Shown here in pieces: positions 1 through 33,526 of a DNA stretch of 33,526 bases. Positions within the stretch are counted from its first letter, which is position 1; each line of letters begins with the position of its first letter. The stretch lies in contig CAYWJO010000029.1 of the NCBI GenBank assembly GCA_964458565.1, positions 9,641-43,166 on the forward strand, in the 5' to 3' direction. Under the pieces are notes generated by a model that searched no databases, was not told the origin of the DNA, and was given only the letters and a program-made list of their open reading frames with translations. Both the position numbers and the translations under genes were made by a program. The DNA comes from an uncultured archaeon. Its GTDB lineage: Archaea; Asgardarchaeota; Thorarchaeia; Thorarchaeales; Thorarchaeaceae.

Positions 1-1
1 A

Positions 2-493
2 TCTGGTTTTGGAGCAGAGACTGATTCGTATGATGGGATCAATCTGACCATATGGGCTCAAATAACAGATGACTCTAGTGGGGTCTATAATGCTTCAGTA
101 TATGTAAACAAACCAGGTTCTGCTACTATGAAACATAAGTGTAATTTCAATGGTTCCCATTGGATAGGTCAAGTGCCAGAACTCGTTTCAGGGACAACCA
201 TAACAATCTGGATGGAAGCATATGACTATGCAGAGAATGTGGCCCAGACACCAACTACTCAAGTGATTGTACCTGAAAGACCCATAATCACAAGTTCTAC
301 TAGTTCATCAGAAACAACCACTCCAAGTACCCATGGTGGAAGCTCAACCGTATCAACATCGAATATGACGACTTCAACGCCAACTTCAACAAGTCCTTGG
401 ACATTTCCGATCGGAATGGAAATGGTAATACTCATCACATTCATTCCGATATTTCTGATAATCATAGTTCTGATAATTCGAAGACGTAAATAA
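2..493 (+). CDS. C-terminal part of a cell-surface protein (Ig-like domain, Ser/Thr-rich linker, C-terminal TM anchor, basic tail); 5' end lies outside the window
   Basis: The frame of ORF 128..493 is open back to position 2 (SGFGAETDSYDGINLTIWAQITDDSSGVYNASVYV...), so ATG128 is internal. It has an Ig-like 'I.A.ITD.SGV...AYDYAEN' pattern, an S/T-rich linker, the hydrophobic stretch VILITFIPIFLIIIVLII and ends in RRRK. Confidence 0.85.
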   Translation, partial: SGFGAETDSYDGINLTIWAQITDDSSGVYNASVYVNKPGSATMKHKCNFNGSHWIGQVPELVSGTTITIWMEAYDYAENVAQTPTTQVIVPERPIITSSTSSSETTTPSTHGGSSTVSTSNMTTSTPTSTSPWTFPIGMEMVILITFIPIFLIIIVLIIRRRK

Positions 494-675
494 TCTCACC
501 AAAGAGTGCTATGAAATCAATAAGAAATAATCATCTGCATTTCTCCAAGATCGTTCATTCCGATAGACATCATTCTAGAAAATAAAAAAACAGTGATAGT
601 CTAATCAATGTATACTCAATGCTTATGCACTTTTTTGGATGATATGGCGATTTTTCGCTACAGTCTGGTTCGAGT

Positions 676-690
676 TTAACTTATAATGTA
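676..690 (+). promoter_or_regulatory. Possible TATA-like promoter for the giant surface-protein pair
   Basis: TTTAACTTATAATG lies about 95 nt upstream of ATG779, and an SD-like GAGGAG precedes the start. Position and composition only. Confidence 0.3.
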
Positions 691-778
691 GTATGTCATC
701 CCTAATGATGCGTCTACAGTCGATTATACACTGCAGAAGAAGAGCTATCTGTAATCATTGCCGAGGAGATTCTAATAA

Positions 779-3700
779 ATGAAAATGAAAAAAGGAGTCT
801 ATCTTCTACTTGTCATATTACCCATGATCATGGGTGGTTTAGTCGCACCAATGCTATTTCAAGAAGATGTGAATGGCACTGGCGATACAAGGAAAGTGGT
901 GCTAGAAACAGGGGAGGAAATCGAGCTCGCCCCAGACGAAGTTCTATATACGTACCGTCTCTCAGATGCACCTACAGCGATAAGCGGAGTAGGTGATCCT
1001 CTCTTAGGCTCGGAATACGGTGTGAGAACAGACTCATTCTCGGCAGAACGAATGAACTACGACTCGGCAACCCAAAACACTGATACAGTCAATCTCTCAG
1101 TCCCCCTCGGCGATGGATGGGAAGGATATCGTATCGATGGTAATGTTACAAGTATAACAGAGAACAGAACATGGGTTGAAAACTCAGACTTCGATGTAAA
1201 CGCAAATTGGACTTATTATACACATGATGAACCCTCATCTTTTGGACCCTCATATACAAATAGCATCAACTCTCAATGGCTCGCGACTGGCGATGCTTCC
1301 GGTGGTGGATGTGCTCTATTCGATCTTGAAACAGGTTATTATTATGATGCAGGAGGAGGTCTCTACGGTTACTGGTATGATGTGGGCGATAAAGCGTATG
1401 CAGTTCAAAACCTGACAATACCAAGAGGCGAAGTGACATCATTGGGATTGTCTGTTGACTACTGGGCTGATATCAATTGGGGAATCCTCACAGGCTTCTT
1501 TGAGGTCTTCGTCTCAATCGGAGACCCTGACAATGGTGGCACATATCTTTGGCAAAAAGCATTCGATGCTATGGGGACAGGCAATTCAGCAAATTGGCTG
1601 TCCTCGGGTTATGTTGAAGTTGAACCAGGACTTGTAACCTTGCCTGATGTTAATCTTTGGTTAGGACTAAGAACAACAGCTTTAGAGTGGTGGAGACCAG
1701 ATGTGCAACCACGAGCCCGTATGGATAATTTGGTCATTTACGTAACCGCAAAAGCTACTCCTGAAGACGTGAATCTCCAAATGAACGGTGTAAATGTACA
1801 GAACGTTTTGGATGGAGGAACACCATTGTTTGGGCTTGGTACAGTTTCATTTACGCCATCCACTCCTTGGAGGAATGATTTTGCGCTTGCTAATTTCTCT
1901 TGGACTCCGACACCAAATCCACCTGATCCGGACTTAGATATTAACATCGATATTGATGCAGATCTAACAGCATATGCAAGAAGGTATAATGTAGATACAA
2001 TTAGTGACACAGAGTTCTATACAACAGGTGAGAATTATTATATTGAGAACTCAACGGATGTGAATTGGGACACCAATTTCTATGTCGCTATTCCAACCGG
2101 ATATGACAGTGAATATTCCTTCAATATTTCAATCCCGTATAACCGCGATATCTATCATGTTGGTGCACCTCAAAGTCGTACGACGAATCTCCTGACTGGA
2201 TGGAATTTAGGAGACCCTGGAGATGAAGCCGTCAATGTTTCGGCATATGCCACCGGTGCAGGAGATTTGAATGGCTTTTGGTTTTTGAAAGGCACCTCGC
2301 CAAATATGATTACGAACATAGAGGTATGGGACGAGGGCTCAAGCTTATGGACTCGAACAATGAATTTCAGAGCGAATGATATAACACGTTTCGATGCGAC
2401 TCTTCCTGCAGATTACGAAAGTGATGTTGTTTACTTCGATATTTATGATTCGAATGGTCAACTCTGGACTTCACTATTAGCTAGTGTAGACGCAACAGGT
2501 CATGCAACAACAGGTTATGTGACACTTGATGCCTTCAATTCCTCAGTTGGTAGTTGGGAAGTTCACGCTTATGTAAATGATGAAGTTTCAAATGGAACTG
2601 TACACAATGTCGGATATTTCAGCAGAGGGTTTAGTATAACACACAGTACAAACATGGCAATAAAATATCCATTAGGTTCTGAAAGCAGTTGGACGGTGAA
2701 TCTGACTTATGGAGAACTCTTCCTTTTGCAAGTACGAGTTAATGACAGTGATAACGGAGAATTGCTAGCTGGGGGTACAATGACTTATGATTGGTCAGGA
2801 GGAAGTGGTTCAGTCAATGACATGGGAACAGGAGAATATAGTGTTACACTTGATACTGGTACACTCCCCTCAAATGGGCACTATATTATTGATCTCACAT
2901 GGGACAGATCCTACTTTGATACGTTAGCAAGACAATTCCATGTAAATGTCATGTTTACAACCAATCTTCTGTCTTCTGATGCGCCAGGTGTAGATGTGCC
3001 ACTTGGATATGATGCAGTAATGGATCTCAGGTTTGAAGATCAAGTAAAAAATCCAATTCCAGGAGCAATCATTGTAAGTAATTGGACTTACGATGACTAT
3101 TCAGTCACTCCGGTTATCGGTAAACCCGGTCATTATACACTTCTTATTGAAACTCAAAACGTACCTATTGGAAATTATCCGATAAGAATCACAGCTACCA
3201 AAGATTTCTATGAACAAAGAACAATCATCCTATCAGTTCAAGTCAGAGAACTTCATACATCAGCAATACCTTCAACAAGTCAGCTCTCTTTACCAGTAGG
3301 ATACTCAACTTCTTTTACCATCACATATACTGATACAGATCATTCAATTCCAATATCTGGATTCGCTAGCTCAATCAGCTGCAATTGGTCTGATATTCAT
3401 CAGGCAGGGGATCAAAATTATACTGTAGTCGAAACAGTGACTCCAGGATTATATGAAGTCACGTTGTTCTCAAAGGATCTTGATATTCTTCAGATCTATG
3501 ATGTTGAATTTCATGTTGACAAATATGGAGCACAAAATCAAACATTCATTGTGACGGTAGAACTTAGGACTCATTTAACTTCATTTTTCCTGGTTGACCC
3601 AGTCAGTCCAACACCTTACACGGGAAATATTGAGGTCCTTGTGTCGTATTTTGATGTAGATACAGCTACAGGAATTGAAAATGGTTCTTTGGTAGGTTAT

Positions 3701-6700
3701 AATGTATTAATAACATTGGAGAGTCCATCTTTACCAGGAATAATCTATACAGTGGTTAATGGCACCAATGCTGGTGAATATCTTATCTTGATTCCTGCTG
3801 AACAGTGGGGCACCATAGGGCCAAAGGTTCTTATTGTATACGCAGATTGGATTGGCCCAACCGTGAAATATTCCGATGAAGTATTATCAACAAGTGTTAA
3901 TATTATTGGAACTCCAACAGATATTTTCTTAGGAGAGAGTCCATCAATCACACAATATGGTGAAAATATATCATTCACAGTAATCTACTATGATGTTGCT
4001 GGTGATACAGGTGTTGTGAATTCAACTGGACCTTTTGCGGGTAATGTGTTGTTTTACATTGAAATTCTTACTACAGGTCAATCTCTAACTCCAGCGGATA
4101 TTTCAATGACAGAAATAGATCCGGTCAGTAGGCCAGGTGAATATCAAATCGAATTCGATACATCACTCTTGAGTGGAATTATCGGTTGTGAGCTAAGAAT
4201 CTGGTTCAATTGGACCGCTGGACAACTTCCGCTATATGAGAATCAAACACTGTTGGTTACTGTGTTTACGACTTATCGTCAGACAACCGTAAGCTGGAGC
4301 CCACTTCCAGTTACACCATATGACGAACTTGTCAACATGTCACTCAATTACAGAGATGTAAGCACAGCAAGTATAATTCTTAATTCACCAAGCTTGGATA
4401 TCAGTATTCAAGAAGCAATTACATACACCCTTTACTATGATGGTGATATAACCGGTGTATTCAAACTTGAAATTGATACGTCCTCCTGGACACCAGGTAC
4501 TCATGTTTTCCATATCGATGTTGTATGGACAGGCAATCCATTCTATCAGAATAGAACCAGTATCGCAATTCCGATTACAGTCCGTATGCGCTACACTGAG
4601 CTTTCCCATAGTTCATACGCTCCTGTTCAATTTGATAACAGCATTACAATCAGATTCACCTATCTAGATCTTGATGATTATTCATCCACCAATATGGATG
4701 GTGGAACATTTACTTTGGATGCAGCTCTTAGTTCATTCTATTCCGTAGATGACAATGGAGATGGAACATATGATATCACATTGAACATTCTTGAAGGTGC
4801 TTTTCCAAGTACAGGGATATACATCATCAATGCTTCAATATTATATGGAGGGACACCTTGGCGATACGCTGAGGATGCGACTGACTTCTTCTACCTAACC
4901 GTAACTCAAAGAAGAACGCAATTGACCAGTGATTTACCAGATCCTGCGCCTTATCTAACGCAAGCTCTCATTACCGTATACTACTCTGATGATAATAATG
5001 ATACTGGCATTACGAATGCAAATGTTTACGCTTCTTGTGCCACTGCTATTCAGGAATTAGAGCTCGGAATTAATTACCAAGTGCAATACATCTCAAATGG
5101 CGAATATCACATTTTAATAAACACTACCGCCTTGGGTACATTTGGCTCTTATTCTATTGTAGTAACAGCTAATTACACCGGTGCACCATTTTACCTTCAA
5201 AGAATTAGAACAATCGTAATTGAGGTATCAAGACGTCCTACATCTCTCACTGTATCAAAATCACCACTAAACACTCCCTTTGCCCAAAACGTGACTTTTG
5301 AGATTACAATTGAAGACACACTTGATTCTTCTGGAATCGATCTCGATAAATCAAAGCTGATTGTGATGTACAGTGGTTCAATCCTTGTATTAAATTCTGA
5401 ATACTCATTATTGGGTTCCAATGGGGTGTATACAATCTCTATTAATTCAACCCTACTGACTTCTGTCCTTGTTTCAGGATTATCATTACAAGTTAGTCTA
5501 TTCTGGGGAGATGTTGAACCCTTCTATGCAAATGATACCACATCAACCCAAGTGACTGTGGTATCAAGATTCACTCAGGTTGAAGTCCTCTCAACTCCAG
5601 GTGCGTTTATATTCTCAAACGCCACTGCACTCTTTCGATACAGTGATTACTTAACAACAAACCCCATAAGTGGCGCAGAGGTGGATTTAGCTTGCCTCAA
5701 CACGACATCCTTTGATTATTGGGTATATGATATGCTTGATGGAAGATATCAAGTCCTTGTGGATACATCAACCCTCGCCACACTTGGAAAATACTATTTC
5801 ACGGCAAACTTCACGTGGGTGAATCAAACAGGGCTCAATATTCCATACTATCAAAATATAACACTGATTTCCTTCTCACTCACAATCAATCCTGTATCAA
5901 CAGCCCTGAATTTTGAATTAATTTCAACTACGGTATTTCTTGGAGATACGATTTACGCTAATGTTACCTTCATCAATATTCTAACAGGAAAGGGTATTGC
6001 TGGAAGTATAATTATGACAGATTGGGTTGAGCGATACGGAACCAGCGCAACATGGACGTTTGTCAGTGATGGTATATACAATCTTACTATTAGTACATCG
6101 TCACTTGATGCACAACTCTATTCCTTTGAGATAAATGCTACAGCAGGATTCCATCAAAACAGAACAATCACAGCGGATGTTCTCATTTCATCGCTCCCAA
6201 TTAATATTGAAGTTTCTACTTGGCCAGAAACTCCTGTTTGGGGAGATATCTTAGTGATACAGGCGAATGTTACAGATACATTCAAGGGCTTACCACTGAT
6301 TGGTGCACAAGTAAACCTCACGATCAGTGGCACATTATACACAATGATAGAAGTTGACGATGGACTGTATAATGCAACAATACCAGCAGAGGAGTATGAT
6401 GCTGGAGAGTATTCCATCACAATTATAGCTTCCAAGCTTAACCATGAAACTCGACAACGTACTTTTCAAATCCGTTACCTTAAGCTCGATCCAATTCTTA
6501 TTGCTTCACTTGACGAACCATTAGCTGTCAGTGGTCAATCGGTAGTTCTTAGAGCAGATTATCTTCTAGACTCAGATTCTTCACCAATCACGGTTGGTCA
6601 ATTGACTTTCAGTTGGCAAGGAAAGTCAGGAATTCTAAATTGGGATTCTGTTGACGAGCAGTGGATAGGCTCTGTCAATGTTGCTGATGTGCAAATTGGT

Positions 6701-8635
6701 ACATATCAAATCCTAGTTCAAGCGTCCTCGACTAATTACAAGAGCGCTAGTTATCAGGTCACCCTAGAAGTGAGAGAAGCGAATACTCAATTGCGAGCTC
6801 TTAATGATCAAAACATCATTGTTGCAGTTTCAGGTGATGATGTTGAAATCACAGTCTACTTCAATAATACGGACCTTAACAGTCCAATCACGAATGCAAC
6901 AGTCTTCTATGATATCACTGATGCAATCAATGGCTCTCTGTTAGACATTGGTGGAGGATATTATGCTGCAAATATTTCAACGACTTCACTTGAAATTCTT
7001 GATTGGGTACTAACTGTGTCTGCTATCAGACCAGGATTTTCATTTGCATCTTTACAGTTTGAAATTAGTATCTCCAAAATACCAACTGAGGTTGTTGTCA
7101 TTGGTGATGCACTCATAATAGCATATTACGGAGAGAATGTTACATATTACTTTGAGTTTAATGATGCACACAATGGAATAGGTATTGAAAATGCCACTCC
7201 GACATTCACACTCGAAACGGAAACAGGATTCCTAGATGATTTGGGTGATGGTGAGTATTCTCTAACACTAAACACATCTGTTGTGGCTTCTTCTATCACA
7301 CAAAGAAAGGTATACATCACATTCATCAAAGGCACACAATATCGGATATCTTATGTACAAGTCGGGTTAATTGTTGAAGGAATTAGTACTGAGATAATCG
7401 GTGAAGAGGAAGTTGATGTACCGATAGGATTCGACTACACTCAGATGTTTTCATTTAGAGATACAATACATGACATATTACTAGGAGATGCAAATGCAAC
7501 TGCAAGATGGGAATTTGGCTGGATAACAATAACCAGTCACAATAATGGGTCCTATAGCTTTGGTCCTGCTGATACTGGATTGGAGCGACTTGATGTACGT
7601 TCTGAGCCTTATGAAATTACAATTCGAATATTCAAGGCGAATTACAGTGTATCAGAATTGAAATTATACCTCACAATAAGACAAAGACATACACAATTGA
7701 TTGTAGTAGAACCCAATTATCCGGTTTATGCAGGTACGCCCTTCGAAATTCGTCTTACTTACGTTGATACAGATTCAAATATCGGAATATTAGATGCCAT
7801 AAATACAACTGAAACATCGGGTATACTTGAATGGACGGCGTATTCAAATGACCTCCAAAATGGTACGTATATCTTTGGTTTCGTAACTCCTTCAGATGGG
7901 CTTTTTGAACTCACAATTGGCCTTTCAAAGACAGACTATGAAACCTCGTTCATAATCATTACAGTCTTTTCCACAGTGACTCCAGAACAACAGGCAATAG
8001 CTCAGACTTTCCAATATCTTGGAATTGCTGTCATTCTTGGGTCAATGTTAGCTGCTGCTTGGTTTAGACACTTCTCAATTCCACCACTTCTAAGAAAGAC
8101 CCGAAGAATGGTTTCTGCATTACGAGGTGGTACAGTACCATCACCTGCTAACGTAAGAAGCCGTCGAGCAATGATATTAGATGTTATGAATGATGATTTG
8201 AAACCATTGCATATTAGCAAGACATTTGATGATATTTCCTCATCAACCGTGGATGTATCAGTTCTAGATGTTGATCAGCTTCTAGGAGAGTTGCAACAAG
8301 TTGTAGGACTTACTGAGGATGACATAGTCGTTTTACGTAGAGATTTAGACAAAATGCGTCCTAGTGATCGCGCTGGTTTTCTAGGTGAAGTCCTCAAACA
8401 GGAACGCTCCAGAAGAGCTCGCGAGATAGCTGAGGCAAAACTTGCCGAGGATGAAGGACCAGATATCTCGATTGAGAGGAAGCTTTCTGATGAAGAGATT
8501 GAAGACATACGCAATCGACTTCTGAAGATGGGTATAGAACCAGACGAAGTTGAGATAATGGTGGAACAGGCTAAGAACCTCTCAAAAGCTGAGATAGAAG
8601 CATTACTCGATCAGATAGGAGGTGGCGAAGAATGA
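779..8635 (+). CDS. Giant type I membrane surface glycoprotein A (signal peptide, CBM/lectin-like head, 17 Ig/cadherin-like repeats, TM, ~190-aa cytoplasmic tail)
   Basis: 2618-aa ORF. N-terminus MKMKK plus a hydrophobic helix; beta-rich repeats with the pattern 'R.T.L...P.G...I...Y.D.D...I.GA...G.G.Y...IDT..L..G.Y.I...'; dozens of N-x-S/T sequons; TM FQYLGIAVILGSMLAAAWF at about 8009-8065; charged helical tail. Confidence 0.92.
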   Translation: MKMKKGVYLLLVILPMIMGGLVAPMLFQEDVNGTGDTRKVVLETGEEIELAPDEVLYTYRLSDAPTAISGVGDPLLGSEYGVRTDSFSAERMNYDSATQNTDTVNLSVPLGDGWEGYRIDGNVTSITENRTWVENSDFDVNANWTYYTHDEPSSFGPSYTNSINSQWLATGDASGGGCALFDLETGYYYDAGGGLYGYWYDVGDKAYAVQNLTIPRGEVTSLGLSVDYWADINWGILTGFFEVFVSIGDPDNGGTYLWQKAFDAMGTGNSANWLSSGYVEVEPGLVTLPDVNLWLGLRTTALEWWRPDVQPRARMDNLVIYVTAKATPEDVNLQMNGVNVQNVLDGGTPLFGLGTVSFTPSTPWRNDFALANFSWTPTPNPPDPDLDINIDIDADLTAYARRYNVDTISDTEFYTTGENYYIENSTDVNWDTNFYVAIPTGYDSEYSFNISIPYNRDIYHVGAPQSRTTNLLTGWNLGDPGDEAVNVSAYATGAGDLNGFWFLKGTSPNMITNIEVWDEGSSLWTRTMNFRANDITRFDATLPADYESDVVYFDIYDSNGQLWTSLLASVDATGHATTGYVTLDAFNSSVGSWEVHAYVNDEVSNGTVHNVGYFSRGFSITHSTNMAIKYPLGSESSWTVNLTYGELFLLQVRVNDSDNGELLAGGTMTYDWSGGSGSVNDMGTGEYSVTLDTGTLPSNGHYIIDLTWDRSYFDTLARQFHVNVMFTTNLLSSDAPGVDVPLGYDAVMDLRFEDQVKNPIPGAIIVSNWTYDDYSVTPVIGKPGHYTLLIETQNVPIGNYPIRITATKDFYEQRTIILSVQVRELHTSAIPSTSQLSLPVGYSTSFTITYTDTDHSIPISGFASSISCNWSDIHQAGDQNYTVVETVTPGLYEVTLFSKDLDILQIYDVEFHVDKYGAQNQTFIVTVELRTHLTSFFLVDPVSPTPYTGNIEVLVSYFDVDTATGIENGSLVGYNVLITLESPSLPGIIYTVVNGTNAGEYLILIPAEQWGTIGPKVLIVYADWIGPTVKYSDEVLSTSVNIIGTPTDIFLGESPSITQYGENISFTVIYYDVAGDTGVVNSTGPFAGNVLFYIEILTTGQSLTPADISMTEIDPVSRPGEYQIEFDTSLLSGIIGCELRIWFNWTAGQLPLYENQTLLVTVFTTYRQTTVSWSPLPVTPYDELVNMSLNYRDVSTASIILNSPSLDISIQEAITYTLYYDGDITGVFKLEIDTSSWTPGTHVFHIDVVWTGNPFYQNRTSIAIPITVRMRYTELSHSSYAPVQFDNSITIRFTYLDLDDYSSTNMDGGTFTLDAALSSFYSVDDNGDGTYDITLNILEGAFPSTGIYIINASILYGGTPWRYAEDATDFFYLTVTQRRTQLTSDLPDPAPYLTQALITVYYSDDNNDTGITNANVYASCATAIQELELGINYQVQYISNGEYHILINTTALGTFGSYSIVVTANYTGAPFYLQRIRTIVIEVSRRPTSLTVSKSPLNTPFAQNVTFEITIEDTLDSSGIDLDKSKLIVMYSGSILVLNSEYSLLGSNGVYTISINSTLLTSVLVSGLSLQVSLFWGDVEPFYANDTTSTQVTVVSRFTQVEVLSTPGAFIFSNATALFRYSDYLTTNPISGAEVDLACLNTTSFDYWVYDMLDGRYQVLVDTSTLATLGKYYFTANFTWVNQTGLNIPYYQNITLISFSLTINPVSTALNFELISTTVFLGDTIYANVTFINILTGKGIAGSIIMTDWVERYGTSATWTFVSDGIYNLTISTSSLDAQLYSFEINATAGFHQNRTITADVLISSLPINIEVSTWPETPVWGDILVIQANVTDTFKGLPLIGAQVNLTISGTLYTMIEVDDGLYNATIPAEEYDAGEYSITIIASKLNHETRQRTFQIRYLKLDPILIASLDEPLAVSGQSVVLRADYLLDSDSSPITVGQLTFSWQGKSGILNWDSVDEQWIGSVNVADVQIGTYQILVQASSTNYKSASYQVTLEVREANTQLRALNDQNIIVAVSGDDVEITVYFNNTDLNSPITNATVFYDITDAINGSLLDIGGGYYAANISTTSLEILDWVLTVSAIRPGFSFASLQFEISISKIPTEVVVIGDALIIAYYGENVTYYFEFNDAHNGIGIENATPTFTLETETGFLDDLGDGEYSLTLNTSVVASSITQRKVYITFIKGTQYRISYVQVGLIVEGISTEIIGEEEVDVPIGFDYTQMFSFRDTIHDILLGDANATARWEFGWITITSHNNGSYSFGPADTGLERLDVRSEPYEITIRIFKANYSVSELKLYLTIRQRHTQLIVVEPNYPVYAGTPFEIRLTYVDTDSNIGILDAINTTETSGILEWTAYSNDLQNGTYIFGFVTPSDGLFELTIGLSKTDYETSFIIITVFSTVTPEQQAIAQTFQYLGIAVILGSMLAAAWFRHFSIPPLLRKTRRMVSALRGGTVPSPANVRSRRAMILDVMNDDLKPLHISKTFDDISSSTVDVSVLDVDQLLGELQQVVGLTEDDIVVLRRDLDKMRPSDRAGFLGEVLKQERSRRAREIAEAKLAEDEGPDISIERKLSDEEIEDIRNRLLKMGIEPDEVEIMVEQAKNLSKAEIEALLDQIGGGEE
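2642..7975 (+). repeat. Protein-level tandem array of 17 Ig-like repeats (~95-125 aa each) in glycoprotein A
   Basis: Repeat starts read by eye: HST, TTN, LHT, HLT, TPT, RQT, RYT, RRT, RPT, RFT, VST, LPI, LDP, ANT, IPT, IST, RHT. The repeats are diverged at the DNA level. Confidence 0.8.
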
Positions 8636-11600
8636 AACACACCAAGAAACAAGTATTCATCGGATTGCTGATAATGGTCTTCGCATTCCAGATATTAGCA
8701 TTAGCGAATCCACTAGGTGATCCACTCCGTTCGATGGACAACAACTCATCAGCAAGAGACAACTCTACATTCGTTGATATTGGGAACGGAGATATTATTG
8801 AGGTAGGACCAGATGAACAACTACATAGCTTTATTCTCACTGAGAATGGATGGGTAGAATACACGGGAACCTCATCTCACCTATCCGGATCTGAATATGG
8901 TAACAGTACCACCACCACCTCAGGAATAGAGATGAATTATCTTCCAACCAATGTAACGAGCGATTCGTATGTAGACATATCAACTGGTTCTGACTGGGAA
9001 GGATACGAGACTTTAGTTACATTCAATGATGTGACCGAGAATAGGACTTGGATTCAAAATCCAACATTCGATCAGGACGCATCTAGTTGGACAGTTACAA
9101 CTTCAAACACAGGATCTTATAGCACACCTGTTTCTGCTTGGAATTCAACTGGACATGGAACAGGCGATGGATGTATTGATCTTGAGATAAACTCGAATAG
9201 TGGGGGAGCTCCATATTATTATGATGCTGGAGACCGTGCTTATGCAACTCAAACAGCCTCAATAAGCCGAGGAACTGTTGTTTGGGCAGGATTCAGTGCT
9301 GACTATTGGGCAGATACTAGAGATGATGTTCATTATGGAATGACAGGTACTTTTGCGCTTTACGTGAATATAGAAGGTAACTCTATCTGGACGGTTGTAT
9401 TCAGTGATGTTGGACAAGAGGAAACTTGGTATAATTCAGGACTGGTAACTGTACCAACGACTACATTTAATCTTCCCACCGATACAAATGTGAATGTGGA
9501 ATTTGGTCTTGAAAGCCGTGCATCAGTAGGATACGCACCAAATATTTTGCCTGCTGCAAAGTACGATAACTTCATTCTCTATATGAAGACACAAACAACT
9601 CCAAGTAGTATCAATCTCGAGATGGATGGCAACTCCGTGAGTGATTATTCTGGGTATGGTTCAGGATATGTGAATGAGATACCTGCTTCACCATGGACCA
9701 AGAATCCAATCCGACTTAATTTCACTTGGGCACCAACTCCAATCAATCCCATCCCCAACTTAACAATCACAGTAGAGTTTGACGTTACTGTGAATATGTA
9801 TACTCGGAAGTATGATACAAGAACAGTGTCAGAAATCGATGCAACTGCGTATGGAGAAAGATTTGTAGTTCAGAATGGAACTGCAGTTAATTATACAACG
9901 TATTTCTACGCTAACATTCCACCTGGTTACGTGAATCGGTATTTCTATAATATCACGATCCCTGATAACCGTGATGTCACCTTTATTGCTAAACCACTTG
10001 CACCTGGAACGAATCTTACAAGCGGATGGAGTGGAGGTCAATTTGGTGATGGTTATGTTAACGTTTCAGCATATGAGGTTGCTACGGCTGCTGGGCGTTA
10101 TGGATACTGGAGAGTCCTTAGTCAAGGAACCAACATGATAACCGATCTTGAAATTTTTGATCCCTCCACATCAACATGGAAACATTCAGTTGATTTGAGA
10201 GCAGGAAACACATCGCAGATTAGAGTCTATGCAGGCGTAGAATTTGAGGATTCAATTGTAAATATTACTATACTTGACCCGCAGGGTAATTCATGGTTCA
10301 GTGCTAATGCTACCGTTGATGCGACAGGTTATGCAACATCAACACAATTCACCGTTAATGGAGATAATGCTGACGCTGGTAGTTGGATGGTCCTAGCATT
10401 TACAAATGATGTTGGCTCAAATGGGGTTTGGCGGTCTACTGGATTCTTCCAGAGACCATTTACTGTTTCTCACTCATCAGAACTATTGATGCATTATCCG
10501 ACTGATGCAATTGGAACCTGGGTCACCAATGTTACATACGGAGACCTCTTACTCATTATTGTCAAGGCTAATGATACAGATAGTGCGATCTTAGTTGCTG
10601 GGGGCGTATTAGATTACTCATGGGCTGCTGGGTCTGGTCAATTCGATGATTCAGGTAACGGACAGTATACGAAAGTAGTTGATACTTCAACACTGAGTGG
10701 TAAGGGTCAATATGCAATGACACTTACATGGACGCATTCATCGTACGATGTTGCAATAGCAACTCTTACAATCAACGTGAATTATGCGTCAACATTGACC
10801 TCACCAGATTACCCAGGAATATCAGGACCTATTGGATCTGAACAAGATTTCACTGTGAAACACGCAAATGTGAATGGCACGAGTATTCTTGGAGGAATTG
10901 TTACATGTAATTGGTCACAACCTTATACTGTAACTCCTCTTGGACAGGGTTCCTATAGAATCGAGCTTGACACAACCTCACTCCAAATTGGAGTGTACGT
11001 AGTAGAGGTATATGCGAAAGCTTCCTTTGTAGAAGGAACATCGATGATAATGTATATCGAGGTTCGAGAGATCTATAATACGGTCACCTATTCAGCTAAT
11101 CAACTCTCTATTCCTGTAGGAGAATCCGATTCGTTTGTTATCACATGGACTGATACTGATACAGGAAATCCAATACAAGTTGGAGAGAGTTATATAACAT
11201 GTAATTGGACATCGTTCCATTCATCAGGCGAACAGAATTACACAATTGCAGAAGAAACACCTGGTAAATATCGAGTGACAATCTTCACAGAATCAGATGA
11301 TCCACTGACTGTACCTGATGAATATTTCTTAGTAGTGTTTATGGTAAATCGTTCAAACTACCAAAATCATACATTTTCTATTGGAGTACAGATAAGAAGT
11401 CACAACACTTTGTTTATCCTTGATGCTCCCATCGAACAAACGGAGTATGGGACTAACATCGTTGTAAGAGTATTCTATAAGGATACTGATCTCAATTTGG
11501 GAATTAAGAATGATACATATTATGTGCGGATTGTTGTAACGACACCAGAGATAATACTGTGGTACACATCAATTGATTCGATTCTTGGTGATGGGCACTT

Positions 11601-14600
11601 CAACATTACAATCCCAAGTAGTCAATGGGGAGCTATAGGTTGGAGGAATCTCACAATAACAGCGAGTTGGATAGGACCTGTCCAGAAGTATTTCGAGGGA
11701 ACAATAGACACACAGGTTAGGGTTTTAGGAACTGAAACCGATTTGTATCTTGAATTAGCACCATCTGCTACTTACTACCAGAATAACTTCACATTTAGTG
11801 CTGTATACTGGGATGCTATCAACTCAACAAGAATCTCAAGCCCTGGTAACGTGTATATTGTTATCGAACCCATTACAACAGGACATCCAGTCACTCAAGA
11901 TGACTTCATGATTTCAGAATCCAGTACTATACCTGGTACATATGAGTTTGGAATAGATAGCTCGCAATTCTTGAGGTTAGGCACCTTCCGATTTAGGCTG
12001 TCATTACTGTGGTCCAAAGGAGTGTCCCCACTTTATGAAAATCAGACTATGACATTCACACTCATCGTATTAGCTAGACCAACATACATTGATTACAATC
12101 CGGTTCAAACTACGCCATTTAATGAAACTGCTGAATTATCATTCACTTTTGTTGACGCATTTTCTATAACAAAGATTGTGAACTCATCAAGTATTGAGAT
12201 TTCCATAAATGAAGGAACAGTATCGTATACGATTAGCTATAATTCATTAGAGCGTCTTTTCTCAATCTACATCGATACTGAATCTTTAGGAGGAGTTGGA
12301 TCATTTATTCTACACCTCAATTTGACCTATTCTGGAGAACCATTCTATACATCACACCAGAACGATGCCTTTACGGTCACAGTTGAGCTAAGAAATACTC
12401 AGCTCTCTCATCTGTCGTTTGCACCAGCTCAATATGGAAACAATGTCACAATAGAATTTGTATTCACAGATCTTGTATCACAATCTACAAGCGGAATGAC
12501 AGGATCTCTTAGTCTTAATGTCTGGTTGGTAGGATGGTATACAGTCCAACCACAGGGAAATGGTCATTATCTTGTAGAAATAGATACCACGGGATTTGCT
12601 AGCGATGGGTTGTACGTAATAACAGCAACAATTACTTACACAGGAAGCAACTTTGCAGATGACGCAAATGAGGACTTTGGTTTCACAGTATTAAAACGGG
12701 TTACTCAACTTGGATATGATAGCCCAGATCCTACCCCATATCAGTCAAACATAACGTTCATAGTATCATATACAGACGACACAACCGGGGCTGGTATTTC
12801 AGGAGCAAATATTTACGTTAGCTGTGACACATCCGATGATATCTTAGTCAATGGTTCAAATTACTGGTACGAGAATCCATTTGCAGGACAATATATCATA
12901 TACGTTGATTCAGTTGCTTTAGGTGCTCCAAACACCTACTCATTAAATGTCACAGTGACGTGGACAGATACTCCATTCTACGAAACAGTGTCTAGATTTA
13001 TATCATCGCGAGTGACTGAGAGAACCACACAAATTTTGATCACCAAGACACCAGGAGAAACGCCTTACCTTGAGAATGTTACTTTCAGATTCAGATACAA
13101 TGATTTCCTAACTGGTGAGAGTATTAGTATTCAGAAACAACATATCTCTCTAGCATTTGGACCAACATTGATTGAAATTGCCTCAGTTAATTTTAGTTTT
13201 ACATACCAGGATCCATACTACGAAATCAGTTTTAGCTCGGCAGTACTAAGTGAAACATCACTCGGTTCATATACTCTTGAATTAACAATAGATCGTAGTG
13301 GCTCAATACCATATTATGCAATAAGAAGCAAAACAACATCAGCAACTGTCATTGAGAGACCGACCCAGATATTCTTCCCACTCGTGCAGGATACACCATT
13401 TGGTGATACAATAATCATAGATCTCGATTACGTGGATTATCTGACTGGTGGTGGTATTGACGACGCAGATATTCAAGTGACATCACTAAATCTCACAACT
13501 CCTTCGTTCACATTAGTTAGATTAACGGAGGGTTCGTACAAACTCCAAATTCCGAGTAATCAATTTGGTCGATCAGGTATTGTATACTTTGATTTCACAA
13601 TATCCATTTCAGGAGCACCCTTCTATGCAAGCAGATCAGCAACTGATGTAATCGCTACCATACGATTGATTCAGGTTTCACTAACGGCTGATACTCCAGC
13701 ACCCGGTTCTATTCCAGTTGGTGCCCCAATGGTAATTAATCTCACACTCATTGATTATGACCATGATACAACTATAGATAATGCTACAATTTTCACAGAT
13801 TGGGATATTCTTCAGAATAGGAACTATGTTGTGGATGTACTAGGCAATGGCAAGTATAGAGTTACGTTAAACATGACCGGACTTCTGGCACAAGAGTATA
13901 CATTGCACGCCTGGGTTGTGAAGACCAATTATGAACTAGAAATAATCACTTTTAGTGTACAACCAGGTGTTGCCACAATTGAGATACTTCTTGACAGAAC
14001 AACATACTATGTGGATTGGGGACAAGATATCTTTATTGAAGTACAGATTCTTGATCCCTTCTATGGTTCTCCTGTGCCAGGTATGAATGTAACACTCACA
14101 TGGGGTGCAATTGAATACATATTTGCTGATATTGGAGAGGGAATCTATCAATTATTTGTAAGCAGTAGAAACCAAGATGCAGGATTCTATACTCCCACGA
14201 TATCAGCTTCATATGAATTCTATCAGACTCGACAAAAGACATTCAGTTTAGTAGTCACTCGAGCCACAGGTCAGATAATTCCAGAATTATCAACAGTGTA
14301 CGTAGTAGTTGGGACTCAGACTGAATTCACAGTCTACCTGAATGATACGATTTCAAATCTCCCAATTGATGGCGCAACAGTCGAGATGGAGTGGAAAGAG
14401 CACATCATTTCAATGACATATAATGGAACACCAGGATTCTATAATACAACATTAGATGTTGGAGGATTAGCTATTGGAATCTATGATCTGAGCTTCACCG
14501 GAATAGCCACAAATCATGATTTTCTAAAAGTGACTGTTGACGTTTCAGTTACTCCGGTACCAACATCGATATCATTACTCAGTGGCGTAACATCGCCTAG

Positions 14601-16392
14601 ACCGATTTTTGGAGACAGTTTCGATGTCACTATTGGTTACAATGATACATATTATCTTGGATCAATTAGTGGTGCTACAGTTAGCTATCTATTAGGTCCA
14701 ATCGGTGGCACTTTCACTGAAAACCCAGATGGAAGTTACTCAGCTTCAATAGATACAAGTCAGATTGGAGCTCGGGTTCTAAGGTTACAAATCAGGGCTA
14801 CTAAAACAAACTATAGCACCGGTAGTCTAACCCTATTCGTTAATATCCGACCAATTCCCACTGAAGTAACTGTTGATGATAGCTTAAAAGATGGGTACTT
14901 TGGTGATAATGTTACGTTCACATTCCACCTTCGTGATACACACAATGATGAAGATATCATAAACGCATCACTGTTTGTGGAGTGGGACGGAGGGACATAT
15001 GCATTCAGAGAGATCGGAGGAGGATTCTATGAGGTTGAAATAAACCTGAATCAGACAATACCTCGATTATATGAATTATCCGTCATATTCACTCGACTAA
15101 ACTATGCTAGTACATCTAATCGGCCTGGTGTTGTTCTGAGAGCAACTCCTGGAGAGATAGTGGGTCCATCAAGTGTTTCAATACCATTTAACGATTCTAT
15201 CACCATTTCATTCATGGTAAATAATACACTCAGAAATAGTTTAATCTTAGATGTTTCAGGAGCTGCCTATTGGCAGACAGGTACTGTTTCGTTGCTTGAA
15301 CCACAAGAAGATGGAACATTCACTCTCAATATTCCAGATGACGTGCCAATGGGGACGTACAGCATGGATATTGTCTTTGAGAGTGTCTTGTATACCATCT
15401 CACCATTAACTATCGAAGTAGTAGTTAGACCAATAGAAACAGCTTTGTATACGGATGAGCAGCAGATTTTGACTCAACGTGGAGCAGCAATCATATTGAC
15501 AGTAAGTTTTATAGATTTGGATCATGATATTGGTATATCTGGAATTCTACCAAATGTCACCTATGACGACACTCTGGTCATTTACTATCCAGGATATACT
15601 AGTGAGCCATTTGATAATGGTACCTATCAGCTTTATTTCACAGTCATCGGATCAAACCAATTCACAATCAAGATAGGATTTGAGAAGGAAGATTACTTTA
15701 CACCAGAACCATTGATTTTCACCATTAATTCAGACATTACTGAAGAACAGAGATTACAGCAAGTAATCGGTTATCTTGGCGGATTCAGCTTCTTTGTTAT
15801 TGCATTAGCACTGGCTTTGTATGTTAGAATTTGGAGTATTCCTTGGATTATACGTGCTCTGAATAGACTAATCAGTATGCTCAGTAAAGGTAGAGTTCCC
15901 AAACCAGTTGATGTAAGAACTAGAACAGAATTGGTCAGTGAATTTGTAAATGATGAATTAAAGCCTGTTGGAATTCAGAAAGAAATTGAAGATATCACTG
16001 GGTATTCTATCAGAATTGATGTGCCTGAGGTTGATGCATTACTGGAAAGATTAGCAGATATCACCAACCTTGGACCTGATGAACTTGCAGCATTCCGAGC
16101 AGACCTCTCAAGGATGAAAGCTAGTGAAAGACCTGGTTTCCTCAGAGAAGTTATCGAACAAGAAGAAGCTAGACGTGCAGATGCATTAGCTGAAAGAGAT
16201 GGAGTGAGGAAAACTGATAGAGATGCTGAACTCCTCGGAGCACAACCCGAGGAGCTTGAGAGTATCCGCAAGAAACTCCGACAGAAAGGAATGGCAGATT
16301 CTGAAATTGAAATTATAATTCAACAAGCTGAGAATCTTTCGAAGGCTGATCTCGAGGCACTACTAGACAGTCTTGGAATTCGACTCGATTAA
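8632..16392 (+). CDS. Giant type I membrane surface glycoprotein B, full-length paralogue of A
   Basis: 2586-aa ORF. Its ATG overlaps the TGA of A (ATGA) and is preceded by GGAGGTG. Collinear motifs shared with A include GSEYG, WEGY, TENRTW, DYWAD, NF.W.PTP, VNVSAY, VDATG and CNW. TM VIGYLGGFSFFVIALALALYV at about 15763-15825; homologous tail. Confidence 0.92.
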   Translation: MKHTKKQVFIGLLIMVFAFQILALANPLGDPLRSMDNNSSARDNSTFVDIGNGDIIEVGPDEQLHSFILTENGWVEYTGTSSHLSGSEYGNSTTTTSGIEMNYLPTNVTSDSYVDISTGSDWEGYETLVTFNDVTENRTWIQNPTFDQDASSWTVTTSNTGSYSTPVSAWNSTGHGTGDGCIDLEINSNSGGAPYYYDAGDRAYATQTASISRGTVVWAGFSADYWADTRDDVHYGMTGTFALYVNIEGNSIWTVVFSDVGQEETWYNSGLVTVPTTTFNLPTDTNVNVEFGLESRASVGYAPNILPAAKYDNFILYMKTQTTPSSINLEMDGNSVSDYSGYGSGYVNEIPASPWTKNPIRLNFTWAPTPINPIPNLTITVEFDVTVNMYTRKYDTRTVSEIDATAYGERFVVQNGTAVNYTTYFYANIPPGYVNRYFYNITIPDNRDVTFIAKPLAPGTNLTSGWSGGQFGDGYVNVSAYEVATAAGRYGYWRVLSQGTNMITDLEIFDPSTSTWKHSVDLRAGNTSQIRVYAGVEFEDSIVNITILDPQGNSWFSANATVDATGYATSTQFTVNGDNADAGSWMVLAFTNDVGSNGVWRSTGFFQRPFTVSHSSELLMHYPTDAIGTWVTNVTYGDLLLIIVKANDTDSAILVAGGVLDYSWAAGSGQFDDSGNGQYTKVVDTSTLSGKGQYAMTLTWTHSSYDVAIATLTINVNYASTLTSPDYPGISGPIGSEQDFTVKHANVNGTSILGGIVTCNWSQPYTVTPLGQGSYRIELDTTSLQIGVYVVEVYAKASFVEGTSMIMYIEVREIYNTVTYSANQLSIPVGESDSFVITWTDTDTGNPIQVGESYITCNWTSFHSSGEQNYTIAEETPGKYRVTIFTESDDPLTVPDEYFLVVFMVNRSNYQNHTFSIGVQIRSHNTLFILDAPIEQTEYGTNIVVRVFYKDTDLNLGIKNDTYYVRIVVTTPEIILWYTSIDSILGDGHFNITIPSSQWGAIGWRNLTITASWIGPVQKYFEGTIDTQVRVLGTETDLYLELAPSATYYQNNFTFSAVYWDAINSTRISSPGNVYIVIEPITTGHPVTQDDFMISESSTIPGTYEFGIDSSQFLRLGTFRFRLSLLWSKGVSPLYENQTMTFTLIVLARPTYIDYNPVQTTPFNETAELSFTFVDAFSITKIVNSSSIEISINEGTVSYTISYNSLERLFSIYIDTESLGGVGSFILHLNLTYSGEPFYTSHQNDAFTVTVELRNTQLSHLSFAPAQYGNNVTIEFVFTDLVSQSTSGMTGSLSLNVWLVGWYTVQPQGNGHYLVEIDTTGFASDGLYVITATITYTGSNFADDANEDFGFTVLKRVTQLGYDSPDPTPYQSNITFIVSYTDDTTGAGISGANIYVSCDTSDDILVNGSNYWYENPFAGQYIIYVDSVALGAPNTYSLNVTVTWTDTPFYETVSRFISSRVTERTTQILITKTPGETPYLENVTFRFRYNDFLTGESISIQKQHISLAFGPTLIEIASVNFSFTYQDPYYEISFSSAVLSETSLGSYTLELTIDRSGSIPYYAIRSKTTSATVIERPTQIFFPLVQDTPFGDTIIIDLDYVDYLTGGGIDDADIQVTSLNLTTPSFTLVRLTEGSYKLQIPSNQFGRSGIVYFDFTISISGAPFYASRSATDVIATIRLIQVSLTADTPAPGSIPVGAPMVINLTLIDYDHDTTIDNATIFTDWDILQNRNYVVDVLGNGKYRVTLNMTGLLAQEYTLHAWVVKTNYELEIITFSVQPGVATIEILLDRTTYYVDWGQDIFIEVQILDPFYGSPVPGMNVTLTWGAIEYIFADIGEGIYQLFVSSRNQDAGFYTPTISASYEFYQTRQKTFSLVVTRATGQIIPELSTVYVVVGTQTEFTVYLNDTISNLPIDGATVEMEWKEHIISMTYNGTPGFYNTTLDVGGLAIGIYDLSFTGIATNHDFLKVTVDVSVTPVPTSISLLSGVTSPRPIFGDSFDVTIGYNDTYYLGSISGATVSYLLGPIGGTFTENPDGSYSASIDTSQIGARVLRLQIRATKTNYSTGSLTLFVNIRPIPTEVTVDDSLKDGYFGDNVTFTFHLRDTHNDEDIINASLFVEWDGGTYAFREIGGGFYEVEINLNQTIPRLYELSVIFTRLNYASTSNRPGVVLRATPGEIVGPSSVSIPFNDSITISFMVNNTLRNSLILDVSGAAYWQTGTVSLLEPQEDGTFTLNIPDDVPMGTYSMDIVFESVLYTISPLTIEVVVRPIETALYTDEQQILTQRGAAIILTVSFIDLDHDIGISGILPNVTYDDTLVIYYPGYTSEPFDNGTYQLYFTVIGSNQFTIKIGFEKEDYFTPEPLIFTINSDITEEQRLQQVIGYLGGFSFFVIALALALYVRIWSIPWIIRALNRLISMLSKGRVPKPVDVRTRTELVSEFVNDELKPVGIQKEIEDITGYSIRIDVPEVDALLERLADITNLGPDELAAFRADLSRMKASERPGFLREVIEQEEARRADALAERDGVRKTDRDAELLGAQPEELESIRKKLRQKGMADSEIEIIIQQAENLSKADLEALLDSLGIRLD
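10471..15735 (+). repeat. Protein-level tandem array of 17 Ig-like repeats in glycoprotein B
   Basis: Repeat starts: HSS, YAS, IYN, HNT, TET, RPT, RNT, RVT, RTT, RPT, IQV, GVA, ATG, VPT, IPT, TPG, IET. Each unit resembles the same-numbered unit of A. Confidence 0.8.
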
Positions 16393-16401
16393 TGCACTAT
16401 T

Positions 16402-16440
16402 GGTGCACCATTTTATGATGGGTGCACCTCCTCTTTCCTT
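16402..16440. terminator. Hairpin between convergent genes, probable terminator
   Basis: GGTGCACC at 16402-16409 and 16421-16428 form an inverted repeat, followed by the pyrimidine tract TCCTCTTTCCTT, in the 50-bp gap between convergent stop codons. Confidence 0.55.
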
Positions 16441-16442
16441 AA

Positions 16443-17468
16443 TCAATCAGGTACTGTATTATCCGATGATTTTCGTCTTCTGCGTGTCACTATGGTTAAT
16501 GCACCAAATCCAACAATGACGCTGAACCAAAGAGTCACAAATCTAATCAATAGAGTTGCGGTGCTTGCGATGGTAAGAGTTATTCCAAGAATTGTAGTCA
16601 TCACTGCAACTGCAAATGTTTCATATCCTCCGAGGCCTCCTGGAAGAAATATGAGAATAGCTCCAACCGACGATGCCGCAGCATGAATGAATGTAACTTG
16701 CGATAGTAGTATCAACGAGGCCATGGTTAGTGAGGGTAGTCCAACCCCAGTCAATATACTCAACAATAGCCAGAGTTCAAGACATTCCATAAACCAACCA
16801 GGAATGCTGATTGCAGTTCCAACAAGCATTGGTTTTGGAGAGAGCGTTTTAAGCATTGTATCCTCTACAAGGTTCATGCTATTCTGAAAGCGCTTCAATG
16901 GACCCAAGCCTGTGAGCTTGTCTAAGACTTTCCTGTAGAATTTCTCATTACTGAGTACAAGTGCCCCAACAAAGAGCATACCTCCAACAATGAGTAAGAG
17001 AATCAGTTCGTTTCCAACAGATATTCCAATTATGAATGAGAAGAGAGCGAGTAAAACCATCGCAAGTAGATCAGTGACTCGTTCTGATATAACGACAGGA
17101 GCAGTCTTTGCAATTGGAGTTCCATCTATCTCATTTATAAAATACCCTTTGATTACCTCACCAACTTTTCCAGGAGTGACTGTAAGTGTGAAACCAGCCA
17201 AGAAAACACTGAAGCTATCTCTGTGTGATAAGTATACATCGATTCGATGGAGGTAATATTGCCATTTGATATACCTTATTGCATAATTGAGAAAAGATAA
17301 TGCCATCATCGTTGGTAGAATCCACCAAAGCTCAAGAGATGCTAGTAATCCAACAACCTGGTCGATTTGACCAATCCAAGCAATGATTAGATAGATAATC
17401 ACGCCAAGCAGAACAAAGACAACAACCTTTGTTGGGCTGATGAACGTGGAGTCTGCCTTGTCATTCAC
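16443..17468 (-). CDS. UPF0104 / lysylphosphatidylglycerol-synthase-TM-like polytopic membrane protein (putative flippase or lipid-linked sugar transferase)
   Basis: Motifs R..KW..YL, TPGKVGE..K, SER..DLL, PGGLG.YE and IRF.TLWF, with about 8 hydrophobic helices. The likely start is GTG at 17468, overlapping the PHP stop (GTGA), rather than 17549. Confidence 0.85.
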   Translation of the reverse strand: MNDKADSTFISPTKVVVFVLLGVIIYLIIAWIGQIDQVVGLLASLELWWILPTMMALSFLNYAIRYIKWQYYLHRIDVYLSHRDSFSVFLAGFTLTVTPGKVGEVIKGYFINEIDGTPIAKTAPVVISERVTDLLAMVLLALFSFIIGISVGNELILLLIVGGMLFVGALVLSNEKFYRKVLDKLTGLGPLKRFQNSMNLVEDTMLKTLSPKPMLVGTAISIPGWFMECLELWLLLSILTGVGLPSLTMASLILLSQVTFIHAAASSVGAILIFLPGGLGGYETFAVAVMTTILGITLTIASTATLLIRFVTLWFSVIVGFGALTIVTRRRRKSSDNTVPD

Positions 17469-18154
17469 ACTTTGGGTATCGGCCACTTTGAATACCTCCG
17501 AATTCTTTGCCAAATCGAACTGGGAATATGAACCCAGAAGAAGGAACAATGACCACTGATTTGTGTGTGTCCTTTCCTTAGCTCCTCGTAAACATCTTCA
17601 GGAGTCTCAATACCCTGAAGCCATGTCTTTGCATGACCAATTTCTAAGAATGAATGTGCGTCGCTACCAGCAGTCATGGGTTTCCTCAGTCGCTCCGCAA
17701 GCCTCTGGGCTTGAGTATTGAATAAGTTGATTATGTTTCTTGAATTGATTCCTTCAATAAGATCAACATGTTTCTTTATGATTACCTCAGAGAGTCCTTT
17801 CCTAATTGCAGTGTGTTTACGTGTAATATCATAAGGATGAGGAAGAATTACGAATCCATTCTGGTCATGAATATCCTCTGCAATTTCAACAAATGATCGA
17901 TTCTCAATGGGTTCACTAATGAACAAACCTATAATTTCTCCCGAGTCAGTCGATTTGAATTCACAGGCGGGAATTAGAAATCTTTCATCTCGGATAATTG
18001 TCTTACGTAAAGAAGGTCTCCAATGCTCAGTCAATGCGATTCCTTTTAGTCCAACTCGCTTCATCTGTTTAAAGAGTGTTCTTGGATTATTCAGCCCATC
18101 CTTAGAGTGAATGGTATGAAAGTGGAAATCGAAAGCCGATAATTCTTGACTCAT
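17465..18154 (-). CDS. PHP-domain metal-dependent phosphoesterase
   Basis: PHP metal ligand motifs DFHFHTIHSKDG, TEH, PHP, EGIN and GSDAH. Confidence 0.9.
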   Translation of the reverse strand: MSQELSAFDFHFHTIHSKDGLNNPRTLFKQMKRVGLKGIALTEHWRPSLRKTIIRDERFLIPACEFKSTDSGEIIGLFISEPIENRSFVEIAEDIHDQNGFVILPHPYDITRKHTAIRKGLSEVIIKKHVDLIEGINSRNIINLFNTQAQRLAERLRKPMTAGSDAHSFLEIGHAKTWLQGIETPEDVYEELRKGHTQISGHCSFFWVHIPSSIWQRIRRYSKWPIPKV

Positions 18155-18166
18155 TCATTCACCGCG

Positions 18167-19153
18167 CTACGGGATTATTATTGATTGAAACAGTGTTTCA
18201 AGTGTTGTGATTATTGGGTCCCAGAAAAAGAGAGTCACAAACAATGCCAACACAAATAGAATTCCCCCAATCAATATACCTTTATCTTTAATGGCAAGAT
18301 GAGGTTTTCTACCAACTGGCGAACCTATTTGAATCAAGTAGATGTAACGCATCAAAATTCCGGCAGCTATAGGAACAGTCAGCATTACAGGCTGTGTAGC
18401 CATTCTATCTCCAAATTGATTGTAGCAATATAGTGCATAGAAAAGAACAACCCAAGTTCCTGACATCGTTATACCTTGATTGAGTATTTCATCAGTATAC
18501 TGCTTGAAAACCGGTTTGTGAAGAGGAGCTTCATCGCCTAATAACTGGAGCTCATTCTTTCGTTTTCCAAATGCTAGTACAAGTGCAACGAAGAAGATAC
18601 CGATTATTAACCATGAGGTGAATGGAATAGGATTACCAAGCGCATCTCTGATCAGGAATGTTCCAGCAACAGCTCGGATAATGAATCCTACTGCAATAAT
18701 ACACACATCAACGACTGCCCAATTTCTGAGTTTCCAACTATAGAGTTGTGAATTTAATATATAGAATAGAATAGATAGAAGAAAAAAGCCACTACCTAGA
18801 ATGAATAACGAGATGATTAGACTAATAGCATAGAGAGCAATAGCTAATATAAGAGCAAATTCTTTCGAAACGCGACCTGCTGGGAGAGGTCGTTCCATCT
18901 TCTCAGGGTGTGCAGCATCTTTTTCGATATCAAAGAGGTCATTTAGGATATAACCAGCTGATGAAACAGCACAGAAAACCAGAAAACCCAAAATGAGAGG
19001 CGGATATTTTGTCAAGTCGAAAACGGCTGGTATTTGTGTCCATGGCCATTCAAGTGGTTGAGGAACCTCAACAAACACAATAGCAACAAAAACGAGGAGA
19101 TTCTTGTACCATTGATGAGGCCTCATTAAACGAAGATAATCTTTCAATGCCAT
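18167..19153 (-). CDS. ubiA: UbiA-superfamily protein, decaprenyl-phosphate phosphoribosyltransferase (Rv3806c/DPPR synthase) type
   Basis: RPHQWYKNLLVF, YILNDLFDIEKDAAHPEK..RPL.AG, DV..IA.GF..RA.AG and LAFGKRKNEL are characteristic of the phosphoribosyltransferase branch of UbiA. Multiple TM helices. Confidence 0.85.
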   Translation of the reverse strand: MALKDYLRLMRPHQWYKNLLVFVAIVFVEVPQPLEWPWTQIPAVFDLTKYPPLILGFLVFCAVSSAGYILNDLFDIEKDAAHPEKMERPLPAGRVSKEFALILAIALYAISLIISLFILGSGFFLLSILFYILNSQLYSWKLRNWAVVDVCIIAVGFIIRAVAGTFLIRDALGNPIPFTSWLIIGIFFVALVLAFGKRKNELQLLGDEAPLHKPVFKQYTDEILNQGITMSGTWVVLFYALYCYNQFGDRMATQPVMLTVPIAAGILMRYIYLIQIGSPVGRKPHLAIKDKGILIGGILFVLALFVTLFFWDPIITTLETLFQSIIIP

Positions 19154-19167
19154 TGCTATAATTCCTA

Positions 19168-20250
19168 TTACTTAGTTGAGTACGACTTCCAGAGTTCGCC
19201 CCACTCGGTCTCTTCGAAGAACCATTTGACCCATTTCTTACCTCGAAGTGGAAGCCAAAGCCCATCATGATAGAGACCTGAAAGCTGAGTTGGTAACCAC
19301 ATGAGGGGAGACCTAAACATGAACCTTTCCATTCCTGGAAATTTCAGAAAACCACGATTAAATGCAATTACAGGACTCTTGCCAGATCGGAGATTGAGAT
19401 TGGGAAGATCTTTCCACGTTTCAAAATCACCAACTAATTCTATTTTCTCAGGGTCAGATTCACCCAAGCCTAGCTCGGAAGCAATCTGGAGTTTATGAAC
19501 GCACTCCTGAGGTATACCCATTAAACGGGTTTGGACAGTATCAGCAGCAACCATGTCAGACGTAGCTATCAAAAGATTGCCAACTCTTGGGATCATTGTT
19601 CGTGGACCGGGTCCATCGCCAACAATCGTACCATCAGTAAGGACAAATTCAGAATGAGAGATATGTTTCTGTAATAGCAATAAATCGACGAGGACTTCAT
19701 GTATTTTCAGATGTGCGAGATGACGTTTCTTGGTAAGATATAGACCAAAGGAATCCTTCATTGCACCGGTCATTTGTGTGTGGCCATGAGTCTTTATTGT
19801 AGGAAGATGGACGATGTTTGTATTGAATATCTCTTTTGGAGCGATAATCTCACCGAATATCTTTTCCAAAACTAGTGTATCTTGATCTAGTTCGACATCA
19901 ACATATTCTGCTTTGATAAGAGGAAGGAAGTGTATCCTGTGCTTCTTGATGACAGGATACCAATTATTTCCGTGAACACCAGCGTAAATGTTTGTAACTA
20001 CGGTCTCATTTTCAACTGCTTGTATTCGTCTATTATCAAACCCATCAGAAATAAGCTTCTGAAGGAATCCGTCAAAGATGTATGGATTCGTAGAACATGC
20101 GGGATAGAATTTACTCCATGAAAGGTTGAGTTTGATTGTCGTCATCACGTTTTTTGAAATGTGCTTGTCATATTCAGCTAAATCCATGATACGAGCAATA
20201 TCATCAAATACAGTCTTTGGACTTGTTTTAACAACCGCAACTTTAGGCAT
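19168..20250 (-). CDS. DUF362-family protein without a ferredoxin domain
   Basis: KLNL...ST.P, LPTIKTH...TGAMKD.FG, DGT..GDGPGP and D.VAAD match the DUF362 pattern. There is no CxxCxxC motif. Confidence 0.8.
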   Translation of the reverse strand: MPKVAVVKTSPKTVFDDIARIMDLAEYDKHISKNVMTTIKLNLSWSKFYPACSTNPYIFDGFLQKLISDGFDNRRIQAVENETVVTNIYAGVHGNNWYPVIKKHRIHFLPLIKAEYVDVELDQDTLVLEKIFGEIIAPKEIFNTNIVHLPTIKTHGHTQMTGAMKDSFGLYLTKKRHLAHLKIHEVLVDLLLLQKHISHSEFVLTDGTIVGDGPGPRTMIPRVGNLLIATSDMVAADTVQTRLMGIPQECVHKLQIASELGLGESDPEKIELVGDFETWKDLPNLNLRSGKSPVIAFNRGFLKFPGMERFMFRSPLMWLPTQLSGLYHDGLWLPLRGKKWVKWFFEETEWGELWKSYSTK

Positions 20251-20355
20251 TATTCACGTCAACCTCGGGAGATATTTTAGGATTAACACGCACCTATGTT
20301 TGTAAACAATTGTATATACCTTATGAAGATAGCTTAATGTAAAAGGACGTACTGT

Positions 20356-21192
20356 TCAAATTTTGACCTGTTGGACTTTCAGATTCTTATCAAGATGAAC
20401 AATCTTCGGTGTTACTCTTCCCATATACGATGCACTGAACACGCTAACAAGTCTTCCATTAAAAAATAACTTAACGCCATCCTGGTATACTTCATGTGCT
20501 CTAATCATTAGTCGATAGTTCAATGAATCCATGAATTCATTGAATGCTAATTCTCCAAACACAAGTGATTTACCCCCTCGAGGATTTGGATTGAAATAGA
20601 ATTCACCTTCTGCTGGATCATTCCACATCAGCTGGAATGCTGTCGAGTCGATAAATTCTCTATTAAAGCGATCAATATCTTTTATCTGTTTTAGAGATTG
20701 GACAGACCTTGGAACACCTCCATGGCAAGCAAAGACAGAACTTGGATTTGAACCAGCAAGTGGTAGTACTGAGAACATATCGCAATAACTATGAAAGATG
20801 TCATCTGAGTAGTTTGCTTTGATTACATCTCTAAAGCCATAGATTGAAGCCACGCTTTCGGATTCATGATTTCCTCTTAGCATAGTAACTCTATCAGGAA
20901 ATTTTAACACTAAAGAGGAAACCAAATTAATTGTTTCAATCTGAGCTGGACCTCGATCAGCATAGTCACCTAAGAATACTAGATATGAGTGTGATTTCAA
21001 AAATATATCCTTAATCTTAAGAAGCGAAGTTAACTCCCCGTGTAAATCTCCAACGAATAAAACATTCTCTTTTGGAATTGAAATAACATTAGGACTCTTC
21101 TTGTAATGGTCAAAAAGCATACCATTTAGTTGAAGAATATCTTCACTGGTTATTGCACGGTTTCCTTCAAACACCTTCTGAATTACACTCAT
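20356..21192 (-). CDS. PPP-family serine/threonine protein phosphatase (PP1/PP2A-like)
   Basis: GDLHG, GDYADRG, LRGNHE, HGG, WNDP, NPRG, RAHE and VFSASY. Confidence 0.92.
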   Translation of the reverse strand: MSVIQKVFEGNRAITSEDILQLNGMLFDHYKKSPNVISIPKENVLFVGDLHGELTSLLKIKDIFLKSHSYLVFLGDYADRGPAQIETINLVSSLVLKFPDRVTMLRGNHESESVASIYGFRDVIKANYSDDIFHSYCDMFSVLPLAGSNPSSVFACHGGVPRSVQSLKQIKDIDRFNREFIDSTAFQLMWNDPAEGEFYFNPNPRGGKSLVFGELAFNEFMDSLNYRLMIRAHEVYQDGVKLFFNGRLVSVFSASYMGRVTPKIVHLDKNLKVQQVKI

Positions 21193-21204
21193 TCGTTACA
21201 CCAT

Positions 21205-21708
21205 TTATTCCCAGTTCATTATCTTAAATGCTAGTTCTATTGCTTCTCTAGGATTCTTAGCTGGAATAATAGTATCAGTACGACGATTATCTATCTTCTC
21301 ACCAGCAAGTCTACCAGACCATCCACCCGTATTGGCCAAAGCTATCAAAGGACGATCTGAGAACCAAGCGATTGCCATTTCGCTTAGTGTTCCTGCAGAT
21401 CCATCAACTGATACCACTACATCACCTGCCTTTGCAACGAGAAAATTACGAGCATATCCGAGACCTGTAGGAATTACTATATCCAAATAATCATTAGATG
21501 CATCTTTTGAATCAAAAGGTGTGATTCCAATTGTCAGCCCTCCCTCTGATTTAGCACCCCTACAAGCAGATTCCATGATGCCACCCATGCCACCGCAGAC
21601 AAGAACAGCATTCTTCTTCGCTATCTCGCGGCCAAGTTCCTCAGCAATTCGGAGGTTCTCATCTGAACTCTCAGAACCACCTATTATTGAAATCATCCGA
21701 CGTCGCAT
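21205..21708 (-). CDS. LOG/SLOG-family protein (TIGR00725 type; putative nucleotide phosphoribohydrolase)
   Basis: CGGMGGIME...GA...GG.TIGI.P, TGLGYARN and G.AGTLSE motifs. Confidence 0.88.
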   Translation of the reverse strand: MRRRMISIIGGSESSDENLRIAEELGREIAKKNAVLVCGGMGGIMESACRGAKSEGGLTIGITPFDSKDASNDYLDIVIPTGLGYARNFLVAKAGDVVVSVDGSAGTLSEMAIAWFSDRPLIALANTGGWSGRLAGEKIDNRRTDTIIPAKNPREAIELAFKIMNWE

Positions 21709-21822
21709 GATAACTACACCTATTTGATAGATGCTAGGATTGATTTAATACTTCAACCTATCGAACGTGTAATAACCAAGAGAGATTGTGAATATTAGAA
21801 TTATATTTGGAAGTGATTTTCT

Positions 21823-22173
21823 TTGGTAACAATATATAGAGCTTCAAAAGAAAATGAAATACGTAAGAAAGGATACTTTGCGGATTATGTAGCAGATGTC
21901 AAATTACTTAGGCAGGTTGATACCGCAGGTGTGATAATCGTATCAATCCCAGAAGGACAGACTTCACCACATTTTCATCGAGAGCTGGAGGAACTATTCA
22001 TCGCTTGTACTCCTGTCGATATTTACATTGATGAAAAAAAGTATCTTCTTGAAAAGGGAGATGTTGTTCTTGTCGCACCAGGGGAACATCACTACTTCGT
22101 TTCTCCTCCAGGGCATACAAGTTGGATTATTGCCATCAAACTACCAAATCTTAAAGATGACAAAGGGTGTTAG
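21823..22173 (+). CDS. Cupin-domain protein
   Basis: PHFH...EELF and GDVVLVAPGEHHYF cupin metal-binding motifs; TTG start. Confidence 0.85.
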   Translation: MVTIYRASKENEIRKKGYFADYVADVKLLRQVDTAGVIIVSIPEGQTSPHFHRELEELFIACTPVDIYIDEKKYLLEKGDVVLVAPGEHHYFVSPPGHTSWIIAIKLPNLKDDKGC

Positions 22174-22175
22174 GG

Positions 22176-22580
22176 TCAGTAATCATCATCTTCAAAATAG
22201 AGATCAACAGGATCATCAACAGGTCTACGAATTCTACTTTTTGGTATCACACGATCCAACATATCTTCCATCTCTTCCCATCCGCGATATCGTTTTCTAC
22301 GACCAAAATATCCAGCTAGAGTAACAAGGATAAAACCAACAGCACCCAAGATTATGACCTCAGTAGGAGAATCAAACATATAGGAAGTCAATGAGAGTGC
22401 TAAAACTACAATTCCAGATAGAATCAACATGTTAAGATAACAATCACAAGTAATTCCAAGCTCGTTTGGTCCAACTTGAAAATCCTTTGGTTCTGAACCA
22501 GGAGCAAGGTTGAGATAGTAGTTGAATAAAGTCGCAACTGCTATTCCAAAAACCACTGTTAGGAGTAGTAGAAGGTCCAC
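22176..22580 (-). CDS. Small membrane protein (3 TM helices, acidic C-terminus), function unknown
   Basis: Three hydrophobic segments; GTG start preceded by an SD-like GTGA; lies 20 bp downstream of the PIN gene. Confidence 0.7.
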   Translation of the reverse strand: MDLLLLLTVVFGIAVATLFNYYLNLAPGSEPKDFQVGPNELGITCDCYLNMLILSGIVVLALSLTSYMFDSPTEVIILGAVGFILVTLAGYFGRRKRYRGWEEMEDMLDRVIPKSRIRRPVDDPVDLYFEDDDY

Positions 22581-22600
22581 TCTGATTCACTTCCAGTTTC

Positions 22601-24415
22601 TTATGCTTCTGCTTCAGGTTTAGCCATTTTCAAACTACTGAATCCATATTCACCCTCGATTGAAATTTCACTATCTTCCTCGGGGGAGATTAGTAGGATT
22701 ATAGAATGTTTATTAATTGAAGCCTTATCAGCATTAGCAACTAGGAATTTACCTTTTGCTAGTGCAACCTTATAGCCTGTTCTTAGATTTCGAAGATCAG
22801 GATGAGATGCAATATCTATGCCTATTCGAATCTGCAACTTGGCATTTCTCACGATAAGATAATCAGTACCACTAATTTTGACATTCGTAAGAATATCCAT
22901 CCATCCTTGAAGTTCGTCTGGCATTTCTGATACTGAAATAGGCTTATTGGGTATCTTGATATCTAATGGAGGTATGTTGCCTTGCACTTCATTGAGAATT
23001 GGTGTAACAGAAGCAGTGCTCCAACCCTTTTTCACAAATGATCTCAATGCATGTTCAGCAATCTTCTCCAATGCAGGCTTTAAACGATCACGTGATGATG
23101 ATGAGATTTTGTAGAGCATCTGAAATGATGCTTCAGCTCCATCTTCTCGACCATAAGCAACAGCAATTTTGTATGCATTAACTGAGAGCTGCCATGCATT
23201 GTCCTGATCATCAAACTGAAGACAATACTTTGAAACATCATTTAATAGCGCGACTGTCTGAGTAGGATGCTGTAATTTTGTTTTAGTCAGACTGAAACCT
23301 CCCATAAATTTACGCAAAATCTGCATAGTGATGTAAATTCCTTCTGAGGTTTCCTTCATGTCCTCTAGGCCAGCTCTTTCAAGCAGACTGTCATAAAGAC
23401 CATAATAATAATCGATTTCATCATAATCCTCGCGAATTAACGCAAGAACAATTCGCACCATAAACACAGACGCCTTCAGTTCTTCATTTGATATCCCAGT
23501 AAACATGAGTAATCGGAAAGCTTCGTCACTAACAGATAATGAGTCTTCAACTCCTTCTTTTGTACCTCGATAGAGATGACACATGCTTTCCAAGTAATAG
23601 AGAAATAATGTTAGATCTGATGCATGTTCAACTAGAGTTTGATGAGTTTCACTATCATTGGTCAGAGTGGACATGATTAACAGTCGTTCAATCTCGTTTT
23701 GGATAGCCTCAATTTCGTTCGCGAGAACATCATAACGACCCTCTTTGAAATCATCGAACATTTTGGGAATATCAGCTTTTATGTCTTCCAAGAAATCAAG
23801 CACAAACAAGGGTTGTCCCTTTGTGATTCTTCGATCGAGCTCTTCAGCAGGTCGTTTAACAGTACGTAAGACCCGAAGCGCATGATCCTCAATCATTCGT
23901 ATCCTTGTAACTGGATCATATGATTCCATTCGAGAGATGCTATATTTGACTTCTTCAGAGTAGATGCGTTCACGTATTTTTGATAATTCCTTCTTGAGAG
24001 TATCATCATCGATGGATTCCATCAGTTCCAGAACGAAAGCTGAACCAACTATTCCTTCAACATTAACATCAAGGTCTTGAATAGTCGTGATAAGCTTCAT
24101 ATCACTCGTTACAACCTTAGAGCCCTTTGTTCTCATGGCGGCCAATACCAGTGACATATCATTTGGCTGAGGTAATGAACTCTCAGGTTTATTTATACTC
24201 TCCATGAAGCTCTTGATATCTTTAGTCAGAGTTTCTTCGATGAGTATCATTTGTTCAACGGTACGTCGTAAGTACCATCTAAGTTCCTGAAAGATTTGAC
24301 GAGACACCCATAGTTCCATACCAGCTTTTTCAGCGGCATCCTTTATCACAAAAACATCATTTGGACGTTCTGAAAATCCGCTGATGAAGAAGTTGGCATC
24401 TAAGTAAACACGCAT
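22601..24415 (-). CDS. Large PIN-domain protein (N-terminal PIN, central alpha-solenoid, beta-rich C-terminus)
   Basis: MRVYLDANFFI...FQEL...PNDMSL...VVTSDMKL supplies all four acidic PIN residues. The likely start is ATG24415, with GGAG upstream. Confidence 0.8.
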   Translation of the reverse strand: MRVYLDANFFISGFSERPNDVFVIKDAAEKAGMELWVSRQIFQELRWYLRRTVEQMILIEETLTKDIKSFMESINKPESSLPQPNDMSLVLAAMRTKGSKVVTSDMKLITTIQDLDVNVEGIVGSAFVLELMESIDDDTLKKELSKIRERIYSEEVKYSISRMESYDPVTRIRMIEDHALRVLRTVKRPAEELDRRITKGQPLFVLDFLEDIKADIPKMFDDFKEGRYDVLANEIEAIQNEIERLLIMSTLTNDSETHQTLVEHASDLTLFLYYLESMCHLYRGTKEGVEDSLSVSDEAFRLLMFTGISNEELKASVFMVRIVLALIREDYDEIDYYYGLYDSLLERAGLEDMKETSEGIYITMQILRKFMGGFSLTKTKLQHPTQTVALLNDVSKYCLQFDDQDNAWQLSVNAYKIAVAYGREDGAEASFQMLYKISSSSRDRLKPALEKIAEHALRSFVKKGWSTASVTPILNEVQGNIPPLDIKIPNKPISVSEMPDELQGWMDILTNVKISGTDYLIVRNAKLQIRIGIDIASHPDLRNLRTGYKVALAKGKFLVANADKASINKHSIILLISPEEDSEISIEGEYGFSSLKMAKPEAEA

Positions 24416-24652
24416 TGTAATTCTACTCCAAATTTTCACTCATGAGATGAACATGTTTCGCTCTGAAGGTATAGTTCAGTCTAGTGAAATTTACTCACAT
24501 TAAGGTCTTCCGCTATGTGAGGTTCTCTTACCTGTTTTCGATAAGGTATTACGGTTAAACCTTGTGTTGTATGATACTTTCAGATCTCGTTTCACTTCAA
24601 TATGCTTAAATCACCGCATAGTTCAGCTCGCGTTAAATTAGAGGTAGAGCTA

Positions 24653-26110
24653 ATGACCAAGAAGAATAAGCCTACAATTGAAGAAATTCTTCAGATCGAA
24701 TCAGTTGCAATAGTAGGAGTTTCTGCTCAGATGGGATATTACTGGGCATATTCAATGTTACAATGGAAGCACAATCTAAGAGTTTGGCTTGTTTCACAAA
24801 GTGGTGGGGAGGTTCTTGGTCATAAGATCTACCAGAGCCTGGGTGAAATACCAGAGGATATTGATTATGCAATTATAGCTGTTCCTTACAAAGCAGTACC
24901 GAGTGTTCTAAAGGAGACGGCAGACAAGGGAGCCAAAGGGGCTACGATTTTTACGAGTGGGTTTTCTGAACTCGCCACAGCGGAAGGAATCCAAAGAGAG
25001 ATTGATTTAAAGCAATTAATCAATAGCTTACCAATCCGTGTGTTCGGGCCCAATTGTATGGGTTTAATGTATCCAAAACTAGGTTTCGCGTTTATGCCAA
25101 CTGTAAAGAGATTAAGCGGAGATGTTGGTTTAATATCACAATCAGGGGGCGTTGTTATCACCACATACACTGCAGCTGTCGAGTCTGGAGTTGGAATTAG
25201 TAAGATATTCAGTTTTGGTAATGCTTCAGATATTACACCAGTTGAGCTACTCGATTATTTTGAGAACGATAGTGAAACCGATGTCATTGGTATTTATATT
25301 GAGGGCACAAAAGAAGGGAAGAAACTTCTGGGAAACCTAAGGAGAATAGCACAAAATAAACCAATTGTAGTTGTAAAAGGAGGAAGATCTACTGCAGGTA
25401 CAAGAGCAGTATCTTCACACACCGGTGCACTTGCTGGTAGTAGTGAGATATGGGATGCTGCATTTCGTCAGGCAAATGTTGTTCAAGTTAATACACTTGA
25501 AGATTTAGTTTCCACACTCAGTATATTTTCAAAGTGTCCGCCTCCAAAATCAAGGAAAACCGCCATCTTAGCGATTAGTGGGGGTACTAGTGTAGTCTAT
25601 ACTGATCTATGTGTCAAAGCAGGTCTAGAGATTCCAACATCATCAAATGAAACAGTTCAGAAACTTCGCTCCGTAATGAGAAGTGTTGGTAATGCTGTTG
25701 GAAATCCAATAGACTTAGCAGCTGATTATTATTCGGATCAGATACTTTCAGAAGTCGTTCGGATTGTTGGGGAGGATCCTGAATTTGACTCCATTATTAT
25801 GCAAGCGGATGTTCATAATATACATCAAGTAGCTGCAATCATGGATGCAGAGGAAGAGGTCCAAGAACTCTGGGGAGTAATGGCAAAGGCAGGACGAAAG
25901 GTTATGGATGAACTAAAGAAACCTGTTCTTGTCGCAATTCCTGAAGTGGCATATCCTGAGGCTCGAATGAAAGCATGGGATCAATTTGTTAATCATGGGT
26001 TACCAATATTCAGGAATATTGATGAAGCCATAGGGGCACTTGTTAAAGTCTGTGCATATCATGAAACCAAACAGAGTCGTCAAAGCGCAGCATCTGAATC
26101 ATCGAGGTGA
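24653..26110 (+). CDS. NDP-forming acyl-CoA synthetase alpha-subunit-like protein (CoA-binding plus ligase domains)
   Basis: IDYAIIAVP, FTSGFSE, GPNCMG, SQSGG, SFGN..D, YIEG, the phospho-His motif SHTGALAG, and NPID. The likely start is ATG24653 after GAGGTAG. Confidence 0.9.
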   Translation: MTKKNKPTIEEILQIESVAIVGVSAQMGYYWAYSMLQWKHNLRVWLVSQSGGEVLGHKIYQSLGEIPEDIDYAIIAVPYKAVPSVLKETADKGAKGATIFTSGFSELATAEGIQREIDLKQLINSLPIRVFGPNCMGLMYPKLGFAFMPTVKRLSGDVGLISQSGGVVITTYTAAVESGVGISKIFSFGNASDITPVELLDYFENDSETDVIGIYIEGTKEGKKLLGNLRRIAQNKPIVVVKGGRSTAGTRAVSSHTGALAGSSEIWDAAFRQANVVQVNTLEDLVSTLSIFSKCPPPKSRKTAILAISGGTSVVYTDLCVKAGLEIPTSSNETVQKLRSVMRSVGNAVGNPIDLAADYYSDQILSEVVRIVGEDPEFDSIIMQADVHNIHQVAAIMDAEEEVQELWGVMAKAGRKVMDELKKPVLVAIPEVAYPEARMKAWDQFVNHGLPIFRNIDEAIGALVKVCAYHETKQSRQSAASESSR

Positions 26111-26149
26111 TTCGTTCAACATTGATCAGTTCACAGGTTGTAGGATGAT

Positions 26150-26680
26150 ATGAGCATTTTAACAATACCAAGTGTTGTTCTTGCTATACTTCTCTGCATA
26201 CTCGCGCTATTGATATGGATAGCTTGGCCTTCAGTGATTGGTGCACCATGGGTGCCAACACCAAATAAGAGAGTGCGAGGTATGTTGGAATTAGCTCAAG
26301 TGAGCAAAGATGATATACTATACGATTTGGGGTCTGGTGATGGACGCATCATTATAATGGCAGCTGAGGAATTTGGTGCTCAATCCGTTGGTATCGAAGT
26401 AGACCCAATAAGAATTATGTTATCAAAGTTCAGAATAAAGCGTCGTGGTCTTGAAAAGAGTGTGAAAGTAATTCGTGGAAATTTCTTTCACATCAGCATT
26501 AAAGACGCAACAGTTGTTACTCTTTATCAAGGTCATGGAATTAATCAGAGAATCGCAGAGAAACTGGCTAATGATTTGACTCCAGGTTCAAGGATTGTTT
26601 CCTACAAATTTATCTTTGAAGACTGGATACCCATCCAAACAAATATTGAAGACTCACTCTACCTCTATCTAGTCCAATGA
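26150..26680 (+). CDS. Membrane-anchored class I SAM-dependent methyltransferase (FAM173/aKMT-like)
   Basis: N-terminal TM helix, then GAPWVPTP, YDLGSGDGRI, GIEVDP, ATVVTLY and PGSRIVS. Confidence 0.85.
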   Translation: MSILTIPSVVLAILLCILALLIWIAWPSVIGAPWVPTPNKRVRGMLELAQVSKDDILYDLGSGDGRIIIMAAEEFGAQSVGIEVDPIRIMLSKFRIKRRGLEKSVKVIRGNFFHISIKDATVVTLYQGHGINQRIAEKLANDLTPGSRIVSYKFIFEDWIPIQTNIEDSLYLYLVQ

Positions 26681-26702
26681 CAACCTCAACAGTAATTGAG
26701 AG

Positions 26703-27872
26703 CTAATCGCTAGTCCAATATTTCCTGCGAACTACATCAATTTCTGGCTTCATTGAACGGGCAATACTTAGAATATAATTCTCCATACTCTTCGAAATTG
26801 ATGGACGCTCAAGTTCTATTGCTTCTTCAATATCTTCAGTCTTTACCTCCAAACCTACTTTCCTAAGACTTGCTTCTACCTGAGCAAGACCATGGAGGTC
26901 TGTTTCAAGACTGAATTCAAGGGCTCTCAATATATCGACCCCATATGCAGTGAACCATAAAGGACGCAATAGTACCTTAGACCCATGAATCAATATTCGT
27001 GTGTTTTCGATTTCTTTTCGACGTTCTTTCACAATAAGAGAAATCAGGCGTGATGCCGCAGACTTTTGGAATTGTGCAACGTCAAGAAACAAAGTTGGTC
27101 CACCTCTCATTATCTGAGTTTCAAGAAGGTCAACTGTAACATCATAAATAGCATCAATGACCTCATGAGGTGAAAGAGACTTATCAATAGGTGAGATAAT
27201 GTTTATTGGTTCTCCATCATAACCTGCTAACTCAGGCAGGCCAAATCCCTCCAGGAGACCTCTCTGAGTATGAAACCAATATTCAGGATCAATCTTTCTT
27301 AATATCAAAGTAAGACACATTTTAAGAGATTGCCAATTATTCAAGGATCCTTGCTGTATGTAATTCACCCATTCAATATGAGGGAAGAGAGGCCCACCGA
27401 ATCTTTGAACATCTTTTTTTTCTGTGACTATATTCTTGTAAAAACCTAAAGGTTCGTACACATACTTGAATACCATATCTAGATTGACAGTCGTCCCTGG
27501 ATCGATGGCGATTATCGCCTTATCAACAATAGGAGTGAGATTAATTCGCTGAAACCAATTCTCAGTGAGATAGACATCCCATAATTTCTCACATTCCCGC
27601 AAGGGCCAGAGGTCAATATTTGCTATATTGTTTGATTCTAGCTTTATTGTTCTTAGATTACGACATGATCTTAATGAGTCCAAGTTGATGGATTTCAATT
27701 GATTCCCACTAAGGTCAAGTATTTCCAAATTAGCACATTTTGAGATGGGAGATAAATCAATACTCTCAATAACCTGCATTGAGAGGTCTATTTTTCTTGT
27801 ATTGATGTCACATGTTTCGTATTGTCGTCCATATGGACCGTGAAAGGTGAAAGTCACTTCTGATTCATGCAT
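26703..27872 (-). CDS. Leucine-rich repeat protein with a C-terminal helical domain
   Basis: About four 22-aa LRRs of the form LxxLxLxxNxL/IxxI(D/N)LxPL (e.g. LEILDLSGNQLKSINLDSL), followed by a non-LRR domain. Confidence 0.85.
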   Translation of the reverse strand: MHESEVTFTFHGPYGRQYETCDINTRKIDLSMQVIESIDLSPISKCANLEILDLSGNQLKSINLDSLRSCRNLRTIKLESNNIANIDLWPLRECEKLWDVYLTENWFQRINLTPIVDKAIIAIDPGTTVNLDMVFKYVYEPLGFYKNIVTEKKDVQRFGGPLFPHIEWVNYIQQGSLNNWQSLKMCLTLILRKIDPEYWFHTQRGLLEGFGLPELAGYDGEPINIISPIDKSLSPHEVIDAIYDVTVDLLETQIMRGGPTLFLDVAQFQKSAASRLISLIVKERRKEIENTRILIHGSKVLLRPLWFTAYGVDILRALEFSLETDLHGLAQVEASLRKVGLEVKTEDIEEAIELERPSISKSMENYILSIARSMKPEIDVVRRKYWTSD

Positions 27873-27941
27873 CTCATGATGAATGGATTACGATGTCTTT
27901 AAGGATATATCTCATTCATGAATGACCGTGTATAGTAATTG

Positions 27942-28508
27942 TTAGTTGAACAACAACGGAGCTATTTCTTGTGCGCTAGTTCTGGGATTGATATGTTTCC
28001 CAGAATGAGTATTCGTTGAAATTATCTCAATGCCCATTCGTCTACAATGAGATTCCAATGCTTTTAGTGCGTGAAATGTCCAATGTGTAACATCTAGTCT
28101 TCCAACAGATGCAAAGTCCTTAGCAATCATTTTGAAAGGTGCAATGCGCTCTTCATCAATCACTTGAGCTATGAAAGATGCGACATAATTCCAGTTTTGG
28201 GGGGTTGCTTTCATGTACTCGCTCTGAAGTACCTCGAAAGCTCTGGTTGAACCATGTGTAGCTAAAATCCTTAATGCAAGAAACCAGCACTCAATATCCG
28301 ATTTCAGTAACAACGAATTGCAGAAATCAACAACATGGGAATCACCTCGTCTTGCAAGCTCTAGTAATAATGATTCACACATGAAGAGGTGTCCTGTTTC
28401 ATTATGGACAAAACTCCAGAGCTCTTCAGATGTTAGGTCTTCGTAACGTGAGTCAGAAAATGAATTAGGTGAACTTTTTGATACAAGAAATAACTGAAGG
28501 CCGCTCAT
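27942..28508 (-). CDS. Hypothetical protein with HEAT-like helical repeats
   Basis: LLELARRGD..VV..C..LL and ALRILATHGS..AFEVL resemble HEAT/PBS-type units. Confidence 0.6.
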   Translation of the reverse strand: MSGLQLFLVSKSSPNSFSDSRYEDLTSEELWSFVHNETGHLFMCESLLLELARRGDSHVVDFCNSLLLKSDIECWFLALRILATHGSTRAFEVLQSEYMKATPQNWNYVASFIAQVIDEERIAPFKMIAKDFASVGRLDVTHWTFHALKALESHCRRMGIEIISTNTHSGKHINPRTSAQEIAPLLFN

Positions 28509-28614
28509 GCTTCTGAGTACAGCTAGTAACTAATAAGGTCGTAAAAGAAATGAAGAAATGGTATGGTCAGGACTTATCGGCCAAAATTCCTATCAGAAAA
28601 GGAACCATAGACTG

Positions 28615-28626
28615 TTTGTATACAAA
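28615..28626. promoter_or_regulatory. Perfect 12-bp palindrome TTTGTATACAAA, candidate transcription-factor operator
   Basis: Self-complementary 12-mer in the divergent intergenic region between the HEAT-like and TPR genes. Confidence 0.4.
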
Positions 28627-28769
28627 TCGGACTTATAAAAGCGTACAGAAGTTAGAGGGAAGTACTAATAGACTGCTTTTACTGAAACAAAGCAATCATT
28701 CAAGAGATTCCACAAAAGTAGAAGTCCAAAATCATTCGAAGGGTACAACTTCTTGAAAGGTGCACAAGT

Positions 28770-29138
28770 ATGGATACGCTAGAAAATATAGAACGATATC
28801 CGTTCGATATACAAAGAGGAATACAAGACCTATATATAGAAACTATGAAAACACTCATCGAGTTCAATCCAAGAGACCCGGATTTAAGATACGCACTTGG
28901 TGATTACCTGAAACAGATAGGAATGTTGAAGGAAGCAGAATTTTGTTTCCTAGAGTGCGTCGAAATAGATCGATATCAGGAGTTCGCCTGGTTTCAACTT
29001 GCTATGGTGTATGAACACCTCGGGATGAGGATAGAGGCTGAAATGGCCTGGAATGCTTGGGACCGAGTAAAGATGGAACGAGATATGATGGCGATAGCTC
29101 TAGAAAGCCATCGCGGTACAGCCACTGAAGCGACATGA
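28770..29138 (+). CDS. TPR-repeat protein
   Basis: NPRDPDLRYALGDYL...G...EAE.CF and AWFQLAMVYEHLG...EA match the TPR consensus; AGGTG RBS upstream. Confidence 0.85.
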   Translation: MDTLENIERYPFDIQRGIQDLYIETMKTLIEFNPRDPDLRYALGDYLKQIGMLKEAEFCFLECVEIDRYQEFAWFQLAMVYEHLGMRIEAEMAWNAWDRVKMERDMMAIALESHRGTATEAT

Positions 29139-29160
29139 ACCAGGTATTTGGAGCAATCCG

Positions 29161-30648
29161 CTACAGTAGCCCAACTTTCTCATTGAATGAGTCAATGAGT
29201 TCATCTATCTTTGGTGTCATCTGCTGAACGTCACCAAAGTATCTGTCATGCTCGTACCATTGACTGTTTAGCTCGTCTAAATCGAAGCCCTGTTGCTCAA
29301 TCCAGGTATAATACTTCAAGTGATGCACACGTTTCCTATCATAATGGTCAAGTTCAATCATCGCATCAGTCTTGACTCCCATGAGATGACGATGATAATC
29401 CTTGATTGCTACCTTCTCTGTGTAGTTTCCATGAGCAGTCTTAGCCTCTCGTAACCGTGACTCATACATCTCCATCGAGTCTGTGAAGACCGTAAGTACT
29501 ACATCGTTCTTTGTCAGTTCATAGTACTGAGCGAACTTTATTGTCATCAGCAAGTTAGCAACGCTAGAGATGCCCAAAAGATCCAGTTGTGACACAAATT
29601 CCTCTGAGACACCAATTTCATTAATGAGATATTTATGACCCTCTGGTTCGTTGAAGAGTCGAATAAGATTCATCGGATCGTTGTCATCGATGGCAATAAT
29701 CATGTCTGTGTTACGTACGTTGTGGATCCAGGGTACATGCTTGTCGCCAATACCCTCAATTCTGTGAGCACCATAGCCGTTAATCCAGAGAGTTGGACAC
29801 TGAACAGCCTCACCAGCCGCAATCTTCGAGGTTGGATATAGCTGCTTCATATAATCACCACACCCAAGGGTTCCAGCAGAACCAGTTGTTAAGCAGACTC
29901 CTCTGTATTTGTCATTACCCAATTCGTTTGCAAGGACTTCTTCCATAGCATGGCCGGTCACATCATAGTGATAGAGATAATTACCAAACTCGGAGAATTG
30001 ATTGAACACAAAGACGTTCTCACGCGTTGCCATAAGCTCTGCAACCTTATCATAGATCTCTTTGACATTGCTCTCTGAACCAGGAGTTGCAATAATCTCT
30101 CCAGCTACAGTCTTGAGCCAGTCAAACCGTTCCTGACTCATCCCCTCAGGTAGGATAGCAATACTCTCGCAGGCTAGAAGAGTGGCATCATAAGCACCAC
30201 CACGGCAATAGTTACCGGTAGAGGGCCAGACTGCTTTGTGATACGTGGGGTCAAACTGACCAGTAACGAGAGGCGGCACAAGACAACCAAAGGTTGCACC
30301 AACCTTGTGAGCGCCAGTTGGGAACCATTTTCCAACAAGGGCTATGATTCTAGCCTCAACACCAGTGATCTCAGGGGGTATCTCCATGTAATTTGGCAGG
30401 TCTCTGAAGAGACCTCCTTTTTCTATTGGTTCATTCTTCCAAGTTATACGGAAGAGATTCCGAGGGACAATGTCCCACAATCCAATCCCCTTAAGCTCAT
30501 CTTTGATTGTTAAGGGCACCTTATTCGTTGGATCCTTAAGCTGTTCAAATGTTGGAATTATGATGTTGCGTTCCTTGCATCTCTGCGCAGTGCGTTTCAG
30601 TTGTTCTTCATGAATTGTCAGGTCAATCACAGGTTGCCACCTATTCAT
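29161..30648 (-). CDS. PLP-dependent fold-type II enzyme (cysteine synthase/tryptophan synthase beta-like)
   Basis: PTGAHKVGA (PLP lysine), PSTGNY, NQF, TGSAGTLG, IEGIG and GISS; AGGAG RBS upstream. Confidence 0.88.
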   Translation of the reverse strand: MNRWQPVIDLTIHEEQLKRTAQRCKERNIIIPTFEQLKDPTNKVPLTIKDELKGIGLWDIVPRNLFRITWKNEPIEKGGLFRDLPNYMEIPPEITGVEARIIALVGKWFPTGAHKVGATFGCLVPPLVTGQFDPTYHKAVWPSTGNYCRGGAYDATLLACESIAILPEGMSQERFDWLKTVAGEIIATPGSESNVKEIYDKVAELMATRENVFVFNQFSEFGNYLYHYDVTGHAMEEVLANELGNDKYRGVCLTTGSAGTLGCGDYMKQLYPTSKIAAGEAVQCPTLWINGYGAHRIEGIGDKHVPWIHNVRNTDMIIAIDDNDPMNLIRLFNEPEGHKYLINEIGVSEEFVSQLDLLGISSVANLLMTIKFAQYYELTKNDVVLTVFTDSMEMYESRLREAKTAHGNYTEKVAIKDYHRHLMGVKTDAMIELDHYDRKRVHHLKYYTWIEQQGFDLDELNSQWYEHDRYFGDVQQMTPKIDELIDSFNEKVGLL

Positions 30649-30740
30649 TCAATGGGTAACATCTCTCCTTAAAACCTAGCGATAAGACGTAGGTATCTAA
30701 ATGTTTAAGACTCGAATTGAGATAACTATAGTGAATATAT

Positions 30741-30986
30741 ATGATGGTGTTTTCAAGAGAGACAAAAATTCCCGCAGAGAAAATTATGGATAGAGCGCGG
30801 AAGTATTTCGAAGGAGAATTTGGATTAAAGATAAGTAATCATGTATCTAGTTGCTGTGCAGAATTCTATAGTGAGATAGCCCAAGTTTCAATTCAGATAT
30901 TGAACAAGGGATCCCAAAACGAAGTTATATTGACTTCACGAGAGTTTGATTATCAGGTTCAAGCATTTGCGAGAACGCTAGATTAA
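30741..30986 (+). CDS. Small hypothetical protein
   Basis: 81-aa ORF with a plausible alpha/beta pattern (A..YF...GL...CC.EF...V...SRE...V..F), divergent from the PLP gene. Confidence 0.7.
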   Translation: MMVFSRETKIPAEKIMDRARKYFEGEFGLKISNHVSSCCAEFYSEIAQVSIQILNKGSQNEVILTSREFDYQVQAFARTLD

Positions 30987-31014
30987 GTTATTTCTGAATA
31001 TCAAAAGAGAGAAT

Positions 31015-31085
31015 GCTGACAGGTTTTTTGATTAATACGGAGATAGAGCAAGTATCCAATGGCAGTTGAATCCGAACCTGTCAGC
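31015..31085. other. Long irregular stem-loop in a convergent intergenic region (3' UTR element or terminator)
   Basis: GCTGACAGGTT (31015-31025) pairs perfectly with AACCTGTCAGC (31075-31085), and inner stems are present. On the minus strand it is followed by TTCTCTCTTTT. Confidence 0.5.
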
Positions 31086-31189
31086 GAATAGAGGGGATCA
31101 ACTCCATCTCCATATAACTATGAATTTTGATAATAATCTAATCTTAGACTGTTCTGTTCCATTTTTAGAACAGGGATTCTAACAGAAAA

Positions 31190-32770
31190 TCAGGTTTTAT
31201 CAACGTCCCTAAGTTTCCATTTGACAATAAGGACTGTGAAAACTGAGATTATTGTACCCGACACCAGAGTTATAGATAATGCGATGATCTGAAGATATTC
31301 TAGGCCTGCAAGTGAAGACGGATTATCTACAGAGGTACATGGAGTAGTTATTGGTGATGAATTGGAGATGACAATCGACGGCATTTCAGTTACGGAGGGT
31401 TCTGTATTAGTCATTGAAACAACTTGCACCTGTACTGTATCCTCAAGAGCATTGTGGAGATCATACCACAGGAGAAGGTGAAGTTCATAGAGTCCAACAG
31501 GTAATCCATCAAGCTGGACAATAATGGATGCATTTGTCCACAAGCCCTCAGATATAATATCACTTTCTAGAAAAATCTGATAGCTGAGCGGAAACTCACT
31601 TTCTGGAATCCATTCAATTTGATTTCCTTGGCTTCCCTCTATAAACTGAATATCTTCAGGCTGATTGAGGGTCATTTCGATAATAGTATACAATCCACCC
31701 GCGATGAAAGGAGAAGATAATCCGTTTCCTCTTAATCCAATCGGATCTGTTACACGTACTCTAATCAAGTACACACCTTCCAAAAAAGTGGTGGAATTCC
31801 AGAGGTAATGTGTTTCAGTCAAATCGGTAGATAGTAGCTGGAAAGCAACACCTCCATCCATAGATACGAATACTTCATACTCATGGGTGTCTAGGAAATT
31901 TATATCAAATACATTCCATGTTACTTGGTGGAGATATCCACTACTCTCAATAGATAGATTTACTATCTCTGGAGCGAAGAAGTTGTTCAAACGAACTCCT
32001 ACATAGTCAAAGCTGATAGATGCATTTGATTCAGAATAAGCTGTCAATCGGATATCAGTCGTGACATTAGAGCTGAAGACTGCATATGTATCAATTGTAA
32101 TTTGATTGGTTTCTGATACAAAGGAATGCTCGTCTCTATAATCCACAATCAATGTTACATTTACTGGTAAACGCCCGAAGTTGAACACTGCAATTGCAAG
32201 AGTCCCATTCCTATCTGAATAGAAAGAACCTCTTTCTATGAGATTTCCTGTGGCCATGGTTGCTACAAGTAGATTGTTCAAATATGTCCAAGTATTGTTA
32301 TTGCCATCATCCCACCATGCAAGATAATCTATATCTGTTTCATAGCAAATTCCAGTCAGATCAATGAAATCACCTTGATCAAGATCTTCAATGAAGACCC
32401 ACTCGAACTCAGAGAAGTTAATTCTATTAACAAGAAAGGGATTATAATTTTCGCTAGGAATTACAGGCGCGAGCGTGAACGTGAGTATGTCGCCTCTAGT
32501 AAATGTCACTCCACATGAGGTGACAGATTCATTGTGAATATCACTATCGAAAGATGCCGTTAATCTTACATGATCCCCAGTACATTCAGAGAAATTCTCA
32601 ATAGGTTTTGGATCAGTGAAACTATTTGAAGTCCAACTCAAATCTATACCAGGTTGAGCTGCTGAGTGATAAGTCGCCTTGACTGTAGCTGGCAAAGAAT
32701 GACTCAATGTTTGATTTATGAATATTTGTAGGAAGATTATAATGATAATGGAGTATCGACACCTCTTCAT
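31190..32770 (-). CDS. Cell-surface protein (signal peptide, beta-sandwich/FN3-like domains, S/T linker, C-terminal TM)
   Basis: N-terminal hydrophobic helix; FN3-like 'VTW...D...YEV.VS.DGG..F......YLWN......Y.IRVRVTD'; Asgard-type Ig 'PEDI....G..GN.I.W...P.SY.I...G.W...I...LDGL..G.Y'; TM LQIIALSITLVSGTIISVFTVLIV. Confidence 0.85.
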   Translation of the reverse strand: MKRCRYSIIIIIFLQIFINQTLSHSLPATVKATYHSAAQPGIDLSWTSNSFTDPKPIENFSECTGDHVRLTASFDSDIHNESVTSCGVTFTRGDILTFTLAPVIPSENYNPFLVNRINFSEFEWVFIEDLDQGDFIDLTGICYETDIDYLAWWDDGNNNTWTYLNNLLVATMATGNLIERGSFYSDRNGTLAIAVFNFGRLPVNVTLIVDYRDEHSFVSETNQITIDTYAVFSSNVTTDIRLTAYSESNASISFDYVGVRLNNFFAPEIVNLSIESSGYLHQVTWNVFDINFLDTHEYEVFVSMDGGVAFQLLSTDLTETHYLWNSTTFLEGVYLIRVRVTDPIGLRGNGLSSPFIAGGLYTIIEMTLNQPEDIQFIEGSQGNQIEWIPESEFPLSYQIFLESDIISEGLWTNASIIVQLDGLPVGLYELHLLLWYDLHNALEDTVQVQVVSMTNTEPSVTEMPSIVISNSSPITTPCTSVDNPSSLAGLEYLQIIALSITLVSGTIISVFTVLIVKWKLRDVDKT

Positions 32771-33033
32771 CGTCTAACTCTCGTTCAAGTCACATAAATC
32801 CGAATCTTACAGAACCACAATGTAAGACTAATTAAATTCCTCTTTCTAAGCATTATTTTCTTGGAAAAGAGAACCAAAGATACTAAGGAACTCGAAGAAT
32901 TGAATTTCCGAGGCGCACCTACCAATCAATTAAAATTAGAGTTCTAATGACATCTAAATGTAAGATAATAACTGAACATTACCCGGATACATTATTGTAT
33001 CAAGAGTATCTGGTTGAGTTAGGTTGTGATTAG

Positions 33034-33526
33034 TTGACACAGAGACTCGTATTTAGATTCGGTGCCAGAAAGGCAGATGGCAAAGGAACAATGAAGAATG
33101 AACTTGGCGGAAAAGGAGCTTCTCTTGCCGAGGCAACAAACTTGGGGCTTCCAGTTCCCCCAGGATTTACCATTGGAACGGAGGTATGTAATCTGTACCT
33201 TGCGACTGGTGGAATTCCTGAAGAAACAAAGGAACAAGTATTGGAAGCTATGAAATGGATGGAGAAGATTATGGGGGCTAAGTTCGGTGACCACACCAAT
33301 CCTCTTCTAGTATCCACTCGTTCAGGAGCGAGGTCTTCAATGCCAGGTATGATGGAGACTGTACTCAATGTAGGTTTGACGACAAAATCCATTCCAGGAC
33401 TCATTGGTAAAAGTAACAATGAACGATTTGTGTATGATACATACCGACGATTGATTATGATGTACAGCGACGTAGTTATGGAGAAAGCAGAGGGTATTGA
33501 AGTCGAAGAAGGAATGGGAATACGAG
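33034..33526 (+). CDS. ppdK: Pyruvate, phosphate dikinase, 5' part (runs off the window; absent from the ORF track)
   Basis: TTG33034, directly after an in-frame TAG, reads MTQRLVFRFG...LGGKGASLAE..LGLPVPPGFTI.TE.C...PLLVS.RSGAR.SMPGMM.TVLN.GL...F.YD.YRRLI.MY, the PPDK N-terminal signature. Confidence 0.95.
   Translation, partial: MTQRLVFRFGARKADGKGTMKNELGGKGASLAEATNLGLPVPPGFTIGTEVCNLYLATGGIPEETKEQVLEAMKWMEKIMGAKFGDHTNPLLVSTRSGARSSMPGMMETVLNVGLTTKSIPGLIGKSNNERFVYDTYRRLIMMYSDVVMEKAEGIEVEEGMGIR

Follow-up and report, generated by a model that had tools for sequence, protein, structure and literature searches.

Overlapping genes in Thorarchaeota encode giant paralogous surface proteins with length-matched stalks that may form a hetero-oligomeric fiber

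In three types of overlapping gene pair from Asgard archaea, the two encoded surface proteins appear from their sequences to have stalks matched in length (17+17, ≈23+23 and 5+5 Ig-like units), whereas the stalks of singly encoded relatives vary. The 17+17 pair, genes A and B, lies in a window of 33,526 nucleotides (the whole stretch of DNA analyzed) from an uncultured member of the Thorarchaeaceae. We propose, with a probability of roughly one half, that A and B form a parallel, pseudo-symmetric hetero-oligomeric surface fiber that arose from a homo-oligomer and is anchored inside the cell by its tails. The argument for pairing is an evolutionary one.

Organization of the A/B gene pair

As the original prediction held, A and B are paralogs of about 2,600 residues (2618 and 2586) joined by an ATGA overlap. 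The ATG of B (8632) overlaps the TGA of A (8633–8635), and the GGAGGTG Shine–Dalgarno (SD) sequence ends 7 nt upstream (Table 1). The predicted end-to-end alignment was also recovered, as a single BLASTP HSP (A 4–2614 with B 5–2582, 32% identity), and both proteins have the same layout: a signal peptide, a head of ≈480 residues, a domain termed U0, 17 repeats of ≈100 residues each, a transmembrane (TM) helix and a tail of ≈190 residues. The alignment offset drifts from just 0 to −35 residues, and gaps the size of a unit are absent. Each unit of A was expected to find its best match in the unit of the same number in B; this mutual register was seen as the best non-self match in 30 of 36 cases with single sequences and in 35 of 36 with profiles. 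Units within A or within B are 22% identical to one another, with a maximum of 34%.

Colinearity alone is expected after any whole-gene duplication. A recent duplication or gene conversion was considered and is ruled out, in agreement with the earlier view that the pair is too diverged for it: identity is 32%, and across genomes the A proteins group apart from the B proteins, with the B protein of one genome (G037) placed between the two groups. Searches of Pfam, NCBIfam and PDB sequences with A and B returned nothing above cut-off. The TM helix of A is marginal in the source genome (KD 1.68, compared to an ortholog median of 2.2). N-x-S/T sequons occur at 2.6–2.7 per 100 residues in the ectodomains versus 0.2–0.3 in the tails, which fits a type I topology.

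Table 1. Features of the A/B locus and related loci. Positions are those of the window unless a contig or locus is given.
Feature	Location	Strand	Description
Gene A	779..8635	+	2618-aa type I membrane surface protein; 58 N-x-S/T sequons
A signal peptide	779..859	+	Basic then hydrophobic; hydropathy peak aa 9–27; end approximate
A head	860..2299	+	All-beta, includes CBM-like jelly roll; fold inferred from B model
A unit U0	2300..2638	+	MG2-like Ig domain; dissimilar to stalk repeats
A stalk	2639..7972 (aa 621–2398)	+	17 Ig-like units, 97–121 aa each
A transmembrane helix	8009..8065 (aa 2411–2429)	+	From hydropathy and alignment
A cytoplasmic tail	8066..8632	+	189 aa; juxtamembrane helix motif and two three-helix modules
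Coupling site	8618..8635	+	GGAGGTG Shine–Dalgarno (8618–8624) within the last codons of A, and ATGA stop/start overlap
Gene B	8632..16392	+	2586-aa paralog of A; 58 sequons
B head	8707..10128	+	aa 136–321 (nt 9037–9594) form a galactose-binding-like/CBM jelly roll in the AlphaFold2 model
B unit U0	10129..10467	+	MG2-like Ig domain
B stalk	10468..15732 (aa 613–2367)	+	17 Ig-like units, register as in A; units 1–2 modeled as beta-sandwiches
B transmembrane helix	15763..15819 (aa 2378–2396)	+	From hydropathy
B cytoplasmic tail	15820..16389	+	190 aa, all-helical
C'/D' loci	L047/L048 (G020 C13), L083/L050 (G027 C75), L144/L143 (G157 C6)		Tail module 2 (C-terminal) tripled in D'
Promethearchaeota short pairs	L167:6073–13517, L183, L184, L185		≈1,250 aa each, 5+5 units; flanked by TM proteins sharing the juxtamembrane motif
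Tail-only paralog	G000 C3:149223–149645; L165:7224–7646	− (C3)	140–190 aa, no ectodomain, often one N-terminal TM

Predicted folds of the head, stalk and tail

AlphaFold2 models were obtained for B residues 2–811 and for the TM helix with the tail; units 3–17 are assigned as Ig-like by profile similarity to units 1–2. The model of residues 2–811 was all-beta, with a mean pLDDT of 88.8. Residues 136–321 matched CBM70/CBM16-type modules (VIA Z 11–12.9, rmsd 2.6–4.0 over 125–169 residues) and U0 matched the MG2 domain of alpha2-macroglobulin (Z 11.0, rmsd 2.2), while the units after U0 matched generic Ig-like strings in the structure search. The head is thus predicted to contain a carbohydrate-binding-like jelly roll, a fold match that reveals no ligand.

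The model of the TM helix and tail consisted of confident helices (pLDDT 88.6, pTM 0.40), arranged as the juxtamembrane motif followed by two three-helix modules on a flexible linker. The best Pfam match of the tail, to RecX_HTH1, was weak and below cut-off (E 0.004), and no enzymatic or known signaling domain was found at the Pfam cut-off. Fold searches gave a best VIA Z of 6.9 over 62 residues, no Foldseek match at E ≤ 0.001 and Atlas TM scores of at most 0.26 by query. None of these matches to the predicted model rises above common helical arrangements, a result that does not in itself demonstrate a new fold. A FliG/MgtE-N-like assignment of the tail found no support in the profile and fold searches.

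The tail family comprises 205 clusters at E ≤ 0.001 among 1.8 billion representatives, and a number of other Asgard families contain weaker matches. A tail-only paralog shares the juxtamembrane part with the A/B tail (HHalign probability 97.4) and is present in 35 of 36 family genomes, including those that lack A/B. This protein is a candidate adaptor or regulator of the giant proteins. Atlas feature searches with the tail and the tail-only paralog gave no usable match.

Conservation of the pair in Thorarchaeota

The head was detected in 30 of the 36 family genomes (three of them weakly) and in the sister family, and relatives are labeled Candidatus Thorarchaeota. Wherever the 3' end of A had been assembled, it was followed by B with a start codon overlapping the stop of A (35 of 35 junctions read, 28 + 7), and GGAGG was present at 27 of the 28 junctions inspected in detail. 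In the source genome, 147 of 1098 closely spaced ORF pairs on the same strand (13%) could have a −4/−1 overlap, 80 of them with a strong SD, so that a single overlap is unremarkable and it is the retention that constitutes the signal. The synteny of the flanking genes is conserved as well.

The number of units is 17 in every one of the 55 complete stalks, at an ortholog identity of ≈40–55%. Stalk lengths are 1754–1778 residues for A and 1747–1766 for B in a first set of loci, to which a second set contributed ten of the 55 stalks. The adjacency and matched repeat number anticipated by the original prediction are therefore conserved, and the matching recurs in all three overlapped pair types. 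The equal length it proposed applies to the stalks, but not to the heads, which differ in length between A and B. About half of the A orthologs, though not the A of the source genome, contain an NHL beta-propeller of ≈290 residues inserted near residue 160, bringing A often to ≈2,900 residues in total versus ≈2,590 for B; no B has one. Since the heads of the partners differ in length, head-to-head register is not required.

Among conserved alignment columns, 299 are shared by A and B and 38 differ, which fits a pseudo-symmetric bundle of homo-oligomer descent. Units U3–U9 are more conserved than U12–U17, and the conservation of the tail equals that of the best stalk units.

The pair has been duplicated as a unit in one genome (G002), giving the order A-B-A-B, and deleted as a unit in another (G003), where the remnant fuses the first ≈70 codons of A to the last ≈35 of B. 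This remnant (L042:8973–9344, G003 C51) is a pseudogene, created when a deletion of ≈15 kb brought the beginning of A up against the end of B. For neighboring genes, being lost together in a single deletion is trivial. No A/B match to the head query was found in the closed chromosome G025. The pair is thus widespread, yet dispensable in at least two lineages. At one locus (L014:9536–18295, G033 C3), A is broken into five frames; other giant genes of the same assembly are also split, probably by long-read indels.

Stalk length in single, loosely spaced and overlapped relatives

Because the units of A and B are so diverged, stasis of their number could be trivial, and a control from within the family was needed. 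The tail profile recovers further giants that have the same repeat and tail as A/B. Two of these, C and D, occur on contig C3 of the source genome (C3:108048–124847 and C3:96715–106293, − strand), with lengths of 5599 residues (≈36 units) and 3192 residues (≈21 units); RecA/RadA-like and GcvH-like genes, named by eye, lie between them. Over a tree of 9.2 substitutions/site, the C/D genes that are single or loosely spaced take on at least 7 stalk layouts, from about 21 to about 36 units; A and B, over 16.7 substitutions/site, have no layout change (rough conditional p about 0.002). Within-array divergence is equal in the two sets (22% identity between A/B units and 24% between C/D units). The premise of the original prediction, that repeat arrays expand freely, is weak for units this diverged, but single genes of the same family do vary. 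Stalk length also varies among the sister E-type singles. In loosely spaced C/D pairs, the unit counts of the partners are 1 to ≈15 apart; the two genes are separated either by gaps of 67–460 nt, in which C is followed by a terminator-like run rich in pyrimidines, or by other genes.

In a second pair type, C'/D', stop and start codons overlap at each of the five junctions read, and the partners are 36–38% identical. The stalks are 2414–2425 residues long in both partners (≈23 units), while the heads differ by 1,300–2,400 residues. In the closed chromosome G025, D' is found without an adjacent C', with its stalk length unchanged.

The third type comes from homologs labeled Promethearchaeota, which have the head, U0, repeat type and juxtamembrane motif of A/B and short tails. 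Tandem pairs were found in five genomes, one of them split across two contig ends, with a clear overlap in at least three of the five. Each of the ten members has a stalk of 535–552 residues (5 units), at 40–53% identity. The twelve Promethearchaeota singles have 1, 4, 4, 5, 5, 5, 5, 6, 6, 7, 9 and 9 units, in stalks of 162–965 residues. Single or clustered homologs with a head, 1–30 units, a TM helix and related tails also occur in other Asgard families (L168:2337–4943 in G038, L025, L169 and L170). The three matched pair types represent few independent events, and duplicates begin matched.

Genomic neighborhood and other surface proteins

Upstream of A, at window positions 2–493 on the + strand (G000 C29:7839–10133), is the end of a gene for a surface protein of 764 residues, which has a linker rich in Ser/Thr, a TM helix and a basic tail and is conserved at this place in 12 loci. 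Between the stop of B and the next, convergent gene (16402–16439) is a hairpin (GGTGCACC arms) with a pyrimidine run, terminator-like by eye. The convergent cluster that follows (16443–20250, − strand) encodes LPG_synthase_TM, PHP, UbiA-type prenyltransferase and DUF362 proteins, is kept downstream of B in about 30 loci and may supply lipid-linked sugar for surface glycosylation. Further along the − strand are genes for a 612-aa protein with an N-terminal PIN-like domain (22601–24439) and a 389-aa leucine-rich-repeat protein (26703–27872).

When source-genome ORFs were ranked by ribosomal-type codon usage, actin and an ORF of the EF-1alpha locus came at the top, and two other large surface proteins were in the top 0.5%. 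The latter are secreted proteins of 1611 and 1958 residues (G000 C3:17989–22824 and C6:528–6404), and are better candidates than A/B for main envelope proteins. Elsewhere on C3 (143208–145885, + strand; also L165), some 20 kb away from C/D and a few kb away from the tail-only gene, is a cluster encoding a small GTPase that carries a longin-like domain at its N terminus, recognized by eye.

Models for A/B function

We infer that A and B are made from one transcript through stop/start coupling and would assemble into two subunits of one membrane-anchored fiber, probably N-glycosylated. The two proteins would lie side by side in one membrane, as a dimer or a small bundle, with their 17-unit stalks in register. 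Such a hetero-oligomer would have descended from a homo-oligomer through tandem duplication. In the homo-oligomer, gain or loss of a unit would alter every subunit equally and be tolerated; in a two-gene bundle, a change in either gene would put the stalks out of register and be purged. This constraint would give frozen pairs alongside variable singles. The CBM-like heads, together with the optional NHL propeller of A, would bind glycans or particles up to ≈70–80 nm out if the rod is straight (18 domains at an assumed ≈4 nm each), and the helical tails would anchor or cluster the fiber on a cytoplasmic partner. The likely job is that of a glycan-binding tether or fiber, held from inside. Against the heteromer reading, there are few conserved A- or B-specific residues to mark an asymmetric interface. 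Also against it, the lone D' in G025 keeps its length, and four of the twelve Promethearchaeota singles likewise have 5 units.

It is possible, though with much lower probability, that A and B are co-expressed but separate proteins, each of fixed reach, that serve as spacers or rulers to clear a glycan coat or span a cell–cell gap, with differing head specificities. The lone D' in G025, which keeps its length, speaks for such a model, as do the unlike heads of the partners and a head/Ig layout resembling the MAM-Ig-FN ectodomain of RPTPmu, which is a fixed-length spacer. However, paralogs with the same tail in the same genome span about 21 to 36 units, lengths so unlike that no single envelope distance can set them, and the matching tracks gene overlap in three pair types of unlike absolute length.

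More doubtful is a model in which a tall lattice or coat, similar to an S-layer, is built from A and B as its two subunits, with some Ig units forming the lattice, the rest a pillar, and a height well under 70 nm. There is a precedent in PySLP, the S-layer protein of Pyrobaculum arsenaticum, whose 19 Ig-like domains stand 37 nm tall (10.64898/2026.08.21.746120), and the better conservation of U3–U9 than of U12–U17, the dense sequons and the conserved downstream cluster of putative glycosylation genes would all suit a lattice. Conversely, A and B have average scores in the codon-usage ranking (58th and 51st percentile), a weak proxy for abundance and a weak argument against a main coat; PySLP-type tails are short and basic, unlike those of A/B; and imaged Loki and Heimdall cells, which are not Thorarchaeota, had no ordered S-layer (PMC9834061, 10.1101/2025.11.06.686947).

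We consider it quite improbable that the length match and overlap were simply inherited, unselected, from an old tandem duplicate whose diverged units seldom recombine. Such inertia would be consistent with the low identity within arrays (22%, maximum 34%), the frequency of overlaps in the source genome and the conserved flanking synteny, but equally diverged C-family arrays changed at least six times on a shorter tree, and the stop/start overlap was present at every junction read, with GGAGG at 27 of 28. Least probable of all is an integrin-like signaling heterodimer, in which a head that has bound its ligand would signal across the membrane to tails in contact with the actin cytoskeleton or with small GTPases: folded, strongly conserved tails, the tripled module 2 of D' and a family-wide ectodomain-less paralog would accord with it, but GFFKR, NPxY and cadherin calcium motifs are absent, A and B are paralogs, the tail has no enzymatic or known signaling domain at the Pfam cut-off, and a string of 17 beads would presumably make a poor allosteric wire.

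The hetero-oligomeric fiber reading, if its pairing is true, would make A/B a clear natural example in which a homomer-to-heteromer transition froze the number of repeats. Both the 5+5 pairs (≈1,250 residues per protein) and the 190-aa tails are of a size suited to expression, so that pairing and tail partners can be tested directly. The control with other members of the family, the short pairs of Promethearchaeota and the tail-only paralog are new here. By cryo-ET, Asgard cells display complex protruding surface structures, whose proteins were not assigned and which were proposed to mediate the cell–cell contacts invoked for eukaryogenesis (PMC9834061). The A/B family provides named candidates for such structures, giant in Thorarchaeota and shorter in Promethearchaeota-labeled and other Asgard genomes. 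On a speculative and rather unlikely wider view, this would be an Asgard-specific adhesion-receptor family that repeatedly went from homo-oligomers to obligate length-matched hetero-oligomers, with the tail and the ectodomain-less paralog tying adhesion to a cytoplasmic scaffold: an independent archaeal counterpart to the adhesion complexes of animals, and a candidate source of the protruding densities on Asgard cells.

Comparison with known systems

No description of the A/B family was found in a literature search that reached few subscription journals. In mode of action, A/B would be closest to a head–stalk–anchor adhesin or a pillar of the PySLP type. A/B share with integrins and cadherins a single-pass layout, a large ectodomain and a cytoplasmic tail, and had been predicted to resemble them. 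That likeness did not hold up. Neither an FG-GAP propeller nor a vWA/MIDAS domain was found in A/B, the modeled head being all-beta with a CBM-like jelly roll; FG-GAP-like matches occurred in 5 of 45 sequences, at unconserved places, and the optional propeller of A is of NHL type. The tail motifs GFFKR and NPxY/F were absent (0/23 and 0/22), the cadherin calcium motifs DxND[NH] and [LI]D[RY]E were found in 0 and 3 of 45 sequences, and there was no cadherin Pfam match. Whereas integrin alpha and beta are non-homologous, A and B are colinear paralogs at 32% identity whose conserved residues are mostly shared, a pattern more in keeping with a pseudo-symmetric oligomer than with an alpha/beta pair. 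On these sequence grounds, A/B are neither integrins nor cadherins. The Asgard integrin-like family fam15271 adjoins tubulin/FtsZ genes (PMC9258230), a gene context unlike the A/B locus.

PySLP is a ≈290-kDa protein with 19 tandem Ig-like domains and a C-terminal TM helix that forms a hexameric pillar; it is a homo-hexamer encoded by one gene, its short basic tail ends in Lys, and domain number varies among its homologs (10.64898/2026.08.21.746120). Compared by description, A/B likewise have tandem Ig-like domains, a signal peptide and a single C-terminal TM helix, and the parallel oligomeric stalks of PySLP have a proposed counterpart in A/B. The differences are that A/B are two overlapped paralogs, with CBM-like heads, helical tails of 189/190 residues and a frozen unit number. 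The A/B family tail is folded, unlike the short tails of archaeal S-layer proteins, and by the tail criterion A/B are not members of the PySLP type.

The receptor phosphatase RPTPmu (MAM-Ig-FNIII; PDB 2v5y, 2c9a) resembles A/B in its jelly-roll head, Ig-like domains, one TM helix and cytoplasmic part, with a Z of 10.6 for the MAM module. At 10–14% identity this is a fold analogy only; A/B have no phosphatase domain, and their stalk is far longer. Bacterial fibrillar and RTX adhesins with extender repeats (e.g., PDB 6xi1, 6xi3) also present a carbohydrate-binding-like head on a string of Ig-like beta-sandwiches, although the fold matches between their repeats and those of A/B are generic. These adhesins are single chains of variable repeat number and are not known to have a folded cytoplasmic domain. 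The fibrillar-adhesin layout of distal head, Ig-like stalk and surface anchor is seen in the architecture and predicted fold of A/B, which would make them putative adhesins that differ from the bacterial ones in being a conserved pair with a TM helix and tail.

Follow-up and report, generated by a model that had tools for sequence, protein, structure and literature searches.

A conserved, folded cytoplasmic tail on the giant surface glycoproteins of Thorarchaeota as a candidate docking module

The DNA stretch analysed here (33,526 nucleotides, hereafter the window) encodes two giant surface proteins in immediate succession. Gene A (779 to 8635, + strand) encodes, judging by its open reading frame and translation, a 2,618-aa type-I giant surface glycoprotein in which translation and hydropathy delimit a signal peptide, an ectodomain of ~2,400 aa, one transmembrane (TM) helix and a 189-aa tail. 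Gene B (8632 to 16392, + strand) encodes a 2,586-aa paralogue with the same layout, i.e., a signal peptide, ~2,400 residues outside, one membrane helix and a 188-residue tail. The start codon of B overlaps the stop codon of A (ATGA at 8632-8635) and a GGAGGTG Shine-Dalgarno sequence for B is embedded within the last codons of A. Over their full length, the two paralogues are 32% identical (about 2,450 columns), and searches of A and B against Pfam returned weak beta-sandwich matches only. The core of the TM helix of A (8015 to 8065, + strand; residues 2413-2429, YLGIAVILGSMLAAAWF) lies directly before the tail. It was missed by a hydropathy scan at a cut-off of 1.8; the last hydrophobic 19-residue window with a mean above 1.6 corresponds to residues 2411-2429, and AF2 predicts a helix at residues 2403-2432 (model residues 2-31) with a pLDDT of 95-98. 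In the same genome, four giants carry the tail, arranged as two adjacent pairs, A/B and a pair on contig C3. Both the tail and the giants are known from predicted genes of uncultured organisms alone.

A preliminary description of this DNA had proposed that the two proteins share a conserved intracellular tail, and its placement at 8066-8635 in A (residues 2430-2618 plus the stop codon, directly after the membrane helix) and at the counterpart stretch 15826-16392 in B is correct. The alignment of the two tails spans their full length with a single gap (40% identity, E 6e-45), and they are more similar to each other than the ectodomains (32% identity); each of the shared blocks quoted in that description corresponds to invariant columns of this alignment. 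The topology places the tail inside the cell, as was proposed, because its juxtamembrane part carries a net charge of about +6 and a single N-x-S/T sequon occurs in the tail versus 57 per ectodomain. AF2 models of the two tails are folded, with mean pLDDT values of 90.9 and 89.5 and only the linker falling below 60. Their pTM of 0.50-0.51 is what one would expect for two well-modelled parts on a flexible linker. The tail is built of three parts, which we call JM, M1 and MC, rather than of two copies of one motif; profiles of all three match A and B in canonical order and position with E values of 1e-17 to 1e-27.

The first part, JM, is a basic juxtamembrane motif (8066 to 8236, + strand, residues 2430-2486 in A, by HMM match; 15826 to 15996, + strand, residues 2399-2455 in B, by profile and alignment with A). 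In A, it follows the pattern RHFSIP..LRK.RRM...L.GG.VP.P..VRSRR....MNDDLKP, in which P6, R10, P25 and R33 are invariant across Thor, Odin-like, Loki-like and f14 sequences. AF2 predicts helices at tail residues 7-20 and 33-48, with a pLDDT of 82-97 per 10-residue block and the minimum in the first ten residues. The second part, M1 (8237 to 8452, + strand, residues 2487-2558 in A, by HMM match; 15997 to 16185, + strand, residues 2456-2518 in B, by profile), consists of an extended lead-in followed by three helices, predicted at tail residues 69-81, 84-95 and 99-129. Its third helix, 31 residues long and charged, bears those polar positions that are best conserved in the whole tail. Across an alignment of 95 M1 sequences, the mean column identity is 62%, and the Ser of an M..S motif at tail position 100 is invariant.

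M1 is connected to the C-terminal part by a short flexible linker (8453 to 8476, + strand, in A, its end being set where the MC profile starts). The low-confidence block of the model covers 12 residues of the tail (130-141, pLDDT 59), and linkers fall into two length classes, one of 12-19 aa, to which A belongs, and one of 49-81 aa, which is acidic. MC (8477 to 8632, + strand, residues 2567-2618 in A, by HMM match; 16234 to 16389, + strand, residues 2535-2586 in B, by profile) comprises three short helices, predicted in A at tail residues 142-154, 159-169 and 174-185 with block pLDDT values of 87-93. Its pattern in A reads LS..E.E..R..L...G.......I..EQAK.L.....E.LL. In an alignment of 110 MC copies, E7, L15, G19, E24, Q31, A32, L35 and L43 are near-invariant; they look as if they cap helices and pack the core, without forming any obvious surface for binding. 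Mean net charge differs sharply among the three parts (+5.9 for JM, -5.5 for M1 and about -5.3 for MC).

The two helical motifs that had been noted at 8270 and 8498 are correctly located, and the AF2 models predict that both are three-helix units with a long charged helix in between; that helix prolongs helix 3 of the first unit, and the 12-residue linker, modelled with low confidence, comes after it. The proposal that they are two copies of one ~40-aa motif fared less well. BLASTP of motif 1 against motif 2 gave no alignment, and a profile-profile comparison of 95 M1 and 110 MC sequences with hhalign reached a probability of 57-65% over 21-22 columns, in a register (GLTEDDIVVLRRDLDKM versus KLSDEEIEDIRNRLLKM) 18 residues off the one originally suggested. 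In an ungapped profile scan, the original register was the second-best diagonal and was not significant over all registers. Any internal duplication linking M1 with MC would at most be an ancient one with a weak signal. MC itself is clearly duplicated, in tandem, in some tails: among 87 complete tails, 82 contain one MC, as do A and B, and five contain four copies at a spacing of about 60 residues.

The tail is conserved at least as well as the ectodomain. Six comparisons, drawn from four orthologue pairs and the A/B pair, placed the tail 7-16 identity points above the ectodomain in five cases and equal to it in the sixth. The tails of A-type and B-type proteins sort into distinct orthologous groups, with a mean column identity of 68-69% within each. 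A locus search with the two-sequence (A/B) alignment found one locus, in Candidatus Thorarchaeota archaeon AB_25. The full tail ends giant proteins in 80 of the family's 85 genomes (1 to 10 matches each) and is present in the one genome of the sister family, in open reading frames which, where complete, span roughly 2,000-6,500 aa. Among representative clusters, 117 carry the tail. In all 87 clusters with a complete tail, it is C-terminal and follows a TM helix, and MC ends 0-6 residues from the C-terminus. Tail length varies from 188-189 residues in A and B up to about 400 in relatives. The full form is restricted to one Asgard order, Thorarchaeota. JM also recurs, at weaker scores, in other Asgard lineages (Odin- and Loki-type), where the surface proteins bearing it are smaller; every named match is Asgard, and JM is older than the remainder of the tail. 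A match to P0100, an adhesin-like bacterial repeat protein of 5,830 aa that contains 23 "stretches", was rejected as a false positive caused by its repeated PLSKAQVEALLNG peptide.

The tail had been called uncharacterised, and database searches agree: neither Pfam nor NCBIfam has a family for it, a PDB sequence search found no relative and Foldseek of both tail models against the PDB gave nothing below E=1. In the ESM Atlas, searches by shape yielded TM scores of at most 0.29 and searches by features no usable match. VIA-align against 48,161 chains left the JM region unmatched by any chain; the best Z was 6.8 for M1, with adenovirus cement proteins, and 5.6-6.1 for MC, with chains including a MerR-like N-domain and paramyxovirus P X-domains, all M1 and MC values lying below the stated noise for helical folds. 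PDB profile searches of MC and M1 were headed by de novo designed helical repeats, cages and TIM barrels, with weak and scattered natural matches at lower ranks (uS15, polycystin-2 and MrdA). That designed proteins match best suggests that the MC/M1 pattern is that of an "ideal" helix-loop-helix and, the folds being generic three-helix bundles, the structure gives no functional lead. A DNA-binding role for M1 and MC (HTH, SAP or LEM-like) was dropped because both are strongly acidic. A C-terminal MIM-like helix for the MIT domain of Vps4 was likewise set aside, by eye only, as the consensus misfits the MIM1 pattern.

Like the Pex14 N-terminal domain (PF04695) and UBA (PF00627), MC is a small three-helix bundle, and the Pex14_N resemblance noted in the preliminary description persists in the form of sub-threshold matches, in 14 of 110 MC copies at E<=1 (best E 4.9e-4), none of which exceeds the gathering score; the MC of A scores 12.1 bits (E 0.16) against a gathering score of 23.2 bits. 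RecX is a soluble bacterial RecA regulator, and its repeats resemble MC in being three-helix units of ~45-50 residues that can stand in tandem and in sharing a helix-turn-helix signature of the type EL...L...G.....I..I. Sub-threshold matches to RecX_HTH1 (PF21982) occur in 53 of 110 MC copies and to RecX_HTH2 (PF02631) in 21, the MC of A scoring 12 bits. They cover only profile positions 17-38 of 40. One four-copy tail sums to 26.9 bits versus a cut-off of 26 bits, with no single stretch passing. The tandem three-helix array characteristic of RecX is present in the five four-copy tails out of 87, and one relative was automatically named "OraA/RecX" by JGI. The 46 and 16 sequences that the PDB profile searches matched at E<=10 include no RecX chain. 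Whereas RecX is soluble, MC forms the end of a membrane-tethered surface protein in an archaeon. At the level of sequence, the likeness to Pex14_N and RecX appears real but is partial and below threshold.

The tail thus appears to be a conserved, folded, all-helical cytoplasmic domain of an undescribed family, made of three modules. A docking role, as first suggested, is a reasonable reading of a tail that is uncharacterised, intracellular, folded and conserved at least as well as its ectodomain, with the exception of ubiquitin as a partner (see below). We estimate at roughly 0.55 the probability that it is an undescribed cytoplasmic docking module on a giant surface glycoprotein, the mechanism of which can be outlined as follows. 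JM is likely to rest against the cytoplasmic side of the membrane and, together with M1, would form a fixed membrane-proximal platform. MC would act as a tethered protein-binding "plug" on a flexible linker, and both reach (through linker length) and valency (through MC copy number) may be tuned among paralogues. Together, the three parts would tie giant surface rods to a cytoplasmic partner. The genome encodes actin and Snf7 but no soluble protein bearing M1 or MC. No conserved adaptor-like gene or shared small cytoplasmic candidate was found beside either giant pair, the neighbours of which include a glycosylation-type operon, an HTH regulator, a solute-binding protein, an AAA protein, ThiI and GNAT.

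Comparison with other archaeal giants sets the tail apart. PySLP, a colossal archaeal S-layer protein of ~290 kDa, has a signal peptide, many Ig-like domains and a C-terminal TM anchor, and shares with its relatives a tail that is short and highly basic, with Lys as its last residue (bioRxiv 10.64898/2026.08.21.746120). A and B share with PySLP the signal peptide, the giant glycosylated ectodomain and the single C-terminal TM helix; unlike in PySLP, the basic segment of the Thorarchaeota giants is followed by about 130-350 further residues, which are conserved and folded. An analogy in architecture is provided by eukaryotic type-I adhesion receptors, namely integrin beta and classical cadherins, which are also single-pass surface glycoproteins with a very large ectodomain, a conserved basic membrane-proximal segment followed by conserved docking elements, and a tail conserved equally to or above the ectodomain. 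In integrin beta and cadherins, the tail is short and stays mostly unfolded before it binds partners such as talin, kindlin and catenins. In contrast, the Thorarchaeota tail is unrelated in sequence or fold, measures 190-400 residues, is acidic and is stably helical. An Asgard cell imaged in detail displays many surface proteins on a single membrane, no ordered S-layer and an actin cytoskeleton under the membrane (PMC9834061). In the tail, the largest surface proteins of an entire Asgard order share a long, folded, strongly conserved cytoplasmic domain, which offers a concrete bait for finding a surface-to-interior connection in Asgard.

Among the alternatives, the tail could serve assembly in cis, pairing A with B or clustering giants via the M1 helix or MC with no separate partner. 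The giants do occur in adjacent pairs (A/B with overlapping stop and start, and the second pair on contig C3), distinct A-type and B-type tail orthogroups are maintained, and the 31-residue charged helix at the end of M1 is of a kind able to form coiled coils. However, simple self-association is not favoured between M1 and MC that are both strongly acidic, and the long M1 helix is predicted, with high confidence, within a monomeric bundle. A complex prediction of the A and B tails with their own alignments scored 0.00, which gives no verdict for or against pairing. On balance, we regard assembly in cis as rather unlikely.

A passive anchor or "stopper", in which JM binds anionic lipids and the acidic domains retain a 280-kDa rod or mark its insertion, would account for a strongly basic JM placed directly after the TM helix, for JM alone being the part common to Asgard lineages and for conserved MC residues that look mostly structural. 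It is nevertheless improbable: other archaeal giants need a TM helix and a few basic residues only, as does the neighbouring ordinary surface protein in the window, which ends in a TM helix and "RRRK". Purifying selection on 130 further residues is hard to explain by anchoring alone, as are the A/B tail orthogroups, the C-terminally fixed MC and its four-copy expansion.

A more specific version of the docking reading may be formulated, namely that JM is a pan-Asgard "handle" to which M1 and one to four MC were added in Thorarchaeota, turning it into a linker to an actin-based or other cytoplasmic scaffold. We consider this quite speculative and give it little credence. If true, the lineage closest to eukaryotes would have evolved, independently and in a prokaryotic setting, its own equivalent of outside-in coupling of the integrin/cadherin type.

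The giants might instead be receptors whose tail provides a signalling output, for example a phosphorylation- or clustering-dependent platform. Such a role would agree with their type-I layout, large ligand-exposed ectodomain and conserved folded tail, and with the invariant M1 Ser at tail position 100, although the place of this Ser two residues past the predicted start of helix 3 means that it may simply be structural. Searches of Pfam and NCBIfam detected no kinase, HAMP, PAS, receiver or other signalling domain, and no signalling genes lie in the neighbourhood of the giant pairs, which makes a receptor function highly improbable.

The remaining reading, that MC and M1 are UBA/CUE-type domains binding ubiquitin or ubiquitylated/ESCRT cargo and linking the giants to ESCRT-type sorting, is scarcely credible. 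MC does have the compact three-helix bundle of ~40-45 residues typical of UBA in its AF2 model, with a conserved Gly between helices 1 and 2, and the genome does carry ESCRT-III (Snf7) genes; the fold class is, however, generic. UBA domains carry a conserved Met-Gly-Phe/Tyr loop after helix 1. This loop is absent from the MC family consensus ("...LxxxGxPxxEI..."), which keeps only the Gly (G19 in at least 90% of 110 copies) between variable flanks, although the MC of A happens to read M-G-I at this point. The "UBA pattern" seen in the preliminary description finds no echo in Pfam, as UBA is not among the 25 families most matched by 110 MC copies at E<=1, nor among the matches of 77 whole tails or of A and B. 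No UBA, Pex14 or RecX chain was among the 50 best-scoring VIA-align entries listed per model. Ubiquitin binding, also proposed, fails on the absence of its ligand: the genome (93% complete) has neither ubiquitin (PF00240) nor E2 (PF00179), and ubiquitin is found in none of 85 family genomes and not in the one sister-family genome versus 289 of 313 other genomes of the phylum. As the whole clade (87 genomes, this one included) is without ubiquitin, the tail is not a ubiquitin-binding UBA domain. The UBA/ubiquitin reading is therefore largely refuted, which removes a tempting but wrong lead for the clade. The JM, M1 and MC profiles can, in addition, be used to annotate proteins at present listed as "hypothetical proteins".

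The tail under study forms the C-terminal cytoplasmic 188-189 residues of A and B, two giant surface glycoproteins encoded by adjacent genes. Gene A (window 779-8635, + strand) is an ORF of 2,618 aa and gene B (window 8632-16392, + strand) one of 2,586 aa, the TGA of A and the ATG of B overlapping as ATGA at window 8632-8635 (+ strand). The last codons of A (ata gga ggt ggc gaa gaa tga, I-G-G-G-E-E-stop; window 8614-8635) contain the Shine-Dalgarno sequence of B, GGAGGTG; the invariant Gly-Gly that ends A-type tails may owe its conservation to this ribosome-binding site and not to protein function. Each protein carries a hydrophobic signal-like N-terminal segment and one hydrophobic helix close to the C-terminal end. 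The tail of A (residues 2430-2618 plus stop) is exactly window 8066-8635, and its counterpart in B lies at window 15826-16392. Judged by alignment, A and B are paralogous over their whole length, their ectodomains being 32% and their tails 40% identical (tail E 6e-45, one gap), and all the shared tail blocks quoted in the preliminary description are invariant columns of the A/B tail alignment.

A two-tail profile (A and B) run against 1.84 billion representative proteins matched 117 clusters, 102 of them at E<=1e-10, and the 87 complete tails are matched at their extreme C-terminus, behind a TM helix. In a phylum sample of 400 Asgard genomes, the full-length tail was found in 80/85 genomes of the family, Thorarchaeaceae, and in the one genome of its sister family (E about 1e-60 to 1e-103), with 1-10 matches per carrying genome; those ORFs that are complete measure ~2,000-6,500 aa. 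The tail is thus conserved in orthologues, and A-type and B-type tails form separate orthologous groups, with a mean column identity of 68-69% within and 40% between groups. In six comparisons, which took in four orthologue pairs and the A/B pair, tail identity exceeded ectodomain identity by 7-16 points in five and equalled it in the sixth. The nearest named locus is that of Candidatus Thorarchaeota archaeon AB_25 (tail 61% identical), and nearly all named tail homologues are annotated as 'hypothetical protein, Candidatus Thorarchaeota archaeon'. Together with these homologues, a eukaryote-type actin gene (Pfam Actin, 419.6 bits) and two Snf7/ESCRT-III proteins in the 3.7-Mb genome (93 contigs, 93% complete) bear out the Asgard assignment made from sequence alone.

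The anatomy of the tail was read by building separate profiles for its three stretches. All 87 complete tails show the fixed order TM helix, basic juxtamembrane motif (JM, ~57 aa), acidic three-helix module (M1, ~63 aa by profile), linker and acidic C-terminal three-helix module (MC, ~50 aa), with mean net charges of +5.9, -5.5 and -5.3 for JM, M1 and MC, respectively. MC ends 0-6 residues from the C-terminus, and its copy number and tether length vary: 82 tails have one copy and five have four in tandem. Linkers fall into two classes, the one that includes A and B with 12-19 aa and the other with 49-81 residues, acidic in character. AlphaFold2 runs on 77-sequence alignments gave a mean pLDDT of 90.9 when the TM helix was included and of 89.5 for the tail alone. 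Helices are predicted at tail residues 7-20 and 33-48 (JM), 69-81, 84-95 and 99-129 (M1), and 142-154, 159-169 and 174-185 (MC), and the 12-residue M1-MC linker is of low confidence (pLDDT 59). The pTM of 0.50-0.51 is what would be expected of two well-modelled parts joined by a flexible linker. With a pLDDT of ~90 and a single sequon (N-x-S/T) in the tail versus 57 across the ~2,400 residues outside in each of A and B, the tail is neither disordered nor extracellular. The coiled-coil-like charged helix that had been noticed between two motifs is real, and is the continuation of the third helix of M1.

These two motifs had been described as copies of one ~40-aa unit, a claim that stands for the three-helix class common to both and is not confirmed for a sequence duplication in the register proposed. 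BLASTP of the M1 unit against the MC unit of A returned no alignment. Comparison by hhalign of an M1 profile (95 sequences) with an MC profile (110 copies) gave a probability of 57-65% over 21-22 columns, with P about 6e-5 to 1e-4, pairing GLTEDDIVVLRRDLDKM(RPSD) with KLSDEEIEDIRNRLLKM(GIEP), i.e., helix 2 of M1 with helix 1 of MC. The same offset came first in an ungapped scan of all registers, with a score of 20.2 reached by 0.05% of column shuffles, although column shuffling breaks helical periodicity and makes the M1/MC P values optimistic. The register first proposed ranked second (score 13.9); it is nominally unusual as a single pre-chosen diagonal and does not reach the 95th percentile when every register is considered. 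Because the two registers lie 18 residues apart, one helix plus turn, the M1/MC signal reflects a recurring 'L-S/T-x-x-E cap plus amphipathic helix plus turn' unit, and this pattern is also why both profiles match de novo designed helical proteins in the PDB. Predicted helix lengths are similar, 13/12/31 residues in M1 and 13/11/12 in MC. Both modules weakly match fusion proteins containing the protein A B4 three-helix domain (Z 4.5-4.6), with aligned chain ranges that do not place the match on the B4 part. On the predicted models, M1 and MC are of the same fold class; their common ancestry is possible but unproven, and the certain duplications in the tail family are the tandem MC copies.

Pfam and NCBIfam scans assigned the tail to no family. 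When each of the 110 MC copies was scanned against Pfam for sub-threshold matches, RecX_HTH1 recurred in 53 (best E 1.4e-4), Bap31_Bap29_C in 45, cwf21 in 23, RecX_HTH2 in 21 and Pex14_N in 14 (best E 4.9e-4), and UBA was absent from the recurrent matches listed. The RecX matches are confined to positions 17-38 of a 40-position profile. Their summed score in one four-copy tail is 26.9 bits, above the cut-off of 26 bits that no single stretch passes, and one relative was auto-named 'OraA/RecX' by JGI on the strength of a partial RecX match. The suggested Pex14N/RecX likeness hence comes down to a real but partial helix-turn-helix signature, without membership of either family. Fold searches (Foldseek and VIA-align on both models, Atlas by shape and by features) returned generic helical matches only, with best Z of 6.8 for M1 and 5.7-6.1 for MC, under the stated noise for helical proteins. 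P0100, a 5,830-aa bacterial adhesin-like repeat protein, reached E 2e-14 against the tail profile only through PLSKAQVEALLNG recurring ~20 times and was rejected; it serves as a warning that summed scores over repeats can imitate MC homology.

The UBA resemblance had also been taken to suggest docking to ubiquitin. The genome itself has no match to the Pfam ubiquitin or E2 family. Pfam ubiquitin was found in 289 of the 400 Asgard genomes sampled: in 0/85 genomes of the tail-bearing family and 0/1 of its sister family (0/87 with the genome under study counted in), versus 289/313 elsewhere in the phylum. Because ubiquitin is missing from the tail-bearing clade, a ubiquitin-binding role of the tail is very unlikely.

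Outside the family, the whole-tail profile gave weaker matches (E 1e-6 to 1e-18). Those in another Asgard family (f14) span the TM helix, JM and an M1-like module, and those in Odin-sized, Loki-type and other genomes span the TM helix plus JM only, in proteins of ~400-1,900 aa. Across these lineages JM retains four invariant residues (P6, R10, P25 and R33) in the pattern R-x-x-S-[VI]-P-x-x-[LIV]-R ... G-x-x-P ... R. Searching longer proteins with the JM profile gave 75 matches, the named ones all Asgard (Thor-, Sif-, Odin-, including Odinarchaeum yellowstonii LCB4, Hod- and Promethearchaeota). From this spread, JM seems to be an older membrane-proximal element, distributed phylum-wide, that was extended by M1 and MC in the Thorarchaeota giants. 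This conclusion is less certain than the family-level result, since the remote matches are short and basic, most of them having initially been picked up jointly with the TM helix.

We infer that JM and M1 would form a membrane-proximal platform from which MC, on its tether, would bind a cytoplasmic partner. The four tail carriers of the genome occur as two adjacent pairs, A/B and a second pair on contig C3 (C3:96718-106293 and C3:108051-124847, - strand; 3,192 and 5,599 aa), the latter with an acidic insert of 50-80 residues between M1 and MC; cis-assembly of paired giants via the tail is a rival to partner binding. A second rival is a passive anchor. Two comparisons favour a specific role instead: PySLP, a colossal archaeal S-layer protein of solved structure, has a short basic tail only, and a 764-aa surface protein beside A (window 2-493; whole gene C29:7839-10133 on the contig bearing the window), which matches nothing in Pfam, finishes with a Ser/Thr-rich stalk, a single TM helix and just 'RRRK', an ordinary C-terminally anchored surface protein that contrasts with the adjoining 189-residue tails. 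Signalling is a third rival. Against a specific role, no partner was found for the tail, the genome has no soluble M1/MC protein, no conserved gene adjoins the tail-bearing pairs, and the conserved MC residues look mainly structural.

Further proteins match parts of the tail. In a 2,428-aa protein on contig C17 the match is weak and limited to a JM-like stretch, behind which comes a long acidic tail of ~250 residues ending LSKKELEALLTSI. A 157-aa ORF (C3:149223-149693, - strand), lacking an ectodomain, joins a TM helix to a JM-like motif (E 4.5e-10) and a tail that is short, acidic and helical, and looks like a free-standing 'tail-only' mini-protein. Among metagenomic proteins matched by the two-tail profile, P0109 (182 aa) combines a RodZ-type N-terminus (by eye), a TM helix and an MC close to the A-type consensus, which could be a chimeric gene call or MC used on the other side of a membrane protein, and P0113 (185 aa) has an M1-like module and no TM helix; these architectures suggest that soluble carriers of single modules may exist outside this genome. 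A run of membrane/sugar-lipid type genes (window 16443-20250, - strand; LPG_synthase_TM-like, PHP phosphoesterase, UbiA prenyltransferase and DUF362) converges on the end of B, and a metallophosphoesterase and a SLOG/LDcluster4 protein are encoded downstream.

Follow-up and report, generated by a model that had tools for sequence, protein, structure and literature searches.

A candidate operon for a lipid-linked pentofuranose donor in an Asgard archaeon, organized around a conserved DUF362–UbiA gene pair

The best comparisons for the locus described here are with two bacterial routes to lipid-linked pentofuranoses, with archaeal glycosylation proteins and with LarA, the nickel-dependent lactate racemase. 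The mycobacterial decaprenyl-phospho-arabinose (DPA) pathway involves Rv3806c, Rv3807c, DprE1/DprE2 and Rv3789. In Rv3806c, R22, N73, D77, K87, R90, Y138 and K143 bind the pyrophosphate of PRPP and Mg, K28, Y70 and Y157 bind the 5-phosphate, and K191 binds the lipid phosphate; ordinary UbiA enzymes lack the 5-phosphate binders K28 and Y70 (PMC10994848). The three-component system of Citrobacter youngae O1/O2 is formed by ORF15 (PPPRS-PRP), the MATE flippase ORF14 and the GT-C transferase ORF12 (GT136), together with an SDR epimerase, ORF13 (Kelly et al., 2024, PMC11127046). In archaea, AglD-type and stand-alone UPF0104/arCOG00899 proteins belong to N-glycosylation, are encoded near PMT/STT3-like genes, and carry a domain that is a predicted flippase of archaeal glycosylation (Makarova et al., 2015, PMC5898192).

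The stretch of DNA analysed, hereafter the window, comprises 33,526 nucleotides and comes from an Asgard (Thorarchaeota) archaeon whose genome is 93% complete. The ORF list confirms the arrangement given in a preliminary description of this DNA: genes for a DUF362 protein, a UbiA protein of the DPPR-synthase type, a PHP phosphoesterase and an LPG_synthase_TM/UPF0104 membrane protein are co-oriented on the minus strand (Table 1), with gaps of 14 bp (DUF362/UbiA) and 12 bp (UbiA/PHP) and an overlap of 4 bp (PHP/LPG_synthase_TM) that depends on a GTG start at 17468 (GTGA). Orthologues of the membrane protein elsewhere likewise start right behind the PHP stop codon. The A+T-rich spacer 5′ of DUF362 is probably a promoter region of the operon's own. 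With moderate confidence, we regard the four genes as one operon for a pentofuranose donor linked to polyprenyl or dolichyl phosphate, which would be flipped outward for extracytoplasmic glycosylation.

Table 1. Position, strand and basis of assignment of the features of the operon and its flanks.
Feature	Coordinates	Strand	Basis
Giant surface protein B, 2586 aa	8632..16392	+	No Pfam domains
LPG_synthase_TM / UPF0104 membrane protein (MprF flippase-domain family)	16443..17468	-	PF03706, TIGR00374
PHP-family metal phosphoesterase, 229 aa	17465..18154	-	PHP_C 54 bits, PHP N-terminus
UbiA-family polyprenyl-phosphate phosphoribosyltransferase (predicted; DPPR synthase / PPPRS type), 328 aa	18167..19153	-	PF01040, NCBIfam, PDB 8j8j
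DUF362 protein, 360 aa	19168..20250	-	PF04015, E 9e-20
A+T-rich spacer 5′ of DUF362, 105 bp (putative promoter region)	20251..20355	-	Sequence read directly
Metallophos phosphoesterase	20356-21192	-	Pfam/NCBIfam match
SLOG/LOG-like TIGR00725 protein	21205-21708	-	Pfam/NCBIfam match

The Metallophos and SLOG/LOG-like genes lie 5′ of the operon in nearly all Thorarchaeota-type loci; at one of these (L047) they are farther off and on the opposite strand, and in a relative of 60% identity the side or strand of the genes 5′ of the operon differs. Whether the two belong to the pathway is uncertain. On the other flank, the gene for giant surface protein B converges with the operon, with 50 bp between its stop codon and that of the flippase gene, and the same convergence is seen for its orthologues in 19 Thorarchaeota-type loci; by this association the protein is a possible sugar acceptor.

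The full four-gene cassette was found in about 27 Thorarchaeota-type loci, in the same order wherever the flank suffices, and is confined to such genomes. The four-gene linkage proposed in the preliminary description thus holds among them; beyond them, the conserved unit is the DUF362–UbiA pair. The linkage of this DUF362 subtype with a DPPR-type UbiA, also proposed there, extends far beyond the host genome: of 53 distant loci (43–48% identity), from DPANN, Altiarchaeota, Methanosarcinales, Aminicenantes, Acidobacteriota, Clostridia, Planctomycetota and Actinomycetota, about 41 have the two genes side by side. Of 41 Asgard genomes, 40 carry both genes or neither; the subtype occurs in 10 and UbiA in nine, and all nine UbiA carriers have the subtype on the same contig. 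The arrangement is far beyond chance, since the order is the same in Thorarchaeota-type loci and the pair is adjacent in both prokaryotic domains.

The genes around the pair are more varied. Among 139 nearest neighbours, the commonest two families were PMT_2 GT-C (11) and LPG_synthase_TM (seven; PF03706 ranks second among the families beside the pair in distant loci), with four each for HAD and PHP; genes for PAP2, STT3/AglB, YfhO, Wzx-like and EamA proteins also adjoin the pair at some loci, and GT-C genes do so in many related loci. Phosphatases (PHP, PAP2, HAD), flippases and GT-C transferases differ between loci; at many loci holding the pair, phosphatase and flippase genes were not seen, and in most distant loci no phosphatase lies beside it. 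The expectation that such genomes would exclude DprE1 was borne out: its ALO domain (PF04030) had no match in the host genome and a single weak match in 50 other genomes carrying the subtype, in a search that detected Corynebacterium glutamicum as control and, DprE2 being a generic SDR, was confined to DprE1. DprE1 is essentially absent from genomes with the DUF362 subtype.

The UbiA gene is the sole copy in the host genome. Its four best NCBIfam matches are three DPPR-synthase models and a HAD-fused relative (E 2e-54 to 5e-38), and the next model follows at E 4e-19. The best of all, decaprenyl-phosphate phosphoribosyltransferase NF008977, scores 185 bits, below the curated equivalog cut-off of 234, so that by sequence the protein is a distant DPPR-synthase member and not an equivalog. 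It aligns over its full length with Mycobacterium tuberculosis Rv3806c (PDB 8j8j; E 6e-27, compared with 6e-6 for DGGGP synthase) and, as previously suggested, groups with that enzyme and not with DGGGP synthase or quinone prenyltransferases. In the pairwise alignment it keeps 11 of the 13 Rv3806c residues for PRPP, Mg and lipid-phosphate binding: R22, K28, Y70, N73, D77, K87, R90, Y138 and K191 (Rv3806c numbering) are identical, and the other two carry the changes K143R and Y157F; Q135 and K208 fall one position off, Gln135 being unaligned. Assignment as a predicted PRPP-dependent phosphoribosyltransferase has strong support from sequence. The enzyme would carry out the first step, transferring 5-phosphoribose from PRPP to polyprenyl phosphate, like Rv3806c and the Citrobacter PPPRS.

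The PHP protein has a CehA/McbA metallohydrolase domain; its PHP_C match is well above the cut-off of 21 bits, its N-terminal PHP match just under (26.0 against 26.4 bits), and its translation shows HFH, EH, HP and DAH motifs, which we take to be the metal-binding His/Asp/Glu motifs of the family. It is a candidate 5-phosphatase, which in the second step would strip the 5-phosphate off lipid-linked phosphoribose. The earlier proposal of a non-orthologous phosphatase fits the related loci, where PHP, PAP2 or HAD genes occupy this position. The fourth protein, hydrophobic over its whole sequence as expected of a multi-pass membrane protein, matches PF03706 over its full length (E 5e-36; 125 bits, cut-off 33) and the 'flippase-like' TIGR00374 (76 bits, cut-off 43). 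A flippase role had been suggested for it, in agreement with the published prediction (PMC5898192), and this MprF-type protein is a candidate for carrying the lipid-linked sugar donor to the outer face in a fourth step. The pentose would finally be attached to a glycan or glycoprotein by a GT-C transferase encoded outside the window, with the neighbouring giant surface proteins as possible targets; the window holds no GT-C gene, and the GT-C candidates of the host genome are on other contigs.

We found no paper on the function of DUF362. The AF2 model of the protein (pLDDT 93) matches nine LarA-superfamily structures before any other, at Z 14.0–16.1 over model residues 8–341 and with a Foldseek probability of 1.0; the next fold follows at Z 6. 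As modelled, DUF362 has the LarA fold and is structurally related to the nickel-dependent lactate racemase, a kinship that the preliminary description had suggested. DUF362 (PF04015) and Lar_N (PF09861) share Pfam clan CL0471 (PMC11770544). The protein itself matches only PF04015 in Pfam, not PF09861, and its profile had no match among PDB sequences. H155, K165 and H180 are invariant and align with H174, K184 and H200 of LarA, an equivalence at the level of sequence alignment; it was obtained directly and, with the exact LarA spacing, via bridging DUF362 proteins that bear a ferredoxin, one of which exceeds the Pfam Lar_N cut-off over exactly the H155–K165–H180 segment. In some orthologues an intein is inserted right at this motif. 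In LarA, Lys184 tethers the cofactor, His200 is a nickel ligand and His174 is catalytic, while Arg75 contacts the cofactor phosphate and His108 is the second catalytic base. The last two have no equivalent in DUF362: a profile alignment of low confidence places S46 and V84 opposite them, and the nearby E80, N81 and T83 are invariant. DUF362 has no transmembrane segment. Its C-terminal tail (residues 286–360), aromatic, basic and specific to the subtype (8% W, 9% F, 16% K+R), could dock the enzyme on the membrane.

Probably, DUF362 performs the sugar-modifying step, and we infer for it the role of an epimerase, as the preliminary description did. In this third step, the soluble LarA-fold protein would alter the lipid-linked ribose, most likely by inverting a ring hydroxyl (at C2, giving arabinose, or at C3, giving xylose) via a transient keto intermediate formed through hydride transfer, and would stand in for the DprE1/DprE2 or SDR epimerase of known systems; the sugar made might be Ara, Xyl or another. 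Because His174, Lys184 and His200 of LarA have counterparts in its site, the nickel-pincer nucleotide may serve as cofactor, and such an epimerase possibly depends on it. That the subtype is a nickel-pincer enzyme inverting a ring hydroxyl of polyprenyl-phospho-ribose is an idea we put forward tentatively and hold to be rather doubtful.

The distribution of larC bears on this idea. The host genome carries larC and larE. In Aenigmatarchaeota, larC occurs in four of eight genomes with a DUF362 orthologue and in three of 113 without (p 3e-4, kinship ignored), and none of the seven larC genomes has LarA; among Acidobacteriota devoid of LarA, the figures are 17 of 17 and 18 of 42 (p 2e-5, kinship ignored). 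Yet a search of 50 orthologue-bearing genomes met no larC in 17, among them 11 of the 16 from DPANN and a complete Phycisphaerales chromosome. At about 90 loci, the pair has no lar gene within 8 kb, and in 20 genomes the subtype is not near larC. The DUF362 family as a whole is present in 44 of the 121 Aenigmatarchaeota genomes, and just five of these 44 have larC. To our knowledge, the known nickel-pincer enzymes all use 2-hydroxy acids, not sugars.

Several of these observations would also suit a DUF362 protein that, in the same pathway, processes lipid-linked phosphoribose in another way, with its histidine-rich site as a plain metal centre and no nickel-pincer cofactor, by one-way oxidation to a keto-pentose, for example, by transfer of a substituent, or by hydrolysis, such as that of the 5-phosphatase where loci show no other. 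The many orthologue genomes without larC, the loss of Arg75 and His108, the many invariant His, Asp and Glu residues of DUF362 and the distant loci where the pair has no phosphatase beside it all point this way. However, separate PHP, PAP2 or HAD genes adjoin the pair in several lineages, including the window, which makes a phosphatase role unlikely; moreover, the residues that are kept correspond to the cofactor-tethering Lys, the nickel-ligand His and a catalytic His of LarA, and in two phyla larC follows the distribution of the orthologue. We give a non-epimerase DUF362 a rather small chance, if not a negligible one. The strict pairing of the two genes does not tell which enzyme acts first, and a protein that lacks transmembrane segments might precede UbiA, making or altering a soluble PRPP-like donor whose modified sugar the transferase would load. 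This order is improbable: the PRPP-binding residues kept in UbiA argue that the donor is PRPP itself, changes to PRPP would be expected to do harm (PMC11127046), and the subtype-specific tail suggests action at the membrane surface.

Least probable, to a degree that we would be surprised to see it hold, is that UbiA is an ordinary prenyltransferase in an operon that modifies a membrane lipid or quinone-like compound, with the UPF0104 protein flipping the modified lipid. Lipid flipping by MprF is what UPF0104 domains are best known for, the UbiA protein is a superfamily member scoring under the DPPR-synthase equivalog cut-offs, and some DPANN loci have B12-radical-SAM and amine-oxidase genes in the vicinity of the pair. 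But the best matches of UbiA are all DPPR synthases, with DGGGP synthase trailing by 20 orders of magnitude, the residues that bind phosphoribose are kept, and GT-C transferases and other glycan genes are the commonest neighbours.

Linkage to UbiA in many bacteria and archaea gives the DUF362 family its first testable job. An inverting DUF362 with the nickel-pincer cofactor, if true, would be the first function for this large family, the first nickel-pincer enzyme beyond 2-hydroxy-acid racemases and the first acting on a lipid-linked sugar; it would also account for larB/C/E in genomes without LarA, including DPANN genomes of 0.7–1 Mb. Overall, the preliminary interpretation is partly supported: the checks suggested in it all turned out in its favour, but the unit that is conserved is the pair, the system is not restricted to archaea and the window lacks a GT-C transferase. 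The epimerase role of DUF362, its cofactor and the identity of the sugar are conjectural.

Set beside LarA, DUF362 shares the two-domain fold (Z 14–16), the clan, the three His-Lys-His equivalents and co-occurrence with larC in two phyla; it differs in having no PF09861 match and neither Arg75 nor His108, in its extra aromatic tail, in the many hosts that show no larC and in its likely substrate, a lipid-linked sugar rather than a 2-hydroxy acid. The UPF0104 protein has the same membrane domain as AglD/arCOG00899 proteins, with predicted flipping of lipid-linked sugars (PMC5898192), but here the domain forms a protein by itself, coupled to a phosphoribosyl-lipid synthase and not to a GT2 dolichyl-phosphate hexose synthase. 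With the mycobacterial DPA pathway, the operon shares a homologous first enzyme with its substrate-binding residues and the proposed order of steps (phosphoribosyl transfer, dephosphorylation, sugar inversion and flipping), and some relatives have a PAP2 gene adjoining the pair, as Rv3807c adjoins Rv3806c; no DprE1 (FAD_binding_4 plus ALO domain) was found, and the candidate phosphatase and flippase are of other families. As in Citrobacter, a UbiA-type synthase, here predicted to be PRPP-dependent, appears together with a phosphatase and a flippase, here both candidates, and with a putative auxiliary pentose-changing enzyme of a kind that is optional in Citrobacter, where a GT-C transferase uses the product outside the cell (PMC11127046). 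In contrast to that system, the host belongs to the Asgard archaea, the candidate phosphatase is a PHP protein of its own where Citrobacter has a fused HAD domain, the putative flippase is of the MprF-type UPF0104 family and not MATE, the operon has no GT-C gene, and the auxiliary enzyme is a LarA-fold DUF362 protein, a constant partner, instead of an SDR or DprE1/E2. The pentosylation pathway that had been proposed for archaea is not specific to them, such a pathway having been described in bacteria in 2024 (PMC11127046); the operon is best read as an archaeal version of the lipid-linked pentofuranose donor systems already known.

The genome that holds the window comprises 3.7 Mb in 93 contigs and is 93% complete; the window lies on contig C29, and the nearest relatives of its proteins carry the name Candidatus Thorarchaeota. 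The preliminary description had recognized four co-oriented genes (hereafter, the cassette), coding for a DUF362 protein, a UbiA-superfamily protein, a PHP phosphoesterase and a UPF0104 membrane protein. The ORF list and the Pfam and NCBIfam matches bear this out, with gaps of 14 and 12 bp, a 4-bp overlap between the start of the UPF0104 gene and the PHP stop and, upstream of the DUF362 gene, a 105-bp A+T-rich spacer.

Coordinates of the cassette and of other features of the window
Feature	Position	Strand	Remark	Basis
DUF362	20250-19168	minus		Pfam/NCBIfam matches
UbiA protein	19153-18167	minus		Pfam/NCBIfam matches
PHP phosphoesterase	18154-17465	minus		Pfam/NCBIfam matches
LPG_synthase_TM/UPF0104 protein	17468-16443	minus	GTG start	Pfam/NCBIfam matches
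SLOG/LOG-like TIGR00725 gene and Metallophos gene	20356-21708	minus	upstream of cassette	
Two giant genes	779-16392	plus	2618 and 2586 aa	
Methyltransferase	26150-26680	plus	176 aa	

The UbiA protein had been assigned to the DPPR-synthase type, that is, to the polyprenyl-phosphate phosphoribosyltransferases (PPPRS) of the Rv3806c type, and this assignment held. Its top-scoring NCBIfam models all describe decaprenyl-phosphate phosphoribosyltransferases, with scores below their equivalog cut-offs, and it aligns over the full length with Mycobacterium tuberculosis Rv3806c (8j8j; E 6e-27). In Rv3806c, pyrophosphate is bound by R22, K87, R90, Y138 and K143, Mg by N73 and D77, the 5-phosphate by K28, Y70 and Y157, and the lipid phosphate by K191 (PMC10994848). 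In the pairwise alignment all of these residues are identical in the UbiA protein except for K143R and Y157F, the latter a replacement also present in some mycobacteria (PMC10994848); the counterparts of Q135 and K208 are off by one position. Since the residues match and ordinary UbiA enzymes lack those that bind phosphoribose (PMC10994848), we read the protein as a probable PRPP-dependent polyprenyl-phosphate phosphoribosyltransferase. The alternative, a DGGGP synthase or a quinone prenyltransferase, is rejected by the residues as well as by the neighbours of the gene, which is the only one of its type in the genome.

One genome per prokaryotic species was scanned for relatives of the DUF362 subtype, that is, proteins like the window's UbiA-linked copy, and the best 80 of at least 586 stretches were examined. 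Among these 80, nearly every Thorarchaeota-type locus has SLOG and Metallophos genes ahead of the cassette, and all of those with enough flanking sequence keep the order SLOG, Metallophos, DUF362, UbiA, PHP, UPF0104. A 60%-identity relative retains the four-gene unit alone, in different surroundings; because SLOG and Metallophos are displaced there, we leave both out of the operon. At 43–48% identity, UbiA adjoins DUF362 in about 41 of 53 loci (again among the best 80), in Woese-, Nano-, Parv-, Aenigm- and Altiarchaeota and Methanosarcinales, and in Aminicenantes, Acidobacteriota, Clostridia, Planctomycetota and Actinomycetota, among others. The subtype was found in 10 of 41 Asgard genomes sampled and UbiA in nine, all with the subtype and each with the two genes sharing a contig; the remaining DUF362 gene is located at a contig end. 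Thus, the conserved core is the DUF362–UbiA pair, not four genes: the proposed co-occurrence of the subtype with a DPPR-type UbiA is upheld, whereas the proposed four-gene linkage stands for the Thorarchaeota-type loci and fails elsewhere. A SLOG homologue (40% identical) lies about 3 kb from larE–larC in one Bacillota genome (L153:6002-6433).

Literature searches for DUF362, PF04015 and COG2006 returned no functional study of DUF362. The family shares a Pfam clan with the N-domain of LarA, the nickel-dependent lactate racemase (PMC11770544), and a structural relationship between the two had been suggested in the preliminary description. An AF2 model of DUF362 built from alignment A1 of the subtype (35 sequences) reached a pLDDT of 93, against only 33 for a single-sequence model. 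With the A1-based model, the ten best Foldseek matches were all LarA-superfamily structures, and a second structure aligner gave Z values of 14.0–16.1 for nine LarA-superfamily entries and of 6 for the next fold, so that the predicted fold agrees with that suggestion. PDB sequence searches returned no match with the A1 profile and one chance-level match (E 0.36) with the single protein.

In LarA, the cofactor is tethered by K184 and its phosphate is bound by R75, while H200 is a nickel ligand and H108 and H174 serve in catalysis (PMC11770544). H155, K165 and H180, invariant in the DUF362 subtype and also kept in three other DUF362 paralogues of the genome, align to H174, K184 and H200 both with a profile of 32 Asgard LarA homologues and by profile–profile alignment, each weak alone; in the latter, R75 and H108 have no counterpart in DUF362. 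A wider profile had to be used, with further DUF362 proteins as bridges, because A1 could not be aligned usefully by hhalign to the genome's three LarA homologues. Pfam Lar_N also matches two DUF362 proteins that bear a ferredoxin domain (PF04015 scores, 145 and 172 bits), in each case over precisely the segment with the His, Lys and His residues and in one of them above the Lar_N cut-off; the three residues have the LarA spacing (Lys 10 and His 26 positions after the first His) and are aligned by the DUF362 profile to H155, K165 and H180. On these sequence matches, the two proteins link the DUF362 and LarA families, and lend stronger support to the putative equivalence of the three residues.

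In the ferredoxin-bearing proteins (L168:754-1854, minus strand; L167:651-1748, minus strand), a two-[4Fe-4S] domain directly follows the putative Ni-ligand His, an insertion that suggests redox chemistry at the site common to DUF362 and LarA. Inteins usually lie at functionally critical sites. Some Thorarchaeota orthologues (L048:640-3342, plus strand; a 932-aa frame on contig C125 of genome G037; proteins P0063 and P0065) are interrupted within the His–Lys–His motif by an intein (about 520 aa), inserted between K153 and T154 (...HLPTIK / C...HN / THGHT...), directly before the His aligned to LarA His174. The last 75 residues of DUF362 are subtype-specific and rich in Trp, Phe, Lys and Arg, and may form a membrane-surface anchor. 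Eight matches to the DUF362 family were found in the genome, one of which (25 bits) is a LarA homologue on contig C20 that cross-hits the model; only the window's copy belongs to the UbiA-linked subtype.

The LarA-like site raises the question of whether DUF362 uses the nickel-pincer cofactor, synthesized by the products of larB, larC and larE. The window's own genome, with larC and larE, cannot decide this because three LarA_N homologues are also present. Of 50 further genomes that carry the subtype, 33 have larC, and 22 of these 33 lack LarA. In a sample of 121 Aenigmatarchaeota genomes (the phylum of locus L063), larC is rare (seven genomes, none with LarA) and was found in four of eight genomes with the orthologue and three of 113 without (Fisher p 3e-4, relatedness ignored). 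DUF362 proteins of the family at large are common in Aenigmatarchaeota without larC, and their association with it is weak (5/44 versus 2/77; p 0.1). Among 110 published Acidobacteriota genomes (the unpublished G256 left out), 38 of 39 with the orthologue have larC, as against 44 of 71 without; for LarA-less genomes the counts are 17/17 and 18/42 (p 2e-5, relatedness ignored). In DPANN archaea, larE occurs alongside larC in four of five genomes tested. Five small DPANN genomes of 0.7–1.0 Mb (G053, G075, G090, G091 and G153) have larC, mostly with larE, and lack LarA; larE adjoins larC in G153 and G090.

Evidence against a cofactor link comes from genomes that have the orthologue but in which larC was not found: 11 of 16 in DPANN, three of Planctomycetota, and three MAGs, two of Methanosarcinales and one of Bacillota. 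A missing larC is limited evidence, however, because the complete 6.2-Mb Phycisphaerales chromosome G051, which has the orthologue, codes for three LarA_N homologues yet has no match to PF01969 (LarC); either the sequence of its LarC has diverged beyond detection, or its LarA homologues work without LarC. In about 90 loci, no lar genes turned up at a distance of up to about 8 kb from DUF362. The converse search, over a similar distance (about 8 kb) around larC in 20 genomes, recovered neither the subtype nor the UbiA gene paired with it; at one locus in these 20 genomes a different DUF362 paralogue lies 2 kb from larC. We know of no nickel-pincer enzyme that acts on a sugar. If DUF362 does use the cofactor, its known chemistry would be widened, and the presence of lar cofactor genes in LarA-less genomes would be partly explained.

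A Pfam scan of the nearest neighbours of the pair at the distant loci (139 ORFs) returned PMT_2 GT-C (11), LPG_synthase_TM (7), GT1 (6), HAD (4) and PHP (4) as the commonest families. Single look-ups added BacA, STT3/AglB, YfhO, and Wzx-like and EamA transporters, and, at some loci, a PAP2 gene immediately after the pair; PAP2 is the family of Rv3807c, which adjoins Rv3806c. Phosphatases, flippases and GT-C enzymes are thus recurrent near the pair, the family filling each role differing among lineages, which is the pattern expected of a lipid-linked sugar donor pathway. The presence of separate phosphatases alongside DUF362 makes it unlikely that DUF362 itself has this role in the pathway. The proposed exclusion of DprE1 agrees with a search for its ALO domain, which gave no match in the window's genome and one weak match in 50 further genomes that have the subtype, and which detected the Corynebacterium control. 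In Acidobacteriota, the pair has a small STAS protein before it and, after it, a conserved protein (about 400 aa, no Pfam match) and two GT1 glycosyltransferases (L068:9081-12911; equivalent position in L073, L085, L092, L095 and L098).

Both giant genes, whose products have no Pfam domain, converge on the operon. In 19 Thorarchaeota-type loci, the gene that converges on the cassette is an orthologue of the second of them (giant surface protein B); because this arrangement persists although the orthologues are only 42–58% identical, the giant surface proteins are plausible pentose acceptors, by association only, and the convergence suggests what the pentose may decorate. Elsewhere in the window, the best Pfam match of the methyltransferase gene of this Asgard genome is the DOT1 histone-methyltransferase family (E 1e-8).

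On all this evidence, we regard the operon as probably an archaeal version of the pathway that makes lipid-linked pentofuranose donors. The UbiA protein would carry out phosphoribosyl transfer, a well-supported step; PHP would dephosphorylate the product, DUF362 would modify the sugar and UPF0104 would flip the product, which a GT-C enzyme encoded elsewhere (candidates on contigs C25 and C2) would then use. Among the possible roles of DUF362 we rank epimerization first, because inversion of a hydroxyl on a furanoside requires a hydride acceptor and the LarA-like site offers one. The two-gene core of PPPRS and DUF362 occurs in hundreds of genomes of both domains, and a widespread domain of unknown function thereby gains a concrete, assayable hypothesis.

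Mycobacteria use lipid-linked pentofuranose donors in arabinan synthesis, and since 2024 such donors have also been known in Gram-negative bacteria, for O-antigen side chains. In three-component systems, auxiliary epimerases (SDR, or DprE1/E2) turn ribose into xylose or arabinose (PMC11127046), and UPF0104 proteins were earlier predicted to be flippases of archaeal glycosylation (PMC5898192). The neighbour pattern around the pair matches that of the three-component pentofuranose systems (Kelly et al., 2024; PMC11127046); the Asgard locus would follow the known logic of pentofuranose donors, but with three of the roles held by unrelated protein families.
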